Numbered from the stretch's first letter, positions 1 through 46,751 are shown. The stretch is 46,751 nt of DNA from Patescibacteria group bacterium (GCA_022563755.1 JADFMT010000001.1:1-46751); one strand, 5' to 3'. The notes: a model not told the origin generated them from the sequence alone. Made by a program: numbers and translations.

Positions 1-2
1 GC

Positions 3-1388
3 AGTTATCTTGGCGGTCATGTTATAGATAAATACCCCAGCAAAAAAACCCTGGGCATTTCTTTTCTCGCAGCCGCCATACTGATAAGCATCGTCCCATT
101 TCTCTCTTTCCACCTATCAATCCTTGCGCAATGGAATATGTCGCTTCTTGCAATTACCCTGATATCTTCTTTATCATTATTCTTTCTACCATCGCTCTTT
201 CTGGGCACCCTTTACCCTTCCATTTTAAAGCTTTTATCGGCGACGGTTGATGACCTTGGGAAAAAATCCGGATTACTCTCGTCCTTGTGGTCTCTTGGAA
301 GTATATTGGGGACATTTTTAACAGGATTTTATTTCATTAGCTATTGGGGGAGTTTTGCAACGATTTTTTTTATCACCTTTATTCTTTTCATTCTCGGGGC
401 GTTTTTCTTGAAAAATTATGGAAAAAAATACATAGCCATTATTATAGTCGCGTCAATCCTTCTTGGAATTTTATATATAAACGGGAAAAAAACGAATGAA
501 GATCGAAGCTCAAATCTACTATTCAGCAAAGAAAGCCAGTACTACAAAATTCAGGTTGTTAAAGATTGGCTGCCGATATGGGGAAACGTTAAGGTTTTAT
601 TTCTAGACTTTGATTCGCACAACATTGAAGGAAAAAATGATCAAAAATTAAATATCTATACAGAAATATACCCGGTTTTCTCAGTATTTAATAAACATAT
701 CCAAAATATTCTTTTTATAGGAGGCGGATCTTATTCAATGGCGAAAAAAATGGCGAGCGAGAATCCTCGCAGTCGCATAACCGTAATAGAAATTGATCCT
801 TTGGTTACAGAAGTTGCTAAAAAATATTTTAATCTGGACGAGTTTCCAATAAAAACCGTCAATCAAGATGCACGATTTTTCTTAATAAAAAACAGGGAAA
901 AATACGACTTAATTTTTGGCGATGCCTACAATTCTTTTATTTCACTCCCGTGGCATTTAACCACGTACGAATTTAATGAGCTTACAAAAACCCATTTGGC
1001 TGAAAACGGCGTCTATGCGGTGAATTTTGTATCTGCTCTCGAAGGAGAAAACGCTTCCTTTTTTCAAAGCATGCTCGAAACATTTAAAAAAACTTTTCCT
1101 AATTACTACCTATTTGCCTACGGCAGAAAAAAAACAGACTCGCAGAATATCATTTTAGTTGGGCTCAATTCAGATAACAAGATTGCCATCGCTGGCTTGC
1201 GCAAAAAAATCAAAAATATTGAGAACGGCTTTTTTCTTGCTTCAAAATTAGTGGCTTCCCCGCTTCATTTTGAAAATATCCCGATTTTAACGGATGATTT
1301 TGCTCCGGTAGAAAGACTTATGATGCCCATTGCAAATAGCTATTTCTCTTCTTACGCCTCATTTTATTATAACCTTACGGGACGCTAA
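3..1388 (+). CDS. Membrane-domain-fused spermidine-synthase-like (SAM/PABS-fold) protein, 5' end cut by window edge
   Basis: The ORF track starts at M138, but the same frame stays open back to base 3 (SYLGGHVIDKYPSKKTLGISFLAAAILISIVPF...), so the true start is upstream of the window. The N-terminal half is a run of hydrophobic TM helices. The C-terminal half has spermidine-synthase-like motifs ILFIGGGSYSMAKK, ITVIEIDPLV and YDLIFGDAYN. Confidence 0.6.
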   Translation, partial: SYLGGHVIDKYPSKKTLGISFLAAAILISIVPFLSFHLSILAQWNMSLLAITLISSLSLFFLPSLFLGTLYPSILKLLSATVDDLGKKSGLLSSLWSLGSILGTFLTGFYFISYWGSFATIFFITFILFILGAFFLKNYGKKYIAIIIVASILLGILYINGKKTNEDRSSNLLFSKESQYYKIQVVKDWLPIWGNVKVLFLDFDSHNIEGKNDQKLNIYTEIYPVFSVFNKHIQNILFIGGGSYSMAKKMASENPRSRITVIEIDPLVTEVAKKYFNLDEFPIKTVNQDARFFLIKNREKYDLIFGDAYNSFISLPWHLTTYEFNELTKTHLAENGVYAVNFVSALEGENASFFQSMLETFKKTFPNYYLFAYGRKKTDSQNIILVGLNSDNKIAIAGLRKKIKNIENGFFLASKLVASPLHFENIPILTDDFAPVERLMMPIANSYFSSYASFYYNLTGR

Positions 1389-1450
1389 AAATAGAAGCTT
1401 CAAGATATCCACAGAAATAAAAATCTCTAAAAATAAGCAAAATTCCAAAG

Positions 1451-1459
1451 TGCTATAAT
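1451..1459 (+). promoter_or_regulatory. Extended -10 element TGcTATAAT ahead of the T4SS-like operon
   Basis: tgctataat at 1451-1459, about 60 nt upstream of the 1521 start. No good -35 hexamer. It is followed by a leader hairpin atcacgc-gaa-gcgtgat (1483-1499). Confidence 0.35.
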
Positions 1460-1520
1460 AAGGTAGGGTTAACCCGTCCTAAATCACGCGAAGCGTGATC
1501 GGATTAGGGTACCTAAAATT

Positions 1521-2531
1521 TTGGTATTTTCTGAACACAAAAAAATAATTCTTAGCGTTATGTTAGCTCTTGGTATCGTAGGGAGCGGTGTTTGGTATGT
1601 ATATAAAAATTCACGTATAAAACCGGAGGGCTTGCCAAAAGTTATTGCAGGCACCGCGGCAGAACCAAAAAACATAGCCCAAGATTCTGACGGCGACGGC
1701 CTAAAAGACTGGGAAGAACAGCTGTGGGGCACCGATCCGAATAATCCGGATACCGATGGCGACGGAACAACCGACAACGAAGAAATCCAGCTAGGCCGAA
1801 ATCCGTTAAAACCTGCGCCGAATGATGCTTTGACGGAAGCTTCATCAAAAACCGCCTCGGCAATCAATGGATCATCCGAAACCCTCACATTAACCGACAA
1901 AATGGCGAGATATCTCCTCTCTACCTATCTTCAAGAAAAAAATCTTGGCTTAGCATTTCCGGATCTAAAAAACCAAATCGTCTCCTCATTGACGCGTGAA
2001 CTCAAAAGCTACGAGGTATTTCCAGATAAATTTTCAAAAGAGAATATCATTATAAATCCTCAAAAATCTAGAAAAACCATTAGAGCTTATGCCAATGAAC
2101 TCGGAAGTATTATTAGCAACGAGCGAAATAAAAATCAGATTATAAAAAATGAATTGGAAACCCTCGCCGAGATCCTCAATCGAAAAGAAGCGCTTAGCGA
2201 GACAGAAACACCCCCTGCATTCCAAAAATACATACAGGCGTATGAAAATATCGTAAATCGGATGCAGAAACTTTCCGTTCCGGAAAACTACGCGCCGTAC
2301 CATCTTGCGCTTATGAATTCTTTCTTCCATTTAGCCCAAATTGACAAAAGATTGAATGCTTTCTTATTAGATCCGGCAGCCGGCATGAAGACAATCTATC
2401 AATATAATGATAAATCTGCGACCGTAGCCAAAATTCTAAATGCGATGAAAAATCAACTACGGCAAGATTATATCATCATTGCCCGCAAAGAATCAGGCTA
2501 TATTCTTATGCAAATGGCGGAAATACAATAA
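1521..2531 (+). CDS. TM-anchored exported protein with thrombospondin type-3-like Ca-binding repeats; function unknown
   Basis: 336-aa ORF with a TTG start. An N-terminal basic stretch plus one TM (KKIILSVMLALGIVGSGVWYVY) is followed by DSDGDGLKDWEE and DTDGDGTTDNEE (DxDxDG repeats), then a helical domain. An ATG at 1560 would truncate the TM, so TTG 1521 is preferred. Confidence 0.5.
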   Translation: MVFSEHKKIILSVMLALGIVGSGVWYVYKNSRIKPEGLPKVIAGTAAEPKNIAQDSDGDGLKDWEEQLWGTDPNNPDTDGDGTTDNEEIQLGRNPLKPAPNDALTEASSKTASAINGSSETLTLTDKMARYLLSTYLQEKNLGLAFPDLKNQIVSSLTRELKSYEVFPDKFSKENIIINPQKSRKTIRAYANELGSIISNERNKNQIIKNELETLAEILNRKEALSETETPPAFQKYIQAYENIVNRMQKLSVPENYAPYHLALMNSFFHLAQIDKRLNAFLLDPAAGMKTIYQYNDKSATVAKILNAMKNQLRQDYIIIARKESGYILMQMAEIQ

Positions 2532-2582
2532 ATGAACCTAATTGACCTAATAAAGAACCGATGACAAAAAATCCCAAATACG

Positions 2583-5306
2583 ATGTTTAAAAAACTCCAA
2601 AAGATTCTTGCACCCATTCTTATTGTGGCAGTGCTTACGCCATCCATTATGGTGCTAACCGTTCCCAGAAAAGCAGATGCTTTGTTTTTTGATGTTATCC
2701 AGGGCACGAAAGAAGCTTTTCTTGACACGATTGCGATTGTTATCGCAAGAACGCTTGTCCGTCAAATGTCGCAAAACATTATTACATGGATACGAAGCGG
2801 GTTTGATGGTAAACCGCTTTTTATCACCAACCCTCGCCGGTTTTTACAGCAAACCGCAGATATCGCAGTGGGCAGAGTACTGGACGACCAGCTTGGCCCA
2901 AATGCTAAATTTCTATGTAGTCCCTTTCGTATCAATGTTGTAATCGGGCTTTTATCATTCCGGCGTGTAGCTCCACCTGCATGTACGCTTTCGCAGATTG
3001 TTGATAATGTTGACCAGTTCTTCTCAGATTTCTCACAAGGCGGGTGGCCGGGGTTTCTTACCATTTCGTCTAACGTAAACAATAATGCAATAGGCTCGCT
3101 GCTAGTGCGGTTTGATGGATTGGCTCGGGCAGCTGCGCGCGCAACAGGAGAGAAACGAGACAGTATTTTGATAAATAAAGGCTTTATTTTGACAAGGTGT
3201 GTACGACGCGCCACACCTACTACTCAACAAGTTGATCCTTTTGGAGGAGTGGGAGGACAAGTTGACCCTTTTGGAGGAGTGGGAGGGCCAGGGGGAGCAA
3301 CTTCGGATACATGCATCGAAGAAGAACAAGTAACCCCCGGTGTTGCTATAGAAGATTCATTAGTCAATGTTTATGGGCAAGACTTCAGACAGCTGGGTGT
3401 TGCAGATGAAATCAACGAAATTATTGTCGCCTTGGTTCAGCAACTGCTTTTCGCTCCCGGCGGTCTTTTTGGCCCAAAAATACCACATCTTCCGAGCATT
3501 GACACACGATCCGCATTTCAACGGATAAAAGACAATCTGCTTCAAAGAATAAACGGGCTTTTGCCGCCTGAACGTGCATTTTTGAATATTCAGCGAACTG
3601 CCTCATCCACCTTTAGTACTCTTATCACAAACCTAGAAATACTCGAGACATGCAAATCCCAAAACCACACAACTAAAATTGAGAGCTTAACGGAAAGGGC
3701 AAAACCCTTTACAAAGAAGGCCGGGCGATCACGGCAAGTCATCGCAGAACTGGAAGAAATTGCAAGTCAAATCAGAGCGCTTGCAGAATTGGATCCGAAT
3801 GTTTCCGGGCTTGGACGGATGAGGCGAGAAATACAAACGTTTCTTCGAAAATTTGACGCCGTTGATGCGCTAAAAAGCGGTATTGCAGCCCTCGGAGACG
3901 TTATTAAAACCCTGAATGACCTGGCAAGTGATCCCGATGCCACAATCAATACAGATAAGCTGAACGCGATCGTAACAGAAATCCAAGCGCTCATCACGCT
4001 CATCGGCGATGACGCAACGCCCGGAACCTTGATCTATGAGATCGGTTTCCTCGCAGAGACACAAACACAGCCTGATCTCGATATCCTAGTATTAGAAGAG
4101 GTTAAACAAGACCTTCAGCGCTTCATTGGCAGCGTTGTATCTTCCGACTTTGAACCCTCTGATTTGGAAATACTCGTTCGCGATGTTCTTTTGCGCATTG
4201 GCGCTCTCAAGCAGGATATTCGAGAACTTGTGAACTCTAGCGTAAATCTCTCGGTTCTGGACCGGCTAAAACGAGTCCTGGAAGGAATTCTGGATGATAT
4301 TGCAACCAGAATTCTGAATTTAGATATTTCAGAAATAAATGCAGTGGTTGGAGATATTGAACTTCTTATCGATAAGATTGAAAATTTTGACAGCCTGGTA
4401 GCAGGAGTTAGCGATAAACCCAAGCCTGAAAATATAATATTTGCAGAAATTGAAAAAGATATCGGAAACCTGATTGCAAAAATCCAGCAAGCATCAGCTA
4501 TTGATATAGTATTCCTTCAAAACGCGGGTAACGTGATAACGGACCAAGCAGGAAGACTCCAGGGGGAGGCAGATATCGCAGAAGCCCAGAAGGATTTAGA
4601 CATAGTACGCGGTGAGGTCTGCCCGCGCATTCGAGCCACCTTTGATGAAGCTCGGCGTAACAGGGATTGCACGGGCATAATAACGACCGACAGAGATGAT
4701 GAAGGAAACGTTATAAGCAGGGACATCGAATGGCCGTATGGAGAGCCAACCTCAACCTGTCCACAAACAAGAGCAGAGGCCGCCGCAGCGGCAGCGGAGC
4801 GGGAGAAAAAAAGAAGAGATGATGATACTAACGGAAATGGAAACGGGAATGGGGACACAAATGGGAACGGAAATGGCGTAGGCAGTATTTGTCTCGTGTA
4901 CGATACGCTGGTTCTGATGTCTAACGGCACGTATAAAGTTATACAAGACATAGAAGTTGGGGATAGGGTTAAAGGGTTTGATATTAATACAGGGAAAGCG
5001 GTAAATACTACGGTAATCGATACCTTAAAAGACCACCCGAGAAATGACTATTATGTCATCAACAACGAATTGAATATTACCAATGATCACCCTGTAGCTT
5101 TGTTAGAAAAGAATTCCATTGTATGGAGAAGAACAGATGAATTGCAAATCGGGGATAAAATAAAATCCATCTCAGGCATTATTGAGGTAAAAAGTATAGA
5201 GATATCGCGCACCCAAGCGACCACTGCAAACCTGTACACCGAATTAGGAAACTTCATCGCTCAAGGCAAGAACGGCGGCATTTATGTGGTAAAGAGCGAT
5301 TATTAA
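2583..5306 (+). CDS. Large (907 aa) exported/surface protein: N-terminal signal anchor, long helical middle, C-terminal Hint (intein-like) autoprocessing domain
   Basis: Long ORF with an N-terminal hydrophobic segment (ILAPILIVAVLTPSIMVLTV). The middle is helical and rich in Leu/Ile/Asp/Glu. A Gly/Asn linker precedes CLVYDTLVLMSNG..., ITNDH (TxxH) and NFIAQG...IYVVK-SDY. See findings. Confidence 0.7.
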   Translation: MFKKLQKILAPILIVAVLTPSIMVLTVPRKADALFFDVIQGTKEAFLDTIAIVIARTLVRQMSQNIITWIRSGFDGKPLFITNPRRFLQQTADIAVGRVLDDQLGPNAKFLCSPFRINVVIGLLSFRRVAPPACTLSQIVDNVDQFFSDFSQGGWPGFLTISSNVNNNAIGSLLVRFDGLARAAARATGEKRDSILINKGFILTRCVRRATPTTQQVDPFGGVGGQVDPFGGVGGPGGATSDTCIEEEQVTPGVAIEDSLVNVYGQDFRQLGVADEINEIIVALVQQLLFAPGGLFGPKIPHLPSIDTRSAFQRIKDNLLQRINGLLPPERAFLNIQRTASSTFSTLITNLEILETCKSQNHTTKIESLTERAKPFTKKAGRSRQVIAELEEIASQIRALAELDPNVSGLGRMRREIQTFLRKFDAVDALKSGIAALGDVIKTLNDLASDPDATINTDKLNAIVTEIQALITLIGDDATPGTLIYEIGFLAETQTQPDLDILVLEEVKQDLQRFIGSVVSSDFEPSDLEILVRDVLLRIGALKQDIRELVNSSVNLSVLDRLKRVLEGILDDIATRILNLDISEINAVVGDIELLIDKIENFDSLVAGVSDKPKPENIIFAEIEKDIGNLIAKIQQASAIDIVFLQNAGNVITDQAGRLQGEADIAEAQKDLDIVRGEVCPRIRATFDEARRNRDCTGIITTDRDDEGNVISRDIEWPYGEPTSTCPQTRAEAAAAAAEREKKRRDDDTNGNGNGNGDTNGNGNGVGSICLVYDTLVLMSNGTYKVIQDIEVGDRVKGFDINTGKAVNTTVIDTLKDHPRNDYYVINNELNITNDHPVALLEKNSIVWRRTDELQIGDKIKSISGIIEVKSIEISRTQATTANLYTELGNFIAQGKNGGIYVVKSDY
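3228..3287 (+). repeat. In-frame 30-bp tandem duplication (2 copies, 28/30 identical) encoding QVDPFGGVGG twice
   Basis: caagttgatccttttggaggagtgggagga (3228-3257) is followed directly by caagttgacccttttggaggagtgggaggg (3258-3287). Both differences are synonymous (gat/gac, gga/ggg). Confidence 0.95.
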
Positions 5307-5316
5307 TTTCTTTCAA

Positions 5317-7500
5317 ATGAAGAAAAAAGATTCAAAAATAAAACCCCTGAAAGCTATTTTAGTGCTGGTTTTGATATTTGGATTTTTGTTTCTTTTGTTG
5401 CCGCGCGGAGTAATTCAGGCTCAGCAAACGCTAGACGATCTTTGCGTTATTGGCATATTATCCATCGGCAATCTTTTAACGGGTATTTGTATCGCAAAAG
5501 GGATAGCATGGGTGGGATACATTTTGCTGTTTCTTATCTCGAAAATTCTTAGTGTAACGGGAATATTTTTCAATGAGGTCATTGAGATCGTATTGAAACC
5601 GGACATGTATAACATCCCTGCTCTTAAAAATACCTGGGCCACATCCCGCGATACCGCAAATCTATTTTTCATTTTCGTCCTTTTAACAATTGCGATCGCT
5701 ACCATTTTACGGATTGAAACGTACGGGGCAAAAAAGCTTCTGCCAAAACTTATTATCGCAGCGCTCTTCATTAACTTTTCTTTTTTGATCACTCAATATG
5801 TTATTCTCTCATCAAACTTGCTTGCAGGTTTCTTTCTTGACGGCTTAAAGGGGCAAGGTGGTGTAGCGGCGTCAATATCAGAAAAAGTTCTAAAGGATGT
5901 AAATCCTCTCAATATCTTCAAACTCCCTGCGGTCAGCAACGTTGAGGAAGCGGAAAAAGAGATAGAAAGATTAAAACAAAGAAGAAAGGCTGTTTCAGGG
6001 GTCGGGGGAGTTCCCGGTCAGCGTAAGCTCGTGTGCACAACTACATCTGGAACTATAACAGTGGCGGAATGTCTAGACAGTATAGATAAAAAAATAACGA
6101 CACTTGAGACTACAAAAAAGGGCCTCAGCGAACAAGGCGCCTCGCCTAGCACTCTGAATATATTCTTAGGTGTTTTTGTAACTACGGTTTTTGGTATGAT
6201 TATTTTCTTTGTAGCCGCCTTTGTCTTTGCTGCCGGGGCGATTTTACTGCTTACGCGCATGGTTATTTTGTGGATCCTGCTTGTGCTCTCCCCCTTCGCT
6301 TTTCTCTTTATGATCCTTCCAAAAACTGCCTCCTACGCCCAAAAATGGTGGGACACGCTCTTTAGTCAGGCGCTTTTCCCCGTAGCCTTTTATTTCTTAT
6401 TTTCACTTGCGCTTACCATGCTTGGTTCGAGGAAGATCAAAGAAACCTATGGGCAAATATCCCCCGGGAACGAGCTTAATATTGCAACAATGATACTCTT
6501 CTTTTCAACCCAGATTATACTCTTCATTCTGGCTCTTGTTGTTGCCAAAGAACTGAGCGCGATGGGTTCCGGAGCAATGATAAGCGGGGGTAAAGCCGCG
6601 GCAAAATGGGCGCGAGGCGCAACGGTTGAAGCGTCGTCCAGAATATCCAAACGGGCGCTGGGCGGAGCATCTGCTGCTGCTCTAAAATCCCGGCCTGCAG
6701 AATGGATCTCAAAAATACCGCTTGCGCGCCAAGCCTTGCGGCCGCTTGCCGCTGGTGCGCGGGTCGCTGAAAAACAAGCATCAGAGGATGCGAAACGTCT
6801 TTCGGGTCTTTCGATCCGCGAACAATCAAGGCTTATCCCAACGCTTAGCGCGCGCGCTCAAGCATTTGCGTTTCGCGACATGAAAGACCAAGACGCAGGA
6901 AAACTGATGAAAGAGATGAGCTCGGGCGAGCGACAACGATTTGGCAAACGAATGAAGGGCTTTAACGAGGAGCTTGGTAGAAAAGCTGCAGGCGCCACGG
7001 GAAGCATGAAAGAAGCAACAACGATTCTATACAATGCGCCCTCCAAACCGCCGCCAAAAAATACTACGCAAGGGGAAGAATATCAACAAAACCTTAACAA
7101 ACTTTTCAAAGAGCTGAAAGCTGATCAGCTCGGAGGTTTCGATCTAAAAAAAGAGTTAGAAGATAAAGCTTTAAGTGAGTACACCCCTGAAGCTTTATTC
7201 AAGGGGCTTAATAAGGAAAATATTTCAGGAATTACGAAAAATATCAAAAATGCTGATGCCTTGAGAGATATGGTACGAAAAGAAGCCAAAGATCACGACA
7301 TGATGGACGAAAATGAAAACATTAAATTCGATGAGTTTACACGGCATATACGCGGTGGCGCATATCGCAATAATTCGTTGGCAGAATACTTCCAAAGCAC
7401 GCCGGCAAGAAGATTCTATGGGGGTGGAGGCATTACAGAGGAAAAAAAAGAGGAAAAAAAATCGCCAGAAGAACCAGGCTCTTATCACTTCACTGATTAA
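5317..7500 (+). CDS. Polytopic membrane protein, VirB6/TrbL-like, with long charged cytoplasmic tail
   Basis: 727-aa ORF starting 11 nt after the previous stop. Many TM helices fall in two blocks (aa ~15-180 and ~285-420), separated by a soluble loop, followed by a ~300-aa Lys/Glu/Ala-rich tail. Position and topology match VirB6/TrbL-type T4SS channel proteins. No sharp motif was recognised. Confidence 0.45.
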   Translation: MKKKDSKIKPLKAILVLVLIFGFLFLLLPRGVIQAQQTLDDLCVIGILSIGNLLTGICIAKGIAWVGYILLFLISKILSVTGIFFNEVIEIVLKPDMYNIPALKNTWATSRDTANLFFIFVLLTIAIATILRIETYGAKKLLPKLIIAALFINFSFLITQYVILSSNLLAGFFLDGLKGQGGVAASISEKVLKDVNPLNIFKLPAVSNVEEAEKEIERLKQRRKAVSGVGGVPGQRKLVCTTTSGTITVAECLDSIDKKITTLETTKKGLSEQGASPSTLNIFLGVFVTTVFGMIIFFVAAFVFAAGAILLLTRMVILWILLVLSPFAFLFMILPKTASYAQKWWDTLFSQALFPVAFYFLFSLALTMLGSRKIKETYGQISPGNELNIATMILFFSTQIILFILALVVAKELSAMGSGAMISGGKAAAKWARGATVEASSRISKRALGGASAAALKSRPAEWISKIPLARQALRPLAAGARVAEKQASEDAKRLSGLSIREQSRLIPTLSARAQAFAFRDMKDQDAGKLMKEMSSGERQRFGKRMKGFNEELGRKAAGATGSMKEATTILYNAPSKPPPKNTTQGEEYQQNLNKLFKELKADQLGGFDLKKELEDKALSEYTPEALFKGLNKENISGITKNIKNADALRDMVRKEAKDHDMMDENENIKFDEFTRHIRGGAYRNNSLAEYFQSTPARRFYGGGGITEEKKEEKKSPEEPGSYHFTD

Positions 7501-7517
7501 AGGAATATAATATATAA

Positions 7518-8060
7518 ATGCCCACGCAAAACGAAATTCAGCAAAAATTTAAAGAATTGCCGCAAGATCTGCGGGATGCGATCTTTAGTGTAGATACAGC
7601 CGACATTATTCAGGCAATTGCCAAACGACATAACCTGCCCATTGATAAAATGGGGGAGCTTGCAGACGAGGTCGGGCTTTTGATACTGGGGACAACACGC
7701 CCCAAAGATTTCGTAAGTCATTTAGCGCGCAGGCTTGACGCGGACATCGAGAAAGCAAGAAAAATTGCAGAAGAGGTAAATACTCAGATTTTTGCAAAAA
7801 TCAAAGAATCACTTAAAAAAGTGCATACGCTTGAGGAAGAGGAAATCATAAAAAAAGTAGAAGCACCAACGCCCCCAACAAAGCCAGAACCTAAAGAATT
7901 ACCTGTTAACCAGATGCAACCGAAAAAATCTCCGTTTGAAGAAAAATTGCAGGAGAAAATATTTACGACCCAGTCGCCCGTTCAAAAAGAGGTTGAGCAA
8001 GCAAAAAAGGAAAATAGATATCCAATGAAACAAGATCCTTATCGAGAATCAGTTGAATAA
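7518..8060 (+). CDS. Hypothetical soluble protein (helical N-domain, Pro/Lys/Glu-rich tail)
   Basis: 180-aa ORF inside the operon, ending 2 nt before the next start. No recognisable catalytic motif. Confidence 0.5.
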   Translation: MPTQNEIQQKFKELPQDLRDAIFSVDTADIIQAIAKRHNLPIDKMGELADEVGLLILGTTRPKDFVSHLARRLDADIEKARKIAEEVNTQIFAKIKESLKKVHTLEEEEIIKKVEAPTPPTKPEPKELPVNQMQPKKSPFEEKLQEKIFTTQSPVQKEVEQAKKENRYPMKQDPYRESVE

Positions 8061-8062
8061 TT

Positions 8063-8473
8063 ATGCGCCAATTTACGGTTCCACAATTTATTGACGTAGA
8101 GGATAAAATTTTTGGGCCTCTAAGCCTAAAGCAGTTCATTTATCTTTTGGGCGGGGCAGCGGCCCTATTTATTCTTTTTGTATTCTTGCCATTTTTCCTG
8201 TTTATCCTCCTTGCGATTCCGGTTGGTGGGTTTGCTGCAGCGCTTGCGTTTTATAAAGTAAACAATCAACCGTTCATTAAAGTCATTGCAAATGCCATAT
8301 CGTATTATACGGGTTCGCGCCTCTATATATGGAGAAAGCGCGAGGCAAAGAAAAAGAAAATCGAGATAACAAAACCAGCGCCCACCACTCTTAAGATGGG
8401 GGTTCCAAAAATAACGGAAAGCAGATTAAAAGACATCGCTTGGAGTTTAGATGTTAAAGAAACGATAAAATAA
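8063..8473 (+). CDS. PrgI-like small 2-TM T4SS protein (VirB3 analogue)
   Basis: The N-terminus MRQFTVPQFIDVEDKIFGPLSLKQFIYLLGG is followed by two TM helices and a basic tail. This is the pattern of the PrgI family encoded next to VirB4 in Gram-positive-type T4SS loci. Confidence 0.5.
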   Translation: MRQFTVPQFIDVEDKIFGPLSLKQFIYLLGGAAALFILFVFLPFFLFILLAIPVGGFAAALAFYKVNNQPFIKVIANAISYYTGSRLYIWRKREAKKKKIEITKPAPTTLKMGVPKITESRLKDIAWSLDVKETIK

Positions 8474-8477
8474 TTTT

Positions 8478-9143
8478 ATGCCCAAACCATCAAAAGGAAA
8501 ATCAGCACAAGACTTTGTCCCCATTCGAGAAATCCGAGATGGCGTGGTTATTACAGAGGATAACCGACTGCATGCGGTCCTGATGGCCTCATCTCTTAAT
8601 TTTGCCCTGCGTTCAGCCGACGAACAGGAAGCCATTACGTCTCAATATCAAAACTTTTTAAATGCCTTGGATTTTTCGGTGCAAATCCTGATCCAGTCCC
8701 GGCGTTTAAATATCGAGCCCTATCTCGAAACATTGAGGGAGGCTGAAAAACAACAAACCAATGAACTCTTGAAAATTCAAACTCGTGAATATATTGAATT
8801 TGTCCGAGTATTCGTAGAGAACACGAAAATTGTGAGTCGGCACTTTTATATTGTGGTAACCTTCGTACCCGCCTTTCTCGGGGCAGGGGGGAAGGGGATT
8901 GCAGGAATATTTGGTGGACTTTTAGGTGGCAAGAAAAAGTCAGCCAGAGGACCGGCAGAGGATGAAAAGTTTGAAGAATACAAGGCTCAACTTTTTCAAC
9001 GGACCGAAACCGTCTCGGGCACGCTTTCTTCAACCGGCGTTCGGACCGTGCCGCTTGAGACGCAGGAATTAATAGAGCTTTTCTATGGATTCTTTAATCC
9101 CGGGGAATTAGAGCGCGGGCATGCGCCACAAATACGTAGTTAA
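8478..9143 (+). CDS. T4SS-associated protein resembling the extreme N-terminal module of Gram-positive VirB4 ATPases
   Basis: The motif run QDFVPIREIRDGVVITEDNRLHAVLMASSLNFALRSADEQEAITSQYQNFLNAL resembles, from memory, the first ~100 aa of Tn916 Orf16 / ConE-class VirB4 proteins. It lies directly upstream of the VirB4 ATPase ORF. Confidence 0.4.
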   Translation: MPKPSKGKSAQDFVPIREIRDGVVITEDNRLHAVLMASSLNFALRSADEQEAITSQYQNFLNALDFSVQILIQSRRLNIEPYLETLREAEKQQTNELLKIQTREYIEFVRVFVENTKIVSRHFYIVVTFVPAFLGAGGKGIAGIFGGLLGGKKKSARGPAEDEKFEEYKAQLFQRTETVSGTLSSTGVRTVPLETQELIELFYGFFNPGELERGHAPQIRS

Positions 9144-9230
9144 CTTTAACTGGTTTAGCTTATTAAAAAATATGACAAAAATTAAAGATACTAAAAAGCT
9201 ACAAGCTAATCAGCTAAAAAGCTAAATCAT

Positions 9231-11066
9231 ATGGCTTTACTAGACTTCTTAAAACCGAAAAAGAAGGACGAGGAGGAAAAGATTATTGCGATCGCGCCCG
9301 AGCAGATTTACGAAGCAGCGGTTTTGGAATTGAAAGATATCATCGCTCCCTCTGCTCTTGAGATCAATACCAGTTACATAAAACTGGGCGAGAAAATCGC
9401 GCGCACCTTATTCATTTTTTCCTATCCCAAATTTTTATCCATCAACTGGTTCAGCCCGATCATTAATCTGGACAAGGTTTTTGACATCTCGCTCTTTATC
9501 CACCCGATTGATACCGCAACCGTCCTCAGGCAGCTCCAAAAAAAAGTGGCGGAAGTACAATCTCAAATTCACACGCGCCAGGAAAAAGGAATGGTCCGCG
9601 ATCCCATGCTCGATAGTGCCTACCAAAATTTAGAAGAGCTTCGCGATAAACTTCAACAAGCCCAGGAAAAGCTTTTTTCATTTGGTTTTTATATCACCAT
9701 CTATGCGGACTCGCTGGAAGAACTGAACCGAGAAGAATCTGAAATTCGCTCCATGCTGGAATCTAAACTGGTCTATGCGAAACCGGCTCTTTTTCAACAG
9801 CTGGAAGGGCTGCTTTCCAACTTTCCTTTGGGTACCGACAAGCTCGCAATTAATACCCGATTGAATTCATCGCCAATCTCAAGCATTTTTCCATTTGTTT
9901 CGTTTGATCTTACCTCAAACAAAGGAATTCTTTACGGAATTAATCGCCACAACAACGGCTTGGTGCTTTTTGACCGCTACAGCCTTGAGAATTACAATTC
10001 TGTTCTTTTTGCAAAAAGCGGCTCGGGCAAAAGCTATACGATGAAACTAGAAATCCTCCGCTCTTTAATGTTTGATGTCGACGTGATTATTATTGATCCG
10101 GAGCGCGAATACGAATATCTTGCAGAAGCGGTTGACGGACGCTACTTTAATATTTCTTTGACCTCGCAACATCACATTAATCCATTTGACTTGCCGACTC
10201 CACGCGAAGATGAGGATCCGGCTGACGTGCTTCGCTCAAACATTATCAACCTGGTTGGCCTTTTTCGGATTATGCTCGGTGGTTTAACGCCTGAGGAGGA
10301 TTCTATTTTGGACCGGGCGATTTCCGAAACGTATGCCTCGCGCGACATAACGCCGGATGCGGATTTTACAACAAAGATACCGCCCATCTTGTCAGACCTG
10401 GACCTGGTCCTTGCCAACATGGAAGGAGGGGAATCGCTTGCCCAGCGGCTCCGCAAATACACACAAGGCACATGGGCAGGATTTATTAACCAGCCCACCA
10501 ATGTGGATATTAATAAAAAGTTGATTGTTTTCTCGGTTCGCGATATGGAGGACGAACTGCGGCCCATCGCCATGTATCTCATCATTCACTATATTTGGAA
10601 TGCGATCAGGAAAAACATTAAAAAGCGGCTTTTAGTGATTGATGAGGCGTGGTGGATTATGAAGCATGAGGACGGCGCATCGTTTTTATTCGGAATTGCC
10701 AAGCGCGCGCGCAAATACTTTTTGGGCGTGGCTACGATTACCCAAGACGTGGACGACTTCCTGCGCTCGCCCTACGGGATTCCCATTATCACAAACTCTT
10801 CCATGCAGCTCCTCTTAAAACAATCGCCTACCACGATCGATGTAGTGAAAAAAGCCTTTAATTTAACCGACGAGGAGAAATTTCTTCTTTTGGAATCCGA
10901 TGTGGGCGAGGGGATGTTTTTTGCAGGACTTAAGCATGTTGCGATAAAAATTATCAGCTCGTACACCGAAGATCAAATTATCACCTCTGACCCGCATCAA
11001 TTATTAGCCATAAAGAAGGCAAAACAAGAGTTTGCCCAAACCAATAAAAAAGAAAATGGCGAGTGA
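9231..11066 (+). CDS. VirB4/TrbE-family T4SS ATPase (C-terminal two thirds)
   Basis: 611 aa. Contains IIAPSALEINTSYIKLGEKIARTLFIFSYP (VirB4 middle block), Walker A AKSGSGKSYTMK, Walker B LLVIDEAWW and a conserved ITQ motif (GVATITQDVDDF). Confidence 0.8.
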   Translation: MALLDFLKPKKKDEEEKIIAIAPEQIYEAAVLELKDIIAPSALEINTSYIKLGEKIARTLFIFSYPKFLSINWFSPIINLDKVFDISLFIHPIDTATVLRQLQKKVAEVQSQIHTRQEKGMVRDPMLDSAYQNLEELRDKLQQAQEKLFSFGFYITIYADSLEELNREESEIRSMLESKLVYAKPALFQQLEGLLSNFPLGTDKLAINTRLNSSPISSIFPFVSFDLTSNKGILYGINRHNNGLVLFDRYSLENYNSVLFAKSGSGKSYTMKLEILRSLMFDVDVIIIDPEREYEYLAEAVDGRYFNISLTSQHHINPFDLPTPREDEDPADVLRSNIINLVGLFRIMLGGLTPEEDSILDRAISETYASRDITPDADFTTKIPPILSDLDLVLANMEGGESLAQRLRKYTQGTWAGFINQPTNVDINKKLIVFSVRDMEDELRPIAMYLIIHYIWNAIRKNIKKRLLVIDEAWWIMKHEDGASFLFGIAKRARKYFLGVATITQDVDDFLRSPYGIPIITNSSMQLLLKQSPTTIDVVKKAFNLTDEEKFLLLESDVGEGMFFAGLKHVAIKIISSYTEDQIITSDPHQLLAIKKAKQEFAQTNKKENGE

Positions 11067-11463
11067 AGAAGAGCGCGCTTTCGCGCTTCAAGAGATACGG
11101 AGAGGAGAACCGCAAAAAGAAGACACTGCGAGCAAAGACCGGCAAGCACCAGCCGGACCGCGCATTAATCCTGTTGAGGGGGGAATGATGATGGCATTTG
11201 CGATGCTGAACGACGGCTTGGATTACTTAATCGTTGGATCAATTCCGCTTGTTGGCGATCTCTTAGACGGTATAACGTGGTTTACAATTTCCATGTGGGT
11301 GTGGGTGCGCGGACTTAAAAGACCGCCTTTATTTCTTGGGCTTGGCGCAATCGAATTAATTCCTTTTGGCGATCTTATCCCGACCTATACTCTTATGGTT
11401 ATTGGAATCATAATTTACAATAATCCTCGTTTTGGAAAACTTAGAAAGTTTGCCCATGCTTAA
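11056..11463 (+). CDS. Small membrane protein, function unknown
   Basis: The ORF track gives 11032. ATG 11056 (MASEEERAF...) overlaps the VirB4 stop by only 11 nt. The C-terminal half has 3 hydrophobic helices (LIVGSIPLVGDLL, WFTISMWVWV, LMVIGIIIY). Confidence 0.5.
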   Translation: MASEEERAFALQEIRRGEPQKEDTASKDRQAPAGPRINPVEGGMMMAFAMLNDGLDYLIVGSIPLVGDLLDGITWFTISMWVWVRGLKRPPLFLGLGAIELIPFGDLIPTYTLMVIGIIIYNNPRFGKLRKFAHA

Positions 11464-12463
11464 GATATTTTCCATTTTAATAATAGTCATCCTCGCAGGG
11501 TTTCTGCAACCTCACGCTATGCACGCTCAATTTCTTTCTAACCAAGATGTTGGTTCGGTTTTTATTGAACTCGTTCAGCAATTTTCAGGACCAGTAAAAG
11601 AATTTCAAGGTCCCAATGAAAACTATGTGGCCTGGATAAGAAGCTCGAGCATTGATGTAAATCGCGCGACCATCACCTGGATTCATAATGGAGATACGGT
11701 TGCAAGCGGACTGGGAGTAAAAACCTATCAATTTAGAACCGGCGATGTTGGCGAGCGCGAGTCACTGCGCGCGATCGTTGTAGCAAATGGCGGCAGGCGC
11801 CTTGAAGCATCTCAAGTCTTTCGTATAAATAATGTTGATCTCTTGTGGACGGCAAATACAACCGTTCCGGCCTGGTACAAAGGTAAGGCCTTGGCATCTC
11901 CCCGCTCAATTATTACGGTGAGTGCTTTCCCGGAGATTATGAGAAATGGCTCAAAGACGCCGTCCTCTCAACTCATCTATCGCTGGTCATTAGATGATGA
12001 TTTTATTCCTGAAGAATCCGGGGCAGGAAGAAGAAATTTTTCTTTCCGGGCAGACCTCATTCCGGGCACCGAGCACGAAATAACCATAACTGTATCCGAT
12101 CTGAGTGGTACGCGCGGGGCTCAAAAAACCATTGTGATTCCGGTAGCTGGGCCTAAAGTTCTTTTTTATGAAGAGCGTCCCCTTGAGGGCACGGTGATAG
12201 GTGCGGCCTTAACGAATTTTATTTTGCCTGCCGGCACCCAAAGCACATTTAGAGCGGTTCCATTCTTTTTCACTCGAGGCGCTCCATTATCCTATAAATG
12301 GTTCATTGACGGAGAGGCCGCCCAGGAAGAGGGGCTGCCCGATATTCTTCGCCTTACCGCAGCCATCGGTTCGGGGGGGTTGGTTTCCATATCCACAACG
12401 ATTAATAATGTTCGAAATATTTTGCAGCGAATAAGCGATAGTTTTACCATCGATGTTCAATAA
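11456..12463 (+). CDS. Secreted protein with three ~100-aa internal beta-rich repeats
   Basis: ATG 11456 gives a clean signal peptide MLKIFSILIIVILAGFLQPHAMHA-Q and overlaps the upstream stop (ATGCTTAA). Recurring anchors are ITWIHNGDTVASG, LIYRWSLDDDFIPEESG and LSYKWFIDGEAAQEEG. Confidence 0.55.
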   Translation: MLKIFSILIIVILAGFLQPHAMHAQFLSNQDVGSVFIELVQQFSGPVKEFQGPNENYVAWIRSSSIDVNRATITWIHNGDTVASGLGVKTYQFRTGDVGERESLRAIVVANGGRRLEASQVFRINNVDLLWTANTTVPAWYKGKALASPRSIITVSAFPEIMRNGSKTPSSQLIYRWSLDDDFIPEESGAGRRNFSFRADLIPGTEHEITITVSDLSGTRGAQKTIVIPVAGPKVLFYEERPLEGTVIGAALTNFILPAGTQSTFRAVPFFFTRGAPLSYKWFIDGEAAQEEGLPDILRLTAAIGSGGLVSISTTINNVRNILQRISDSFTIDVQ

Positions 12464-13031
12464 GATTTTCATTATAGTGCTTTTAGTATCGAGCTTTATG
12501 CTGGCAATACATTTTGCTGATGCTGCCCAAGGAATAGTTAAGCAATTTGAAGGGTTTGGGAAAGAACCCGGACAAGCTTTTATCAATTTTCTTGTTTGGC
12601 TTTTCCCGCTCATGCTGGCATCGGCTATGGTTTTAGCGGTTCTTATGATTATTTTCGCTGGGTTTCAATGGATGGCAGGCGCTGTCTCACCTCCTCAAGT
12701 AGAAGAGGCAAAAAAGAAGATTTGGGCTGCGGTTATTGGACTTACGCTTGCTTTAACTTCCTTTTTAATCCTTAAGACCATTAATCCGGATTTAGTGAGC
12801 TTGCGAAATCCCAGAACTCTAGTCGTGCCTAAGCCACCCGAAATTCCTGAAACTCCTGTCACGCAAACTCCATTAGAATGTTATCAGGGTCCGGGCGGAT
12901 TTTTCAACAACCGACAAGATTGTGTACTAGCATTGCCCGCTGGACCAATACGGCAAGCTTGTATAGGAATGGAAGAGAGTCTCCCTGGAGCATTAGAATG
13001 CCTTTGTACACCCACAGGAGCATGCATATAA
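12453..13031 (+). CDS. VirB2/TrbC-like T4SS pilin with Pro-rich linker and 6-Cys C-terminal extension
   Basis: A signal-like N-terminus (IFIIVLLVSSFMLAIHFADA) is followed by two TM helices separated by a short polar loop (LMLASAMVLAVLMIIFAGFQWMAG ... KKKIWAAVIGLTLALTSFLILKTINP), as in T4SS pilins. The start overlaps the previous stop by 11 nt. Confidence 0.55.
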   Translation: MFNKIFIIVLLVSSFMLAIHFADAAQGIVKQFEGFGKEPGQAFINFLVWLFPLMLASAMVLAVLMIIFAGFQWMAGAVSPPQVEEAKKKIWAAVIGLTLALTSFLILKTINPDLVSLRNPRTLVVPKPPEIPETPVTQTPLECYQGPGGFFNNRQDCVLALPAGPIRQACIGMEESLPGALECLCTPTGACI

Positions 13032-13055
13032 TATGAATCCCGTTAGAAGTCTTTG

Positions 13056-13085
13056 GCAGAAAAAAATTTCTTGATTTTTTTCTGC
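13056..13085 (+). terminator. A/T-rich hairpin after the pilin gene (weak intrinsic terminator candidate)
   Basis: gcagaaaaaaa (13056-13066) and tttttttctgc (13075-13085) form a perfect 11-bp stem with an 8-nt loop. Confidence 0.3.
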
Positions 13086-13101
13086 TTGGAAAAACATAGT
13101 G

Positions 13102-13107
13102 TATAAT
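13102..13107 (+). promoter_or_regulatory. TATAAT -10 hexamer (context agtgTATAAT) ahead of the 13167 gene
   Basis: tataat at 13102-13107, 60 nt upstream of the ATG. The same agtgtataat context is seen at the 28894 promoter. No convincing -35. Confidence 0.3.
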
Positions 13108-13166
13108 TAAATCATGCAACCTCTACAAACATATTTTTTGTTCAATAAACACAGACTTCTAACAGG

Positions 13167-14357
13167 ATGAATAAACCACTTGCAATAGGACTTATAATAT
13201 TTTTTATCTTAGTGATTGCCGTTGGGGCCATCTGGTTGGTAGTTCGCCCAGTGCCGGAAATTCCTGCGCCCGAAAGGCCAATTCGCCGTTTTCCGTTTGG
13301 TATTTTTGGCCCGACTGAAGAATTGCCGCCCCCAGAAGTTGAGGCACCTATACTTGAACCAGGAAAACGAGCCTTAACCTTGCTTTCAGCGGAAGCAATA
13401 AGTGGTTTTGCCATTTTGTCTGCCAAGGAAAATTCCACGTCCACTCCTGCCAGCGTCCGATTCATTGAGAAAAGAACTGGCCATGTGTTTGATATTGGAG
13501 GGCAAGGAGAAAATAAAATTCGCATCTCAAACACTACGATTCCTAAAATCTTTGAGGTTAATTGGTCGCCGGATGCCTCTAAAGCCATCTTAAAATATTT
13601 TGAAGGCGAAAATTTGCGTATCGTATCAGCGGTATTTGAGGCCACTTCCACCACCGGAACGATCCTGCCTACAAATATTCTCTCAAGCACTTACGCGCCT
13701 CACCAAGAAAGAATTCTCTATCTTCTCCTTGTAGCGGATGGCGCGCGAACCATTGCTGCAGACCCTGATAATACCGGCCAAAATGAAATTCTTTTCTCAC
13801 CCTTTCAAGAATTTAACATTACCTGGCCGGAAAGAAACACGCTTTCGTATCTGAGTCGTCCTTCCGGAATCGCTCCTGGGTTTCTGTTTGCATATAACCT
13901 GCGGGCCGGTGTCTTTAACAAAGTGATCGGGAATATTTTTGGCCTTGAAGTGCGCTGGTCAAAGGACGGTAAAAATTTACTTTTCTCCGGATACAATCAA
14001 AACACGCGCATCCCTCAGTTATTCCTTTACGATACCCGGGGTAAAATTTCCAAAAATCTGCAAATAAATACTTTCGCGCCCAAATGCGCCTTTTCTGAAA
14101 AGGATGAAAATATAATCTATTGCGCGATTGACGCAAATCTGCCTCCGGCACTCTATCCGGACGAATGGCTGCAAGGCGCAATTTCGACCACGGATTCTCT
14201 TTGGAAAATTAATCTGGAATCTGGAGAGAAGAATCTGCTTGATACCGAAAGAAAATTTTTCGATATAGATCAAATAAGCATTTCAGACGATGATGAATTT
14301 CTCTATTTTGTTGATAAAAAAAATGGCTCCCTATGGAGCCTCAAGTTGAGTGATTAA
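13167..14357 (+). CDS. TM-anchored periplasmic/extracytoplasmic beta-propeller (TolB/PD40-repeat-like) protein
   Basis: An N-terminal anchor IGLIIFFILVIAVGAIWLVV and a Pro-rich linker are followed by PD40-like signatures WSPDASKAIL, WSKDGKNLLFSG and ISDDDEFLYFVD. Confidence 0.5.
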   Translation: MNKPLAIGLIIFFILVIAVGAIWLVVRPVPEIPAPERPIRRFPFGIFGPTEELPPPEVEAPILEPGKRALTLLSAEAISGFAILSAKENSTSTPASVRFIEKRTGHVFDIGGQGENKIRISNTTIPKIFEVNWSPDASKAILKYFEGENLRIVSAVFEATSTTGTILPTNILSSTYAPHQERILYLLLVADGARTIAADPDNTGQNEILFSPFQEFNITWPERNTLSYLSRPSGIAPGFLFAYNLRAGVFNKVIGNIFGLEVRWSKDGKNLLFSGYNQNTRIPQLFLYDTRGKISKNLQINTFAPKCAFSEKDENIIYCAIDANLPPALYPDEWLQGAISTTDSLWKINLESGEKNLLDTERKFFDIDQISISDDDEFLYFVDKKNGSLWSLKLSD

Positions 14358-14389
14358 CTTGCGGGGATTCCTAATAAGCTACAAGCTCG

Positions 14390-14848
14390 TTATAAAGGCT
14401 TAATCACTACTTTTCTTTCCGCGCCCTCGCCCGTACTTTGAGTTGCAATGTCTGGATACTCGGTAAGGGTGGCATGAACCACTCTTCGCTCATATGCGCT
14501 CATCGGTTGCATGGCAACCTCTTTTTTAAAATATCTCACGCGCTGGGCAGAAAGACGAGCTAAGTCTTTTACCTCCTCTATTTTCTGTTTTTGATAGTCA
14601 TTCACATCAACAAAAAATTTGGGAACCTCACTCTGATCCTTCAGCGTGTATTCGGTTATTCTTCGGATAATATGGTTGAGGGCCCGTAAACGCTCGCCAT
14701 TTTCTCCAATAAGCAAGCCTCCGTCTTTTGTGTGGATGCTAAAATATACGTTTTCCGGATATTCAATAAAATCAACTGAGCCTGAACATCCCAATTTTTC
14801 AATTAGGGTTTGAATCATTTCTTGAATTTTCTTGATCTCTTTTTCCAT
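14390..14848 (-). CDS. jag: Jag/KhpB-type KH + R3H RNA-binding protein
   Basis: The C-terminal R3H signature is MQPMSAYERRVVHATLTEYPDIATQSTGEGAERKVVIKP, and it sits immediately downstream of yidC. The annotated start overlaps the yidC 3' end by 50 nt; an internal Met at 14818 would reduce the overlap to 20 nt. Confidence 0.75.
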   Translation of the reverse strand: MEKEIKKIQEMIQTLIEKLGCSGSVDFIEYPENVYFSIHTKDGGLLIGENGERLRALNHIIRRITEYTLKDQSEVPKFFVDVNDYQKQKIEEVKDLARLSAQRVRYFKKEVAMQPMSAYERRVVHATLTEYPDIATQSTGEGAERKVVIKPL

Positions 14849-15578
14849 AAAGTATTTTTGCCTTTCGTCTTACGATTCCTTCGTGCAGTATACTAAACAT
14901 ATTAATCGTTGTCCAATAAAGACTCACGGCCGCAGGAAAACGAAGCGCAATAAAAAAGATGAGCGCCGGCATCATATAGGTCATCTGAAATGTTAACATT
15001 TGACTGAAGTCGCCCGGCCGGCGATCTTTTTTATTTGCGCCCTTACGGGAGGATGATTTAGAAACCTGAGCCCACTTCATCTGCACAAATTGTGAAAGAC
15101 CGGTTAGTACTGCCAAAAAAATACTTGGCTGAGTTAACTCAATGAGCCCCAAAAATTTCGTATGGATAATCTCCGGTAAGGAAACAAAAGAATAAAGATA
15201 TTTAGCTCCGGATGAAATATCATCAATAAAAACAAAATAGAGAGCGATCAGAATCGGAAGCTGAATAAAAAGCATTAAAATGCCGGAGAACGGATTAATG
15301 CCGTGCTTTTTGTAAAGCTCCATGGTCAGACGAGCTTGTTCTTGCCGATCTTTATGGTCTTCTTTGATTTTTCTTAGCTCCGGTTCAACGAATTTCATCT
15401 TTTGTTGAGTTTGAACCGAGCGGTGGGTTAATGGAAACAGCGCCAAACGCACAACGAGCGTGAGGATGATCACGCTCAGTCCTAAATCATGAAACGGTAA
15501 GACGTCGGTTAGAAAAACTAACGCATTGAACAAAGGGCGAAAAAAGATCTCGTTGAATAGAGTGCCAAACCAACTCAT
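14799..15578 (-). CDS. yidC: YidC/Oxa1-family membrane protein insertase (short form)
   Basis: 259 aa and multi-TM, with conserved stretches GINPFSGILMLFIQLPILIALYFVF and AAVSLYWTTINMFSILHEGIV. Classical rnpA-yidC-jag order. Confidence 0.85.
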   Translation of the reverse strand: MSWFGTLFNEIFFRPLFNALVFLTDVLPFHDLGLSVIILTLVVRLALFPLTHRSVQTQQKMKFVEPELRKIKEDHKDRQEQARLTMELYKKHGINPFSGILMLFIQLPILIALYFVFIDDISSGAKYLYSFVSLPEIIHTKFLGLIELTQPSIFLAVLTGLSQFVQMKWAQVSKSSSRKGANKKDRRPGDFSQMLTFQMTYMMPALIFFIALRFPAAVSLYWTTINMFSILHEGIVRRKAKILYGKRDQENSRNDSNPN

Positions 15579-15907
15579 ATGGATTTAAAAAATTTATTTA
15601 ATTTCTTTTTTAACTCTTGAAAAGAAAGGTTTTCTACTCCTTTTTGAAAGGAAATTACAATATCGTAGGATGATTTTACGTGGGGCAATAAAGAATGTAT
15701 AATTTCTCGTGCCCTGCGTCGAAGTTTATTGCGCACGACTGCGCGTTTATCTATCTTTTTAGAGACAAGAATGGCAATCTTAGAATCATGCCTTCTTGAT
15801 GCAATAAAATACATTTTTATCTCTGAATTTATGATTTTCTTTCCGCGGCGAATAACGTTGGGAATCCATGTCCGACTGGATGGGTTAATTTTTTTACTTA
15901 AAACCAT
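15575..15907 (-). CDS. rnpA: RNase P protein component
   Basis: 110 aa and basic, with the RNR-type motif AVVRNKLRRRAREI. Its start codon overlaps the rpmH stop (TAATG), and its stop overlaps the yidC start by 4 nt. Confidence 0.8.
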   Translation of the reverse strand: MVLSKKINPSSRTWIPNVIRRGKKIINSEIKMYFIASRRHDSKIAILVSKKIDKRAVVRNKLRRRAREIIHSLLPHVKSSYDIVISFQKGVENLSFQELKKKLNKFFKSI

Positions 15908-16041
15908 TAAACAGTTAGCTTCTTTCTGCCTTTACGGCGTCTTCTTGTAAGCACCCTTCCTCCGGAAGTCTTTTTACGCTTTAAAAATCCATGCGTTCGC
16001 TTTCTTTTGCGCCGTTTAGGTTGATAGGTTCTTTTGGGCAT
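15907..16041 (-). CDS. rpmH: 50S ribosomal protein L34 (not in the ORF track, below size cutoff)
   Basis: Hand translation of the minus strand gives [44 protein letters not shown] (44 aa, 135 nt including TAA), the canonical L34 sequence pattern, in the canonical position between dnaA and rnpA. Confidence 0.9.
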
Positions 16042-16227
16042 ATGAATTCTTTATTCTACAACACATTTAATGGTTTAACAATATTAACAAACCGTCCCCA
16101 GATTATTAACATAATAGCAAGGTTTAGTAAAAATTAAAGTTATTTTAGAGTGCGCTATACTTTAATATAATAGACATTATCATAAATAATAATTATCTTG
16201 TTACTTGCTAATCAAAAACACATACCT

Positions 16228-17583
16228 ATGACTAAAGAAGAGCTTTGGAAATTAGTTCTTCGGGAACTGGAGCTTGAAGTTTCTAAAGCAAATTTTGCCA
16301 CGTGGTTTCAACATACGCTTATTGCTGATCACGCGGATGGCAGAGTGACGATTGGTACTCCGTCGGCATTTGTTAAAGAGTGGTTAGAAAATAAATATCA
16401 AAAACCTATTCTTAAATCTTTGCGGTTGCATGCCCCGGACGTTCGAGGAATAGAATTTTCAATTACTTCTCAAAAAGCCGCGCCTACTACAAAATCAGCG
16501 CTCCCGAAGCCTCAAGAGGAGCAATTAGATTTTCGCGAACTATATGTCGATAAAAAAACCAATCTAAATCCGCGCTACACGTTTGAAAATTTTATTGTTG
16601 GGACTTTCAACGAACTTGCATCCGCATGTGCACATGCAATTGTCAAAAGCCTTGGCACCCTCTATAATCCTCTTTTTATCTATGGGGGAGTGGGGTTGGG
16701 AAAAACCCATCTCTTGCAGGCAATTGGAAATAAATTAAAAGAAGAACAGCCAGCCAAAAAAATCTACTATGTGAGCGCGGAACGGTTTGCTAATGAGCTC
16801 GTCTCAGCTATTCGAAATAATGAAACGCCTATTTTCAAAGACAAATACCGCTCTTTTGATGTATTAATTATTGACGATATCCAATTTATTTCAAATCGAA
16901 CATCGACTCAGGAAGAGGTTTTCCACACCTTCAACACAATGTACGAATTAAATAAGCAAATTGTTTTTTCTTCAGATCGTCCTCCGAAATCAATCCAAAA
17001 TCTTGAAGAACGTCTTCGCTCCCGCTTTGAGGGAGGCATGATTGCGGATATCTCAGAACCAGATTACGAAACACGTCTTGCGATATTGCAGACAAAAGCC
17101 TCTCAAAAACAAGAATATGTCCCTAACTTAGAAATTCTTGAATATATCGCTTCGGTAGTCCGTTCAAACATTAGAGAACTGGAGGGAGCGCTGAATACCG
17201 TTGTAGTTGGGTCCAAAATAAAAAAGCGGCACTTATCTTTAGATGAAGTGAAAAATGCTCTGAGTAAAAATACGAAGCCGAAGAAAATTCTTCATGCCGG
17301 ACAAATTATACAGTTGGTTGCTCGTTTTTACGATGTTCCGGAAAAGTATCTTTTTGAAAAAACCAGGAGAAAAGAGGTAGTGCGTCCACGCCAAGTCGCA
17401 ATGTACCTCTTGCGAGAAGATTTTAATGGCTCGTATCCTTATATCGGTCAAAAATTTGGCGGGCGTGATCATACCACTGCCATCCATGCATGTGTTAAAA
17501 TCGCAAGGGATGCAAAAAAAGACGAGCGTTTAAAAGAAGAGTTGAAGTTAATCCGTGAACAGCTTTATGAAGCTGAAAAATAG
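16228..17583 (+). CDS. dnaA: Chromosomal replication initiator DnaA
   Basis: Contains Walker A GGVGLGKTHLL, VLIIDDIQF, sensor/box VII region and the C-terminal DNA-binding signature RQVAMYLLRE...GRDHTTAIHA. The ORF track begins at TTG 16198; ATG 16228 (MTKEELWKLV) is the more likely start. Confidence 0.95.
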   Translation: MTKEELWKLVLRELELEVSKANFATWFQHTLIADHADGRVTIGTPSAFVKEWLENKYQKPILKSLRLHAPDVRGIEFSITSQKAAPTTKSALPKPQEEQLDFRELYVDKKTNLNPRYTFENFIVGTFNELASACAHAIVKSLGTLYNPLFIYGGVGLGKTHLLQAIGNKLKEEQPAKKIYYVSAERFANELVSAIRNNETPIFKDKYRSFDVLIIDDIQFISNRTSTQEEVFHTFNTMYELNKQIVFSSDRPPKSIQNLEERLRSRFEGGMIADISEPDYETRLAILQTKASQKQEYVPNLEILEYIASVVRSNIRELEGALNTVVVGSKIKKRHLSLDEVKNALSKNTKPKKILHAGQIIQLVARFYDVPEKYLFEKTRRKEVVRPRQVAMYLLREDFNGSYPYIGQKFGGRDHTTAIHACVKIARDAKKDERLKEELKLIREQLYEAEK

Positions 17584-17778
17584 CCTGTTTACAACTTAAG
17601 GAAAAAGTGTGTTTATTTTTTAAAGAATTAAAACGGTAGTAAATTATTCACACTTTATTCAGAAGAAATTAAAAAATAAAATTTAGAAATCACTTTCGTT
17701 TGTAATAAAAAAATGGTTTTCCACTTATCCACAAACTAATCTACAACTACTTTATAAATTATTAATATATATATTCGT
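17584..17778. promoter_or_regulatory. Candidate oriC (dnaA-dnaN spacer with DnaA boxes and AT-rich unwinding stretch)
   Basis: Perfect TTATCCACA at 17725-17733 and one-mismatch TTATTCACA at 17644-17652, in the same orientation. An almost pure A/T run at 17741-17775 sits just upstream of dnaN. Confidence 0.55.
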
Positions 17779-18879
17779 ATGGAATTTACTTGTTTAAAAG
17801 AACAACTTCAAAAAAGCCTGCAATTAGCAGAGCGTCATATAGATCGCGCCTCAACTATTCCTATTCTTAAAGGAATTTTATTAAAAACAGATAAAAATAC
17901 TTTAATTATTCGTTCAACAGATCTTAATACAGGATTTGAAACCTATATATCAGCACAAATTAAAAAAGAAGGAACGATTGTTATTCCTGCGCGTCCCAGT
18001 ATCTCACTCATATCTTCTATAACAGGAGAAAAGACCCGTATTTTATCTCTTAACAATAATATGAATCTTATTACTAAAAATACCACTACAGTAATTAAGG
18101 GGTATCCACACGAAGAATTTCCAAAACTTCCTGAAATAAAAAATGGTGAGAAAATAATTTTCTCTATTCGGGATTTATTAAAGCAGTTAAAAAGCGTTTT
18201 TTTTGCTGCCTCGCAATCGGATATAAAACCAGAAATCTCAAGTATTTTATTCAAGGGCGACTCTAATCAGCTTATTAAAATAGCAGCTACCGATTCATTT
18301 CGCCTGGCTGAGAAATCATTTAAAGCTCATTATAATAAACCCTTTTCTTTTTTATTTCCTGTGCGTCGCGCCATCGAATTTATTAAGATACTTGAAGGTT
18401 TTAATGGGGAAGTTGAAGTTATTTTTGATCAGCAACAGTTATGTGCTCTTCATCCCTCTTTTTCTTATTTTACAAGACTAACAGAGGGTAGATTTCCAGA
18501 TTACGAACAGATTATCCCCACCACCTTTAGCACAGAAGGAACAATTAGCCGGCGCGAACTTATTGAAAACCTAAAACTTGCAGGTATATTTTCAGGGCGG
18601 ATGAAGGAGGTTCACCTTCGGGTTTACCCAAACGATAATCTTTTAGAAATATCTACTCAGGATAGTGAACTAGGGGAGCACGTAAGTCGTTTGTCTATTC
18701 GGGCAACTGGAGAGAATATAGATATGTCATTTAATCAGCGATATATTTTAGATGGCTTGGAACCCATTGAATCCGAACAAGTTATTCTTCGATTCAGTGG
18801 CGCGGGCCGCCCGCTCACGATTCAAAATCCACAAGATTTATCATATACTTATTTAGTTATGCCGATGAAAAATCCATAA
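17779..18879 (+). CDS. dnaN: DNA polymerase III beta sliding clamp
   Basis: 366 aa, directly after dnaA. Typical N-terminus (MEFTCLKEQLQKSLQLAERHIDRASTIPILKGILL), ATDSFRLAEK and the C-terminal end YLVMPMK. Confidence 0.85.
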   Translation: MEFTCLKEQLQKSLQLAERHIDRASTIPILKGILLKTDKNTLIIRSTDLNTGFETYISAQIKKEGTIVIPARPSISLISSITGEKTRILSLNNNMNLITKNTTTVIKGYPHEEFPKLPEIKNGEKIIFSIRDLLKQLKSVFFAASQSDIKPEISSILFKGDSNQLIKIAATDSFRLAEKSFKAHYNKPFSFLFPVRRAIEFIKILEGFNGEVEVIFDQQQLCALHPSFSYFTRLTEGRFPDYEQIIPTTFSTEGTISRRELIENLKLAGIFSGRMKEVHLRVYPNDNLLEISTQDSELGEHVSRLSIRATGENIDMSFNQRYILDGLEPIESEQVILRFSGAGRPLTIQNPQDLSYTYLVMPMKNP

Positions 18880-18885
18880 CAAAAC

Positions 18886-19158
18886 ATGCCATTCAGACAG
18901 ATCACGGATTTTTTAAAAAGATTTGAAAAAATCTCGCATAACCATGAGATCATTGAAAAAGAAGCTATAAAATGGTGCGAATCTCGCGCCCTGATAGATC
19001 CTTGTGGGTTGAAAATAGAAATGAGGCATCCGCGTTTGATTATAAAAACCCAGAGCATGGCGTTAAAAAACTCTATTTTTCTTACACAAACCGCATTACT
19101 ACGCGAGCTTAAAAAGAAATTCGGCCAGAGAGCGCCAACAATTATTTCTTTTAAATAA
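18886..19158 (+). CDS. Small DUF721/DciA-like protein (tentative)
   Basis: 90-aa ORF 6 nt after dnaN. The C-terminal pattern RLIIKTQSMALKNSIFLTQTALLRELKKKFGQRAPTIISFK resembles the DUF721 layout (L.V.v.s...a.eL......l...l......i..I.F). Confidence 0.35.
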   Translation: MPFRQITDFLKRFEKISHNHEIIEKEAIKWCESRALIDPCGLKIEMRHPRLIIKTQSMALKNSIFLTQTALLRELKKKFGQRAPTIISFK

Positions 19159-19160
19159 TT

Positions 19161-21326
19161 CTAATTTCCTATATGGATATTTTGATTTTTTACCCATTCA
19201 AGAATGGGATATTCCCATAATGCAAATTGTGGATCGCGCTCCGGCTTTTCTGGAGACGGTCCTTGCGGGTCTTTTTTATCAACCCAGTAGAGAATCGAGT
19301 GGACTTGGGCTTTTTCTTCCCCTCTCCATTCGCCCCGCAAGACCGGCTTTTCTACCGTTATGGGTTCTGGGAGAAAAAAATCTTTTTTCTCAAGCGTTTT
19401 AAGCGCCTCTTTAAAAAACGCATTCCACAAAGGAGCGGCAATAAAACCCGCAACCCTTTTTTCCATGGAAGAATTGTCGTTATTTCCAAACCAGACTCCG
19501 AGTGCAAAATTAGGGACATATCCAATCACCCACGCATCACGAAAATCATTCGTGGTCCCCGTTTTTACTGCTACGATACGACCAGGAAAATAAAGATAAG
19601 AAAATTCGCCAAATGCAGGCGCGCGGGCTTCATTATCTGAGAGAATATCGTTAATGAGGCGGGCTATCTGCGGTTCGAGCGCTTGATAGGGGGAGGGGCG
19701 ATATTCTTCGAGCACGTTACCTTTAGAATCTTCCACTTTAAGAACCGAGGTAATCTGGTTTCTTACGCCGTCATTGGCAAAAACACTATACGCCCCGACC
19801 ATTTCTAACAGTTTTACTTCTCCTCCTCCTAAAACCAGCGTTAAACCGTAGCGATAAGGATCCGTTAAGGTTGTAATACCTAAGTCTCGTGCAGTTTTTA
19901 AAGAGTCGAAAAGACCGGCTAAGTAAAGAGTTTTTACAGAGGGGAGATTGATCGATTGTGCTAGGGCTTCTCGAAGCGTAACCGGTCCTCGAAAAATTCC
20001 ATCATAATTTACCGGATGATAGCATGGATTTTCCCCGACCGTTATTTTTTTTGGAGACTCTTTTTGTTTTCGGACGTCGGCATCGCAATCCGGATTAAAC
20101 TCGGTAGGCAAGTCAAATAAAGAGGTCTCGGGAGTGAATCCTTTTTTAAACGCTGTCGCATAGACAAATGGTTTAAATAAGGAACCTGGTTGTCTGCCGA
20201 GTGCATAAGAGGTGACATTCACTTTGGGCTCAAATCTACAATTAACGCCGGGCGTACATCCTTCAGGTAGAGGATCGGCGAACCAGTCTCGCGAGCCAAC
20301 CATAGTGAGGATTCCTCCGGTTTCAGGATCAATCGCCACCAGCCCCGCATTTGATACGTTAAATTTATCCTCTTCTTCTTCGATAAATTTTTTTGTTAAT
20401 GCTTCTGCTTTTTGCTGCAGTTCCCAATTAAGCGTTGTCGTGACTTTGAGGCCACCTTTTTCTATGGCATCCTCACCATATTTTTTTGCTAAATATTCGC
20501 GTACATAGAATACGAAATGAGGAGCTTTTAAGGTTTCGTTCCCGCGTGTGATAAATTTAACCGTTTCACTCTTTGCATCTTCAAACTCTTTTTGGGTAAT
20601 GAAGTTGTCGGCACGCATTCTCTTTAGAATTAAATTTTTCCTTTTTTCCAATTGGTCACGGTTTGAACCATAAGGAGAGTAAAGTGTGGGGGCTTTTGGG
20701 AGCGCTGCCAAGTAGGCCGCTTCTGTCAAGGTGAGATCTTGAATTTTTTTGCCGAAATAGATTTCTGTTGCGGCTGCAACCCCGTAGGCCGAGGCGCCGT
20801 ATGGAATTTCATTAAGATAAAAACTAAGAATTTCTTCTTTAGAAAATGCGCGTTCAACTTTAAATGCTAAAATAACCTCTTTGACTTTACGATTTAAGGT
20901 TCGCTCCGGCGTTAGAAGTGTATTTTTAACCAATTGCTGGGTAATGGTAGACCCTCCTTGGCGAATGCTGCCCGAGAAAAGATTTACAAAAAAAGCGCGG
21001 ACGATCGAGGATAGATCAATGCCAGGATGGTTATAGAAATCAGAATCTTCGATAGTAACCGTAGCATTTTTTATGTTGCGCGGGATTTCCTCAAATGGCA
21101 CGATGGTCCGCTGAATATCGCTATGGATATCGTAGAGGAGCACTTTTCCTGTCTGGTCATAGATTTTGGTAGACTCAATAATTTTGCGTTGTCCAAAGGC
21201 ATCAAAATCAGGAATATCGAGCGTGAGTATCCAAAGCGCTACAGCACCAACCATGCCTAGAGCCAAAAAACCCCCTCGTAAAACAAGGAATTTTAGAAAA
21301 CGTGGCCTTTTTTCGCGTCTGATCAT
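19161..21326 (-). CDS. Class A penicillin-binding protein (glycosyltransferase GT51 + transpeptidase)
   Basis: N-terminal TM, GT51 motifs EDSDFYNHPGID and RQGGSTITQQLVKN, and transpeptidase motifs SLFK (SxxK), SIN (SxN) and KTGTTN (KTG). Confidence 0.9.
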   Translation of the reverse strand: MIRREKRPRFLKFLVLRGGFLALGMVGAVALWILTLDIPDFDAFGQRKIIESTKIYDQTGKVLLYDIHSDIQRTIVPFEEIPRNIKNATVTIEDSDFYNHPGIDLSSIVRAFFVNLFSGSIRQGGSTITQQLVKNTLLTPERTLNRKVKEVILAFKVERAFSKEEILSFYLNEIPYGASAYGVAAATEIYFGKKIQDLTLTEAAYLAALPKAPTLYSPYGSNRDQLEKRKNLILKRMRADNFITQKEFEDAKSETVKFITRGNETLKAPHFVFYVREYLAKKYGEDAIEKGGLKVTTTLNWELQQKAEALTKKFIEEEEDKFNVSNAGLVAIDPETGGILTMVGSRDWFADPLPEGCTPGVNCRFEPKVNVTSYALGRQPGSLFKPFVYATAFKKGFTPETSLFDLPTEFNPDCDADVRKQKESPKKITVGENPCYHPVNYDGIFRGPVTLREALAQSINLPSVKTLYLAGLFDSLKTARDLGITTLTDPYRYGLTLVLGGGEVKLLEMVGAYSVFANDGVRNQITSVLKVEDSKGNVLEEYRPSPYQALEPQIARLINDILSDNEARAPAFGEFSYLYFPGRIVAVKTGTTNDFRDAWVIGYVPNFALGVWFGNNDNSSMEKRVAGFIAAPLWNAFFKEALKTLEKKDFFLPEPITVEKPVLRGEWRGEEKAQVHSILYWVDKKDPQGPSPEKPERDPQFALWEYPILEWVKNQNIHIGN

Positions 21327-21334
21327 TTACGCTG

Positions 21335-21340
21335 TATAAT
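21335..21340 (+). promoter_or_regulatory. TATAAT -10 hexamer upstream of tyrS
   Basis: gctgtataat at 21331-21340, followed by an 8-bp leader hairpin agggtaaa / tttaccct (21364-21390). Confidence 0.3.
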
Positions 21341-21406
21341 AACATCTTTTAGCATTTTTCGCAAGGGTAAATTGAAGGCAGGTTTACCCTATGATAAGCT
21401 GAGGAA

Positions 21407-22609
21407 ATGATAAGAGGTTTGAATGAAAAATTAACCGATCTTTTTAGCCGAAGCGTTGAAAGGGTTATCGGTAAAGAGGAGTTGGAGGAGAAATTAAAAT
21501 CGGGCAAAAAACTGCGAATTAAATACGGGGTCGATGTTACTGCTCCATTTTTACACATTGGTCACGCGGTTAACCTTTGGCTGATGCGCGCTTTTCAAGA
21601 GGAGGGGCATAAAGTGGTTTTTCTCATTGGGGATTTTACAACAAAAATTGGGGATCCTACCGGTAGAGTCGAGATGCGCCCCTCTATCTCAGATGCCGCA
21701 ATAAAAAAGGGCGCAGCAGAATTTAAAAAACAGGTTTCAAAAATTTTACTAACCGACAAAAAAGTTTTTGAAGAAAGAAGAAATTCCGAGTGGTATAGCC
21801 GCATGAAAACCACAGATTTTATTACCCTACTTGGGCGCCTTACTCATGCACGCCTTATTGAACGAGACATGTTTCAAGAGCGCATAAGAAACAAGCGAGA
21901 AATCTATATGCACGAGTTAATCTATCCAATCCTTCAGGGCTATGATTCGGTAATGTTGAGGTCCGACTTCACTATTATCGGATCCGACCAACTTTTTAAT
22001 GAAATGGTGGGCCGAAGGCTACAAGAAAAATATAGCCAAGAGCCGCAAGTAATCGCGCTTACGCGAATTACGCCGGGTATTCGCGGTGGCGTAAAACAGT
22101 CCAAAAGTTTAGGAAATTATATTGGGCTTGAAGATTCGCCTCGAGAAAAATTCGGAAAGGTTATGAGTATACCCGACGAGCTTATAATTCCGTATTTTGA
22201 AATTTACACGTTAAAACCGATGGAGGAGATTCGAAGGACGGAGCGCGATCTTAAAGCCAAAAAAGTAAATCCGATGCTATTAAAAATGGAGCTTGCCCGT
22301 GGTATTGCTTGCCGATATCACGCGAAAGCCGAGGTAGATAGCGCAGAGACTTTTTTCACAAAAACCTTCCAAGAAAAAGAAATGCCCAAAAATATTCCTG
22401 CAAAAAAAATCAAGAAAGGAGAAGAGATAATCCAGACCCTTATAAAATCAGGGTTAACAAATTCTGCCTCTGAAGCAAGGCGTCTTATCCACGCCGGAGC
22501 TGTTGAAATAGATGGGAAAGCGATTTCTGATGTACACCATAAAATAGAGAAACCAGGGGTTATACGCGTAGGGAAGAAAAAGTTTTTAAAAATTATTTTT
22601 GAAAAATGA
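21407..22609 (+). CDS. tyrS: Tyrosyl-tRNA synthetase with C-terminal S4-like domain
   Basis: HIGH motif (PFLHIGHAVNL), GDFTTKIGDPTGR, KMSKS-like KQSKSLGN, and a C-terminal S4 pattern SEARRLIHAGAVEIDGKAISD. Confidence 0.85.
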   Translation: MIRGLNEKLTDLFSRSVERVIGKEELEEKLKSGKKLRIKYGVDVTAPFLHIGHAVNLWLMRAFQEEGHKVVFLIGDFTTKIGDPTGRVEMRPSISDAAIKKGAAEFKKQVSKILLTDKKVFEERRNSEWYSRMKTTDFITLLGRLTHARLIERDMFQERIRNKREIYMHELIYPILQGYDSVMLRSDFTIIGSDQLFNEMVGRRLQEKYSQEPQVIALTRITPGIRGGVKQSKSLGNYIGLEDSPREKFGKVMSIPDELIIPYFEIYTLKPMEEIRRTERDLKAKKVNPMLLKMELARGIACRYHAKAEVDSAETFFTKTFQEKEMPKNIPAKKIKKGEEIIQTLIKSGLTNSASEARRLIHAGAVEIDGKAISDVHHKIEKPGVIRVGKKKFLKIIFEK

Positions 22610-22633
22610 GAGTAGTAGATATAAAGCATTAAA

Positions 22634-22673
22634 AAACACAACACCCCCCCGAATTCGGGGGGGTGTTGTGTTT
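22634..22673. terminator. 40-nt perfect palindrome, GC-cored hairpin terminator shared by convergent units
   Basis: aaacacaacaccccccc gaattc gggggggtgttgtgttt: 17-bp arms around a GAATTC centre, 25 nt after the tyrS stop and 14 nt after the stop of the minus-strand acidic micro-ORF. Confidence 0.7.
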
Positions 22674-22686
22674 CGTGATTGAAAAC

Positions 22687-22839
22687 TTATGCTATTTCTT
22701 CTTCCTCATCTTCATCTCCTTCAAGATCTTCTGCACTTGTGTCTTCCGTTTCGTCTTCCGGTTCATCTTCATCTTGAAGAGAAGGGTGAGCGTAGCCGCC
22801 GTAATGCCACATAGAGTGTTTAAGGTTAGTAATAACCAT
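22687..22839 (-). CDS. Possible 50-aa extremely acidic micro-protein (below ORF-track cutoff)
   Basis: Hand translation gives MVITNLKHSMWHYGGYAHPSLQDEDEPEDETEDTSAEDLEGDEDEEEEIA. It is bounded upstream by an in-frame TAA, with an alternative start at Met10 (22812). No convincing SD. It lies between ruvC and the palindromic terminator. Confidence 0.25.
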   Translation of the reverse strand: MVITNLKHSMWHYGGYAHPSLQDEDEPEDETEDTSAEDLEGDEDEEEEIA

Positions 22840-22966
22840 TGACGATCTTCTATACCCGCCACCAGGCGGATTTTATCACTATAAAAAAATCAAATTCTTT
22901 GTAAAGAGCTATTTGAGGGGATGTGGATAAGTTTTGGAACTGGAAACCGGGAATTGGATTTTAGGG

Positions 22967-23437
22967 TTAGATATTTCGTAGAGAGGTAAACGCGATAGCA
23001 ACCGCATCAACGGCATCGTCGTACTTCAAAGGAGTTTCAATTTTAAAAATGAGATTAACCATTTTTTCCACCTGTTTTTTATCTGCCCGTCCGTATCCGC
23101 ATATAGCCAGTTTAATTTCAGGAGGAGAAAATTCGTAAACCCGCAAATTTTTAGCAAGATACAAAATTATCCCCCGGGTCTCGGCTACGCGCATAACAGT
23201 TTTTTGATTGGTATTAAAAAAAAGTTTTTCTATTGCAAGTACATCGGGATTATATTTTTTAAGAAGACTCTTAAATTCTTTCCCGATTTTTTGCAAACGT
23301 TTTTCGTATAATTCTTGTTTTGAGGTTTGGATACAATCGGCGATAATCAGTTTTTCTTGGCCTTCATCCAATTTTTCGATTATTGCGTAACCCAGACGAC
23401 CATAGCCCGGATCAATGCCTAAAATTCGCCTTCTCAT
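22967..23437 (-). CDS. ruvC: Holliday junction resolvase RuvC
   Basis: ILGIDPGYGRLGYAIIE (first catalytic Asp), LAIEKLFF and DDAVDAVAIAF near the C-terminus. yebC-ruvC order. Confidence 0.85.
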   Translation of the reverse strand: MRRRILGIDPGYGRLGYAIIEKLDEGQEKLIIADCIQTSKQELYEKRLQKIGKEFKSLLKKYNPDVLAIEKLFFNTNQKTVMRVAETRGIILYLAKNLRVYEFSPPEIKLAICGYGRADKKQVEKMVNLIFKIETPLKYDDAVDAVAIAFTSLRNI

Positions 23438-23973
23438 TATAAATTGGTATTCGTATAAATATCATTAACGTCATCGTGTTCATCGAGCACCTCAAAAAGC
23501 TTCATGAGGGCTTCTTTTATTTTTTCGTCCACCGGTATGGGGGAGGTCGCATGCCAACCATCCTCAGTTTTTTGAAATAAAAAACGCGCAGATCCAGGAG
23601 CCGCTAATTTTGCGCCGTGCTCCCCTAAAATATGCTTTATCTCCTGATTAGTGCGGTTTTTATTATCCGTAATCCCAGCAATTAAAATCGCAACTCCTCC
23701 GGGCCCGTACGCTTCAAAAAGAACTTCCTCAAGTCTTGCCTCCTCGCTCCCGCCTGCCCGCTTGATCGCGCGCTCAATATTACCCGCAGGCATATTTGCT
23801 TCTTTTGCTTTCTCAATTGCGGAGCGCAGGATTGAATTTGTAGTCGGGTCTCGCCCTTTCTCGCGGGCGGCCATCGTAATCGTTCGCGCAAGTTTTGAGA
23901 AATGTTTGCTTTTTTGCGCATCCGTTAACGCCTTTTTATGTTTAATTTGAGACCAGCGGGAGTGACCACTCAT
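23437..23973 (-). CDS. yebC: YebC/PmpR-family protein, unusually short (178 aa)
   Basis: MSGHSRWSQIKHKKALTDAQKSKHFSKLARTITMAAREKG, NMPAGNIERAIKR, YGPGGVAILIAGITDNKNRT and a C-terminal DDVNDIY. Confidence 0.8.
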   Translation of the reverse strand: MSGHSRWSQIKHKKALTDAQKSKHFSKLARTITMAAREKGRDPTTNSILRSAIEKAKEANMPAGNIERAIKRAGGSEEARLEEVLFEAYGPGGVAILIAGITDNKNRTNQEIKHILGEHGAKLAAPGSARFLFQKTEDGWHATSPIPVDEKIKEALMKLFEVLDEHDDVNDIYTNTNL

Positions 23974-24470
23974 TGTTTAGGTTTTATCTTCCTAATTTCC
24001 GATAAAATCACATTTTTTACCCGATCTACATCAGGAATGTCACGCGCAACAAAACTTTGCTCCCCTGCGGTTTGAACCCGGAGATTGCCGTAGCGAAGAA
24101 TGGTTGCAAGAAAACTCGGAATCTCGACCGTAACATCTTGAATTTTAGAAAGCATGAACTCCGATGCTTCTCGCTTGAACATTCCTTTTTGCTCAACATC
24201 AATGATCCGTTCATTCGTCACAATCCAGATATCAAGGTAATAATCAAACCACAAAACAAATGCTATAAAGGTTACGGTAAGAAGATAGAGAGTAAAAAGA
24301 TAAAAAACAAGCGGCAAAAGTAAGTCCGGGAGATTAAAAAGCGGGAGAAAAATAAGGAAGAAAAGCGCGCTGGAAAGCAGCAAAATCACCATGGTCATTT
24401 TGCTTGCAATGACAATCCAATGGCGGTGAAAGGCAACAATAACTTTCTCTCCTTCGTGTAGTTTTAGCAT
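23970..24470 (-). CDS. Membrane protein with bacterial PH (bPH_2/YdbT-like) domain
   Basis: LHEGEKVIVAFHRHWIV, then two TM helices, then a soluble domain ending LRVQTAGEQSFVARDIPDVDRV. This is the typical bPH_2 architecture. Confidence 0.5.
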   Translation of the reverse strand: MLKLHEGEKVIVAFHRHWIVIASKMTMVILLLSSALFFLIFLPLFNLPDLLLPLVFYLFTLYLLTVTFIAFVLWFDYYLDIWIVTNERIIDVEQKGMFKREASEFMLSKIQDVTVEIPSFLATILRYGNLRVQTAGEQSFVARDIPDVDRVKNVILSEIRKIKPKQ

Positions 24471-24477
24471 GCAAGCA

Positions 24478-24726
24478 TTAAGGTTGAGGAACTAATGTGG
24501 GAACTAATGTAGGCGCTAAAGTCAAAAGCGCTTCCCACGGAACAAAAAATAAGAGAATGGTGGAGGTTATCATTAAGATTAGAGAAATTAAAAGAAAAGG
24601 TCCAATGACCCGCCGAGCCGGATCTTTGGGCAAGCTATATTTGCGATAGTGCCACAAAAGCGCTGCTACAATGAGCGTGTAGATTACAAGAAAAGTTAAA
24701 TGAATTAAAAGCGCAAACAAAGTCAT
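24478..24726 (-). CDS. Small 2-3 TM membrane protein
   Basis: 82-aa hydrophobic ORF. Its start overlaps the ruvB stop by 4 nt (ATGA), suggesting coupled translation. Confidence 0.45.
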
Positions 24727-25730
24727 AAGAGCGGGGATTGCGGTGGACTTTTGCCAAGATGTTGCCAGGCGTGCGCCGTAGCCACGCGTCCCCTGGGAGT
24801 GCGTTCAATAAAACCAAGGCGCAGAAGATAAGGTTCATAAACTTCTTCAATAGTTTGAATATCTTCAGAAGTTGCTGCAGCCAAGGTACCTAAACCAACC
24901 GGCCCTCCTTTAAATTTAGTCATTAAAACATCAAGGACTTTGCGATCTGCTTCCTCTAAGCCTTTTTGATCAATGCCCAGAAGATCAAGTGTTTTTAATA
25001 CGACATCTTCATCAATGCCGGAAACTTTATGAACTTGCGCCCAGTCACGAGCGCGTTTTAGCAGACGATTTGCAATCCGGGGGGTGAAGCGTGAACGCTC
25101 GGCAATGATAGATAGCGCCTTCGGGCGTATGGTAATGCCCAAGATATGGGCAGATCTTGAGAGAATTTTTTCTATCTCAGGGACGGTATAGTAATCCAGC
25201 CTTAAAACTCCGCCCGAAAAACGAGATCGCAAGGGACTCGAAAGAAGGGCGATTCGAGTTGTGGCTGCAATTAGCGTGAAAGAAGGAAGTTCGAGCTGAA
25301 TAGATCTTGCGCCTGGTCCCTTGCCAATAATAATATCGAGCGAGCGCGACTCCATGGCTGGATAAAGGACCTCCTCAATCGTTTTATTCAGGCGATGCAC
25401 CTCGTCAATAAAGAGAATATTTCCGGACGTGAGATTGGTCAGAAGGGAAGCCAAATCTCCTACCCGTTCAATGGCAGGACCTGAGGTAATTCTTATTGCC
25501 GACCCCATTTCTTTGGCAATCAGATGCGCTAGGGTCGTTTTTCCTAGGCCCGCAGGGCCGTAGAGCAAGATATGTTCTAAGGCCTCGTTTCTTTCTTTGG
25601 CGGCCTGCATAAGAATCTCAAGACCTTTTTTTATAGGCTCTTGTCCGATATAATGCTCCCAATCCAATGGACGTAGGGCTTTTTCTAAACCAATGTCTTC
25701 TTTTTTTTGCTCAGGTTGGTTAAGCGGCAT
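24723..25730 (-). CDS. ruvB: Holliday junction branch-migration helicase RuvB
   Basis: Walker [15 protein letters not shown], Walker [11 protein letters not shown], and the sensor and winged-helix regions ([15 protein letters not shown]-like: [15 protein letters not shown]). Confidence 0.95.
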
Positions 25731-25778
25731 GGTCTTGACAACTATAAGGTTTTTTGTTACCCTTTATGCGAATTGATG

Positions 25779-25935
25779 TGCCGCAAAGTCTCTAGGCAAA
25801 TATATTTAAATTGGACTTTACTTTAAGGGCGACTTGGTTTCCTCCGCGTTGAGGTTCAGGCTCGATCATTTCTTTAGAAAAGTCCGAAGCTTGTAGATTC
25901 CCTCTATAAGCCACTTGCCTAGAGACTTTGCGGCA
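25779..25935. repeat. Perfect 21-bp inverted repeat bracketing a 115-nt spacer in the pilB-ruvB intergenic region
   Basis: tgccgcaaagtctctaggcaa (25779-25799) versus ttgcctagagactttgcggca (25915-25935). The right arm ends 1 nt from the pilB stop codon. Confidence 0.9.
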
Positions 25936-25936
25936 T

Positions 25937-27601
25937 TTACTCGCCACCTACCCGTATTAATTCATCAAGTGAAGTTGCACCTTCAAGAACTTTCAGTACG
26001 CCGTCCTGGAACATTGTGATCATTTCCTGTTTTTTCATCGCTTCTTTCAGATCTCCTTCAGAAGGTTTTTTTAGGATAAGTTTTTCTACGGCGTCATCAA
26101 CTAAAAAAGCTTCGTAAATACCGATTCGACCTTTGTAACCAATCGTATTGCATTCCTTACACCCCCCGGCCTTCCATATATGGCTTATTTTCTCAATATC
26201 TTTTTTATAGCGAGGAGGAATTTCTTTAAGCGCATCGGTAATGGTTTTTGCCTCTTTTGGAGTTGGTTTTACTTTCTTTTTGCAGTGAGAGCAGAGTTTT
26301 CGCACCAGTCTTTGCGCCATAGTTGCATTGATGGCGGGCGCAATAATGGCCGGATCCGTCTTAAGATCAATCAGACGGGGAATGGTTCCGGCAGCATTAT
26401 TGGTATGGAGCGTTGAGAAAACCAGGTGACCGGTAAGTGCGGCATGCATGGCAATCTCGGCGGTTTCTAAGTCTCGAATCTCGCCAACCAGAATCACATC
26501 CGGATCCTGTCGTAAAATAGAGCGCAGCCCATTGGCAAAGGTATAGCCTTTTGAGGCATCCACCTGGGTTTGGCTAATGCCTGCAAGATGATACTCAACC
26601 GGATCTTCAATAGTGATTATTTTGATTCCTGGTTCGTTGACGCTTTTGACAAATGCATAAAGCGTGGTGGTTTTCCCAGAACCGGTTGGTCCTGTGGTTA
26701 AAATCATTCCGTTTGGACGCGCAATTTCGTGCTCAATGATTTTTTGAAATTCAGGATGCATGCCCAAATCTTTGAGGGTAAGGGCGATGGTTTTAGGATT
26801 CAGCACTCTGAGTACCAACGTTTCTCCAAAAGGTCCGGGAAGGGAGGAGACTCGTACTTCCATGTTTACTTCTTTCGTGCGGATCGTAAATCGTCCGTCT
26901 TGGGCTCGGTCGCGAACATTTAATTTCATCTCCGAGATGAGTTTAATGCGCGAGAGTATTAAATTATATGCGGATATATTGAATGCGACGATCTCATGAA
27001 GCACACCGTCGAGACGGAATCTCATTTTGGTTTTTTCTTCTTGGGGCTCAAGATGAACGTCTGAGGCATCGAGGGCCAAAGCGCCTGCAAGAATAACTTC
27101 CACTACTTCCGAAATTTTTCTAATTTTTTGTGCTTTGGCATAGGGCGAGAGCAACTTTTGAAAATCTTGAATACTTTTTACTTTTTGTTTGGATTCCTCG
27201 AGGCGTTCCGGAGAAATGTCGATAGATCCAGCGACCATCTCTTTAAAGACTGGAATTTCTTCGTAGCGTGACCAGGCGCGCTTCAGGCTGGTTTCTGAGA
27301 CCAAAAAAAGCTCGGTTTCATACCCTTCATCAGAAAGTTTTTTTAAAACTTCTTTGGTTTTTAGGCGCTCGGGATTTAGGACCGCGATTTGCAGACGCTT
27401 TGCGATTTTTTGAAAGACTGCCATCTCTCCATCTTGCGCTTCCGCCTCCGGAACTAACTTAAGCGCATCGAGGTCAATGGTCATGCGTGAAAGATCGCCA
27501 TAGGGAAGGCCGTGTTTTTCAGAAAGGATGCGTGCTAAATCCTCAGCTTCTTTTTCGCGAAGTTCTTCTAGTTGGATTTTGACATCCGTATTTTTTGCCA
27601 T
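25937..27601 (-). CDS. pilB: GspE/PilB-family secretion/pilus assembly ATPase
   Basis: Walker A TGPTGSGKTTTLY, Walker B ILVGEIRD, His box GHLVFSTLHTN, a tetracysteine motif CSHCKK...CKEC, and a GspE-type N-terminal domain. Confidence 0.85.
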   Translation of the reverse strand: MAKNTDVKIQLEELREKEAEDLARILSEKHGLPYGDLSRMTIDLDALKLVPEAEAQDGEMAVFQKIAKRLQIAVLNPERLKTKEVLKKLSDEGYETELFLVSETSLKRAWSRYEEIPVFKEMVAGSIDISPERLEESKQKVKSIQDFQKLLSPYAKAQKIRKISEVVEVILAGALALDASDVHLEPQEEKTKMRFRLDGVLHEIVAFNISAYNLILSRIKLISEMKLNVRDRAQDGRFTIRTKEVNMEVRVSSLPGPFGETLVLRVLNPKTIALTLKDLGMHPEFQKIIEHEIARPNGMILTTGPTGSGKTTTLYAFVKSVNEPGIKIITIEDPVEYHLAGISQTQVDASKGYTFANGLRSILRQDPDVILVGEIRDLETAEIAMHAALTGHLVFSTLHTNNAAGTIPRLIDLKTDPAIIAPAINATMAQRLVRKLCSHCKKKVKPTPKEAKTITDALKEIPPRYKKDIEKISHIWKAGGCKECNTIGYKGRIGIYEAFLVDDAVEKLILKKPSEGDLKEAMKKQEMITMFQDGVLKVLEGATSLDELIRVGGE

Positions 27602-27625
27602 AAGTGCCTAAATTTTAAATAGGTT

Positions 27626-28708
27626 TTATGTATTTATTCTATACGATAGGCTTTCTTTTAACAATTCTCGAAGTTTTATCTCCGCCTCTGAGAAGGTAGG
27701 AAATGAAGGGCCAAAAAAATAAAGACTCTTCGGTTCTCTGCCCAGACGTTCAGCCATGCCAGTAAGAATTGCTGTATTTTCCCCAAAGATTATTGTGCCA
27801 ATCTCACTCGCCTCATAGCAGAGGATAGAAAATGGTTGATGTTGAATGAATTTGCGAATCTTTCTGATAAGCGCGACTAGCATATCTTCCGCGGGCTCCA
27901 GCTGGGTTTTTTCAAAGTCTTTTCGGCTAAGAAAAGTCCAGCTGGTTTTAAGTCCGGTATCAATAGTGGTGCGTGCAAGTGCGCGCCCGAAAAGTTGGGC
28001 TCTCGCAATATCTTTTTCTTGCTCTACAATGTTGCTTACCGCCGTATGATTCGCCCCTTTATTTAAAAGAGCGCTTGCGAGCGCAAAAGTTTTTGCGCTC
28101 GCGGCATTTTGCATGTGGCCGGTTTCGTAGATGAGCGAAGCAAAAAGTAACGTGGTGACGGTCTCATCCGAAGCCAAGGATTCATTCAATGTTTCATCGA
28201 TATCATGTATTTTTTCTGAAAGAGTTCGAGAATTTTTTAAAAGAAAAATGATTTTTTCTTGGGGAGGCTTTGCAACCGGAGTTTGTATTTTTCGAGACTC
28301 AGCTTCGTCTTCTCGGAAAAAATAAAAAGCCGTGTCCACCTCATAGGGCACTTTTTCAATGGAGAGCTCGTCAGGTTCCATGGGTTCTTTTGGAGAGATA
28401 ACAATGCCAAGGGCATCGGGTTCTTCTTCATAGCGTATTTCCTCCAAGGCAATATTTTTAGGGATTTTGATCTTTATTTTTTGAATGATTTTTGGATTTT
28501 CGCGAATCGAGAAAATGGTTTTGAACTTTTCTTGAAAAGTGTTCGAGAGAGGGGGCCAGAAAAAAATTTCTTTATCATGGTTTTCGAGTATCTTTTTAAG
28601 CGCAAGGCTTGCAAGTAGTGTAGCCTCCTCTGCCGAGGGGTCGAGGGCAATCAAAAAACGTTTACCATTTTCTATGAATTCTTTGATTGTTCCCTCTCGG
28701 TCGTTCAT
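27626..28708 (-). CDS. DHH/DHHA1-superfamily-like protein with degenerate catalytic motifs (tentative)
   Basis: 360 aa, with a layout like NrnA-type phosphoesterases. Motif positions read FLIALDPSAEEATLLASLAL and LIYETGHMQN instead of H..PDGDA.GS and ..DTG.F, and no DHH triad was seen. Confidence 0.35.
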   Translation of the reverse strand: MNDREGTIKEFIENGKRFLIALDPSAEEATLLASLALKKILENHDKEIFFWPPLSNTFQEKFKTIFSIRENPKIIQKIKIKIPKNIALEEIRYEEEPDALGIVISPKEPMEPDELSIEKVPYEVDTAFYFFREDEAESRKIQTPVAKPPQEKIIFLLKNSRTLSEKIHDIDETLNESLASDETVTTLLFASLIYETGHMQNAASAKTFALASALLNKGANHTAVSNIVEQEKDIARAQLFGRALARTTIDTGLKTSWTFLSRKDFEKTQLEPAEDMLVALIRKIRKFIQHQPFSILCYEASEIGTIIFGENTAILTGMAERLGREPKSLYFFGPSFPTFSEAEIKLRELLKESLSYRINT

Positions 28709-28749
28709 GGCTTTATTCCTAGCATTTTTTTTGACTTAAGACAATGTTG

Positions 28750-28838
28750 ACCCAAAAACCCTTCGTGGCGTAGTTTCGAAAGCGCGATTCCAACGGCTCA
28801 CTGGACGATTCACCCGCTTGAGCCGTTGGTTTTTGGGT
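28750..28838 (+). other. Orphan nested-helix element / plus-strand intrinsic-terminator-like hairpin with no upstream plus-strand gene
   Basis: The outer helix pairs acccaaaaacc (28750-28760) with ggtttttgggt (28828-38). The inner 11-bp hairpin pairs ccaacggctca (28790-28800) with tgagccgttgg (28819-29), followed by TTTTT. Confidence 0.4.
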
Positions 28839-28870
28839 GCTTGCAAGAGTACCGAACTATAATGAAGCTC

Positions 28871-28899
28871 TTGACCTTTTTTATTTTATAGTGTATAAT
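28871..28899 (+). promoter_or_regulatory. Near-consensus sigma70-type promoter (TTGACC - 17 nt - TATAAT)
   Basis: ttgacc at 28871-76, an exact 17-nt spacer, and tataat at 28894-99. GGAGG SD at 28935-39 lies 5 nt before ATG 28945. Confidence 0.6.
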
Positions 28900-28944
28900 A
28901 TTGTAAGAAGGTATTGAAAAAAACCCCAAGAAAAGGAGGTTGAA

Positions 28945-29502
28945 ATGCGTTATCTAGTTCTTTTAGGCGTGATGCTGTTAGTGCTTTCCGGATGTGCAAC
29001 TGTGAAATTCGTGGACTGGCCGGTTTTGCCGATGGACGATATCAAAAGCGAAAAAAAACTCCGAGGGGAGCGCGTTTTCATCGTCTACAATGGCCCTACG
29101 TGCAAGGGCGGGCAGAGTTCCATGGACCAATGGGTTCCCGCGGTCGAAGGCATCATTAAGGAAAGCTTCCGGATCCGGGGGGCGATTGTGGTAGATAACC
29201 ACCCGACGCACATGGGCAAGATCTCCTACGGGAAAACGTTCCCGTACGCTTTCATCGTAAGCGTCTGCCTTTCTGGTGTGCCGGATGGCCGGATCCGATA
29301 CACCCACACCCGTCGATACGTTGCCTTTATCCATATGGACATGATCAGTCGGCGGTGGCACGTGGTTGCCTCTGGCGCAGGCCAGCATAATTTCTCGGAT
29401 GACCCTGTCTACGGCACCGAGCCCATCAAGGCGTGGCAGCAGGCCGCGCGCGAAGCGGTTTGCAAGCTGCATCCGTACTGCAGGCCGCGCACATCAAAAT
29501 AG
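28945..29502 (+). CDS. Lipoprotein of unknown function in a GC-rich (about 58% in sampled stretch) cassette
   Basis: Signal peptide with lipobox MRYLVLLGVMLLVLSGC. The composition is much more GC-rich than the flanks, with shadow ORFs open on the opposite strand. The cassette has its own promoter and terminator. Confidence 0.65.
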   Translation: MRYLVLLGVMLLVLSGCATVKFVDWPVLPMDDIKSEKKLRGERVFIVYNGPTCKGGQSSMDQWVPAVEGIIKESFRIRGAIVVDNHPTHMGKISYGKTFPYAFIVSVCLSGVPDGRIRYTHTRRYVAFIHMDMISRRWHVVASGAGQHNFSDDPVYGTEPIKAWQQAAREAVCKLHPYCRPRTSK

Positions 29503-29506
29503 CTTT

Positions 29507-29542
29507 AACCCCGACCGTCTGCAAATGAGCAGGGTCGGGGTT
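29507..29542 (+). terminator. Intrinsic terminator of the lipoprotein cassette
   Basis: aaccccgacc (29507-16) pairs with ggtcggggtt (29533-42), with extra inner pairs ctgc/gcag, followed by tttattcttgccttttttt. Confidence 0.6.
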
Positions 29543-29566
29543 TATTCTTGCCTTTTTTTCGTTACA

Positions 29567-30037
29567 ATGAGGTCTATGAGGTTGTTGAAACTCGAGACGA
29601 GAAGTGCTCATGAGACTCAAAAAATTGCAGAAATTTTAGCTCAAGAATTAAAAAAAAATTTTCTTAGGCGTCAAGCAATGGTAATTGCACTATCGGGCGA
29701 TCTGGGAGGCGGGAAAACCACGTTTACGAAAGGATTTGCTAAAGGACTCGGAATTCGGGAGAACATTTTAAGCCCTACGTTTTTGATTCTTAAAACGTAT
29801 AAACTCCGAGGAAAATATTACACACTTTTCACGCATATCGATGCATACCGTTTAGAAAAACCAAAAGAGATTTTGAACCTTGGGTGGAGAGAATTGGTTA
29901 AAAATCCAAAAAATATGATTATCATTGAATGGGCAAAAAATATAGAAAAAATTCTGCCAAAGATATTTTTAAATATTAAATTTAATTTTGTCTCTCTCAA
30001 TGCCCGGGAGCTCATCTTTAATGTCCGAGAAAAATAA
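29567..30037 (+). CDS. tsaE: tRNA t6A37 biosynthesis ATPase TsaE (YjeE)
   Basis: ALSGDLGGGKTTFTKGFAKGLG, SPTFLILKTY, HIDAYRL and IIIEW. The ORF-track start 29366 would run through the upstream gene and its terminator, so ATG 29567 (MRSMRLLKLE) was chosen. Confidence 0.85.
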   Translation: MRSMRLLKLETRSAHETQKIAEILAQELKKNFLRRQAMVIALSGDLGGGKTTFTKGFAKGLGIRENILSPTFLILKTYKLRGKYYTLFTHIDAYRLEKPKEILNLGWRELVKNPKNMIIIEWAKNIEKILPKIFLNIKFNFVSLNARELIFNVREK

Positions 30038-32375
30038 AACCAAAAAGAAGCTATTGGTGATACTGGATGCGCATGCGATTTTGCATCGCGCCTATCATGC
30101 CCTGCCGTCATTTACCTCACCGAAAGGCGAGTCGACCGGAGCGCTATATGGATTTTCCAGCATGCTTTTAAGAATCATCCGCGAGTTCAAGCCCGATTAT
30201 ATCGTTGCAGCCTACGACTTAGCCGAGCCCACGTTCCGGCACATTGCCTATGAAAAATACAAAGCAAAGCGCCCTAAAGTAGAAGAAGAATTGATCTCTC
30301 AGTTTGACAGGTCGCGCGAGATCCTGAAGTTTTTTCATATTCCCGTTTATGAAAAGGCAGGTTTTGAAGCAGACGATGTTATTGGCACGGTTGTTGAGAA
30401 AAATAAAAAAGAAAAAAATATAGATATTATGATTGCCTCCGGTGATCTTGATACTCTGCAGTTGGTTTCAGGAAAAAAAGTCCAAGTCTACACACTTCGA
30501 AAGGGCAGTGAAGAAGCGATCTATGACGAGAAGGCAGTGCTAGATCGTTTTGGATTTGGGCCCGAGCTTCTGCCGGATTTTAAAGGGCTTCAAGGCGATC
30601 CTTCAGATAACATTCCCGGCGTGCGCGGCATTGGCGAGAAAACCGCCAAGGAACTGATTAAAAAATTTGGAACGCTTGAGAATATTTTAAAACTCGCCAA
30701 AGAAAATCCTGAAAAACTCAAAGCATCTGGGATTAAAGAGCGCATTATCAACCTTTTAGTTGAGGGAGAGGAAGAAGCGCTTTTTTCAAAAATCCTTGGA
30801 CTGATTAGAAGAGATGCGCCAATATCTTTTCATGTAAAAGAAGCGCAGTGGAAGAGTTTTGATCGAGAAAAGTTAGAAGCGTTTTTTAGGGAATTGGGTT
30901 TTTTCAGCCTTTTGTCACGCCTGCCTGATGGGGGTGAAGGGGCGAAAAGCTCTTTTAAAGAAAAGATAGACCCGAAATTAGAAAAAAAATTATCCGTAGC
31001 AGCCTGGCTCCTAGATTCTCGTCGCATCAACATAACGCCGGAAGAGGTGTTTCATATCACAAATACGAAAACTACAAAAGAAGCATTCGCATGGCTTGAG
31101 AGCGAGCTTAAAAAAGAAGGACTGAAGACATTTTTTGACGATATTGAGCTTCCCTTGATCGATATTTTAGATGAGATGCAGCGTACCGGAATCCTTATTG
31201 ATATCCCTCTTTTGAAAAAACTTTCCAAAAAGTATGAGGAAGAAATTTCAACACTGGAGAAAAAAATCTGGAAATTAGCAGGAACCGAATTCACTATGAA
31301 TTCACCAAAACAATTATCCGAAGTGCTGTATAACAGATTGAAGATTAATGTAAAAGGCATTCGAAAAACCGGGACGGGTGCACGCTCAACCAGTTTTCCC
31401 GAGCTTAAAAAATTAAAAGGAGCGCATCCCATCATTGAGTTTATTATCCAATATCGAGAGCTTGCAAAACTCAAGTCGACTTACATCGACGCACTCCCGG
31501 TTTTGGCAGATGGCGCTTCTAGGCTCCATACAACGTTTAATCAGGCCGGTACCGTAACCGGGCGATTTTCTTCTCAAAATCCGAATTTGCAAAATATTCC
31601 CATCCGAACCGAGCTTGGTCGAGGGGTGCGCAGAGCGTTTATTGCACCGCCCGGCCACCTGCTTTTGTCTGCGGATTACTCACAGATTGAGCTCCGGATC
31701 GCGGCAATTCTTTCGGGCGACAAAATCATGAAAGAAGCATTTTTAAAAGGGAAGGACATTCATCAGGCAACGGCTGCTCAAATTTTTAACGTGGAGCCTG
31801 AAAAAGTGACGAGCGAGATGCGCAGAGTCGCGAAAACCATTAATTTCGGGATTCTATACGGCATGGGAGTGCGCGCGCTTGCCGAGAATTTAGAAATATC
31901 GCTCGACGAGGCGCGGCGCTTTTATGACGAATATTTTCAGGACTTCTCCGGTATAAAAAAATATATTGAAGAGACAAAAGAAAGGGCGCAAAAAGACGGA
32001 GTTACCAAAACCTTATTCGGACGCAGACGACATTTTCCAGAACTGCAAGCATTGCCAGAGTATTTAAGACATGATTATTTGCGAATGGCAGTTAACGCGC
32101 CGATTCAGGGGACTGCTGCTGACATCATGAAAATGGCAATGATAAGGGTATATAGGGCGATTCAAAAGGATAAAGAACTTGCCGGCACCATAAAAATGGT
32201 TCTGCAGATTCATGACGAGCTTTTATTTGAGGTGAAAAAAGACGCTCTTGAAAAAGCCGCACGTATCATCAAAAAAGAAATGGAAGCAGTATATAAAAAT
32301 GATATCCCCTTGATCGTGGACATCCGCACAGGAGCCAATTGGACCGATTTAAAAGGATTAGAAATTAAAAATTAG
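30021..32375 (+). CDS. polA: DNA polymerase I (5'-3' exonuclease + polymerase domains)
   Basis: 5' nuclease motifs (LLVILDAHAILHRAYHA, GFEADDVIGT, GDLDTLQL, GVRGIGEKTA). Pol A motifs DYSQIELRI, RRVAKTINFGILYG and QIHDELLFE. Start chosen at ATG 30021 (MSEKNKTKKK). Confidence 0.9.
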   Translation: MSEKNKTKKKLLVILDAHAILHRAYHALPSFTSPKGESTGALYGFSSMLLRIIREFKPDYIVAAYDLAEPTFRHIAYEKYKAKRPKVEEELISQFDRSREILKFFHIPVYEKAGFEADDVIGTVVEKNKKEKNIDIMIASGDLDTLQLVSGKKVQVYTLRKGSEEAIYDEKAVLDRFGFGPELLPDFKGLQGDPSDNIPGVRGIGEKTAKELIKKFGTLENILKLAKENPEKLKASGIKERIINLLVEGEEEALFSKILGLIRRDAPISFHVKEAQWKSFDREKLEAFFRELGFFSLLSRLPDGGEGAKSSFKEKIDPKLEKKLSVAAWLLDSRRINITPEEVFHITNTKTTKEAFAWLESELKKEGLKTFFDDIELPLIDILDEMQRTGILIDIPLLKKLSKKYEEEISTLEKKIWKLAGTEFTMNSPKQLSEVLYNRLKINVKGIRKTGTGARSTSFPELKKLKGAHPIIEFIIQYRELAKLKSTYIDALPVLADGASRLHTTFNQAGTVTGRFSSQNPNLQNIPIRTELGRGVRRAFIAPPGHLLLSADYSQIELRIAAILSGDKIMKEAFLKGKDIHQATAAQIFNVEPEKVTSEMRRVAKTINFGILYGMGVRALAENLEISLDEARRFYDEYFQDFSGIKKYIEETKERAQKDGVTKTLFGRRRHFPELQALPEYLRHDYLRMAVNAPIQGTAADIMKMAMIRVYRAIQKDKELAGTIKMVLQIHDELLFEVKKDALEKAARIIKKEMEAVYKNDIPLIVDIRTGANWTDLKGLEIKN

Positions 32376-32384
32376 AAATTTACC

Positions 32385-33278
32385 GTGTTATATCTTCTTT
32401 ATGGAAAAGATACGTTTCGTTCGAGAAAGAATCTTCATGAAATTCTTGATGTTTTGGAGAAGAAAAATAAGGAGGCAGCATTATACCGCATAAACGCAGA
32501 GAGCGTTGATGAAGAGTCGTTCGTACAGCTTTTACGAAGCGACAATTTATTTGGCCAAAAATGTATCGTGGTTTTTGAGCAAATGCTCGAGAGCGAATGG
32601 CAAAAATTGTTGTTTGAGAACACGAAAACTATGGCAGAATCTTTAAATATCTATATTCTTTTTGAAGAAAATGTTTCTGCCCCTATCGTTAAAAAAATTG
32701 GGCGTATATCCCAAAAAGTTCAAAAGTTTGATCTTCTTAAAGAAAGCGAGCTTAAGAGTTGGATTGTAAAAGAGGTAAATAGTCGCGGCCTTTCATTATC
32801 CGATCAAGAACTTAACATTTTAATATCGAGTTTTAATAGCAACCTCTGGGCAATTAATGGTGCGCTTGAGCTTAGGCAACTCGGTGGAGATATTTATTAT
32901 AGCGATTTCTTTTATCGGCCGTTTGAATTGGTTGATTTATTTTCCAAACGCCAGATGCGTGATGCTTATCTCTCTTTTCATAAAAACCGCAGAGGCGGCA
33001 TCACTTCAGAGGAAATGTTTTGGAAGCTCTGGTGGCAAGTGAAAATGTTGCTCGCCGTCTCTTCTTATAAAGACGAAGGCCTAAACAATTTTCAAATCAA
33101 ACAAAAAACCGGATTTCATCCGTTTGTGATTCAAAAAAGCCTGCAGGCACTCTCGCGCTTCAGCCGTGAGGAGCTTGAGAAAATTTTCGACGAGCTTTTT
33201 ACCATGTGGCATGAATCCCGCCTTGAGCAATCAGATTTATCTTTAAAAATAGAACGATTGCTACTCGGTCTTAATTGA
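32385..33278 (+). CDS. holA: DNA polymerase III delta subunit
   Basis: 297 aa with a GTG start. The N-terminus is LYLLYGKDTFRSRKNL, with typical holA length and helical C-domain. Its 3' end overlaps convergent rpsT by 18 nt. Confidence 0.55.
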   Translation: MLYLLYGKDTFRSRKNLHEILDVLEKKNKEAALYRINAESVDEESFVQLLRSDNLFGQKCIVVFEQMLESEWQKLLFENTKTMAESLNIYILFEENVSAPIVKKIGRISQKVQKFDLLKESELKSWIVKEVNSRGLSLSDQELNILISSFNSNLWAINGALELRQLGGDIYYSDFFYRPFELVDLFSKRQMRDAYLSFHKNRRGGITSEEMFWKLWWQVKMLLAVSSYKDEGLNNFQIKQKTGFHPFVIQKSLQALSRFSREELEKIFDELFTMWHESRLEQSDLSLKIERLLLGLN

Positions 33279-33527
33279 AATCAACTTGGTCAACCGTGAT
33301 TTTTTGCGGTTGGCGGCATTTTTATGAATTACGTTTCGCTTGGCTGCTTTGTCAAGCGCTTTGTAAGCTTGGGGTAATAATTTGAGCGCCTCTTTTTGTT
33401 TGCCGGCCTTGACCAGTTTTTTAATTTTTCCAACCACGTCTTTAATTGCCCCTTTGCGTTTAAGGTTTCTTGCATGCCGTTTTTTAGATTGACGCAATGC
33501 TTTTTTTGCTGATTTAATGACAGGCAT
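33261..33527 (-). CDS. rpsT: 30S ribosomal protein S20
   Basis: MPVIKSAKKALRQSKKRHARNLKRK... and VIHKNAANRKKSRL. 88 aa and basic. Confidence 0.85.
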   Translation of the reverse strand: MPVIKSAKKALRQSKKRHARNLKRKGAIKDVVGKIKKLVKAGKQKEALKLLPQAYKALDKAAKRNVIHKNAANRKKSRLTKLISIKTE

Positions 33528-33576
33528 TTTCTTACTATATACAAATCTCGCAATAAATCAATATCGGGGCCGCTTT

Positions 33577-34716
33577 TCATAAAAATAGCGGCTTAGGAAT
33601 AAGCCGCTTTACCGGGACGTCGCAAGCCCGTCTCGTGTTTGTTGGATGATCTCTATGCCGCGATACAAGAAGGTTCATTCTCCATTCTTTATCGTCCGGG
33701 AAAAAGATGTGATACATCTTTTCTTTGATCATTATACCCAGTCTTGATTCAATGTCGCCGTAGTGGTGAAGCCAATTGTCATTACGTAATGCCCAACCGA
33801 TGCGTATTTTTGGGAATGTCCCGAATTCTAAACAGCACGTAGTAAGTTCACAGTAAGGATTTTTCTTTTTGATCTCCTCGGCAATAGCGACCTCAATGAT
33901 TCCTGGCAATGGAGTTGTTACAGAATTCGGCATTCGCGATGATTGAACGGTTTTATACCAGCGTTTTGCCCTCTAATATTCTGACCCCTCTGGCAAAGAT
34001 TCAACGATGATAGAAGTCTGTCCATAAGAGCCTAATCCTGTATGGATATCGAGCCAGCCGACAGCCTGAATACCAGCCGATACCTGTTCTCGAATAATTC
34101 TTCGAAAAAGTACATTCAGGGGAGATTCTTGAAAACCACCGAATTGTACTCCTTGGGAATATTTATATTGCCCACGTGTAAATGCTTCTTGGAGGTCCTT
34201 GCCGTATTTACGCGCATACTTAAGAGGAATTTTTAAGCTTTGTATTTCGGATATATCGATGCGTGCAGGATTAAAAACATCGCAAAGTTCATCATAAAGC
34301 GGGTTTTTAGTATGATCTTCGGGGTGAGAAAGAAAATTGCGATTCAGATCTTCGTTATCAGGACCAACTCTACGAAGCCATGAGGCCCCAAAAGGATTTA
34401 TTATGTGTATAAAAAGCAGCCCTATGTCTTTTGGCAGACTAAGGCCGTCAAAGTGTTCTTTGAGTGTATGTTCTTGTATCAAGCTCCCCGCATACGCTTC
34501 TATTCCATGTACTCCAGAACTTACTCCAATTAAGCGAACGGGCTCCGTTGGCCCTATGTAGACAACGTCAATTGCGAGTTCTTCTCCATATTTACCTCGA
34601 ACACCCGTCAAAACGTAAGAAGTAACTTTGACACCCCGATTTTCTGCAGTTTTAAGAAAAGCTTCTCGAGCCTGAATATATGTGGGCTTACGCACATCGA
34701 TGAGTGCGATAGACAT
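33577..34716 (-). pseudogene. DUF2817 / M14-like metallopeptidase-family gene interrupted by one in-frame TAG (ORFs 33973..34716 and 33577..33933 share a frame)
   Basis: The N-part YIQAREAFLKTAENRGV...EELAIDVVYIGP...IGVSSGVHGIEAYAGS and the C-part LEFGTFP...ALRNDNWLHH match my recollection of the DUF2817 pattern. The minus-strand read-through is ...GSEY-TAG-RAKRWYKTVQSSR-MPNSV..., with no frameshift. Confidence 0.5.
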
Positions 34717-34800
34717 TTTTTACCTTTGTTAAGGTTGGGAAGCGTTGTATTCCGCTTACTATGATATCAGCGGGTGGGCACCTGTCAATTATACAGGAGA

Positions 34801-36768
34801 TTAGACGTTTTTAAGTATATCTCTTAATTTTGTGGCCTCTTCAAAACGGAGCTCCCTTGCGGCTTCAAGCATTTGGCGCTCAAGCTCTTGTTTAATACGC
34901 CGAGGATTTTTGAGTTTCCGTTGAAGATCTTTGAGTAAAGTGCTAAACGCATCTTCCTTGGTTTTCTCTTCAATCCAGAAAGGCGGGCGAATGGCTTTCG
35001 TGATTTGCTTGGGAGTTATGCCGTGTTTTTTATTGTATGCTTCTTGAATACTTCGCCGCCGCCCGGTCTCGTCGAGAGTCTTTTGAATTGAGTCAGTAAT
35101 TCGATCCGCATAAAGGATTGCGCGTGCATTTGGATGGCGCGCCGCGCGCCCAATAGTCTGAATCAAAGAGACCGTATTTCGCAGGAAGCCTTCTTTATCC
35201 GCATCTAAAATGGCAACTAGCGCGACCTCTGGCAGATCCAATCCTTCGCGCAAGAGATTAATGCCAATCAGTACATCAAACTCTCCTTCGCGCAGCTTTT
35301 GAAGCGTTTTTGAGCGTTCAAGAGTTTTAATCTCAGAATGCAAATACTCCGCTTTTATTCCTTTTTCTTTCAGGTATAGAGCAATGTCTTCGGCAAGGCG
35401 TTTCGTCAACGTTACCACTAACACGCGTTCACGAGCGTTAATGCTTTTTTGAATTTCAGTTTCAAGATTTTTGAGTTGATTTCTTGCGGGCCGAATTTCT
35501 ATTTTAGGATCCAAGAGGCCGGTTGGCCGTACCAATTGTTCGGCCACTCCAGAAGCGCCGCCCGACCGGTTGAGCTCATATGGACTGGGGGTGGCTGAGA
35601 TAAAAATCGTCTGGCCGGTTTTTTTGTCAAATTCTTCAAAGGTTAATGGTCGATTATCAAGGGCCGACGGGAGGCGAAATCCATAGTCTACCAATACCTG
35701 CTTTCGCGCCCGATCTCCGGCATACATTCCCCGGATTTGGGGAATAGACATATGCGATTCATCAATGAAAATTAAAGCATCTTTTGGTAGATAGTGGAGT
35801 AAGGTAAACGGAGCCTCGCCGGGCTTGCGACGCGAAAGGTGACGAGAGTAATTTTCAATGCCGGTTACGTAGCCGGTTTGGGTAAGCATTTCTATATCAA
35901 AACGGGTTCGTTGTTTCAAGCGCTCGGCTTCTAAAATTTTTCCTGCTTTTTTTAATTCTTTCACTCTTTCCTCCAGTTCCGATTTAATATTTTTGATGGC
36001 AATTTTCAGTGTATTTTTAGGAGCTACAAAATGTTTTGCAGGAAATATTTTTATATCCGGGACTGGGCACTTTGCATTTTGTAGAATATCATTTTTTATT
36101 TTTTCAATAGATTCGACTTTGTCTCCAAAAAATTCTATTTTGGTTATTGTTTCTCCATCCGGCGAGACTATTTCAATTACATCGCCTTTAACGCTAAATG
36201 TGCCGTGGAGTTTTTCTATATCATTGCGCTCATATTGCATTTCAGCCAAGTCTCCCAACAGCTCTTTTTGTTTTATAATCTGGCCTTCTTTTAATTCAAG
36301 TGCTACCCTTTCATATTCTTCAGGGTCGCCAATGCCATAGATACAAGAAACCGATGCGACAATAATAAGATCTCGCCGCGTTAAAGCGCTTTGGGTGGAT
36401 GCGTGACGCAGGCGATCAATAAAATCATTGATCTTTGCATCCTTTTCAATATAGGTATCGGTAGCCGGTAAATAGGCCTCAGGTTGGTAGTAGTCATAAT
36501 ACGAGACAAAATAGTGGACCGCATTTTTTGGAAAAAATTCTTTAAATTCTTGATAGAGCTGAGCTGCCAGGGTTTTATTATGCGAGATAACCAACGCGGG
36601 CCGGTTGACTCGGGCGATCACATTGGCCATGGTAAATGTCTTGCCTGATCCGGTAACGCCAAGCAAGGTTTGATATTTTTTATTCGCACGGAGGCCCGCT
36701 ACCAATTTTCTAGTGGCTTGCGGCTGATCTCCAGATAGGTTATAGGGACGGTGCAATTTAAAGCTCAT
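34801..36768 (-). CDS. uvrB: Excinuclease ABC subunit B
   Basis: GVTGSGKTFTMA, FIDESHMSIPQ, the beta-hairpin region YYDYYQPEAY, helicase motifs, and a C-terminal UVR domain (EEATKLRD). Confidence 0.95.
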   Translation of the reverse strand: MSFKLHRPYNLSGDQPQATRKLVAGLRANKKYQTLLGVTGSGKTFTMANVIARVNRPALVISHNKTLAAQLYQEFKEFFPKNAVHYFVSYYDYYQPEAYLPATDTYIEKDAKINDFIDRLRHASTQSALTRRDLIIVASVSCIYGIGDPEEYERVALELKEGQIIKQKELLGDLAEMQYERNDIEKLHGTFSVKGDVIEIVSPDGETITKIEFFGDKVESIEKIKNDILQNAKCPVPDIKIFPAKHFVAPKNTLKIAIKNIKSELEERVKELKKAGKILEAERLKQRTRFDIEMLTQTGYVTGIENYSRHLSRRKPGEAPFTLLHYLPKDALIFIDESHMSIPQIRGMYAGDRARKQVLVDYGFRLPSALDNRPLTFEEFDKKTGQTIFISATPSPYELNRSGGASGVAEQLVRPTGLLDPKIEIRPARNQLKNLETEIQKSINARERVLVVTLTKRLAEDIALYLKEKGIKAEYLHSEIKTLERSKTLQKLREGEFDVLIGINLLREGLDLPEVALVAILDADKEGFLRNTVSLIQTIGRAARHPNARAILYADRITDSIQKTLDETGRRRSIQEAYNKKHGITPKQITKAIRPPFWIEEKTKEDAFSTLLKDLQRKLKNPRRIKQELERQMLEAARELRFEEATKLRDILKNV

Positions 36769-36791
36769 GATATATAATGTAAAGAAATAAC

Positions 36792-37367
36792 ATGATTATC
36801 TCTTTAGAGGGAAAAATTACATTCCGGGCTGAGCGCTTTTTAATTCTTGAAGCGAACCACATTGGGTATAAGGTATTTGTGGGGCCTGAGACGCTACGAA
36901 AGATACCACAAAATCAAGAAACGGTCAAAATATTTACGAGCGCTTATCAGCGTGAAGATGCAGCAGAGCTTTACGGTTTTTTAACACTCGCCGAGCTTCA
37001 TCTTTTTGAAGCATTAAACGGCGTTTCTGGAGTGGGTCCTCGAACCTCGCTTGCGGTTTTAGGGGTTGCGCCTCTAGACATGCTCAAAAGAGCCATTGGG
37101 GCAGGCGAGACGAGTTATTTAACCAAGGTGTCTGGTATTGGTAGAAAAGTTGCTGAGAAAATCATCCTTGAGCTTCGAGAAAAAATGGGCGCGGTGACAG
37201 AGAAAGGAGAGGGGCTTCAGCAAGAAGAAGACGCGCTCGATGCTCTGCGATCGCTAGGATATTCGCCGAGAGAGGCGCGCGAAGCTCTAGCTAGAACACC
37301 TGTCGAAGTAGAAGGAGTTGAGAAACGAATCAAGGCCGCACTCATGATCTTAGGGAAAACGAAATAA
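36792..37367 (+). CDS. ruvA: Holliday junction DNA-binding protein RuvA
   Basis: MIISLEGKI...GYKVFV, HhH motifs LNGVSGVGPRTSLAVL and LTKVSGIGRKVAEKII, and C-terminal domain III ALRSLGYSPREAREAL. Confidence 0.85.
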   Translation: MIISLEGKITFRAERFLILEANHIGYKVFVGPETLRKIPQNQETVKIFTSAYQREDAAELYGFLTLAELHLFEALNGVSGVGPRTSLAVLGVAPLDMLKRAIGAGETSYLTKVSGIGRKVAEKIILELREKMGAVTEKGEGLQQEEDALDALRSLGYSPREAREALARTPVEVEGVEKRIKAALMILGKTK

Positions 37368-37370
37368 CCA

Positions 37371-38639
37371 ATGCCTGTTTTTTTAAAACGAATTGTTCCG
37401 CGGTCCATCGTTCGATTTTTCGGGCCAGCTTATCATTGGGCACTAGCCCGATTGGCTGCCTATTGGTACGGCTATCCTTCGCGCGGCATGACGGTTATTG
37501 GTATTACCGGAACAAACGGCAAATCGACCGTGGTTGAACTTTCGGCGCGTATTTTAGAAGAAGCAAGATTCCGAGTAGCCTCGGTTTCGTCAATCCGATT
37601 TAAAATCATGAATGAGTGGTGGCCAAATGATTTGAAAATGACCATGCCGGGTAGATTTTTTCTTCAGCGTTTTTTGGCTCGCGCAAAAAGAAAAGGTGCT
37701 ACCCATGTGGTTCTGGAAGTTACCTCCCAGGGCATTAAACAATTTCGTCATCGTGGAATTGAATGGGATGTTCTTTTGCTAACCAATATTACTCGGGAGC
37801 ATATTGAAGCTCACGGTTCATTTGAAAAATATCAAAAAACGAAAGAAAAAGTTTTTGAACAACTTATAAAAACCTACCGAAAAAAAGAAATACCGAAGAT
37901 CATCATTGTTAATGAAGATGACAAACATGCCCTGGAATTTTTAAAATATAATGCCGACAAAAAACTAAAGTATTCACTCAAAAACATAGATTATATTCTT
38001 GAGAAAGATGGCATAAAAATCACGATAGAGGATATAGTCATTAAGACAAAATTGTCGGGAAGGTTTAATATATATAATATTATGGCAGCCATTACCCTCG
38101 CACGTAGTTTGAATATTGGTTGGGAAGAGATCCAGCGAGCTATTTCTAAAATTGATTCCATACCAGGACGTTTTGAATTTATACAACACGAACCGTTTAC
38201 GGTTGTAGTAGATTATGCTCACACTCCAGATGCGCTTCGCAAGGTTTACGAGGCATTAAAAAATAACAATCTTATTTGTGTATTAGGAGCAGCCGGCGGA
38301 GGACGAGATAAATGGAAGAGAAGGGAATTAGGTCAAATTGCAGATGAATTTTGTAAAGAGATAATTTTGACGAATGAAGATCCTTATGATGAAGACCCAA
38401 ACCAGATTTTATCGGAAATAGAATCCGGGATTTCTGCTAAACCCGTTCTAAAAATTTTAGACAGAGAAGAGGCGATTAAAAAAGCTATTTTGAATGTTCG
38501 GTCGGGAGACGCCGTTATTATTACCGGTAAAGGTTCGGAGTCGTGGATGATGGGTCCGAGGGGTACCAAGCTACCGTGGGATGATCGCAACATTACGCGA
38601 GAAGTTCTAAAAGCTAGAGACGAAGCTTATGGGTTATGA
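37371..38639 (+). CDS. murE: Mur ligase, MurE-like (UDP-MurNAc-L-Ala-D-Glu:diamino acid ligase)
   Basis: IGITGTNGKSTV P-loop, LEVTSQG, NITREHIEAH, VVDYAHTPDAL and TNEDPYDEDP. The stop overlaps the archease start. Confidence 0.65.
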   Translation: MPVFLKRIVPRSIVRFFGPAYHWALARLAAYWYGYPSRGMTVIGITGTNGKSTVVELSARILEEARFRVASVSSIRFKIMNEWWPNDLKMTMPGRFFLQRFLARAKRKGATHVVLEVTSQGIKQFRHRGIEWDVLLLTNITREHIEAHGSFEKYQKTKEKVFEQLIKTYRKKEIPKIIIVNEDDKHALEFLKYNADKKLKYSLKNIDYILEKDGIKITIEDIVIKTKLSGRFNIYNIMAAITLARSLNIGWEEIQRAISKIDSIPGRFEFIQHEPFTVVVDYAHTPDALRKVYEALKNNNLICVLGAAGGGRDKWKRRELGQIADEFCKEIILTNEDPYDEDPNQILSEIESGISAKPVLKILDREEAIKKAILNVRSGDAVIITGKGSESWMMGPRGTKLPWDDRNITREVLKARDEAYGL

Positions 38640-39033
38640 GGTAATTGGACACACGGCCGATATTCGATTAAAAGTCTGGGGCCTGACAGAGAAAGAGCTT
38701 TTTCGAGACGCTCTTTTAGGAATGATGAACCTTATTAAACCACTTGGACGTGGAATGTCCAAGTCAAGAAGAGTCGTAAAAATAGAAGCTGGGGACCAAA
38801 CCGCGCTTTTGGTGGATTTTTTAAATGAGGCGCTTTACCAATCACATACGAAAAAAGAAATATATGATGAAGTGAAATTTAATCAGTTGACAGATAAGAA
38901 TTTAGAAGCCGAACTTATAGGATTCCCAGTTGATGAATTTGATGAAGATATTAAGGCCGTCACCTATCACGAGGCAGAAATCAAAAAGCGCCCGGATGGG
39001 CAATTCGAGACGACGTTAATTTTTGATATTTAA
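38629..39033 (+). CDS. Archease (RtcB activator/chaperone family)
   Basis: 134 aa. The N-terminus YEVIGHTADIRLKVWG and C-terminal KAVTYHEAEIKK are the archease hallmark blocks. Confidence 0.8.
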   Translation: MGYEVIGHTADIRLKVWGLTEKELFRDALLGMMNLIKPLGRGMSKSRRVVKIEAGDQTALLVDFLNEALYQSHTKKEIYDEVKFNQLTDKNLEAELIGFPVDEFDEDIKAVTYHEAEIKKRPDGQFETTLIFDI

Positions 39034-39134
39034 TTATGTCCCGTAATGCAATGTCAAAAGATAATCCCGCCCAGTATAAAATAACACTATGTATATAAAA
39101 CATTATTTAAGTCATTGTTTATTAATTATTCCTA

Positions 39135-39186
39135 CTGCGGATTACCCCGTAAGGCAATTGCAATTGCTTTACGGGGATTATCGCAG
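39135..39186 (+). promoter_or_regulatory. 52-nt imperfect palindrome/hairpin just upstream of rtcB
   Basis: ctgcg-gatta-ccccgtaaggcaattg | caattgctttacgggg-attat-cgcag. 5 + 16 paired positions (one G-U in the upper stem) flank a symmetric 4x4 AUUA/AUUA internal loop closed by one further G-U pair. The apex is gcaattgcaattgc. Confidence 0.6.
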
Positions 39187-39212
39187 GCGGATTTGATATT
39201 GCTTTACGAGGT

Positions 39213-40652
39213 ATGCAGATCTCCGATTTTAAAAAAATCAATGATTGGTTGTGGGAGATTCCAATCCGCCGGCTGGCGGACGGTATTGACATGAAGGTTC
39301 CTGCGCGTATTTATGCAAGTGAGGTGATGCTTAAGGATATTCTTCAAGATCGCTCAATTGAGCAGATTATAAACGTGGCCACCATGCCCGGTATTTATAA
39401 GTATGCCTTAGCGATGCCGGATATCCACGAAGGTTATGGGTTCCCGATCGGCGGAGTTGCAGCCATGGACGTTGAGAAGGGATTGATTTCACCTGGAGGA
39501 ATTGGTTACGACATCAATTGCGGCGTAAGACTTTTGCGCTCTCGCTTAGAATTTAAAGATGTTAAATCACACCTTGAGTCACTTGGACGAGCTATTTTTA
39601 AAGAGGTTCCTTCGGGCGTTGGGCGTGGAGGTTGGTTAAAACTTAAGGATTCTGAGTTAGATGAGGTTTTAAAAAATGGAGTAAGCGAGATGCAAAAACG
39701 TGGATATACAAGGCCAGAAGATATCGGGCACACAGAATCAAACGGGACACTGCCAGAGGCAGATCCGAGCTGTGTCTCAAGCCATGCAAAAAATCGTGGT
39801 CGCGATCAGCTGGGCACCCTGGGAGCCGGCAATCATTTTGTAGAGATCGGAATAGTAGAGCGCATTTTTGATGACGTTTCTGCCAAAACCCTTGGTTTGT
39901 TTGAAAATCAAGTAACCGTTCTAATTCATACAGGTTCGCGTGGTCTGGGGCATCAAATCGCAACGGATTATATTCGGATCATGATGAAAGCCATGCCAAA
40001 ATACGGCATCAATCTTCCGGATCGAGAATTGGCAGCCGTACCCTTTCAGTCCGAGGAGGGTCAGAATTATTTTCGCGCGATGCAAGCGGGTGCCAACTTT
40101 GCCTGGTCAAATCGTCAATTGATTACCTGGGAAGTGCGTAATGCCTGGCAAGGAGTTTTAGGCGATTCGGGAGGCTCTTTAGAGCTAATCTATGACGTCT
40201 CGCACAACCTTGCAAAACTCGAAGAGTACGATGGCAAAAAATTTGTAATACATCGAAAGGGCGCTACCCGTGCTTTTGGTAAAGGTCATCCCGAACTGAC
40301 AGAAGATTACCGTAATATTGGGCAGCCGGTTTTGATCCCTGGTAGCATGGGTACTGGATCTTATGTTTTAGTGGGGCTTGGGCAAGCCATGAAGGAGAGC
40401 TTTGGGTCAAGTTGCCACGGCGCAGGGCGTAGAATGTCGCGAACCCAGGCGCGAAGAGAAATAAAAGGCGATGTTTTGGAAAAAGAATTAATGAGTAAAG
40501 GAATTATAGTTAATGCCGGTTCACGCCGAAGACTAACCGAAGAAGCGCCTGGGGCCTATAAAGATATTGATAAGGTCGTAGATATAGTCCATAATGCCGG
40601 TATTGCAAAAAAGGTTGTTCGCTTAAAACCAATTGTGGTTATTAAAGGATAA
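39213..40652 (+). CDS. rtcB: RNA 3'-phosphate/2',3'-cyclic phosphate ligase RtcB
   Basis: MPDIHEGYGFPIGGV, GGIGYDINCGVR, GAGNHFVEI, HTGSRGLGHQIA, SSCHGAGR and APGAYKD. 479 aa with no insertion. Confidence 0.9.
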   Translation: MQISDFKKINDWLWEIPIRRLADGIDMKVPARIYASEVMLKDILQDRSIEQIINVATMPGIYKYALAMPDIHEGYGFPIGGVAAMDVEKGLISPGGIGYDINCGVRLLRSRLEFKDVKSHLESLGRAIFKEVPSGVGRGGWLKLKDSELDEVLKNGVSEMQKRGYTRPEDIGHTESNGTLPEADPSCVSSHAKNRGRDQLGTLGAGNHFVEIGIVERIFDDVSAKTLGLFENQVTVLIHTGSRGLGHQIATDYIRIMMKAMPKYGINLPDRELAAVPFQSEEGQNYFRAMQAGANFAWSNRQLITWEVRNAWQGVLGDSGGSLELIYDVSHNLAKLEEYDGKKFVIHRKGATRAFGKGHPELTEDYRNIGQPVLIPGSMGTGSYVLVGLGQAMKESFGSSCHGAGRRMSRTQARREIKGDVLEKELMSKGIIVNAGSRRRLTEEAPGAYKDIDKVVDIVHNAGIAKKVVRLKPIVVIKG

Positions 40653-40676
40653 TCCAACGAGGTTTGTAAATTCAAT

Positions 40677-40820
40677 ATGACAAAACAGTTTCCCAAATCC
40701 ATTCGTAAGTTTTTACGTACCCAAAAAGCCAAAATTCGGCGGAAATTTTTTGATACGCGAACGCAAGAGGAAGAAATTAAAAAACTCTACCAAAAAATTG
40801 GCAGAGCTCAGAGAAAATAG
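40677..40820 (+). CDS. Possible 47-aa basic micro-protein downstream of rtcB (below ORF-track cutoff)
   Basis: Hand translation gives MTKQFPKSIRKFLRTQKAKIRRKFFDTRTQEEEIKKLYQKIGRAQRK. GAGG lies about 10 nt upstream, and the ORF starts 24 nt after the rtcB stop. Confidence 0.35.
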   Translation: MTKQFPKSIRKFLRTQKAKIRRKFFDTRTQEEEIKKLYQKIGRAQRK

Positions 40821-40831
40821 ATTTGATTAAT

Positions 40832-41656
40832 TCAATAAGAAATCTCTGTAATTAAATGCAAATTTTTGTCAAGAAGTTTGATCGTTTCGCGAGTATTAGA
40901 CCAAATTGCTTCAGATTGTTCAAGGTAAACTCGCCATTCTTTCGCAAAAAATCCCAACCCATCTTTATGATTTCGGACACAGCCCGCATACGTAAGATTG
41001 CTGCTGATAAATTCTTGGCATTGATTATTCACACTTAACGGTATATCGGCAAGAAGCGTTCGGCATTGAGGGAGCGTTCGTACGTAATCAAAACATGCGT
41101 CATTGACAGCACGTATACCCGGTTCTTTTATTGGATTGAAACACGATTGCGAAAGAGAAGGGATAAACTCCTTGAATTGATTAAAATATCCCATACATTG
41201 ATTAAGACGGAAACTCACGCTGATGGGGCTTTTGCCGGAAACAATGATTGCTTTTGCGCCGGGCTCAAGCAAAATCTGGCCAACCGGGTTTACCCGCGAG
41301 AGAAAAGCTAAAGGAGCGCTTTGAGGAATAATCCAGTGTGCTCCTTTTCTATTCTCCAGCCGCCATCCCGTGATATTGACCGCTTTTTTATTGGAAAAAG
41401 AAGCTCGAATTTCAATATATTCTTTCTTCGGATCGTCTGTCGAGCGAGCCGTTCGGCGCGATATGTTTATCTTAAATGTTTCATTCTCTTCTGCGGGGAG
41501 GACGGTCGGTATTGAGTCGGCTGATGGCGTAGATGAATCAGCGGGAATCGTTGGCAGTGTCGGGGCTTTCAGAGTTAAAAAACCGCTTTGCGCCAGCCAT
41601 ATAAAACCGACAACAAGCACTAATATAAGGAAAATAATTAAGCCAACATCTTTCAT
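40832..41656 (-). CDS. TM-anchored protein with lamin-tail-domain (LTD)-like segment
   Basis: N-terminal anchor VGLIIFLILVLVVGFIWLA. KKEYIEIRASFSNKKAVNITGWRLEN resembles the LTD core (EYIEL.N....v.l.GW.L). Several Cys residues in the C-terminal half. Confidence 0.4.
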   Translation of the reverse strand: MKDVGLIIFLILVLVVGFIWLAQSGFLTLKAPTLPTIPADSSTPSADSIPTVLPAEENETFKINISRRTARSTDDPKKEYIEIRASFSNKKAVNITGWRLENRKGAHWIIPQSAPLAFLSRVNPVGQILLEPGAKAIIVSGKSPISVSFRLNQCMGYFNQFKEFIPSLSQSCFNPIKEPGIRAVNDACFDYVRTLPQCRTLLADIPLSVNNQCQEFISSNLTYAGCVRNHKDGLGFFAKEWRVYLEQSEAIWSNTRETIKLLDKNLHLITEISY

Positions 41657-41706
41657 GGGGTAAAGATAGTATAGTCAAAAGAACGGTAGTTTGCTATAGT
41701 TAAGGC

Positions 41707-42363
41707 ATGGCAGAGAAAGTTTCTTTGAGAACCGCAGACGGAGTGAACGTTGTGGGCGATCATTATAAGGGCCCATCCGGAAGCCCGGCTGTGTTGCTTT
41801 TGCATATGATGCCATCGGTTCGCAAAAGTTGGGTTGAGTTCGCTGAAAAGTTAAATCAAGCAGGTTTTGGAGCGCTTGCGATTGATCTTCGAGGCCACGG
41901 TGAATCAGAGGGCGGGCCCGATGGATGGCGCAATTTTTCTGATAGCGAGCACCAAAAAAGCATTGAAGACGTAAAAGCAGGACTTGAATTTCAAAAGAAA
42001 GAAGGGCATGGCGCATTATCGATTGCGGGTGCGTCCATTGGAGCAAATTTGGCGCTTGAGTATCTTGCAGAATCGGGAGAAGCTATAAAAACAATTCTGT
42101 TGTCTCCAGGACTCAATTATAAAGGTATTGAAACACTTCCGTTAGCTCAAATGGTTAAGCCTGAACGAACAGTCTATGTTGTTGCTGCTCGGGACGATAC
42201 ACGCTCGGGTGGCCCGGCTGATCAGATGGCTCGTGAGATTTACGATGCATTACCGTGCAAAAAAGAGATTAAAATTTTTGAGGAAGGCGGGCACGGAACA
42301 GATATATTGAATGCGCATCCTGAAATTATAGACGAGCTTACCCGCTGGCTAAAAAGCGCTTAA
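41707..42363 (+). CDS. Alpha/beta-fold hydrolase
   Basis: HG-type oxyanion stretch VLLLHMMP, nucleophile elbow GASIGAN (GxSxG), a late Asp (ARDD) and His (GGHGTD). Confidence 0.6.
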   Translation: MAEKVSLRTADGVNVVGDHYKGPSGSPAVLLLHMMPSVRKSWVEFAEKLNQAGFGALAIDLRGHGESEGGPDGWRNFSDSEHQKSIEDVKAGLEFQKKEGHGALSIAGASIGANLALEYLAESGEAIKTILLSPGLNYKGIETLPLAQMVKPERTVYVVAARDDTRSGGPADQMAREIYDALPCKKEIKIFEEGGHGTDILNAHPEIIDELTRWLKSA

Positions 42364-42407
42364 TTTTATAAAAGGTCGTTTTTAGTTAAAGCTGTACAAA
42401 TCATATT

Positions 42408-42809
42408 ATGCCAAGTTTATTTCCGGGATTATTTGTCCTTGCCAACTTTGTACCACTGATTATCCGCCTTTTCTTGGGGCTGCTTTTTATCGCGCATGGA
42501 TACCCAAAACTTTTTAAGAGTTTCAATCAAACGGTTGGGTTTTTTGAATCGGTTGGGATCAAGCCAGCAAAATTTTGGGTTTTTGTAGTCGGGGTGGTTG
42601 AATTTTTTGGCGGTATTGCGCTCTTGATTGGATTTGCAACCCAGTTTGTAGCACTCCTGATTGCAATTGAGATGTTGGTCGCGATTATCGTGGTGAAGTT
42701 TAAAAAGGGATTTGTGGGCGGCTACGAGCTTGATTTGGCACTTCTGGTTATGGCGATCTCGCTGGTCTTTTTAGGGGCGGGCGCCTACGCATTTGATCTG
42801 CCGTTTTAA
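42408..42809 (+). CDS. DoxX-family membrane protein
   Basis: 133 aa with 4 TM helices. RLFLGLLFIAHGYPKLF is the DoxX signature region. Confidence 0.7.
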   Translation: MPSLFPGLFVLANFVPLIIRLFLGLLFIAHGYPKLFKSFNQTVGFFESVGIKPAKFWVFVVGVVEFFGGIALLIGFATQFVALLIAIEMLVAIIVVKFKKGFVGGYELDLALLVMAISLVFLGAGAYAFDLPF

Positions 42810-42815
42810 AGGAAT

Positions 42816-42853
42816 TTGCTCAAAAATTGGAGCCGTAAGGTGAGCAATTTTTT
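42816..42853 (+). terminator. Hairpin plus T6 after the DoxX gene
   Basis: ttgctca (42816-22) pairs with tgagcaa (42841-47), followed by tttttt. The loop is large (18 nt). Confidence 0.35.
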
Positions 42854-42868
42854 ATTGCAAAATCTTTA

Positions 42869-42905
42869 CCGAGCACATAAATTTTAAAAAAATTTATGTG
42901 CTCGG
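42869..42905. terminator. 17-bp A/T-rich perfect hairpin in the DoxX/exonuclease spacer
   Basis: ccgagcacataaatttt (42869-85), loop aaa, aaaatttatgtgctcgg (42889-905). Confidence 0.4.
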
Positions 42906-42956
42906 TGCTCATAATTTAAAAAAACTTGTTCGCTTCGCTCTAAAATTTTAAAAATT

Positions 42957-43544
42957 ATGGCAGATACGATTGTTTTTGATATTGAAACAAAAAAAGAATT
43001 TTCTGAAGTGGGCGGCCGCAATTTCCCCCAACGTTTGGGAGTCGCGGTCCTTGCAGCCTATTCCTATCTTAAGAATGACTACGTCGTTTTTGAAGAACAT
43101 GAGCTTAAAGAATTTGAGCGTATGCTTGAGAAAACCGGTCTCTTGATCGGTTTTAATATTAAATCCTTTGATATACCCGTTTTACAACCGTATGTATCTT
43201 TAAACCTCACCCAAATTCCCATGCTTGACTTAATGGACGCTGTTATCTCAGGCGCGGGTTTTCGGGTCAGTCTCGACAACTTAAGCCGCACGACTTTGGG
43301 AACCTCGAAAAGTGCGGACGGACTTACGGCTCTTGAGTGGTTTCGCGAAGGCAGAGTTCAAGACGTTAAGGATTATTGCCGAAAGGATGTTGAGATAACC
43401 AAAAGGCTTTATGAATTTGGTAAAGAACACGGCCATGTAAAATTTGTTTCTCGCCGCGGCGTGGATGAAGTAACGATTTCTGTGGCGTGGGCAGATCATG
43501 TTCCTGCGGGTGCGTCAAAGGATCGCCAGGCTCGATTGATTTAA
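42957..43544 (+). CDS. DEDDy-type 3'-5' exonuclease-like (RNase H fold) protein
   Basis: Exo I VFDIETKK, Exo II IGFNIKSFDIPVL, Exo III YCRKDVEITKRLY. Confidence 0.55.
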   Translation: MADTIVFDIETKKEFSEVGGRNFPQRLGVAVLAAYSYLKNDYVVFEEHELKEFERMLEKTGLLIGFNIKSFDIPVLQPYVSLNLTQIPMLDLMDAVISGAGFRVSLDNLSRTTLGTSKSADGLTALEWFREGRVQDVKDYCRKDVEITKRLYEFGKEHGHVKFVSRRGVDEVTISVAWADHVPAGASKDRQARLI

Positions 43545-43580
43545 TTAGCATTTGGATTTATAGTGCGTAAATACTCCTAT

Positions 43581-44075
43581 ATGATAAAAAAAGTTCCATT
43601 TCGCTTCCATACCCCGTATGCAATGATTTCTTTTGAAGAACTAACCGAGGAGATTATTGCCTATATTCGCGTTAAATCAAAAAAAAATTATTCCGTGATG
43701 ATCGGGAGCGACTCGCGCGCCTCAAAAGAAGCAGAGATCGTAACCGCGATCGCGGTTTGGAGGATTGGTAGCGGCGGGCGATATTTTTGGACTAAATCCA
43801 AGATGGAAATATGCCCGACTATGCGTGATCGGATTTATAAAGAGACGATGCAGTCAATCACTCTGGCTCAAGAGATGAAAAGCGCCCTGCGTGATCAATT
43901 GGGAGACGAATTCTTTTGGAATAATCAGTTCATCGTTCATATTGATGTCGGCGAGAACGGTCCAAGCAAAGAGTTTAAAGACAGCGTGCTGGGCATGGCG
44001 CGAGGTTTTGGCCTGGATGCCGCCATCAAACCTTTTGCAGTTGCAGCTTCAGTCCTTGCTGACCGACATACGTAA
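43581..44075 (+). CDS. YkuK/DUF458-family RNase H-like protein
   Basis: VMIGSDS, IVTAIAV, VHIDVGENG and IKPFAVAASVLADRHT match the remembered YkuK pattern (IGTDSQ...VTAI...D.G...IKPDS.AAS..ANR.T). The ORF track starts at GTG 43563; ATG 43581 is preferred. Confidence 0.6.
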   Translation: MIKKVPFRFHTPYAMISFEELTEEIIAYIRVKSKKNYSVMIGSDSRASKEAEIVTAIAVWRIGSGGRYFWTKSKMEICPTMRDRIYKETMQSITLAQEMKSALRDQLGDEFFWNNQFIVHIDVGENGPSKEFKDSVLGMARGFGLDAAIKPFAVAASVLADRHT

Positions 44076-44083
44076 ATTCCTCG

Positions 44084-44159
44084 CCGCCCATAGCTCAATT
44101 GGTAGAGCAGCTGCCTCTTAAGCAGTTGGTTCCAGGTTCGAGTCCTGGTGGGCGGACCA
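44084..44159 (+). tRNA. tRNA-Lys (anticodon CUU), CCA encoded
   Basis: Hand-folded cloverleaf: acceptor ccgccca/tgggcgg, U8, D arm gctc-aattggta-gagc, anticodon arm gctgc-CU[CUU]AA-gcagt, variable tggtt, T arm ccagg-ttcgagt-cctgg, discriminator A, CCA. 76 nt. Confidence 0.9.
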
Positions 44160-44170
44160 ACAAAAAATAC
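44140..44170 (+). repeat. 31-bp direct repeat copy 1 (tRNA-Lys 3' 20 nt + 11 nt downstream), att-like
   Basis: gagtcctggtgggcggaccaacaaaaaatac, identical to 44387-44417. Confidence 0.95.
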
Positions 44171-44196
44171 TTGGGCGTGTTCCAGGTATTTTTTGT
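44160..44196 (+). terminator. tRNA-Lys terminator hairpin
   Basis: acaaaaaatac (44160-70) pairs with gtattttttgt (44186-96), a perfect 11 bp with a 15-nt loop. Confidence 0.5.
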
Positions 44197-44386
44197 TTGC
44201 CCATAGGACGAGAACCTTAGGAAGGGGGTGTCAGACGCGAGGCTCTTTCGCGAAGCGAAAAGCCCCGTCTCCGGGGAAACGGGAGTTTCCCCGTGGAGGA
44301 AAGCAGCGAACGAAGTGAGCGCTGAAAACCGAGGGGTTGTCAGGGAGCGAGCGTAGTGAGCGACAGGTTCTAGGAGCAGAGCGACG
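44171..44386. mobile_element. 216-bp GC-rich non-coding segment enclosed by the att-like repeats (possible remnant of an integrated element)
   Basis: Flanked by the exact 31-bp repeats. Its composition and GAGCG/GCGA-rich repeats are unlike the flanks. No credible ORF. Confidence 0.3.
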
Positions 44387-44417
44387 GAGTCCTGGTGGGC
44401 GGACCAACAAAAAATAC
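44387..44417 (+). repeat. 31-bp direct repeat copy 2 (orphan tRNA-Lys 3' end), att-like
   Basis: Exact copy of 44140-44170. No T-stem 5' strand lies upstream of it, so it is not a functional tRNA. Confidence 0.95.
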
Positions 44418-44504
44418 CTGTCCGATTGCGTCGTGTTACGGTCTTGTGATAATCTAGCCATTAGAAATGCTTCTTTCATAACCCTGTCTTAGGAGATTGA
44501 GGCG

Positions 44505-45122
44505 ATGAAAAAGATAACATGGCTGATTGCTTTATTATTTTTTCTCCTGTTCTCTGCGTGTGCTGTTTTTACCAGGGGTGACGATATAATTGAGGTCTCG
44601 ACCGAGCAGGTTCGCGAGATTGCTGATTCTATAAACTTTCAATCCGAAGGATTGCTTAAAGTAGCTTACGCTGAAATCCCTCTCCATGCATACTTTCCAA
44701 AGGTTGTCTACGGTGTTCATTACAATGTTTTTATTATAAAACGAGCTGATCTTGTGACGCTTGATGACCGGAATCGCGCTAAAACATTGGTCGGCGAGAT
44801 TTTTCAACTAACGACTGAGCGCGTCCTTTCCAATGCACCGTCTATCTCTCATGTGGGCATCCAAGTTTTTGATCCGGACGTTTGGCTTAAGAGAGGCCAC
44901 AAACGCGGTCGCGTAACTCTATTTATCGCACCGCGAGAAAAGCTTCTCGAATTGAGGGGGTCGACTGATGCACTCAGTCAATGGCTAGAAGCCGCTGTAA
45001 GCCTTCCTATGGTTGTGATTTTTTCTTCAAAATTTCGTTCCTTGATAAATGAGCTTAATGAATTTCGCAGGCGACAGAATCCAAATCCGAAACAGTCGTT
45101 CGTTCCAAAGAGACTATTTTGA
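44505..45122 (+). CDS. Lipoprotein of unknown function
   Basis: MKKITWLIALLFFLLFSAC (signal peptide plus Cys). 205 aa, forming an operon with the ParB-like gene (9-nt spacer). Confidence 0.55.
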   Translation: MKKITWLIALLFFLLFSACAVFTRGDDIIEVSTEQVREIADSINFQSEGLLKVAYAEIPLHAYFPKVVYGVHYNVFIIKRADLVTLDDRNRAKTLVGEIFQLTTERVLSNAPSISHVGIQVFDPDVWLKRGHKRGRVTLFIAPREKLLELRGSTDALSQWLEAAVSLPMVVIFSSKFRSLINELNEFRRRQNPNPKQSFVPKRLF

Positions 45123-45131
45123 AAGGAGGCG

Positions 45132-46043
45132 ATGATGAAAGCAGTTGAAGAAGCCGGTCATGCGCTACCCGATTCGACTGGTAAAGTTCTTGAGATTGAA
45201 CGGAGCAGAATTCGGTCATTCCCCGGGCAGCCAAGGAGATATTTTGACGAAAGCGAGTTAAAAGAATTGGCAGAAAGCATCGCTGCAATTGGTCAACAGG
45301 TTCCTATTATGGTTTCACCGGTTGAGGGTGATCCTGATCATGGTTTTGAATTGGTTGACGGCGAAAGGCGATTTAAGGCATGTGGTCTTGCGGGCGTTGA
45401 GAAAATGCTTGCCTGGATAATTCCCAAAGACATTTTAGGGGATCAGTTCGTTAAATCCGTTATTTCAAATTTCGGACGCGCCGGCCATACGCCTCTTGAA
45501 ACCACTTGGGCAATACAACGAATCCTACAACGCACAAAAGATGTAAAACAGGTTGCAAAGATTTTTGCTCGTTCAACTGCATGGGTTTACCAACATTTAA
45601 GTTTAGTGAATCTTCATGATGATGCGCAGAAACTTATGCATCCAGCTCGTCCTCCTGAAGAACGTTTAACATTCCCGATTGCATTACTATTGGCACCGCT
45701 TCCGGGCATATTGCAGGCAGAGCTTGCTAAAGATGTTGTTGATAGAAAAATGTCAACGGCTCAAGCGCGCCACTATATTCGAGGACAAGCCCGGAGGAAA
45801 GGCTATCAAGCAGGAAGCCAAAAGCGTTCACCTGACGATGACTATCAGATTTTTCTTCACTTTGCCGAACGAGTCGTTAAACAAAGCGAGATTTTACTAG
45901 ATACGTCCCCAGAGGAGTTTCGCCGAATGTTCGATAGCCGATCGTCTAGAGAGAGTAGAGACCTTTGTATAGATCTGAGGCAGGGGATCAAAAATCTTAC
46001 GTCTCTTTTAGAAACTCTTGAATCGATTGAGAGGATGAAATGA
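45132..46043 (+). CDS. ParB/Srx-fold N-terminal domain + HTH protein (ParB-like, no ParA partner seen)
   Basis: IRSFPGQPRRYFDESELKELAESIAAIGQQVPIMV and LVDGERRFKA (the GERRxxA box). HTH-like VAKIFARSTAWVYQHLSLVNL. Strong SD AGGAGG upstream. Confidence 0.7.
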   Translation: MMKAVEEAGHALPDSTGKVLEIERSRIRSFPGQPRRYFDESELKELAESIAAIGQQVPIMVSPVEGDPDHGFELVDGERRFKACGLAGVEKMLAWIIPKDILGDQFVKSVISNFGRAGHTPLETTWAIQRILQRTKDVKQVAKIFARSTAWVYQHLSLVNLHDDAQKLMHPARPPEERLTFPIALLLAPLPGILQAELAKDVVDRKMSTAQARHYIRGQARRKGYQAGSQKRSPDDDYQIFLHFAERVVKQSEILLDTSPEEFRRMFDSRSSRESRDLCIDLRQGIKNLTSLLETLESIERMK

Positions 46044-46062
46044 TATTCTATAATGAGATCAA

Positions 46063-46104
46063 TGAAATCTCACCGCCAATGCATGATACGTGCTGCGGCG
46101 GTTT
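46063..46104 (+). terminator. Hairpin followed by T12 after the ParB-like gene
   Basis: accgcc (46063-68) pairs with ggcggt (46088-93), with an inner gca/tgc pair. T12 runs over 46093-46104, then GG, then T9 (46107-15). Confidence 0.5.
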
Positions 46105-46122
46105 TTTTTTTTTGGTTTTTTT

Positions 46123-46635
46123 TTAAGTCAAAGAAATTCCTGAAAAGTTTTTATAGGCAAAATATTTTGTTAAATTGTAGGTTAAAGTGTACGCTAAAAA
46201 CACATAGAAAACAATCCACTCATTTGTTATCAGGGCATAAACTAATGCAGGGATTGGGTAGTACAGCATGATTTCATTAAGATAAAAGAAATAGTCTTTT
46301 TTTCTCTTCTTTTTAACTGTTAAATAATCATCCAAATAATCCTTTAAAGAGCCAAAAACAACAAATAGGAGGAAGAAAATTGCAAACAACCAGAAATCAA
46401 ATTTTGCAAAGAAAAGAAAACTTATAAAAATAATGGTTGCTGCAATTTTGTGATTTAAATAATCAAGCCTGTTTCTGATCAGAAATGAAATATTCATTGC
46501 AAGCACTATGTTTGCAACAGTGTTTTGGCTTAAAATCAGTAGAGCGCCAAAAATTCCCCACACAAACCCATAAATAATTGCGCTTCTCTTAAACAATTTT
46601 AAGCCATGCTCGTCATGCAAATCGGCCATGTTCAT
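46123..46635 (-). CDS. Polytopic membrane protein, unknown function
   Basis: 170-aa AT-rich ORF with about 5 hydrophobic helices. No recognisable motif. Confidence 0.5.
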   Translation of the reverse strand: MNMADLHDEHGLKLFKRSAIIYGFVWGIFGALLILSQNTVANIVLAMNISFLIRNRLDYLNHKIAATIIFISFLFFAKFDFWLFAIFFLLFVVFGSLKDYLDDYLTVKKKRKKDYFFYLNEIMLYYPIPALVYALITNEWIVFYVFLAYTLTYNLTKYFAYKNFSGISLT

Positions 46636-46751
46636 TGTTATCCCATAAAATTGCTAATAGAATAATTATTGGTTCTGAAAAGAAGTTTTCTATCATTTTG
46701 TTTTCCTTGTTTTTGTCTGTTTTATAATCTAAAGTAAACCGTGTACATTGT

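Follow-up and report, generated by a model that had tools for sequence, protein, structure and literature searches.

A Paceibacteria version of the origin-adjacent, relaxase-less T4SS-like system and its accessory partner proteins

A T4SS-like system of Patescibacteria, its missing relaxase and its proximity to dnaA have already been published (Wang et al. 2023 Cell, PMC10633639; Quinonero-Coronel et al. 2025 Microb Genom, PMC12102498), so that a relaxase-less, origin-adjacent system of this kind, described between 2023 and 2025, is not new. In Ca. Southlakia epibionticum, the only organism for which this is known, Tn-seq identified the T4SS cluster SEML1_0006-0019 as essential for epibiotic growth; the cluster encodes pilins, and neither a relaxase nor a coupling protein could be recognised in it (PMC10633639). 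A phylum-wide survey placed the Patescibacteria VirB4 clade within MPF_FATA, with TrsD, PrgI, VirB6 and VirB2 as neighbours, recovered a relaxase in only 103 of 3,035 Patescibacteria genomes, reported VirD4-like genes in most genomes, usually distant from virB4, and located the Paceibacteria T4SS near dnaA, dnaN, rnpA, rpmH and ksgA (PMC12102498). Two further observations bear on function: a delta-comEC mutant of Ca. S. epibionticum is viable with competence abolished, the T4SS being essential (PMC12857230), and tubular structures extend toward the host in a cultivated Minisyncoccota/Patescibacteriota parasite (bioRxiv 10.64898/2026.06.21.733656). Few machines besides the Patescibacteria T4SS have been demonstrated to be essential to epibiosis in this very large, mostly uncultured bacterial radiation.

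We analysed a locus of this kind on 46,751 bp of a MAG from an uncultured member of the Paceibacteria; this stretch, referred to in full as the window, appears to be an entire contig. Eleven tightly packed plus-strand ORFs lie between positions 1521 and 14357 (Table 1), separated, in order, by 51, 10, 17, 2, 4, 87, -11, -8, -11 and 135 nt; a first-pass annotation had described eleven plus-strand genes with tiny or negative spacers, and our ORF listing gives the same coordinates. Two sibling metagenome contigs, with genes called independently at 135 aa and 335 aa, agree with the starts at 11056 and 11456. Of the 11 products, 8 have a predicted signal or TM segment. Scans for promoters and terminators did not delimit the operon boundaries, and a tRNA was the sole match in an Rfam scan. 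The same annotation had set the cassette directly beside jag-yidC-rnpA-rpmH-dnaA; Pfam matches back the identity of Jag (KH/R3H), YidC, RnpA and DnaA, an L34 ORF accounts for rpmH, and dnaN, likewise backed by Pfam, is also present. A perfect DnaA box occurs at 17725, within the dnaA-dnaN spacer, and the dnaA start lies 5.1 kb downstream of VirB4.

Table 1 Features of the cassette and its origin-side flank, in window coordinates.
Feature	Coordinates	Strand	Description or basis
g1521	1521..2531	+	N-terminally membrane-anchored; Ca-binding repeats of TSP3 type; C-terminal domain helical, fold unknown
g2583, 907 aa	2583..5306	+	Signal/anchor helix, orphan N-domain, C-terminal Hint module
Extended VirB6/TrbL-like polytopic membrane protein, 727 aa	5317..7500	+	PF04610
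g7518, orphan, 180 aa	7518..8060	+	No predicted TM segment
PrgI/VirB3-like small membrane protein	8063..8473	+	PF12666
TrsD-like protein, corresponding to the VirB4 N-terminal domain as a separate ORF	8478..9143	+	Sub-cut-off profile matches
VirB4-family ATPase, central and C-terminal ATPase domains, monoderm MPF_FATA/CD1110 type	9231..11066	+	NF045971
g11056, orphan, 135 aa	11056..11463	+	Hydrophilic N-terminus, hydrophobic C-terminal segments
g11456, 335 aa	11456..12463	+	Signal peptide, then three tandem Ig-like repeats
VirB2-like 'T4SS_pilin' protein, 192 aa	12453..13031	+	PF18895, just under cut-off
g13167, 396 aa	13167..14357	+	N-terminal membrane anchor and TolB-like beta-propeller
Origin-region flank	14390..18879	jag (-), yidC (-), rnpA (-), rpmH (-), dnaA (+), dnaN (+)	Pfam, L34 ORF
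rpmH	15907-16041	-	L34 ORF

The ATPase assignment combines profile, motif and structural-database matches. The 611-aa VirB4 protein scores above the cut-off of the conju_CD1110 model NF045971 (382.7 bits, cut-off 325, E = 3.4e-114, profile positions 183-733), matches P-loop_TraG PF19044 (1.4e-24), keeps both Walker A (SGSGKSYT) and Walker B (LLVIDEAWW) intact, and has the VirB4 C-terminal domain 4ag5 as its best PDB sequence match (3e-40; TrwK, 6e-6). Its match to NF045975, the Mbov_0397 VirB4 model of Mycoplasma ICEs, reaches 5.9e-79 and falls under the equivalog cut-off. The earlier call of a VirB4-type ATPase with its Walker motifs therefore stands, whereas the neighbouring ORF at 8478, which had been left unclassified, gives matches to TrsD and to the N-terminal portion of VirB4. 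These latter matches, to NF045975 positions 100-233 (3.3e-8), NF045971 positions 2-120 (2.1e-7), NF041427 TrsD (4.3e-5) and Pfam TraC_F_IV positions 18-174, all lie under curated cut-offs; the identical protein on sibling contigs carries a precomputed PF26593 TraC-like annotation, and the TrsD family profile gave no sequence match in the PDB. As the TrsD-like ORF covers profile positions 2-120 and the ATPase ORF positions 183-733, the two together make up almost a full VirB4. The identification of the 8478 ORF as TrsD, which has support at the family level, is an addition of the present analysis. TrsD is separate from VirB4 in nearly all Paceibacteria loci, with fused forms at L040 (793 aa) and in Ruminococcus L056 (797 aa). 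A frameshift pseudogene was considered as the origin of the split and ruled out, the arrangement being retained in nearly all these loci and known from the literature.

Profile searches of the remaining ORFs placed the PrgI and TrbL calls, like VirB4, above curated cut-offs, and the pilin call at the family level. The PrgI-like protein matches PF12666 (43.9 bits, cut-off 27, 3.5e-11) and is found in 29 of 30 Paceibacteria loci compared; the VirB6-like protein matches PF04610 TrbL (40.5 bits, cut-off 25.9, 3.5e-10), is found in all 30, and contains about eight hydrophobic segments between residues 10 and 410 and a hydrophilic C-terminal region of about 300 aa. Both had been named in the first-pass annotation, as had a VirB2-like pilin, for which the outcome is mixed: the protein's own PF18895 score lies just under the cut-off (25.3 bits against 26.6, E = 1.6e-5), whereas 29 of 31 positional homologues match this family (best 1.2e-11). 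Other matches were to the Mbov_0395 pilin-like model NF045849 (2.9e-5, under the equivalog cut-off) and TrbC PF04956 (0.046). The protein consists of a signal peptide, a two-helix hydrophobic hairpin (approximately residues 45-110) and, at the C-terminus, a variable tail of 72 aa rich in Cys; conservation is confined to residues 31-120, and the tail diverges, starting at nt 12869, from that of a strain 99% identical elsewhere. Relatives carry extensions of 0-650 aa at the N-terminus and 0-300 aa at the C-terminus, and some positional homologues are fused to the peptidoglycan-hydrolase domains Peptidase_M15_4, NlpC/P60 or Extensin-like_C. The pilin call is one of homology only. Canonical VirB2/TrbC pilins are small two-helix hairpin proteins of about 70-120 aa when mature; the large variable extensions of the relatives are unlike canonical VirB2, and a tightly packed filament of the VirB2 type would hardly accommodate them. 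The closest named relatives are 'pilin-like' proteins from ICEs of Mycoplasma, so that the protein may be a component of the membrane and not a subunit of a pilus.

The absence of mobility functions, reported at the outset for relaxase, VirD4/TraG coupling ATPase, VirB11, integrase and flanking repeats, was borne out by profile and repeat searches. Pfam scans of 48 ORFs judged likely genes, out of 142 ORFs of at least 60 aa across the window, yielded no family match to a relaxase, VirD4/TraG coupling protein, VirB11 or integrase in the 46.7-kb contig, and scanning the contig beyond the cassette recovered neither relaxase nor coupling protein; for the conjugative-element hallmarks, MOB relaxase and VirD4/TcpA, there was no Pfam or NCBIfam match among the ORFs scanned. 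For a coupling ATPase, this negative result extends no further than the contig. The sole T2SSE-superfamily ATPase (25937-27601, 554 aa) has an MshEN domain and is of the PilB/GspE type rather than a VirB11. The repeat search detected short imperfect repeats, none of them convincing as flanking direct repeats or att-like, and no compositional break was found at the cassette. Beyond the window ends, searches for proteins identical to the products of the outermost genes gave no match, and a sibling contig extends upstream through ksgA and an MFS/spermidine-synthase gene and nothing further.

Comparison across genomes shows that the cassette is a fixed feature of the origin region. Gene order is common to 28-30 of 30 Paceibacteria loci for 10 of the 11 genes, and in approximately 30 species-level Paceibacteria genomes the cassette ends at jag-yidC-rnpA-dnaA-dnaN-PBP1A, with dnaA downstream of VirB4 at a median distance of 5.6 kb (4.3-9.9 kb in 30 of 33 loci). 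The closest 54 VirB4 loci all belong to Patescibacteria, mostly labelled Paceibacteria/Parcubacteria and several submitter-labelled 'Saccharibacteria'; best-segment VirB4 identity is 59-86% in 53 of the 54 (39% in the exception, L053), and the next match is from Ruminococcus at 26%. Nearest-neighbour comparison accordingly places this VirB4 within the Patescibacteria clade, the source of all but one of 55 related loci. The conserved 11-gene order beside the replication origin is accompanied by co-divergence with DnaA, the identities of VirB4 and DnaA being correlated (r = 0.82).

These data bear directly on whether the locus is an ordinary ICE whose relaxase, coupling protein or integrase lies outside the contig or is too divergent to be matched. 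Such an element would explain a VirB4 of the conjugative CD1110/MPF_FATA type, our view of the genome is limited to one MAG contig, and the survey reports VirD4-like genes elsewhere in most Patescibacteria genomes and relaxases in a few (PMC12102498). We nevertheless consider this extremely unlikely: position and order are fixed at jag-yidC-rnpA-dnaA-dnaN in about 30 species across VirB4 identities of 59% to 86%, VirB4 co-diverges with DnaA, integrase, att-like repeats and compositional break are lacking in the window, and the survey counts only 15 relaxase genes near virB4 in 3,035 genomes (PMC12102498). The lack of mobility genes and att repeats in the window, the fixed context in some 30 genomes and the concordant published accounts (PMC10633639, PMC12102498) together argue for vertical chromosomal inheritance, and support the original proposal of a domesticated chromosomal T4SS rather than a conjugative element.

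A machine that has lost its relaxase might instead take up DNA, as a competence-type T4SS resembling H. pylori ComB or archaeal Ced that acquires environmental or host DNA for nucleotides or transformation. The lack of relaxase and coupling protein among the ORFs scanned is compatible with this role, Patescibacteria are without nucleotide biosynthesis, the T4SS of class ABY1 is reported to co-localise with comF, recG and radA (PMC12102498), and VirB4 weakly matches the CedB DNA-import model NF041017 (7.5e-15, 54.6 bits). The CedB score is, however, far under its cut-off (700), with a much better fit for the conjugative CD1110 model; com genes are lacking beside the cassette in the window, and no CedA, ComEC, VirB9 or VirB10 family member was found among the window ORFs scanned. 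As Ca. S. epibionticum loses competence and stays viable after comEC deletion, with the T4SS essential, ComEC-dependent DNA uptake is ruled out as the essential role in that organism (PMC12857230). We regard DNA uptake as a decidedly improbable function of the cassette.

We next considered the six genes, at 1521, 2583, 7518, 11056, 11456 and 13167, that had been listed as having no assignable function. This assessment was too pessimistic, since four of them receive predicted domain-level calls; 7518 and 11056 stay orphan, yet conserved. The g1521 product matches PF18884 TSP3_bac above cut-off (1.3e-11), its family profile matches the Bap surface protein 7c7u across the repeats only (4.4e-6), and it has one TM segment (residues 9-27). 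The gene occurs in 29 of 30 loci and is the first of the cassette: upstream synteny stops there, with a speE-like gene in the sibling strain only. The g11456 family profile matches the T4 Hoc Ig-like domains (3shs, 5.4e-5), with a conserved Trp in each repeat (W75, W177, W282); the gene, in 29 of 30 loci, is predicted to encode an exported surface or wall-spanning component. For g13167, the family profile matches TolB structures (6pnv, 2.7e-7, and 11 others), and one TM segment spans residues 7-25. This gene always lies between the cassette and jag (29 of 30 loci), and the 135-nt spacer 5' of it contains TTGATT...TGTATAAT; it may have its own promoter and, although its position is conserved, perhaps forms a separate transcription unit with no relation to the T4SS. 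A seeming duplication of the g13167 5' end in L001 is a scaffold N-gap artefact.

The largest partner, g2583 (29 of 30 loci), comprises a conserved helical N-domain that contains Cys (approximately residues 40-300), followed by a coiled-coil region specific to the lineage, a linker rich in Gly and Asn, and a Hint module for autoprocessing at the C-terminus (residues 770-907, nt 4890-5306). The Hint matches (PF01079 at 1.9e-4, PT-HINT, intein_Nterm) are all under curated cut-offs; homologous modules retain Cys770 and an invariant TNDHP block. The N-domain family numbers 2,598 cluster representatives at 50% identity (E<=1e-10) with highly variable C-terminal parts, and a profile search of g2583 gave no sequence match in the PDB. 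A VirB5/TrbJ-like tip protein was considered for g2583 and rejected as unsupported: DUF4141/TrbJ is weakly matched in 7 of 50 members, within the first ~70 residues; hhalign against A. tumefaciens pTiC58 VirB5 gave no match; and two AF2 models of medium confidence (50- and 114-sequence alignments; pLDDT 64 and 67, pTM 0.36) returned nothing at E<1 in Foldseek against the PDB. The two orphans have no Pfam or NCBIfam match; Pfam scans of their families gave no meaningful hits, nor did a PDB profile search for g7518. g7518 (28 of 30 loci) has a conserved N-domain of ~105 aa, a Pro/Glu-rich variable linker and a tail with two short conserved motifs, PFExKLxEKVF and YP..DPY[R/K/H]E, in which two independent alignments each show D173, P174, Y175 and E177 without variation. 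By jackhmmer, over 30 loci have a homologue of g11056 directly following VirB4; a stricter run gave 13 of 30.

Taking these results together, we conclude that the cassette is very probably the Paceibacteria version of the Patescibacteria T4SS-like system, a vertically inherited descendant of monoderm MPF_FATA mating-pair formation, fixed in the chromosome, that lost the DNA-processing half of conjugation and now likely serves as a host-contact conduit. By extension from the R388/pKM101 T4SS, VirB4 would act as two polypeptides, with TrsD as the N-terminal domain and the 611-aa protein as the ATPase, docking at the membrane via PrgI/VirB3 and the extended VirB6; ATP-driven extraction of the VirB2-like hairpin from the membrane would then form an extracellular filament or channel, with the Cys-rich variable tail oriented outward. 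Judging from predicted localisation, the TSP3, g2583, 3xIg-like and TolB-like proteins may form a wall-spanning or host-contact part, and these four exported or anchored partners could stand in for the undetected VirB8, VirB1 and adhesin components, with g7518, which has no predicted TM segment, as a possible adaptor via its conserved tail motifs. The most likely role would be that of a contact-dependent conduit through which the ultrasmall epibiont and the host cell would exchange macromolecules, with host material imported or effectors exported. This role is suggested by analogy with Ca. Southlakia epibionticum, where the cluster is essential independently of ComEC, and with the tubular structures at the parasite-host interface.

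Export as the dedicated function, with the T4SS injecting hydrolases or toxins into a host bacterium or archaeon and the pilin-like protein serving as a membrane or channel component only, was suggested as an option by Wang et al. (PMC10633639). The Peptidase_M15_4, NlpC/P60 and Extensin-like_C fusions are consistent with it, as are the variable distal modules of g2583 relatives, the Hint module here belonging to a type that giant multi-domain proteins also carry. We judge this rather unlikely, as the cassette contains no substrate-recruiting coupling protein, no identifiable effector genes adjoin it, and the data fit export and import alike; moreover, hydrolase and Hint modules on exported proteins with Sec-type signals do not need a T4SS channel. 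The same features could be read as those of a modular carrier, since the pilin tail differs between 99%-identical strains, relatives carry M15 or NlpC/P60 fusions, and g2583 has a Hedgehog-style Hint in this lineage. Under this reading, six partners conserved across the class and without detectable homology to known T4SS subunits, in place of VirB8, VirB1 and the adhesins, a hairpin carrying fast-evolving host-recognition or wall-degrading domains, and a Hint that could cleave and possibly ligate the distal end of g2583 would form a novel host-penetrating conduit for the uptake of host macromolecules by Paceibacteria. If true, this would be an extracellular structure shared by no described T4SS, and we put it forward tentatively, as an unlikely architecture.

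The headline facts, namely the lack of a relaxase, monoderm ancestry and origin-side position, gain nothing from the present locus. What it possibly adds is a defined Paceibacteria-wide 11-gene cassette with accessory-domain calls and a conserved motif list, and this definition provides targets for multimer modelling, cryo-ET labelling and, once Paceibacteria are tractable, genetics.

Among known systems, H. pylori ComB and archaeal Ced resemble the cassette as T4SS-derived machines without relaxase or coupling protein, but differ in that ComB is a diderm VirB2-10 system, and Ced is set apart by the low CedB score and by CedA/ComEC being unlinked here. The Mycoplasma ICE module (Mbov_0395, Mbov_0397) provides named relatives of both VirB4 parts and of the pilin-like protein, but is carried on mobile ICEs, and all present scores fall under its equivalog cut-offs. 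Monoderm MPF_FATA systems (C. difficile CTn CD1110, pCF10 Prg/Pcf, pGO1 Trs) share the best VirB4 model (conju_CD1110), PrgI and VirB6, the TrsD-like split N-domain in the case of pGO1 Trs, and the lack of an outer-membrane core (VirB7/9/10). Unlike these systems, which reside on mobile elements, the present cassette is fixed in the core chromosome, is without relaxase, T4CP, PrgK-type hydrolase, PrgL-type VirB8 and PrgB adhesin, and has a VirB2-like protein, said to be missing from the MPF_FATA class. Within Patescibacteria, the Saccharimonadia cluster encodes six pilins in tandem, along with one lysozyme-like and one NTF2-like (VirB8-like) protein, whereas the present cassette contains a single pilin-like gene, whose tail is variable, and neither a VirB1-like nor a VirB8-like (NTF2) protein was detected in it. 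Its own partners are the TSP3 protein, the g2583 N-domain protein, g7518, g11056, the 3xIg-like protein and the TolB-like propeller, six proteins of which we found no description in the portions of PMC10633639 and PMC12102498 available to us. In its remaining features it is like the Patescibacteria-clade T4SS: a VirB4 of MPF_FATA ancestry with TrsD-like, PrgI/VirB3, VirB6 and PF18895 pilin neighbours, in a chromosomal cluster without relaxase or coupling protein that lies near dnaA, dnaN, rnpA and rpmH.

Eleven plus-strand ORFs, running from 1521 to 14357, were found where the first-pass annotation had placed a T4SS-like cassette. The successive spacers are small or negative (51, 10, 17, 2, 4, 87, −11, −8, −11 and 135 nt), and most cassette genes therefore abut or overlap. 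The proposed internal starts at 11056 and 11456 recur in the gene calls made independently for two sibling metagenome contigs, each with a VirB4 identical to that of the window. In profile searches, the PrgI, TrbL/VirB6 and VirB4 calls all scored above their cut-offs (PrgI: PF12666, 43.9 bits vs 27; TrbL/VirB6: PF04610, 40.5 bits vs 25.9; VirB4: NCBIfam conju_CD1110, 382.7 bits vs 325, E=3.4e-114), with further VirB4 matches to P-loop_TraG (1.4e-24) and PDB 4ag5 (3e-40). The pilin call is supported at the family level: the window's own protein falls slightly under the cut-off of T4SS_pilin PF18895 (25.3 vs 26.6 bits), and 29 of its 31 positional homologues match this profile (best 1.2e-11). 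By prediction, 8 of the 11 products are membrane-bound or exported.

One ORF previously left unclassified is now matched to TrsD, the VirB4 N-domain. On the VirB4 profile it spans positions 2-120, and the 611-aa ATPase accounts for 183-733. In nearly all Paceibacteria loci TrsD has an ORF of its own; in one Patescibacteria genome it forms a single 793-aa ORF with VirB4 (L040:2860-5241), as in a Ruminococcus locus (L056, 797 aa), and every other Paceibacteria locus has the two split. Taken together, profile coverage and fusions thus allow the order PrgI-TrsD-VirB4 to be read as VirB3, VirB4 N-domain and VirB4 ATPase.

Coordinates of features in and around the cassette (forward-strand numbering)
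Feature	Position	Strand	Remark
Tandem duplication in g2583	3227-3286		30 nt, perfect frame
Hint autoprocessing module of g2583	4890-5306	+	residues 770-907; follows GNGNGN linker
TrsD ORF	8478-9143	+
Cys-rich pilin tail	12869-13031	+	last ~55 codons
Inverted repeat	13032-13055 / 13150-13173		24 nt, imperfect, 83% complementary
rpmH	15907-16041	−
PilB/GspE-type ATPase and orphan	25937-28708	−	554 aa and 360 aa
Split DUF2817 gene	33577-34716	−	two adjacent ORFs
Archease-RtcB pair	38629-40652
Window end with tRNA-Lys(CTT)	44084-46751		ParB_N/HTH_ParB gene at 45132-46043

A VirB4 scan of the genome collection returned 55 loci, 54 from Patescibacteria and one from Ruminococcus, with VirB4 identities to the window of 84% in Niyogibacteria, 78-80% in Tagabacteria, ~70% in Wolfe-, Kaiser-, Vogel-, Giovannoni- and Nomurabacteria, and 26% in Ruminococcus. 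Most of the 54 are labelled as Paceibacteria/Parcubacteria lineages; several bear the submitters' 'Saccharibacteria' label. The first-pass annotation had suggested looking in relatives for the same gene order beside the origin, and it recurs: among the 30 loci with enough flank, searched by tblastn and iterative HMMs, ten of the eleven genes hold the same order in 28-30. The eleventh, g11056 (cassette genes without a family name are denoted by their start), is too divergent for strict thresholds, and a looser iterative run placed it directly after VirB4 in >30 loci. In 30 of 33 loci, dnaA follows VirB4 at a distance of 4.3-9.9 kb (median 5.6 kb). The shared gene order extends through dnaN and PBP1A; on the other side it breaks off upstream of g1521, a break that sets the start of the cassette.

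The origin-region neighbours annotated 3' of the cassette (jag, yidC, rnpA, rpmH, dnaA and dnaN) are present, and the dnaA-dnaN spacer contains a perfect DnaA box. Among the 48 ORFs across the window that were taken as likely genes, Pfam scans recovered only housekeeping genes, including PBP1A, tyrS, ruvABC, yebC, a PilB-type ATPase, tsaE, polA, holA, uvrB, a Mur ligase and archease/RtcB. The same scans found no relaxase, coupling protein, VirB11 or integrase among these ORFs, as had been claimed from the sequence. The earlier reading would have given way to an ordinary ICE had mobility genes lain just beyond the window; upstream, ksgA and an MFS/spermidine-synthase gene are all that a 99%-identical sibling contig adds. 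The 180-aa product of g7518 (7518-8060) is identical to the NCBI hypothetical protein IIA95_00025, whose cluster has a longest contig of 46,751 bp, equal to the window; the window is thus very probably a whole MAG contig, with no sequence beyond its ends in that assembly. An ICE whose mobility genes escaped detection is very unlikely, given the conserved order at the same chromosomal site, the correlation between VirB4 and DnaA identities to the window (r=0.82), and the lack of att-like repeats flanking the cassette or of a compositional break in the window. Order, site and correlation have the pattern of vertical inheritance. The inference of a domesticated chromosomal T4SS rather than a conjugative element is thereby supported, and the cassette is a fixed chromosomal feature, not a mobile element.

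Several observations concern the rest of the window. The PilB/GspE-type ATPase (T2SSE + MshEN), which adjoins an orphan, belongs to a type IV pilus or T2SS apparatus and lies ~12 kb from the T4SS cassette. A DUF2817 gene, of a succinylglutamate desuccinylase/aspartoacylase-like family, is split into a 247-aa ORF (profile positions 4-234) and a 118-aa ORF (257-339), and is probably a frameshift or pseudogene. Beyond the tRNA gene, up to the window end, come a 205-aa orphan, a ParB_N/HTH_ParB protein and small orphans, with no ParA or integrase seen in this region; the stretch may hold the chromosomal ParB or be the border of an integrated element. This reduced genome also carries an archease-RtcB RNA-ligase pair, which may bear on RNA-processing themes raised for Patescibacteria.

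Six cassette genes had been listed as unassignable; g7518 and g11056 stay orphans, yet are conserved, while g1521, g2583, g11456 and g13167 gain domain-level calls. g13167 encodes a membrane-anchored, TolB-like beta-propeller (family profile vs PDB 6pnv, 2.7e-7, and 11 other TolB entries). g11456 is a predicted secreted protein with three Ig-like repeats, each with one conserved Trp (T4 Hoc match, 5.4e-5), and g1521 combines a membrane anchor with TSP3 Ca-binding repeats and an unassigned helical domain. g7518 has no predicted TM segment and consists of a conserved N-domain and a disordered Pro/Glu-rich tail with two conserved short motifs, PFExKLxEKVF and YP..DPY[R/K/H]E, represented in g7518 by the tail peptides PFEEKLQEKIF and RYPMKQDPYRE; the D, P, Y and E of D-P-Y-x-E are invariant in all homologues of two independent alignments (A4 and A13), and the tail looks like a docking peptide.

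g2583 has two parts, an N-domain of ~260 aa and a lineage-specific distal part. With 2,598 cluster representatives at E<=1e-10, the orphan family of the N-domain is very large, and the distal parts of its members are highly variable and include Ig-like, PKD, InlK_D3 and Rib-type modules. Models of its fold reached pLDDT 64-67 and Foldseek returned no match; a relationship to VirB5/TrbJ was not supported. In the window's lineage, a coiled coil makes up the distal part and ends in a C-terminal Hint module. Cys770 of this module comes after a Gly/Asn linker, its TNDHP block is invariant, and the protein stops directly after the module. This layout is Hedgehog-type and predicts cleavage at 769|770. 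The module is missing from the g2583 homologues of the closest relatives; elsewhere it occurs as a stand-alone 129-aa protein and within giant proteins of 2,780 and 3,399 aa. Separately, g2583 contains a tandem duplication (QVDPFGGVGG x2). On the scaffold of a sibling strain (L001, ~4036-4330), an indel at this repeat leaves the gene called as a truncated 581-aa product, which may reflect a frameshift or an assembly error.

In the pilin-like protein, the conserved part is the hairpin only, and relatives carry N-terminal extensions of 0-650 aa and C-terminal extensions of 0-300 aa. At several loci (L015, L016, L028, L034, L035, L048, L049 and others), the VirB2-like hairpin lies within ORFs of 440-906 aa. 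A few relatives carry peptidoglycan-hydrolase domains: among the 31 positional homologues, two match Peptidase_M15_4, two Extensin-like_C and one NlpC/P60, and others at this position match FN3-like, He_PIG or CBM domains. These ORFs resemble fusions of a pilin with a hydrolase or an adhesin, and the VirB1-like function that is missing might come from them. The Cys-rich tail is unalignable with L001 13636-13816, from a strain about 99% identical elsewhere; this mismatch, seen against a single scaffold, could mean that the surface tail is hypervariable or that L001 is mis-joined at its scaffold gap. The spacer between pilin and g13167, bracketed by an inverted repeat, holds a promoter-like TTGATT...TGTATAAT; g13167 may therefore have its own transcription, separate from the rest of the cassette.

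Composition, conservation and predicted localisation of the proposed machine come from our analysis, and we infer the remaining steps. By the roles of VirB3, VirB4, VirB6 and VirB2 in solved T4SSs, TrsD and VirB4 would form an ATPase on a PrgI/VirB6 platform, and this complex would draw pilin-like hairpins from the membrane to build a filament or channel outside the cell, its variable tails facing outward. Predicted localisation suggests that the four exported partners may make up the part that spans the wall or contacts the host. Saccharimonadia genetics, by analogy, leads us to infer a host-contact conduit; ComEC-independent import of DNA or RNA and export of effectors are the rival functions. 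A 2025 FEMS review (PMC12857230), which also repeats the survey results described below, reports that comEC deletion is viable and the T4SS essential. A 2026 preprint (bioRxiv 10.64898/2026.06.21.733656) describes tubular structures where a cultivated Minisyncoccota/Patescibacteriota parasite meets its host, and it puts forward uptake of host RNA.

Chromosomal T4SSs of Patescibacteria are already known. Ca. Southlakia epibionticum was reported to carry an essential T4SS cluster near its genome start, in which pilins are present and neither a relaxase nor a coupling protein is recognisable (Wang et al. 2023, Cell, PMC10633639). A survey of 3,035 Patescibacteria genomes describes VirB4 in 2,417, as a monophyletic clade nested in MPF_FATA, with adjoining TrsD, PrgI/VirB3, VirB6 and VirB2-like genes, and relaxases in 103 genomes only; in Paceibacteria and Microgenomatia, the T4SS lies near dnaA, dnaN, rnpA, rpmH and ksgA, which was read as a gene-dosage effect (Quinonero-Coronel et al. 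2025, Microb Genom, PMC12102498). Given these descriptions (2023-2026), the headline of the first-pass annotation is therefore correct but known. The substrate of the Patescibacteria T4SS is an important question, for which this locus offers no better test than published work; the sole new lead relative to those systems is the Paceibacteria-specific accessory set, now defined.

Follow-up and report, generated by a model that had tools for sequence, protein, structure and literature searches.

By its residues and its predicted fold, the terminal module of a 907-aa exported protein encoded in a Patescibacteria T4SS operon is a genuine Hint domain, in which the residues for self-cutting are kept and those for splicing lost. 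Comparison with its relatives marks this domain as a well-conserved member of a large, coherent subfamily that lacks the terminal Asn and lies at the end of its proteins, rather than as a decaying intein. The domain, residues 770-907, cannot splice but is probably catalytically competent: an N-S acyl shift at the Ile769-Cys770 bond would lead to cleavage at its N-terminal side.

The host protein and its operon

The gene lies in a window of 46,751 nucleotides, this being the whole stretch of Patescibacteria group bacterium DNA that was analysed. The gene, the parts of its product that precede the Hint domain and the genes that follow it are listed below.

2583..5306, + strand: whole gene for the 907-aa exported protein with a terminal Hint domain (ORF list and translation); its stop codon is TAA at 5304-5306
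2583..2681, + strand: predicted signal peptide (Sec) or, alternatively, an anchor at the N-terminus; aa 1-33, ending ...PRKADA ahead of L (read from the sequence)
2688..3482, + strand: conserved N-terminal domain, aa ~36-300 (motifs WI.SGF.G.P.F, FLCSPF, CTL and FSQGGW)
3483..4652, + strand: long Leu/Ile/Asp/Glu-rich spacer, aa 301-690 (from composition)
4818..4889, + strand: Asn/Gly-rich flexible linker DDDTNGNGNGNGDTNGNGNGVGSI, aa 746-769, its last residue being Ile769 at position -1 (from the sequence)
5317..7500, + strand: VirB6/TrbL-like gene (Pfam TrbL, 40.5 bits; same neighbour in loci L001-L004)
8063..11066, + strand: genes for PrgI (VirB3-like), a TraC-like N-terminal fragment and the VirB4 ATPase (PrgI 43.9 bits, TraC_F_IV, P-loop_TraG 87 bits)
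12453..13031, + strand: last gene of the operon, T4SS pilin-like (Pfam T4SS_pilin at 25.3 bits, slightly short of its gathering score, 26.6)

The hydrophobic segment at aa 5-30 is the only one in the protein, and the PR[KR]A[DEQ]A motif of the signal region recurs in the homologues P0010 and P0014. The N-terminal domain is common to P0002-P0018 and to no fewer than 309 others, labelled Parcubacteria, Paceibacteria or Minisyncoccia, and the family is, on these sequences, specific to Patescibacteria; neither a Pfam match nor a sequence relative in the PDB was found for it. In a few homologues a sub- or near-threshold match to DUF4141 adjoins the signal peptide. The spacer is presumably helical or coiled-coil, its matches being weak and restricted to the helical families DAHL, BLOC1_2 and ApoL. 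An orthologue of 1024 aa with 43% identity (P0002) has the same architecture and occupies the same operon slot; identity between the two proteins is 66% in the Hint domain, 54% in the N-terminal domain and 23-37% in the spacer, the Hint domain being by this comparison the most conserved segment. A Gly-rich linker ahead of Cys1 is also found in this orthologue, in the relatives P0033 and P0026 and in the L005 protein. Among homologues of the host protein more generally, a conserved N-terminal domain is combined with a C-terminus that varies and has adhesin-like parts (F5/8 type C, Ig-like, InlB B-repeat and TIG domains); the Hint region is absent from 134 of 135 of these proteins, which end differently.

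The VirB6-like gene begins 10 nt 3' of the Hint ORF, in another frame and with its own signal/TM segment, so that no C-extein lies hidden downstream. The gene order of the operon is repeated in L001-L004, with the pilin gene at the same position in L002 and L004, and the slot upstream of VirB6 that the host protein fills is fixed in Patescibacteria T4SS operons. The clustering of VirB4, VirB6-like, PrgI/VirB3-like and VirB2-like pilin genes is that of a Patescibacteria MPF-FATA-like T4SS locus. Such loci often lie near dnaA and are without a relaxase (PMC12102498); the window, in which dnaA is found at 16198, agrees with this pattern. The protein had been regarded in the preliminary description as a T4SS cargo. 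Given the predicted signal peptide, the fixed operon slot and the variable, adhesin-like C-terminus of its homologues, it is more likely to be a Sec-exported, surface-exposed component of the locus.

Residues, fold and profiles of the terminal domain

The features of the Hint domain are as follows.

4890..5303, + strand: Hint domain Cys770-Ser905 with the two-residue tail Asp906-Tyr907 (AF2 model, Foldseek and sequence relatives)
4890..4892, + strand: Cys770 (TGT), nucleophile of block A and first residue of the domain (Cys in every one of 236 aligned domains)
5034..5042, + strand: His818-Pro-Arg820, a subfamily-specific motif (subfamily alignment A2: H in at least 90%, R invariant)
5079..5090, + strand: block B, T833-N-D-H836 or TxxH (T in 244/264, with S in 10; H in 257/263)
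5232..5267, + strand: block F equivalent LYTELGNFIAQG, in which Gly889 replaces the block-F His (comparison with sister domains)
5280..5297, + strand: block G equivalent IYVVKS, in which Lys904 aligns with the penultimate His and Ser905 with the terminal Asn (alignment)

The counts for blocks A and B were taken from 269 re-aligned domains, with per-column totals of 236, 264 and 263. Much of what the preliminary description had read from this module was borne out: Cys770 follows the Gly/Asn linker and opens a terminal module of 138 residues; ITNDH (aa 832-836) is the TxxH of block B, with its Thr and His at Hint positions 64 and 67; Gly stands where the block-F His would be; and only SDY (aa 905-907) follows IYVVK (aa 900-904) before the stop codon. 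The block F site, which in the window domain lies in LYTELGNF (aa 884-891), reads GNF, GSF or RNF in Asn-less domains and HNY, HTY or HNF in the sister domains that end in His-Asn. For the terminal block, the statement that the Asn is missing is true in either register, but the register itself, with Val in the place of the His and Lys in that of the Asn, was one residue off. MAFFT sets YVVKS under the [YL]LVHN of sister domains, and it is on this sequence alignment that the register given above rests. The last residues are ...Y-[LV]-V-H-N-K in sister domains and ...YVVHGDY in members of the window domain's own subfamily; the composition of the penultimate-His column is K28/H9/R4/N3 and that of the Asn column S23/G10/A6. 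Asp835 and His836 are invariant in alignment A2, the column of Tyr907 holds Tyr in 33/33 subfamily members, and the Cys1, Thr and His of the domain are all kept in the orthologues P0002 and P0019.

An AF2 model of the domain built on 40 subfamily sequences has a pLDDT of 95.7 and a pTM of 0.89, whereas that built on a three-sequence alignment was useless (pLDDT 41.7). In Foldseek the former matches 54 PDB structures at E <= 1e-3, and the best 50 of these 54 are all intein, bacterial intein-like (BIL) or Hedgehog structures, with TM-scores of 0.80/0.83 for the BIL domain 2lwy, 0.82 for BIL2 (6y75), 0.77 for the Ssp DnaB intein and 0.75-0.77 for Hedgehog (0.77 with 1at0). Pfam profiles matched to the window domain belong to the Hint clan only, every score lying below its gathering threshold: the top profile, Hint (PF01079), scores 27.5 bits against 29.7, and PT-HINT 22.9 bits against 27.7. 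No match at E <= 1 was obtained with Hint_2, the profile that we take to represent B-type BIL domains. Some relatives do pass the gathering scores of Hint-clan families, among them P0020, which reaches 58.8 bits with PT-HINT and 55 with Intein_splicing. NCBIfam has no specific model for the window domain, which draws weak matches to intein N-terminal models only. The best sequence match in the PDB is 8w20, with 2lwy second whichever query is used, and a subfamily profile finds 8w20, 2lwy and BIL2. No second Hint copy was detected in the window. Residues, profiles, fold and conservation therefore agree with the assignment, already made in the preliminary description, to the Hedgehog/BIL type of domain with predicted autoprocessing.

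The Asn-less terminal subfamily

When the 139-aa module was compared by phmmer with 1.84 billion representatives, 1742 matches had E <= 1e-3, and 191 of them E <= 1e-10; this is far beyond chance. A homologue search by word index, with only the Hint domain as query, returned a single fragment, and a genome scan of GTDB with 10 closer sequences found 3 loci only. An exact search of assemblies for the window protein had no match. The best 150 of the 1742 relatives yield 133 near-complete domains, 38 of which belong to the subfamily, always placed at the protein's end and carrying the C-terminal signature Y-V-V-[K/H/R]-[S/G/A]-x-Y. Loss of the Asn is strongly associated with terminal position: no more than 30 residues follow 47 of 51 Asn-less domains, whereas 61 of 74 His-Asn domains lie inside their proteins (Fisher test uncorrected for phylogeny: odds ratio 55, p = 1.3e-17). 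This test covers 125 of the 133 near-complete domains, the 8 that have the Asn without a preceding His being left out. The distribution implies that the residues for C-terminal cleavage have been lost just where there is nothing to cleave off, and that those of the N-terminal chemistry have been kept. 'Degenerate mini-intein', as the domain was originally labelled, is hence a misleading description of a member of a conserved Asn-less subfamily that is two-thirds identical to its counterpart in the orthologue.

Members of the subfamily occur in a Woesearchaeota archaeon, in Proteobacteria, in Opitutia and in a phage-like protein. On two archaeal contigs, one from a Woesearchaeota (DPANN) MAG and another that encodes RNase P p30, the domain is carried by Cys-rich surface proteins. 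A tblastn search of GenBank phages gave two weak intein-like matches only, and so provides no phage link for the subfamily there. Many non-intein Hint proteins are present in BFVD.

Predicted reaction and known Hint systems

In the folded domain Cys770 would attack the Ile769-Cys770 peptide bond, helped by Thr833 and His836, and the resulting N-S acyl shift would give a thioester; in inteins, BILs and Hedgehog, Cys1 and TxxH are enough to form the thioester and to cleave the N-terminal side (PMC7765530, PMC5874633). Asn cyclisation and C-terminal cleavage would be excluded by the replacement of the block-F His by Gly889, of the penultimate His by Lys904 and of the Asn by Ser905. With these residues gone and no C-extein present, resolution of the thioester would be the only possible outcome, detaching the 138-aa Hint domain from a mature N-terminal fragment of ~735 aa. 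The default reading is that the thioester would be hydrolysed, so that the protein would simply cut itself at the N-terminal side of the Hint domain, in the course of maturation or for release. TAT-like signals in the relatives P0033 and P0049 point to folding, and possibly cleavage, before export, which makes the site of action uncertain. The predicted fold, the residues and their conservation, the terminal position, the operon slot and the association of Asn loss with terminal position are observations; the acyl shift, its timing relative to export and the way in which the thioester is resolved are inferred. What the cell would gain from a terminal domain that merely removes itself is not obvious, and this was counted against self-cleavage.

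A possible but unlikely alternative to hydrolysis, drawn by analogy, is a Hedgehog- or BUBL-like transfer, in which an external nucleophile would take the Ile769 thioester, so that the long, stalk-like N-terminal fragment would be bound covalently and the Hint domain set free; the nucleophile might be an amine or hydroxyl group of the envelope of the cell itself, of a pilin or of the surface of the host cell. The fold offers a precedent, as Hedgehog passes its thioester to cholesterol. Five near-invariant residues of the subfamily (His818, Arg820, Asn827, Trp848 and Tyr907) go beyond what the acyl shift needs, although they may be purely structural. His818 is matched by HMM alignment with His48 of Tetrahymena BIL2, and in an approximate alignment with Hog sequences it lies within about two residues of the general base of Hedgehog, Asp46. 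His48 is a Zn ligand in BIL2, whose thioester can pass to Lys amines, conjugating a ubiquitin-like domain without E1/E2/E3 (PMC8616854). The adhesin-like C-terminal region of host-protein homologues is also consistent with transfer, as is the epibiotic way of life of Patescibacteria, for which the T4SS is required (PMC12102498). By contrast, only two residues follow the Hint domain, with nothing resembling the sterol-recognition adaptor of Hedgehog, no candidate acceptor was found, and a single specific acceptor is hard to reconcile with the spread of the subfamily over taxa whose envelopes differ greatly (Woesearchaeota, Proteobacteria, Opitutia, and also a phage-like protein). The more pointed form of this proposal, a single-use thioester warhead at the stalk tip of a T4SS-associated surface protein that would serve covalent, sortase-independent attachment, is doubtful, and it is equally doubtful that the captor would be an amine or hydroxyl on the host surface, the symbiont's wall or a pilin. 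Were it so, His818-x-Arg820 and Tyr907 would form an acceptor-activating site.

That the domain never cleaves, and is a structural or binding module or an aid to assembly or secretion, is quite improbable. A beta-branched Ile at position -1 usually slows N-cleavage in inteins and counts against cutting at Ile769; the block-F His and the block-G His-Asn are gone, and one subfamily member has Ser and another Gly at the Cys1 position, both perhaps through mis-called starts. However, the Cys1, Thr and His are essentially invariant over hundreds of divergent copies, which would be unexpected in a purely structural role, and the loss is confined to residues specific to C-terminal cleavage. It is very improbable that the domain is the relic of a polymorphic toxin, a pre-toxin HINT left behind by deletion of the toxin domain after it. 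PT-HINT does figure among the sub-threshold Pfam matches, the relative P0029 is named 'Pretoxin HINT domain' by its source, 8w20 is a 1368-aa 'Intein C-terminal splicing domain-containing protein' with its Hint domain far downstream in a long chain, and the umbrella-toxin protein UmbC1 bears a HINT domain at the tip of a coiled-coil stalk. Yet the terminal Asn-less form is widespread and conserved, with an invariant C-terminal motif of its own, and is not a truncation product; the stop codon has the same position in P0019, the Hint domain is more constrained than the remaining protein, and the place of toxin or immunity genes, none of which follow, is taken by the VirB6-like gene. A true (mini-)intein, splicing now or formerly, can be given almost no credence, even though the fold is that of a Hint domain and the motifs of blocks A and B are in place. 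A canonical class 1 intein was rejected, as there is no Asn, no conserved nucleophilic +1 residue (the column being S/G/A) and no C-extein, nor is the domain inserted in a conserved host site, the region being missing from all but one of the 135 homologues. A frameshifted or hidden C-extein was likewise rejected on the frame and the signal/TM segment of the downstream gene.

The preferred reading thus remains a Hint domain limited to the N-terminal reaction. Such domains underlie both the lipidation of Hedgehog and an enzyme-free ubiquitin-like conjugation in ciliates, and prokaryotic BIL domains are familiar chiefly as modules that cleave polymorphic toxins. A coherent prokaryotic subfamily that has specifically shed the C-cleavage residues can now be delineated, and one copy is placed in a conserved slot of the Patescibacteria T4SS, a machinery whose surface-exposed parts are uncharacterised. 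Whether such a protein releases itself or ligates itself bears on how episymbionts attach to their hosts. If the warhead reading were true, these ultra-small episymbionts would possess a covalent, sortase-independent means of attachment; if hydrolysis only takes place, the domain is a modest addition to the BIL catalogue.

Among known systems, with the definitions of the BIL types taken from reviews and the window domain set against them by description, the best structural match is an A-type BIL, Clostridium thermocellum BIL4 (2lwy), of approximately the Pfam PT-HINT kind. Both are of about 138 aa, have Cys1 and TxxH, occupy the variable region of a secreted, non-conserved protein and are expected to cleave rather than splice, and the nearest sister sequences of the window domain end in LVHN-K, the A-type pattern. 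A-type BILs, however, keep the C-terminal His-Asn and cleave at the C-terminus, whereas the window domain has Lys-Ser there and Gly at block F; having no His-Asn and no downstream module to release, it falls outside the A-type or pre-toxin HINT class. B-type BILs share with it the intein N-terminal motifs and the lack of His-Asn (PMC7765530, PMC9185962), but are described as keeping a Cys, Ser or Thr at the C-flank, where the column in the present alignment is S/G/A, not a conserved nucleophile, and two residues follow. C-type BILs, from predatory bacteria, are associated with the PPS-1 domain according to a secondary description (PMC9185962).

Hedgehog, with its C-terminal (Hog) autoprocessing domain, is similar in its arrangement of signal peptide, cargo and terminal Hint domain; it too has Cys1 and TxxH, lacks the Asn and is confined to the N-terminal reaction. 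It differs in having a sterol-recognition or adaptor region after the Hint domain and a Gly-Cys-Phe junction, while the window protein, from a prokaryote, has neither and a Ser-Ile-Cys-Leu junction, and with a Pfam Hint score short of the threshold it falls outside the Hog class. BIL2 of the Tetrahymena BUBL1 locus (6y75/6tmm) is the second-best structural match, but keeps Asn143 and has ubiquitin-like domains on both sides, unlike the terminal, Asn-less window domain, in which no counterpart of the second Zn ligand of BIL2, His125, is established. The secreted bacterial proteins with C-terminal Hint-like domains that Burglin described in 2008 as 'yet another subgroup', from Myxococcus, Stigmatella, Photorhabdus, Serratia and Yersinia (PMC2362128), resemble the window protein in having a signal peptide, an N-terminal region and a divergent C-terminal Hint-like domain. 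By description, the sole basis of this comparison, they retain mainly motifs A and B and share an N-terminal region among themselves, and they belong to other taxa and have other N-terminal domains. Hence the module is of a known kind, while the subfamily and its setting are undescribed.

Fold and motifs of the terminal module

Open reading frame calling and re-translation of the window protein recovered all of the C-terminal features that the preliminary description had listed, from Cys770 and the linker before it to ITNDH, the terminal motifs and the SDY end.

2583..5306, + strand: 907-residue open reading frame
aa 746-769, + strand: Asn/Gly linker DDDTNGNGNGNGDTNGNGNGVGSI before Cys770
4890-4892, + strand: TGT codon of Cys770, start of the 138-residue terminal module
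5034-5042: His818-Pro-Arg820, a subfamily-specific H-x-R motif
aa 832-836: ITNDH, with Thr at Hint position 64 and His at position 67
aa 884-891: LYTELGNF
aa 900-904: IYVVK
C-terminus: SDY, then a TAA stop, the end of the protein

As the downstream gene starts 10 nt away in a different frame and has its own signal or transmembrane segment, there is no hidden C-extein after the Hint (Hedgehog/intein-type) module.

When the isolated module was scanned against Pfam, only Hint-clan families matched (Hint 27.5 bits, PT-HINT 22.9, Hom_end_hint 21, Intein_splicing 20.2 and Vint 18.9; Hint_2 did not), in line with the proposed assignment, though every score was slightly below the gathering score. Searching 1.84 billion representatives with phmmer found 1742 relatives at E<=1e-3, with 191 of them reaching E<=1e-10; some relatives score above the gathering thresholds for PT-HINT or Intein_splicing, and a PDB sequence search returned 8w20 ('Intein C-terminal splicing domain-containing protein'), the Pab PolC intein and the Clostridium thermocellum bacterial intein-like (BIL) domain 2lwy. 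The expected structural superposition was also obtained: with an AlphaFold2 model built from 40 subfamily sequences (pLDDT 95.7, pTM 0.89), the best 50 Foldseek matches in the PDB are all inteins, BILs or Hedgehog, with TM scores of 0.80/0.83 for 2lwy, 0.82 for Tetrahymena BIL2 (6y75), 0.77 for the Ssp DnaB mini-intein and 0.75-0.77 for Hedgehog (1at0/6tyy). The module is a true Hint domain, and the resemblance does not arise by chance.

Conservation was counted over 269 re-aligned Hint copies from the best 150 of the 1742 relatives. The predicted conservation of Cys770 and TxxH was borne out: Cys1 is Cys in 236/236 domains, the block-B Thr is Thr in 244/264 and Ser in 10, and the block-B His is His in 257/263. 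The consensus of the window subfamily is C-L-L...D-H-x-R...I-T-N-D-H-P...T-V-Y-x-E-T-x-x-G-N-F...Y-V-V-[K/H/R]-[S/G/A]-x-Y, with the final Tyr907 invariant (33/33), while sister domains from the same search have the canonical end ...[YL]-L-V-H-N-K and H-N-[FY] in block F. Alignment with these places Lys904 in the penultimate-His column (K28/H9/R4) and Ser905 in the Asn column (S23/G10/A6); the block-F His is replaced by Gly889. The original pairing of Val with His and Lys with Asn therefore lies one position off, and its main point, that neither Asn nor His-Asn is present, holds in either register. All three residues of Asn cyclisation are gone, and those of the N-S acyl shift are (near-)invariant.

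The label 'degenerate' should be abandoned, because the Hint is the best-conserved segment (66% identity) between the window protein and its orthologue P0002 (1024 residues, 43% identical overall; N-terminal domain 54%, central spacer 23-37%, linker region 25%), and in a third copy, the fragment P0019 (67% identity), the stop follows ...IYVVKSEY at the matching position. The P0002 Hint ends ...TYVVMGFY, followed by an unrelated 21-residue tail. This pattern of identity indicates that the window Hint is under selection.

Terminal position and distribution of the subfamily

Sorting 133 near-complete Hint domains by their last block reveals an association between loss of the Asn and position at the end of the protein. 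A His-Asn end is found in 74, of which 61 are followed by more than 30 residues and are internal, often in tandem arrays; the [K/H/R..][S/G/A]-x-Y end is found in 38, 36 of them with at most 30 residues following; and 13 are otherwise Asn-less (H-Q, H-E, K-E, K-G), ten with at most five residues following. Excluding the eight domains with an Asn but no preceding His, the odds ratio is 55 (p=1.3e-17, from counts uncorrected for phylogeny). The C-cleavage apparatus is shed where nothing remains to cleave off, as expected if selection is for the N-terminal reaction.

Terminal Hints of this subfamily, after a Gly-rich linker, also close several further proteins (contigs L005-L008, proteins P0033 and P0049), the N-terminal regions of which match no Pfam domain.

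L005, Woesearchaeota MAG, 3898-6420: 840-residue Cys-rich membrane-anchored protein ending ...YIVNGGYK
L008, archaeal contig with RNase P p30, 3229-4482: 417-residue Cys-rich membrane-anchored protein with the same terminal Hint
L007, Opitutia MAG contig NZKY01000163.1, 2359-6396: 1345-residue protein with the Asn-less Hint end ...YTVHGDYRNSLAAVG
L006, Proteobacteria MAG, 270-1259: His-Asn-type Hint immediately before a terminal Asn-less Hint

The window domain has some of its closest relatives in the L005 and L008 Hints (46-54% identity), and since two archaeal contigs (one from Woesearchaeota, DPANN) carry the subfamily, it is shared by ultra-small bacterial and archaeal symbionts. The N-terminus of the L007 protein presumably resembles phage structural proteins; the arrangement recalls phage tail fibres, which have self-cleaving C-terminal chaperone domains. 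P0033 and P0049 are small proteins with twin-arginine-like signals, implying folding, and possibly self-cleavage, before export, which bears on the site of the reaction.

No one Hint-clan family is dominant among the 42 members scanned with Pfam (Vint 27, Hint 19, PT-HINT 15, Intein_splicing 13, Hom_end_hint 11, Hint_2 8). The two-Hint cassette of L006 (...LVHNKGG./CLL..., His-Asn then Asn-less) is also seen in P0020, P0031 and P0032. Many relatives (P0037, P0022, P0027, P0029, P0089) have two to seven tandem His-Asn-type Hints per polypeptide, with a single residue between His-Asn and the next Cys1 at a P0029 junction (...LVHNK/CF...); such arrays are not known to have an assigned role.

Host protein and T4SS locus

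The window protein comprises a hydrophobic segment, a conserved domain of ~265 residues, a long spacer rich in Leu, Ile, Asp and Glu, the linker and the Hint. Its sole N-terminal hydrophobic segment (residues 5-30, then PRKADA/L) is read as a predicted Sec signal or anchor. The gene lies in a tight cluster (1521-13031) on one strand.

1521-2531: TSP3-repeat protein, directly before the 907-residue gene
5317-7500: TrbL/VirB6-like gene, after the 907-residue gene, followed by a small ORF
8063-8473: PrgI
8478-9143: TraC-like fragment
9231-11066: VirB4 ATPase, followed by two ORFs
12453-13031: T4SS pilin-like gene

The operon adjoins jag-yidC-rnpA and the dnaA-dnaN origin region (14390-18879), in agreement with the chromosomal, origin-proximal, relaxase-less T4SS of Patescibacteria (PMC12102498). 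The order of genes in the cluster recurs in four other contigs (L001-L004), where the position immediately before the VirB6-like gene is likewise taken by a homologue of the N-terminal domain. VirB4 is split into a 221-residue TraC-like N-terminal part and a 611-residue ATPase; as this recurs in L002-L004, and L001 has the same 221-residue frame before the contig ends, the split is conserved rather than an artefact of assembly.

The N-terminal domain (2688-3482, residues 36-300) has no Pfam or PDB match. With at least 309 members (median length 457 residues) from sources named as Parcubacteria, Paceibacteria, Minisyncoccia or Patescibacteria, it is an uncharacterised Patescibacteria-specific family. 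A near-perfect 27-nt tandem duplication (3231-3287, copies one codon apart) encodes VDPFGGVGG twice (residues 217-225 and 227-235) in a poorly conserved loop of this domain; P0002, with 25/50 positions aligning there, is without it.

The homologues differ in their C-terminal parts, which resemble adhesins (F5/8 type C, surface Ig-like, InlB B-repeat, TIG, beta-helix). As P0002 is the only one of 135 retrieved homologues with a Hint, the domain is a lineage-specific addition to a conserved protein of the T4SS locus, at its variable end, a placement of the kind reported for BIL domains in variable regions of secreted proteins (PMC7765530, PMC5874633). Given these adhesin-like ends, and that the 2025 survey of Patescibacteria T4SS, which does not mention Hint, detected no adhesin (PMC12102498), the family may be the missing surface component.

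Predicted reaction and relation to known Hint domains

By established Hint chemistry, Cys770, helped by Thr833 and His836, would form a thioester from the Ile769-Cys770 peptide bond. As the domain lacks both the Asn and a C-extein, resolution of this thioester would be the only outcome, parting a mature N-terminal fragment of ~735 residues from the 138-residue Hint; the default would be hydrolysis, i.e. self-cleavage for maturation or release. The fold, residues, conservation, terminal position, export signal and operon slot are what the analysis shows, and autoprocessing is, by analogy, the probable role.

Hedgehog and BIL2 pass the thioester on to an external nucleophile, and such a transfer here is hinted at by the subfamily-specific invariant residues His818, Arg820, Asn827, Trp848 and Tyr907. 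His818 aligns with the Zn ligand His48 of BIL2 and, in a rough alignment with Hedgehog sequences, falls within ~2 residues of the general base Asp46; the H-x-R motif could regulate the reaction or activate a nucleophile. Despite the BIL2 precedent (PMC8616854), transfer seems unlikely, there being no adaptor region after the Hint, no candidate acceptor found, and a subfamily spanning organisms of very different envelopes. Only a role of the thioester in covalent attachment would make the finding highly important; otherwise its importance is moderate. The remaining readings are less likely than autoprocessing: a purely structural Hint is improbable, a relic of a polymorphic toxin that has lost its toxin more improbable still, and a true intein barely credible, as the domain has no Asn or +1 nucleophile and is not internally inserted, on which grounds an intein was rejected.

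The window domain has the fold, Cys1 and TxxH of the Hint superfamily, and probably works like a Hedgehog C-terminal autoprocessing (Hog) or BIL domain. A-type BIL/PT-HINT was rejected for want of His-Asn and a downstream module, and Hog for want of the adaptor region and the Gly-Cys-Phe junction. By description only, the nearest is a B-type BIL, which likewise has no His-Asn and keeps the N-terminal motifs, although that type is described as having a C-flank nucleophile, which this subfamily does not conserve, and Hint_2 gives no match to the window domain. A 2008 paper had noted secreted bacterial proteins with a divergent Hint-like domain at the C-terminus (PMC2362128); in general terms the architecture is therefore not new. 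What sets this domain apart is its distinct terminal motif, the systematic loss of C-cleavage residues and the new Patescibacteria T4SS-locus context.
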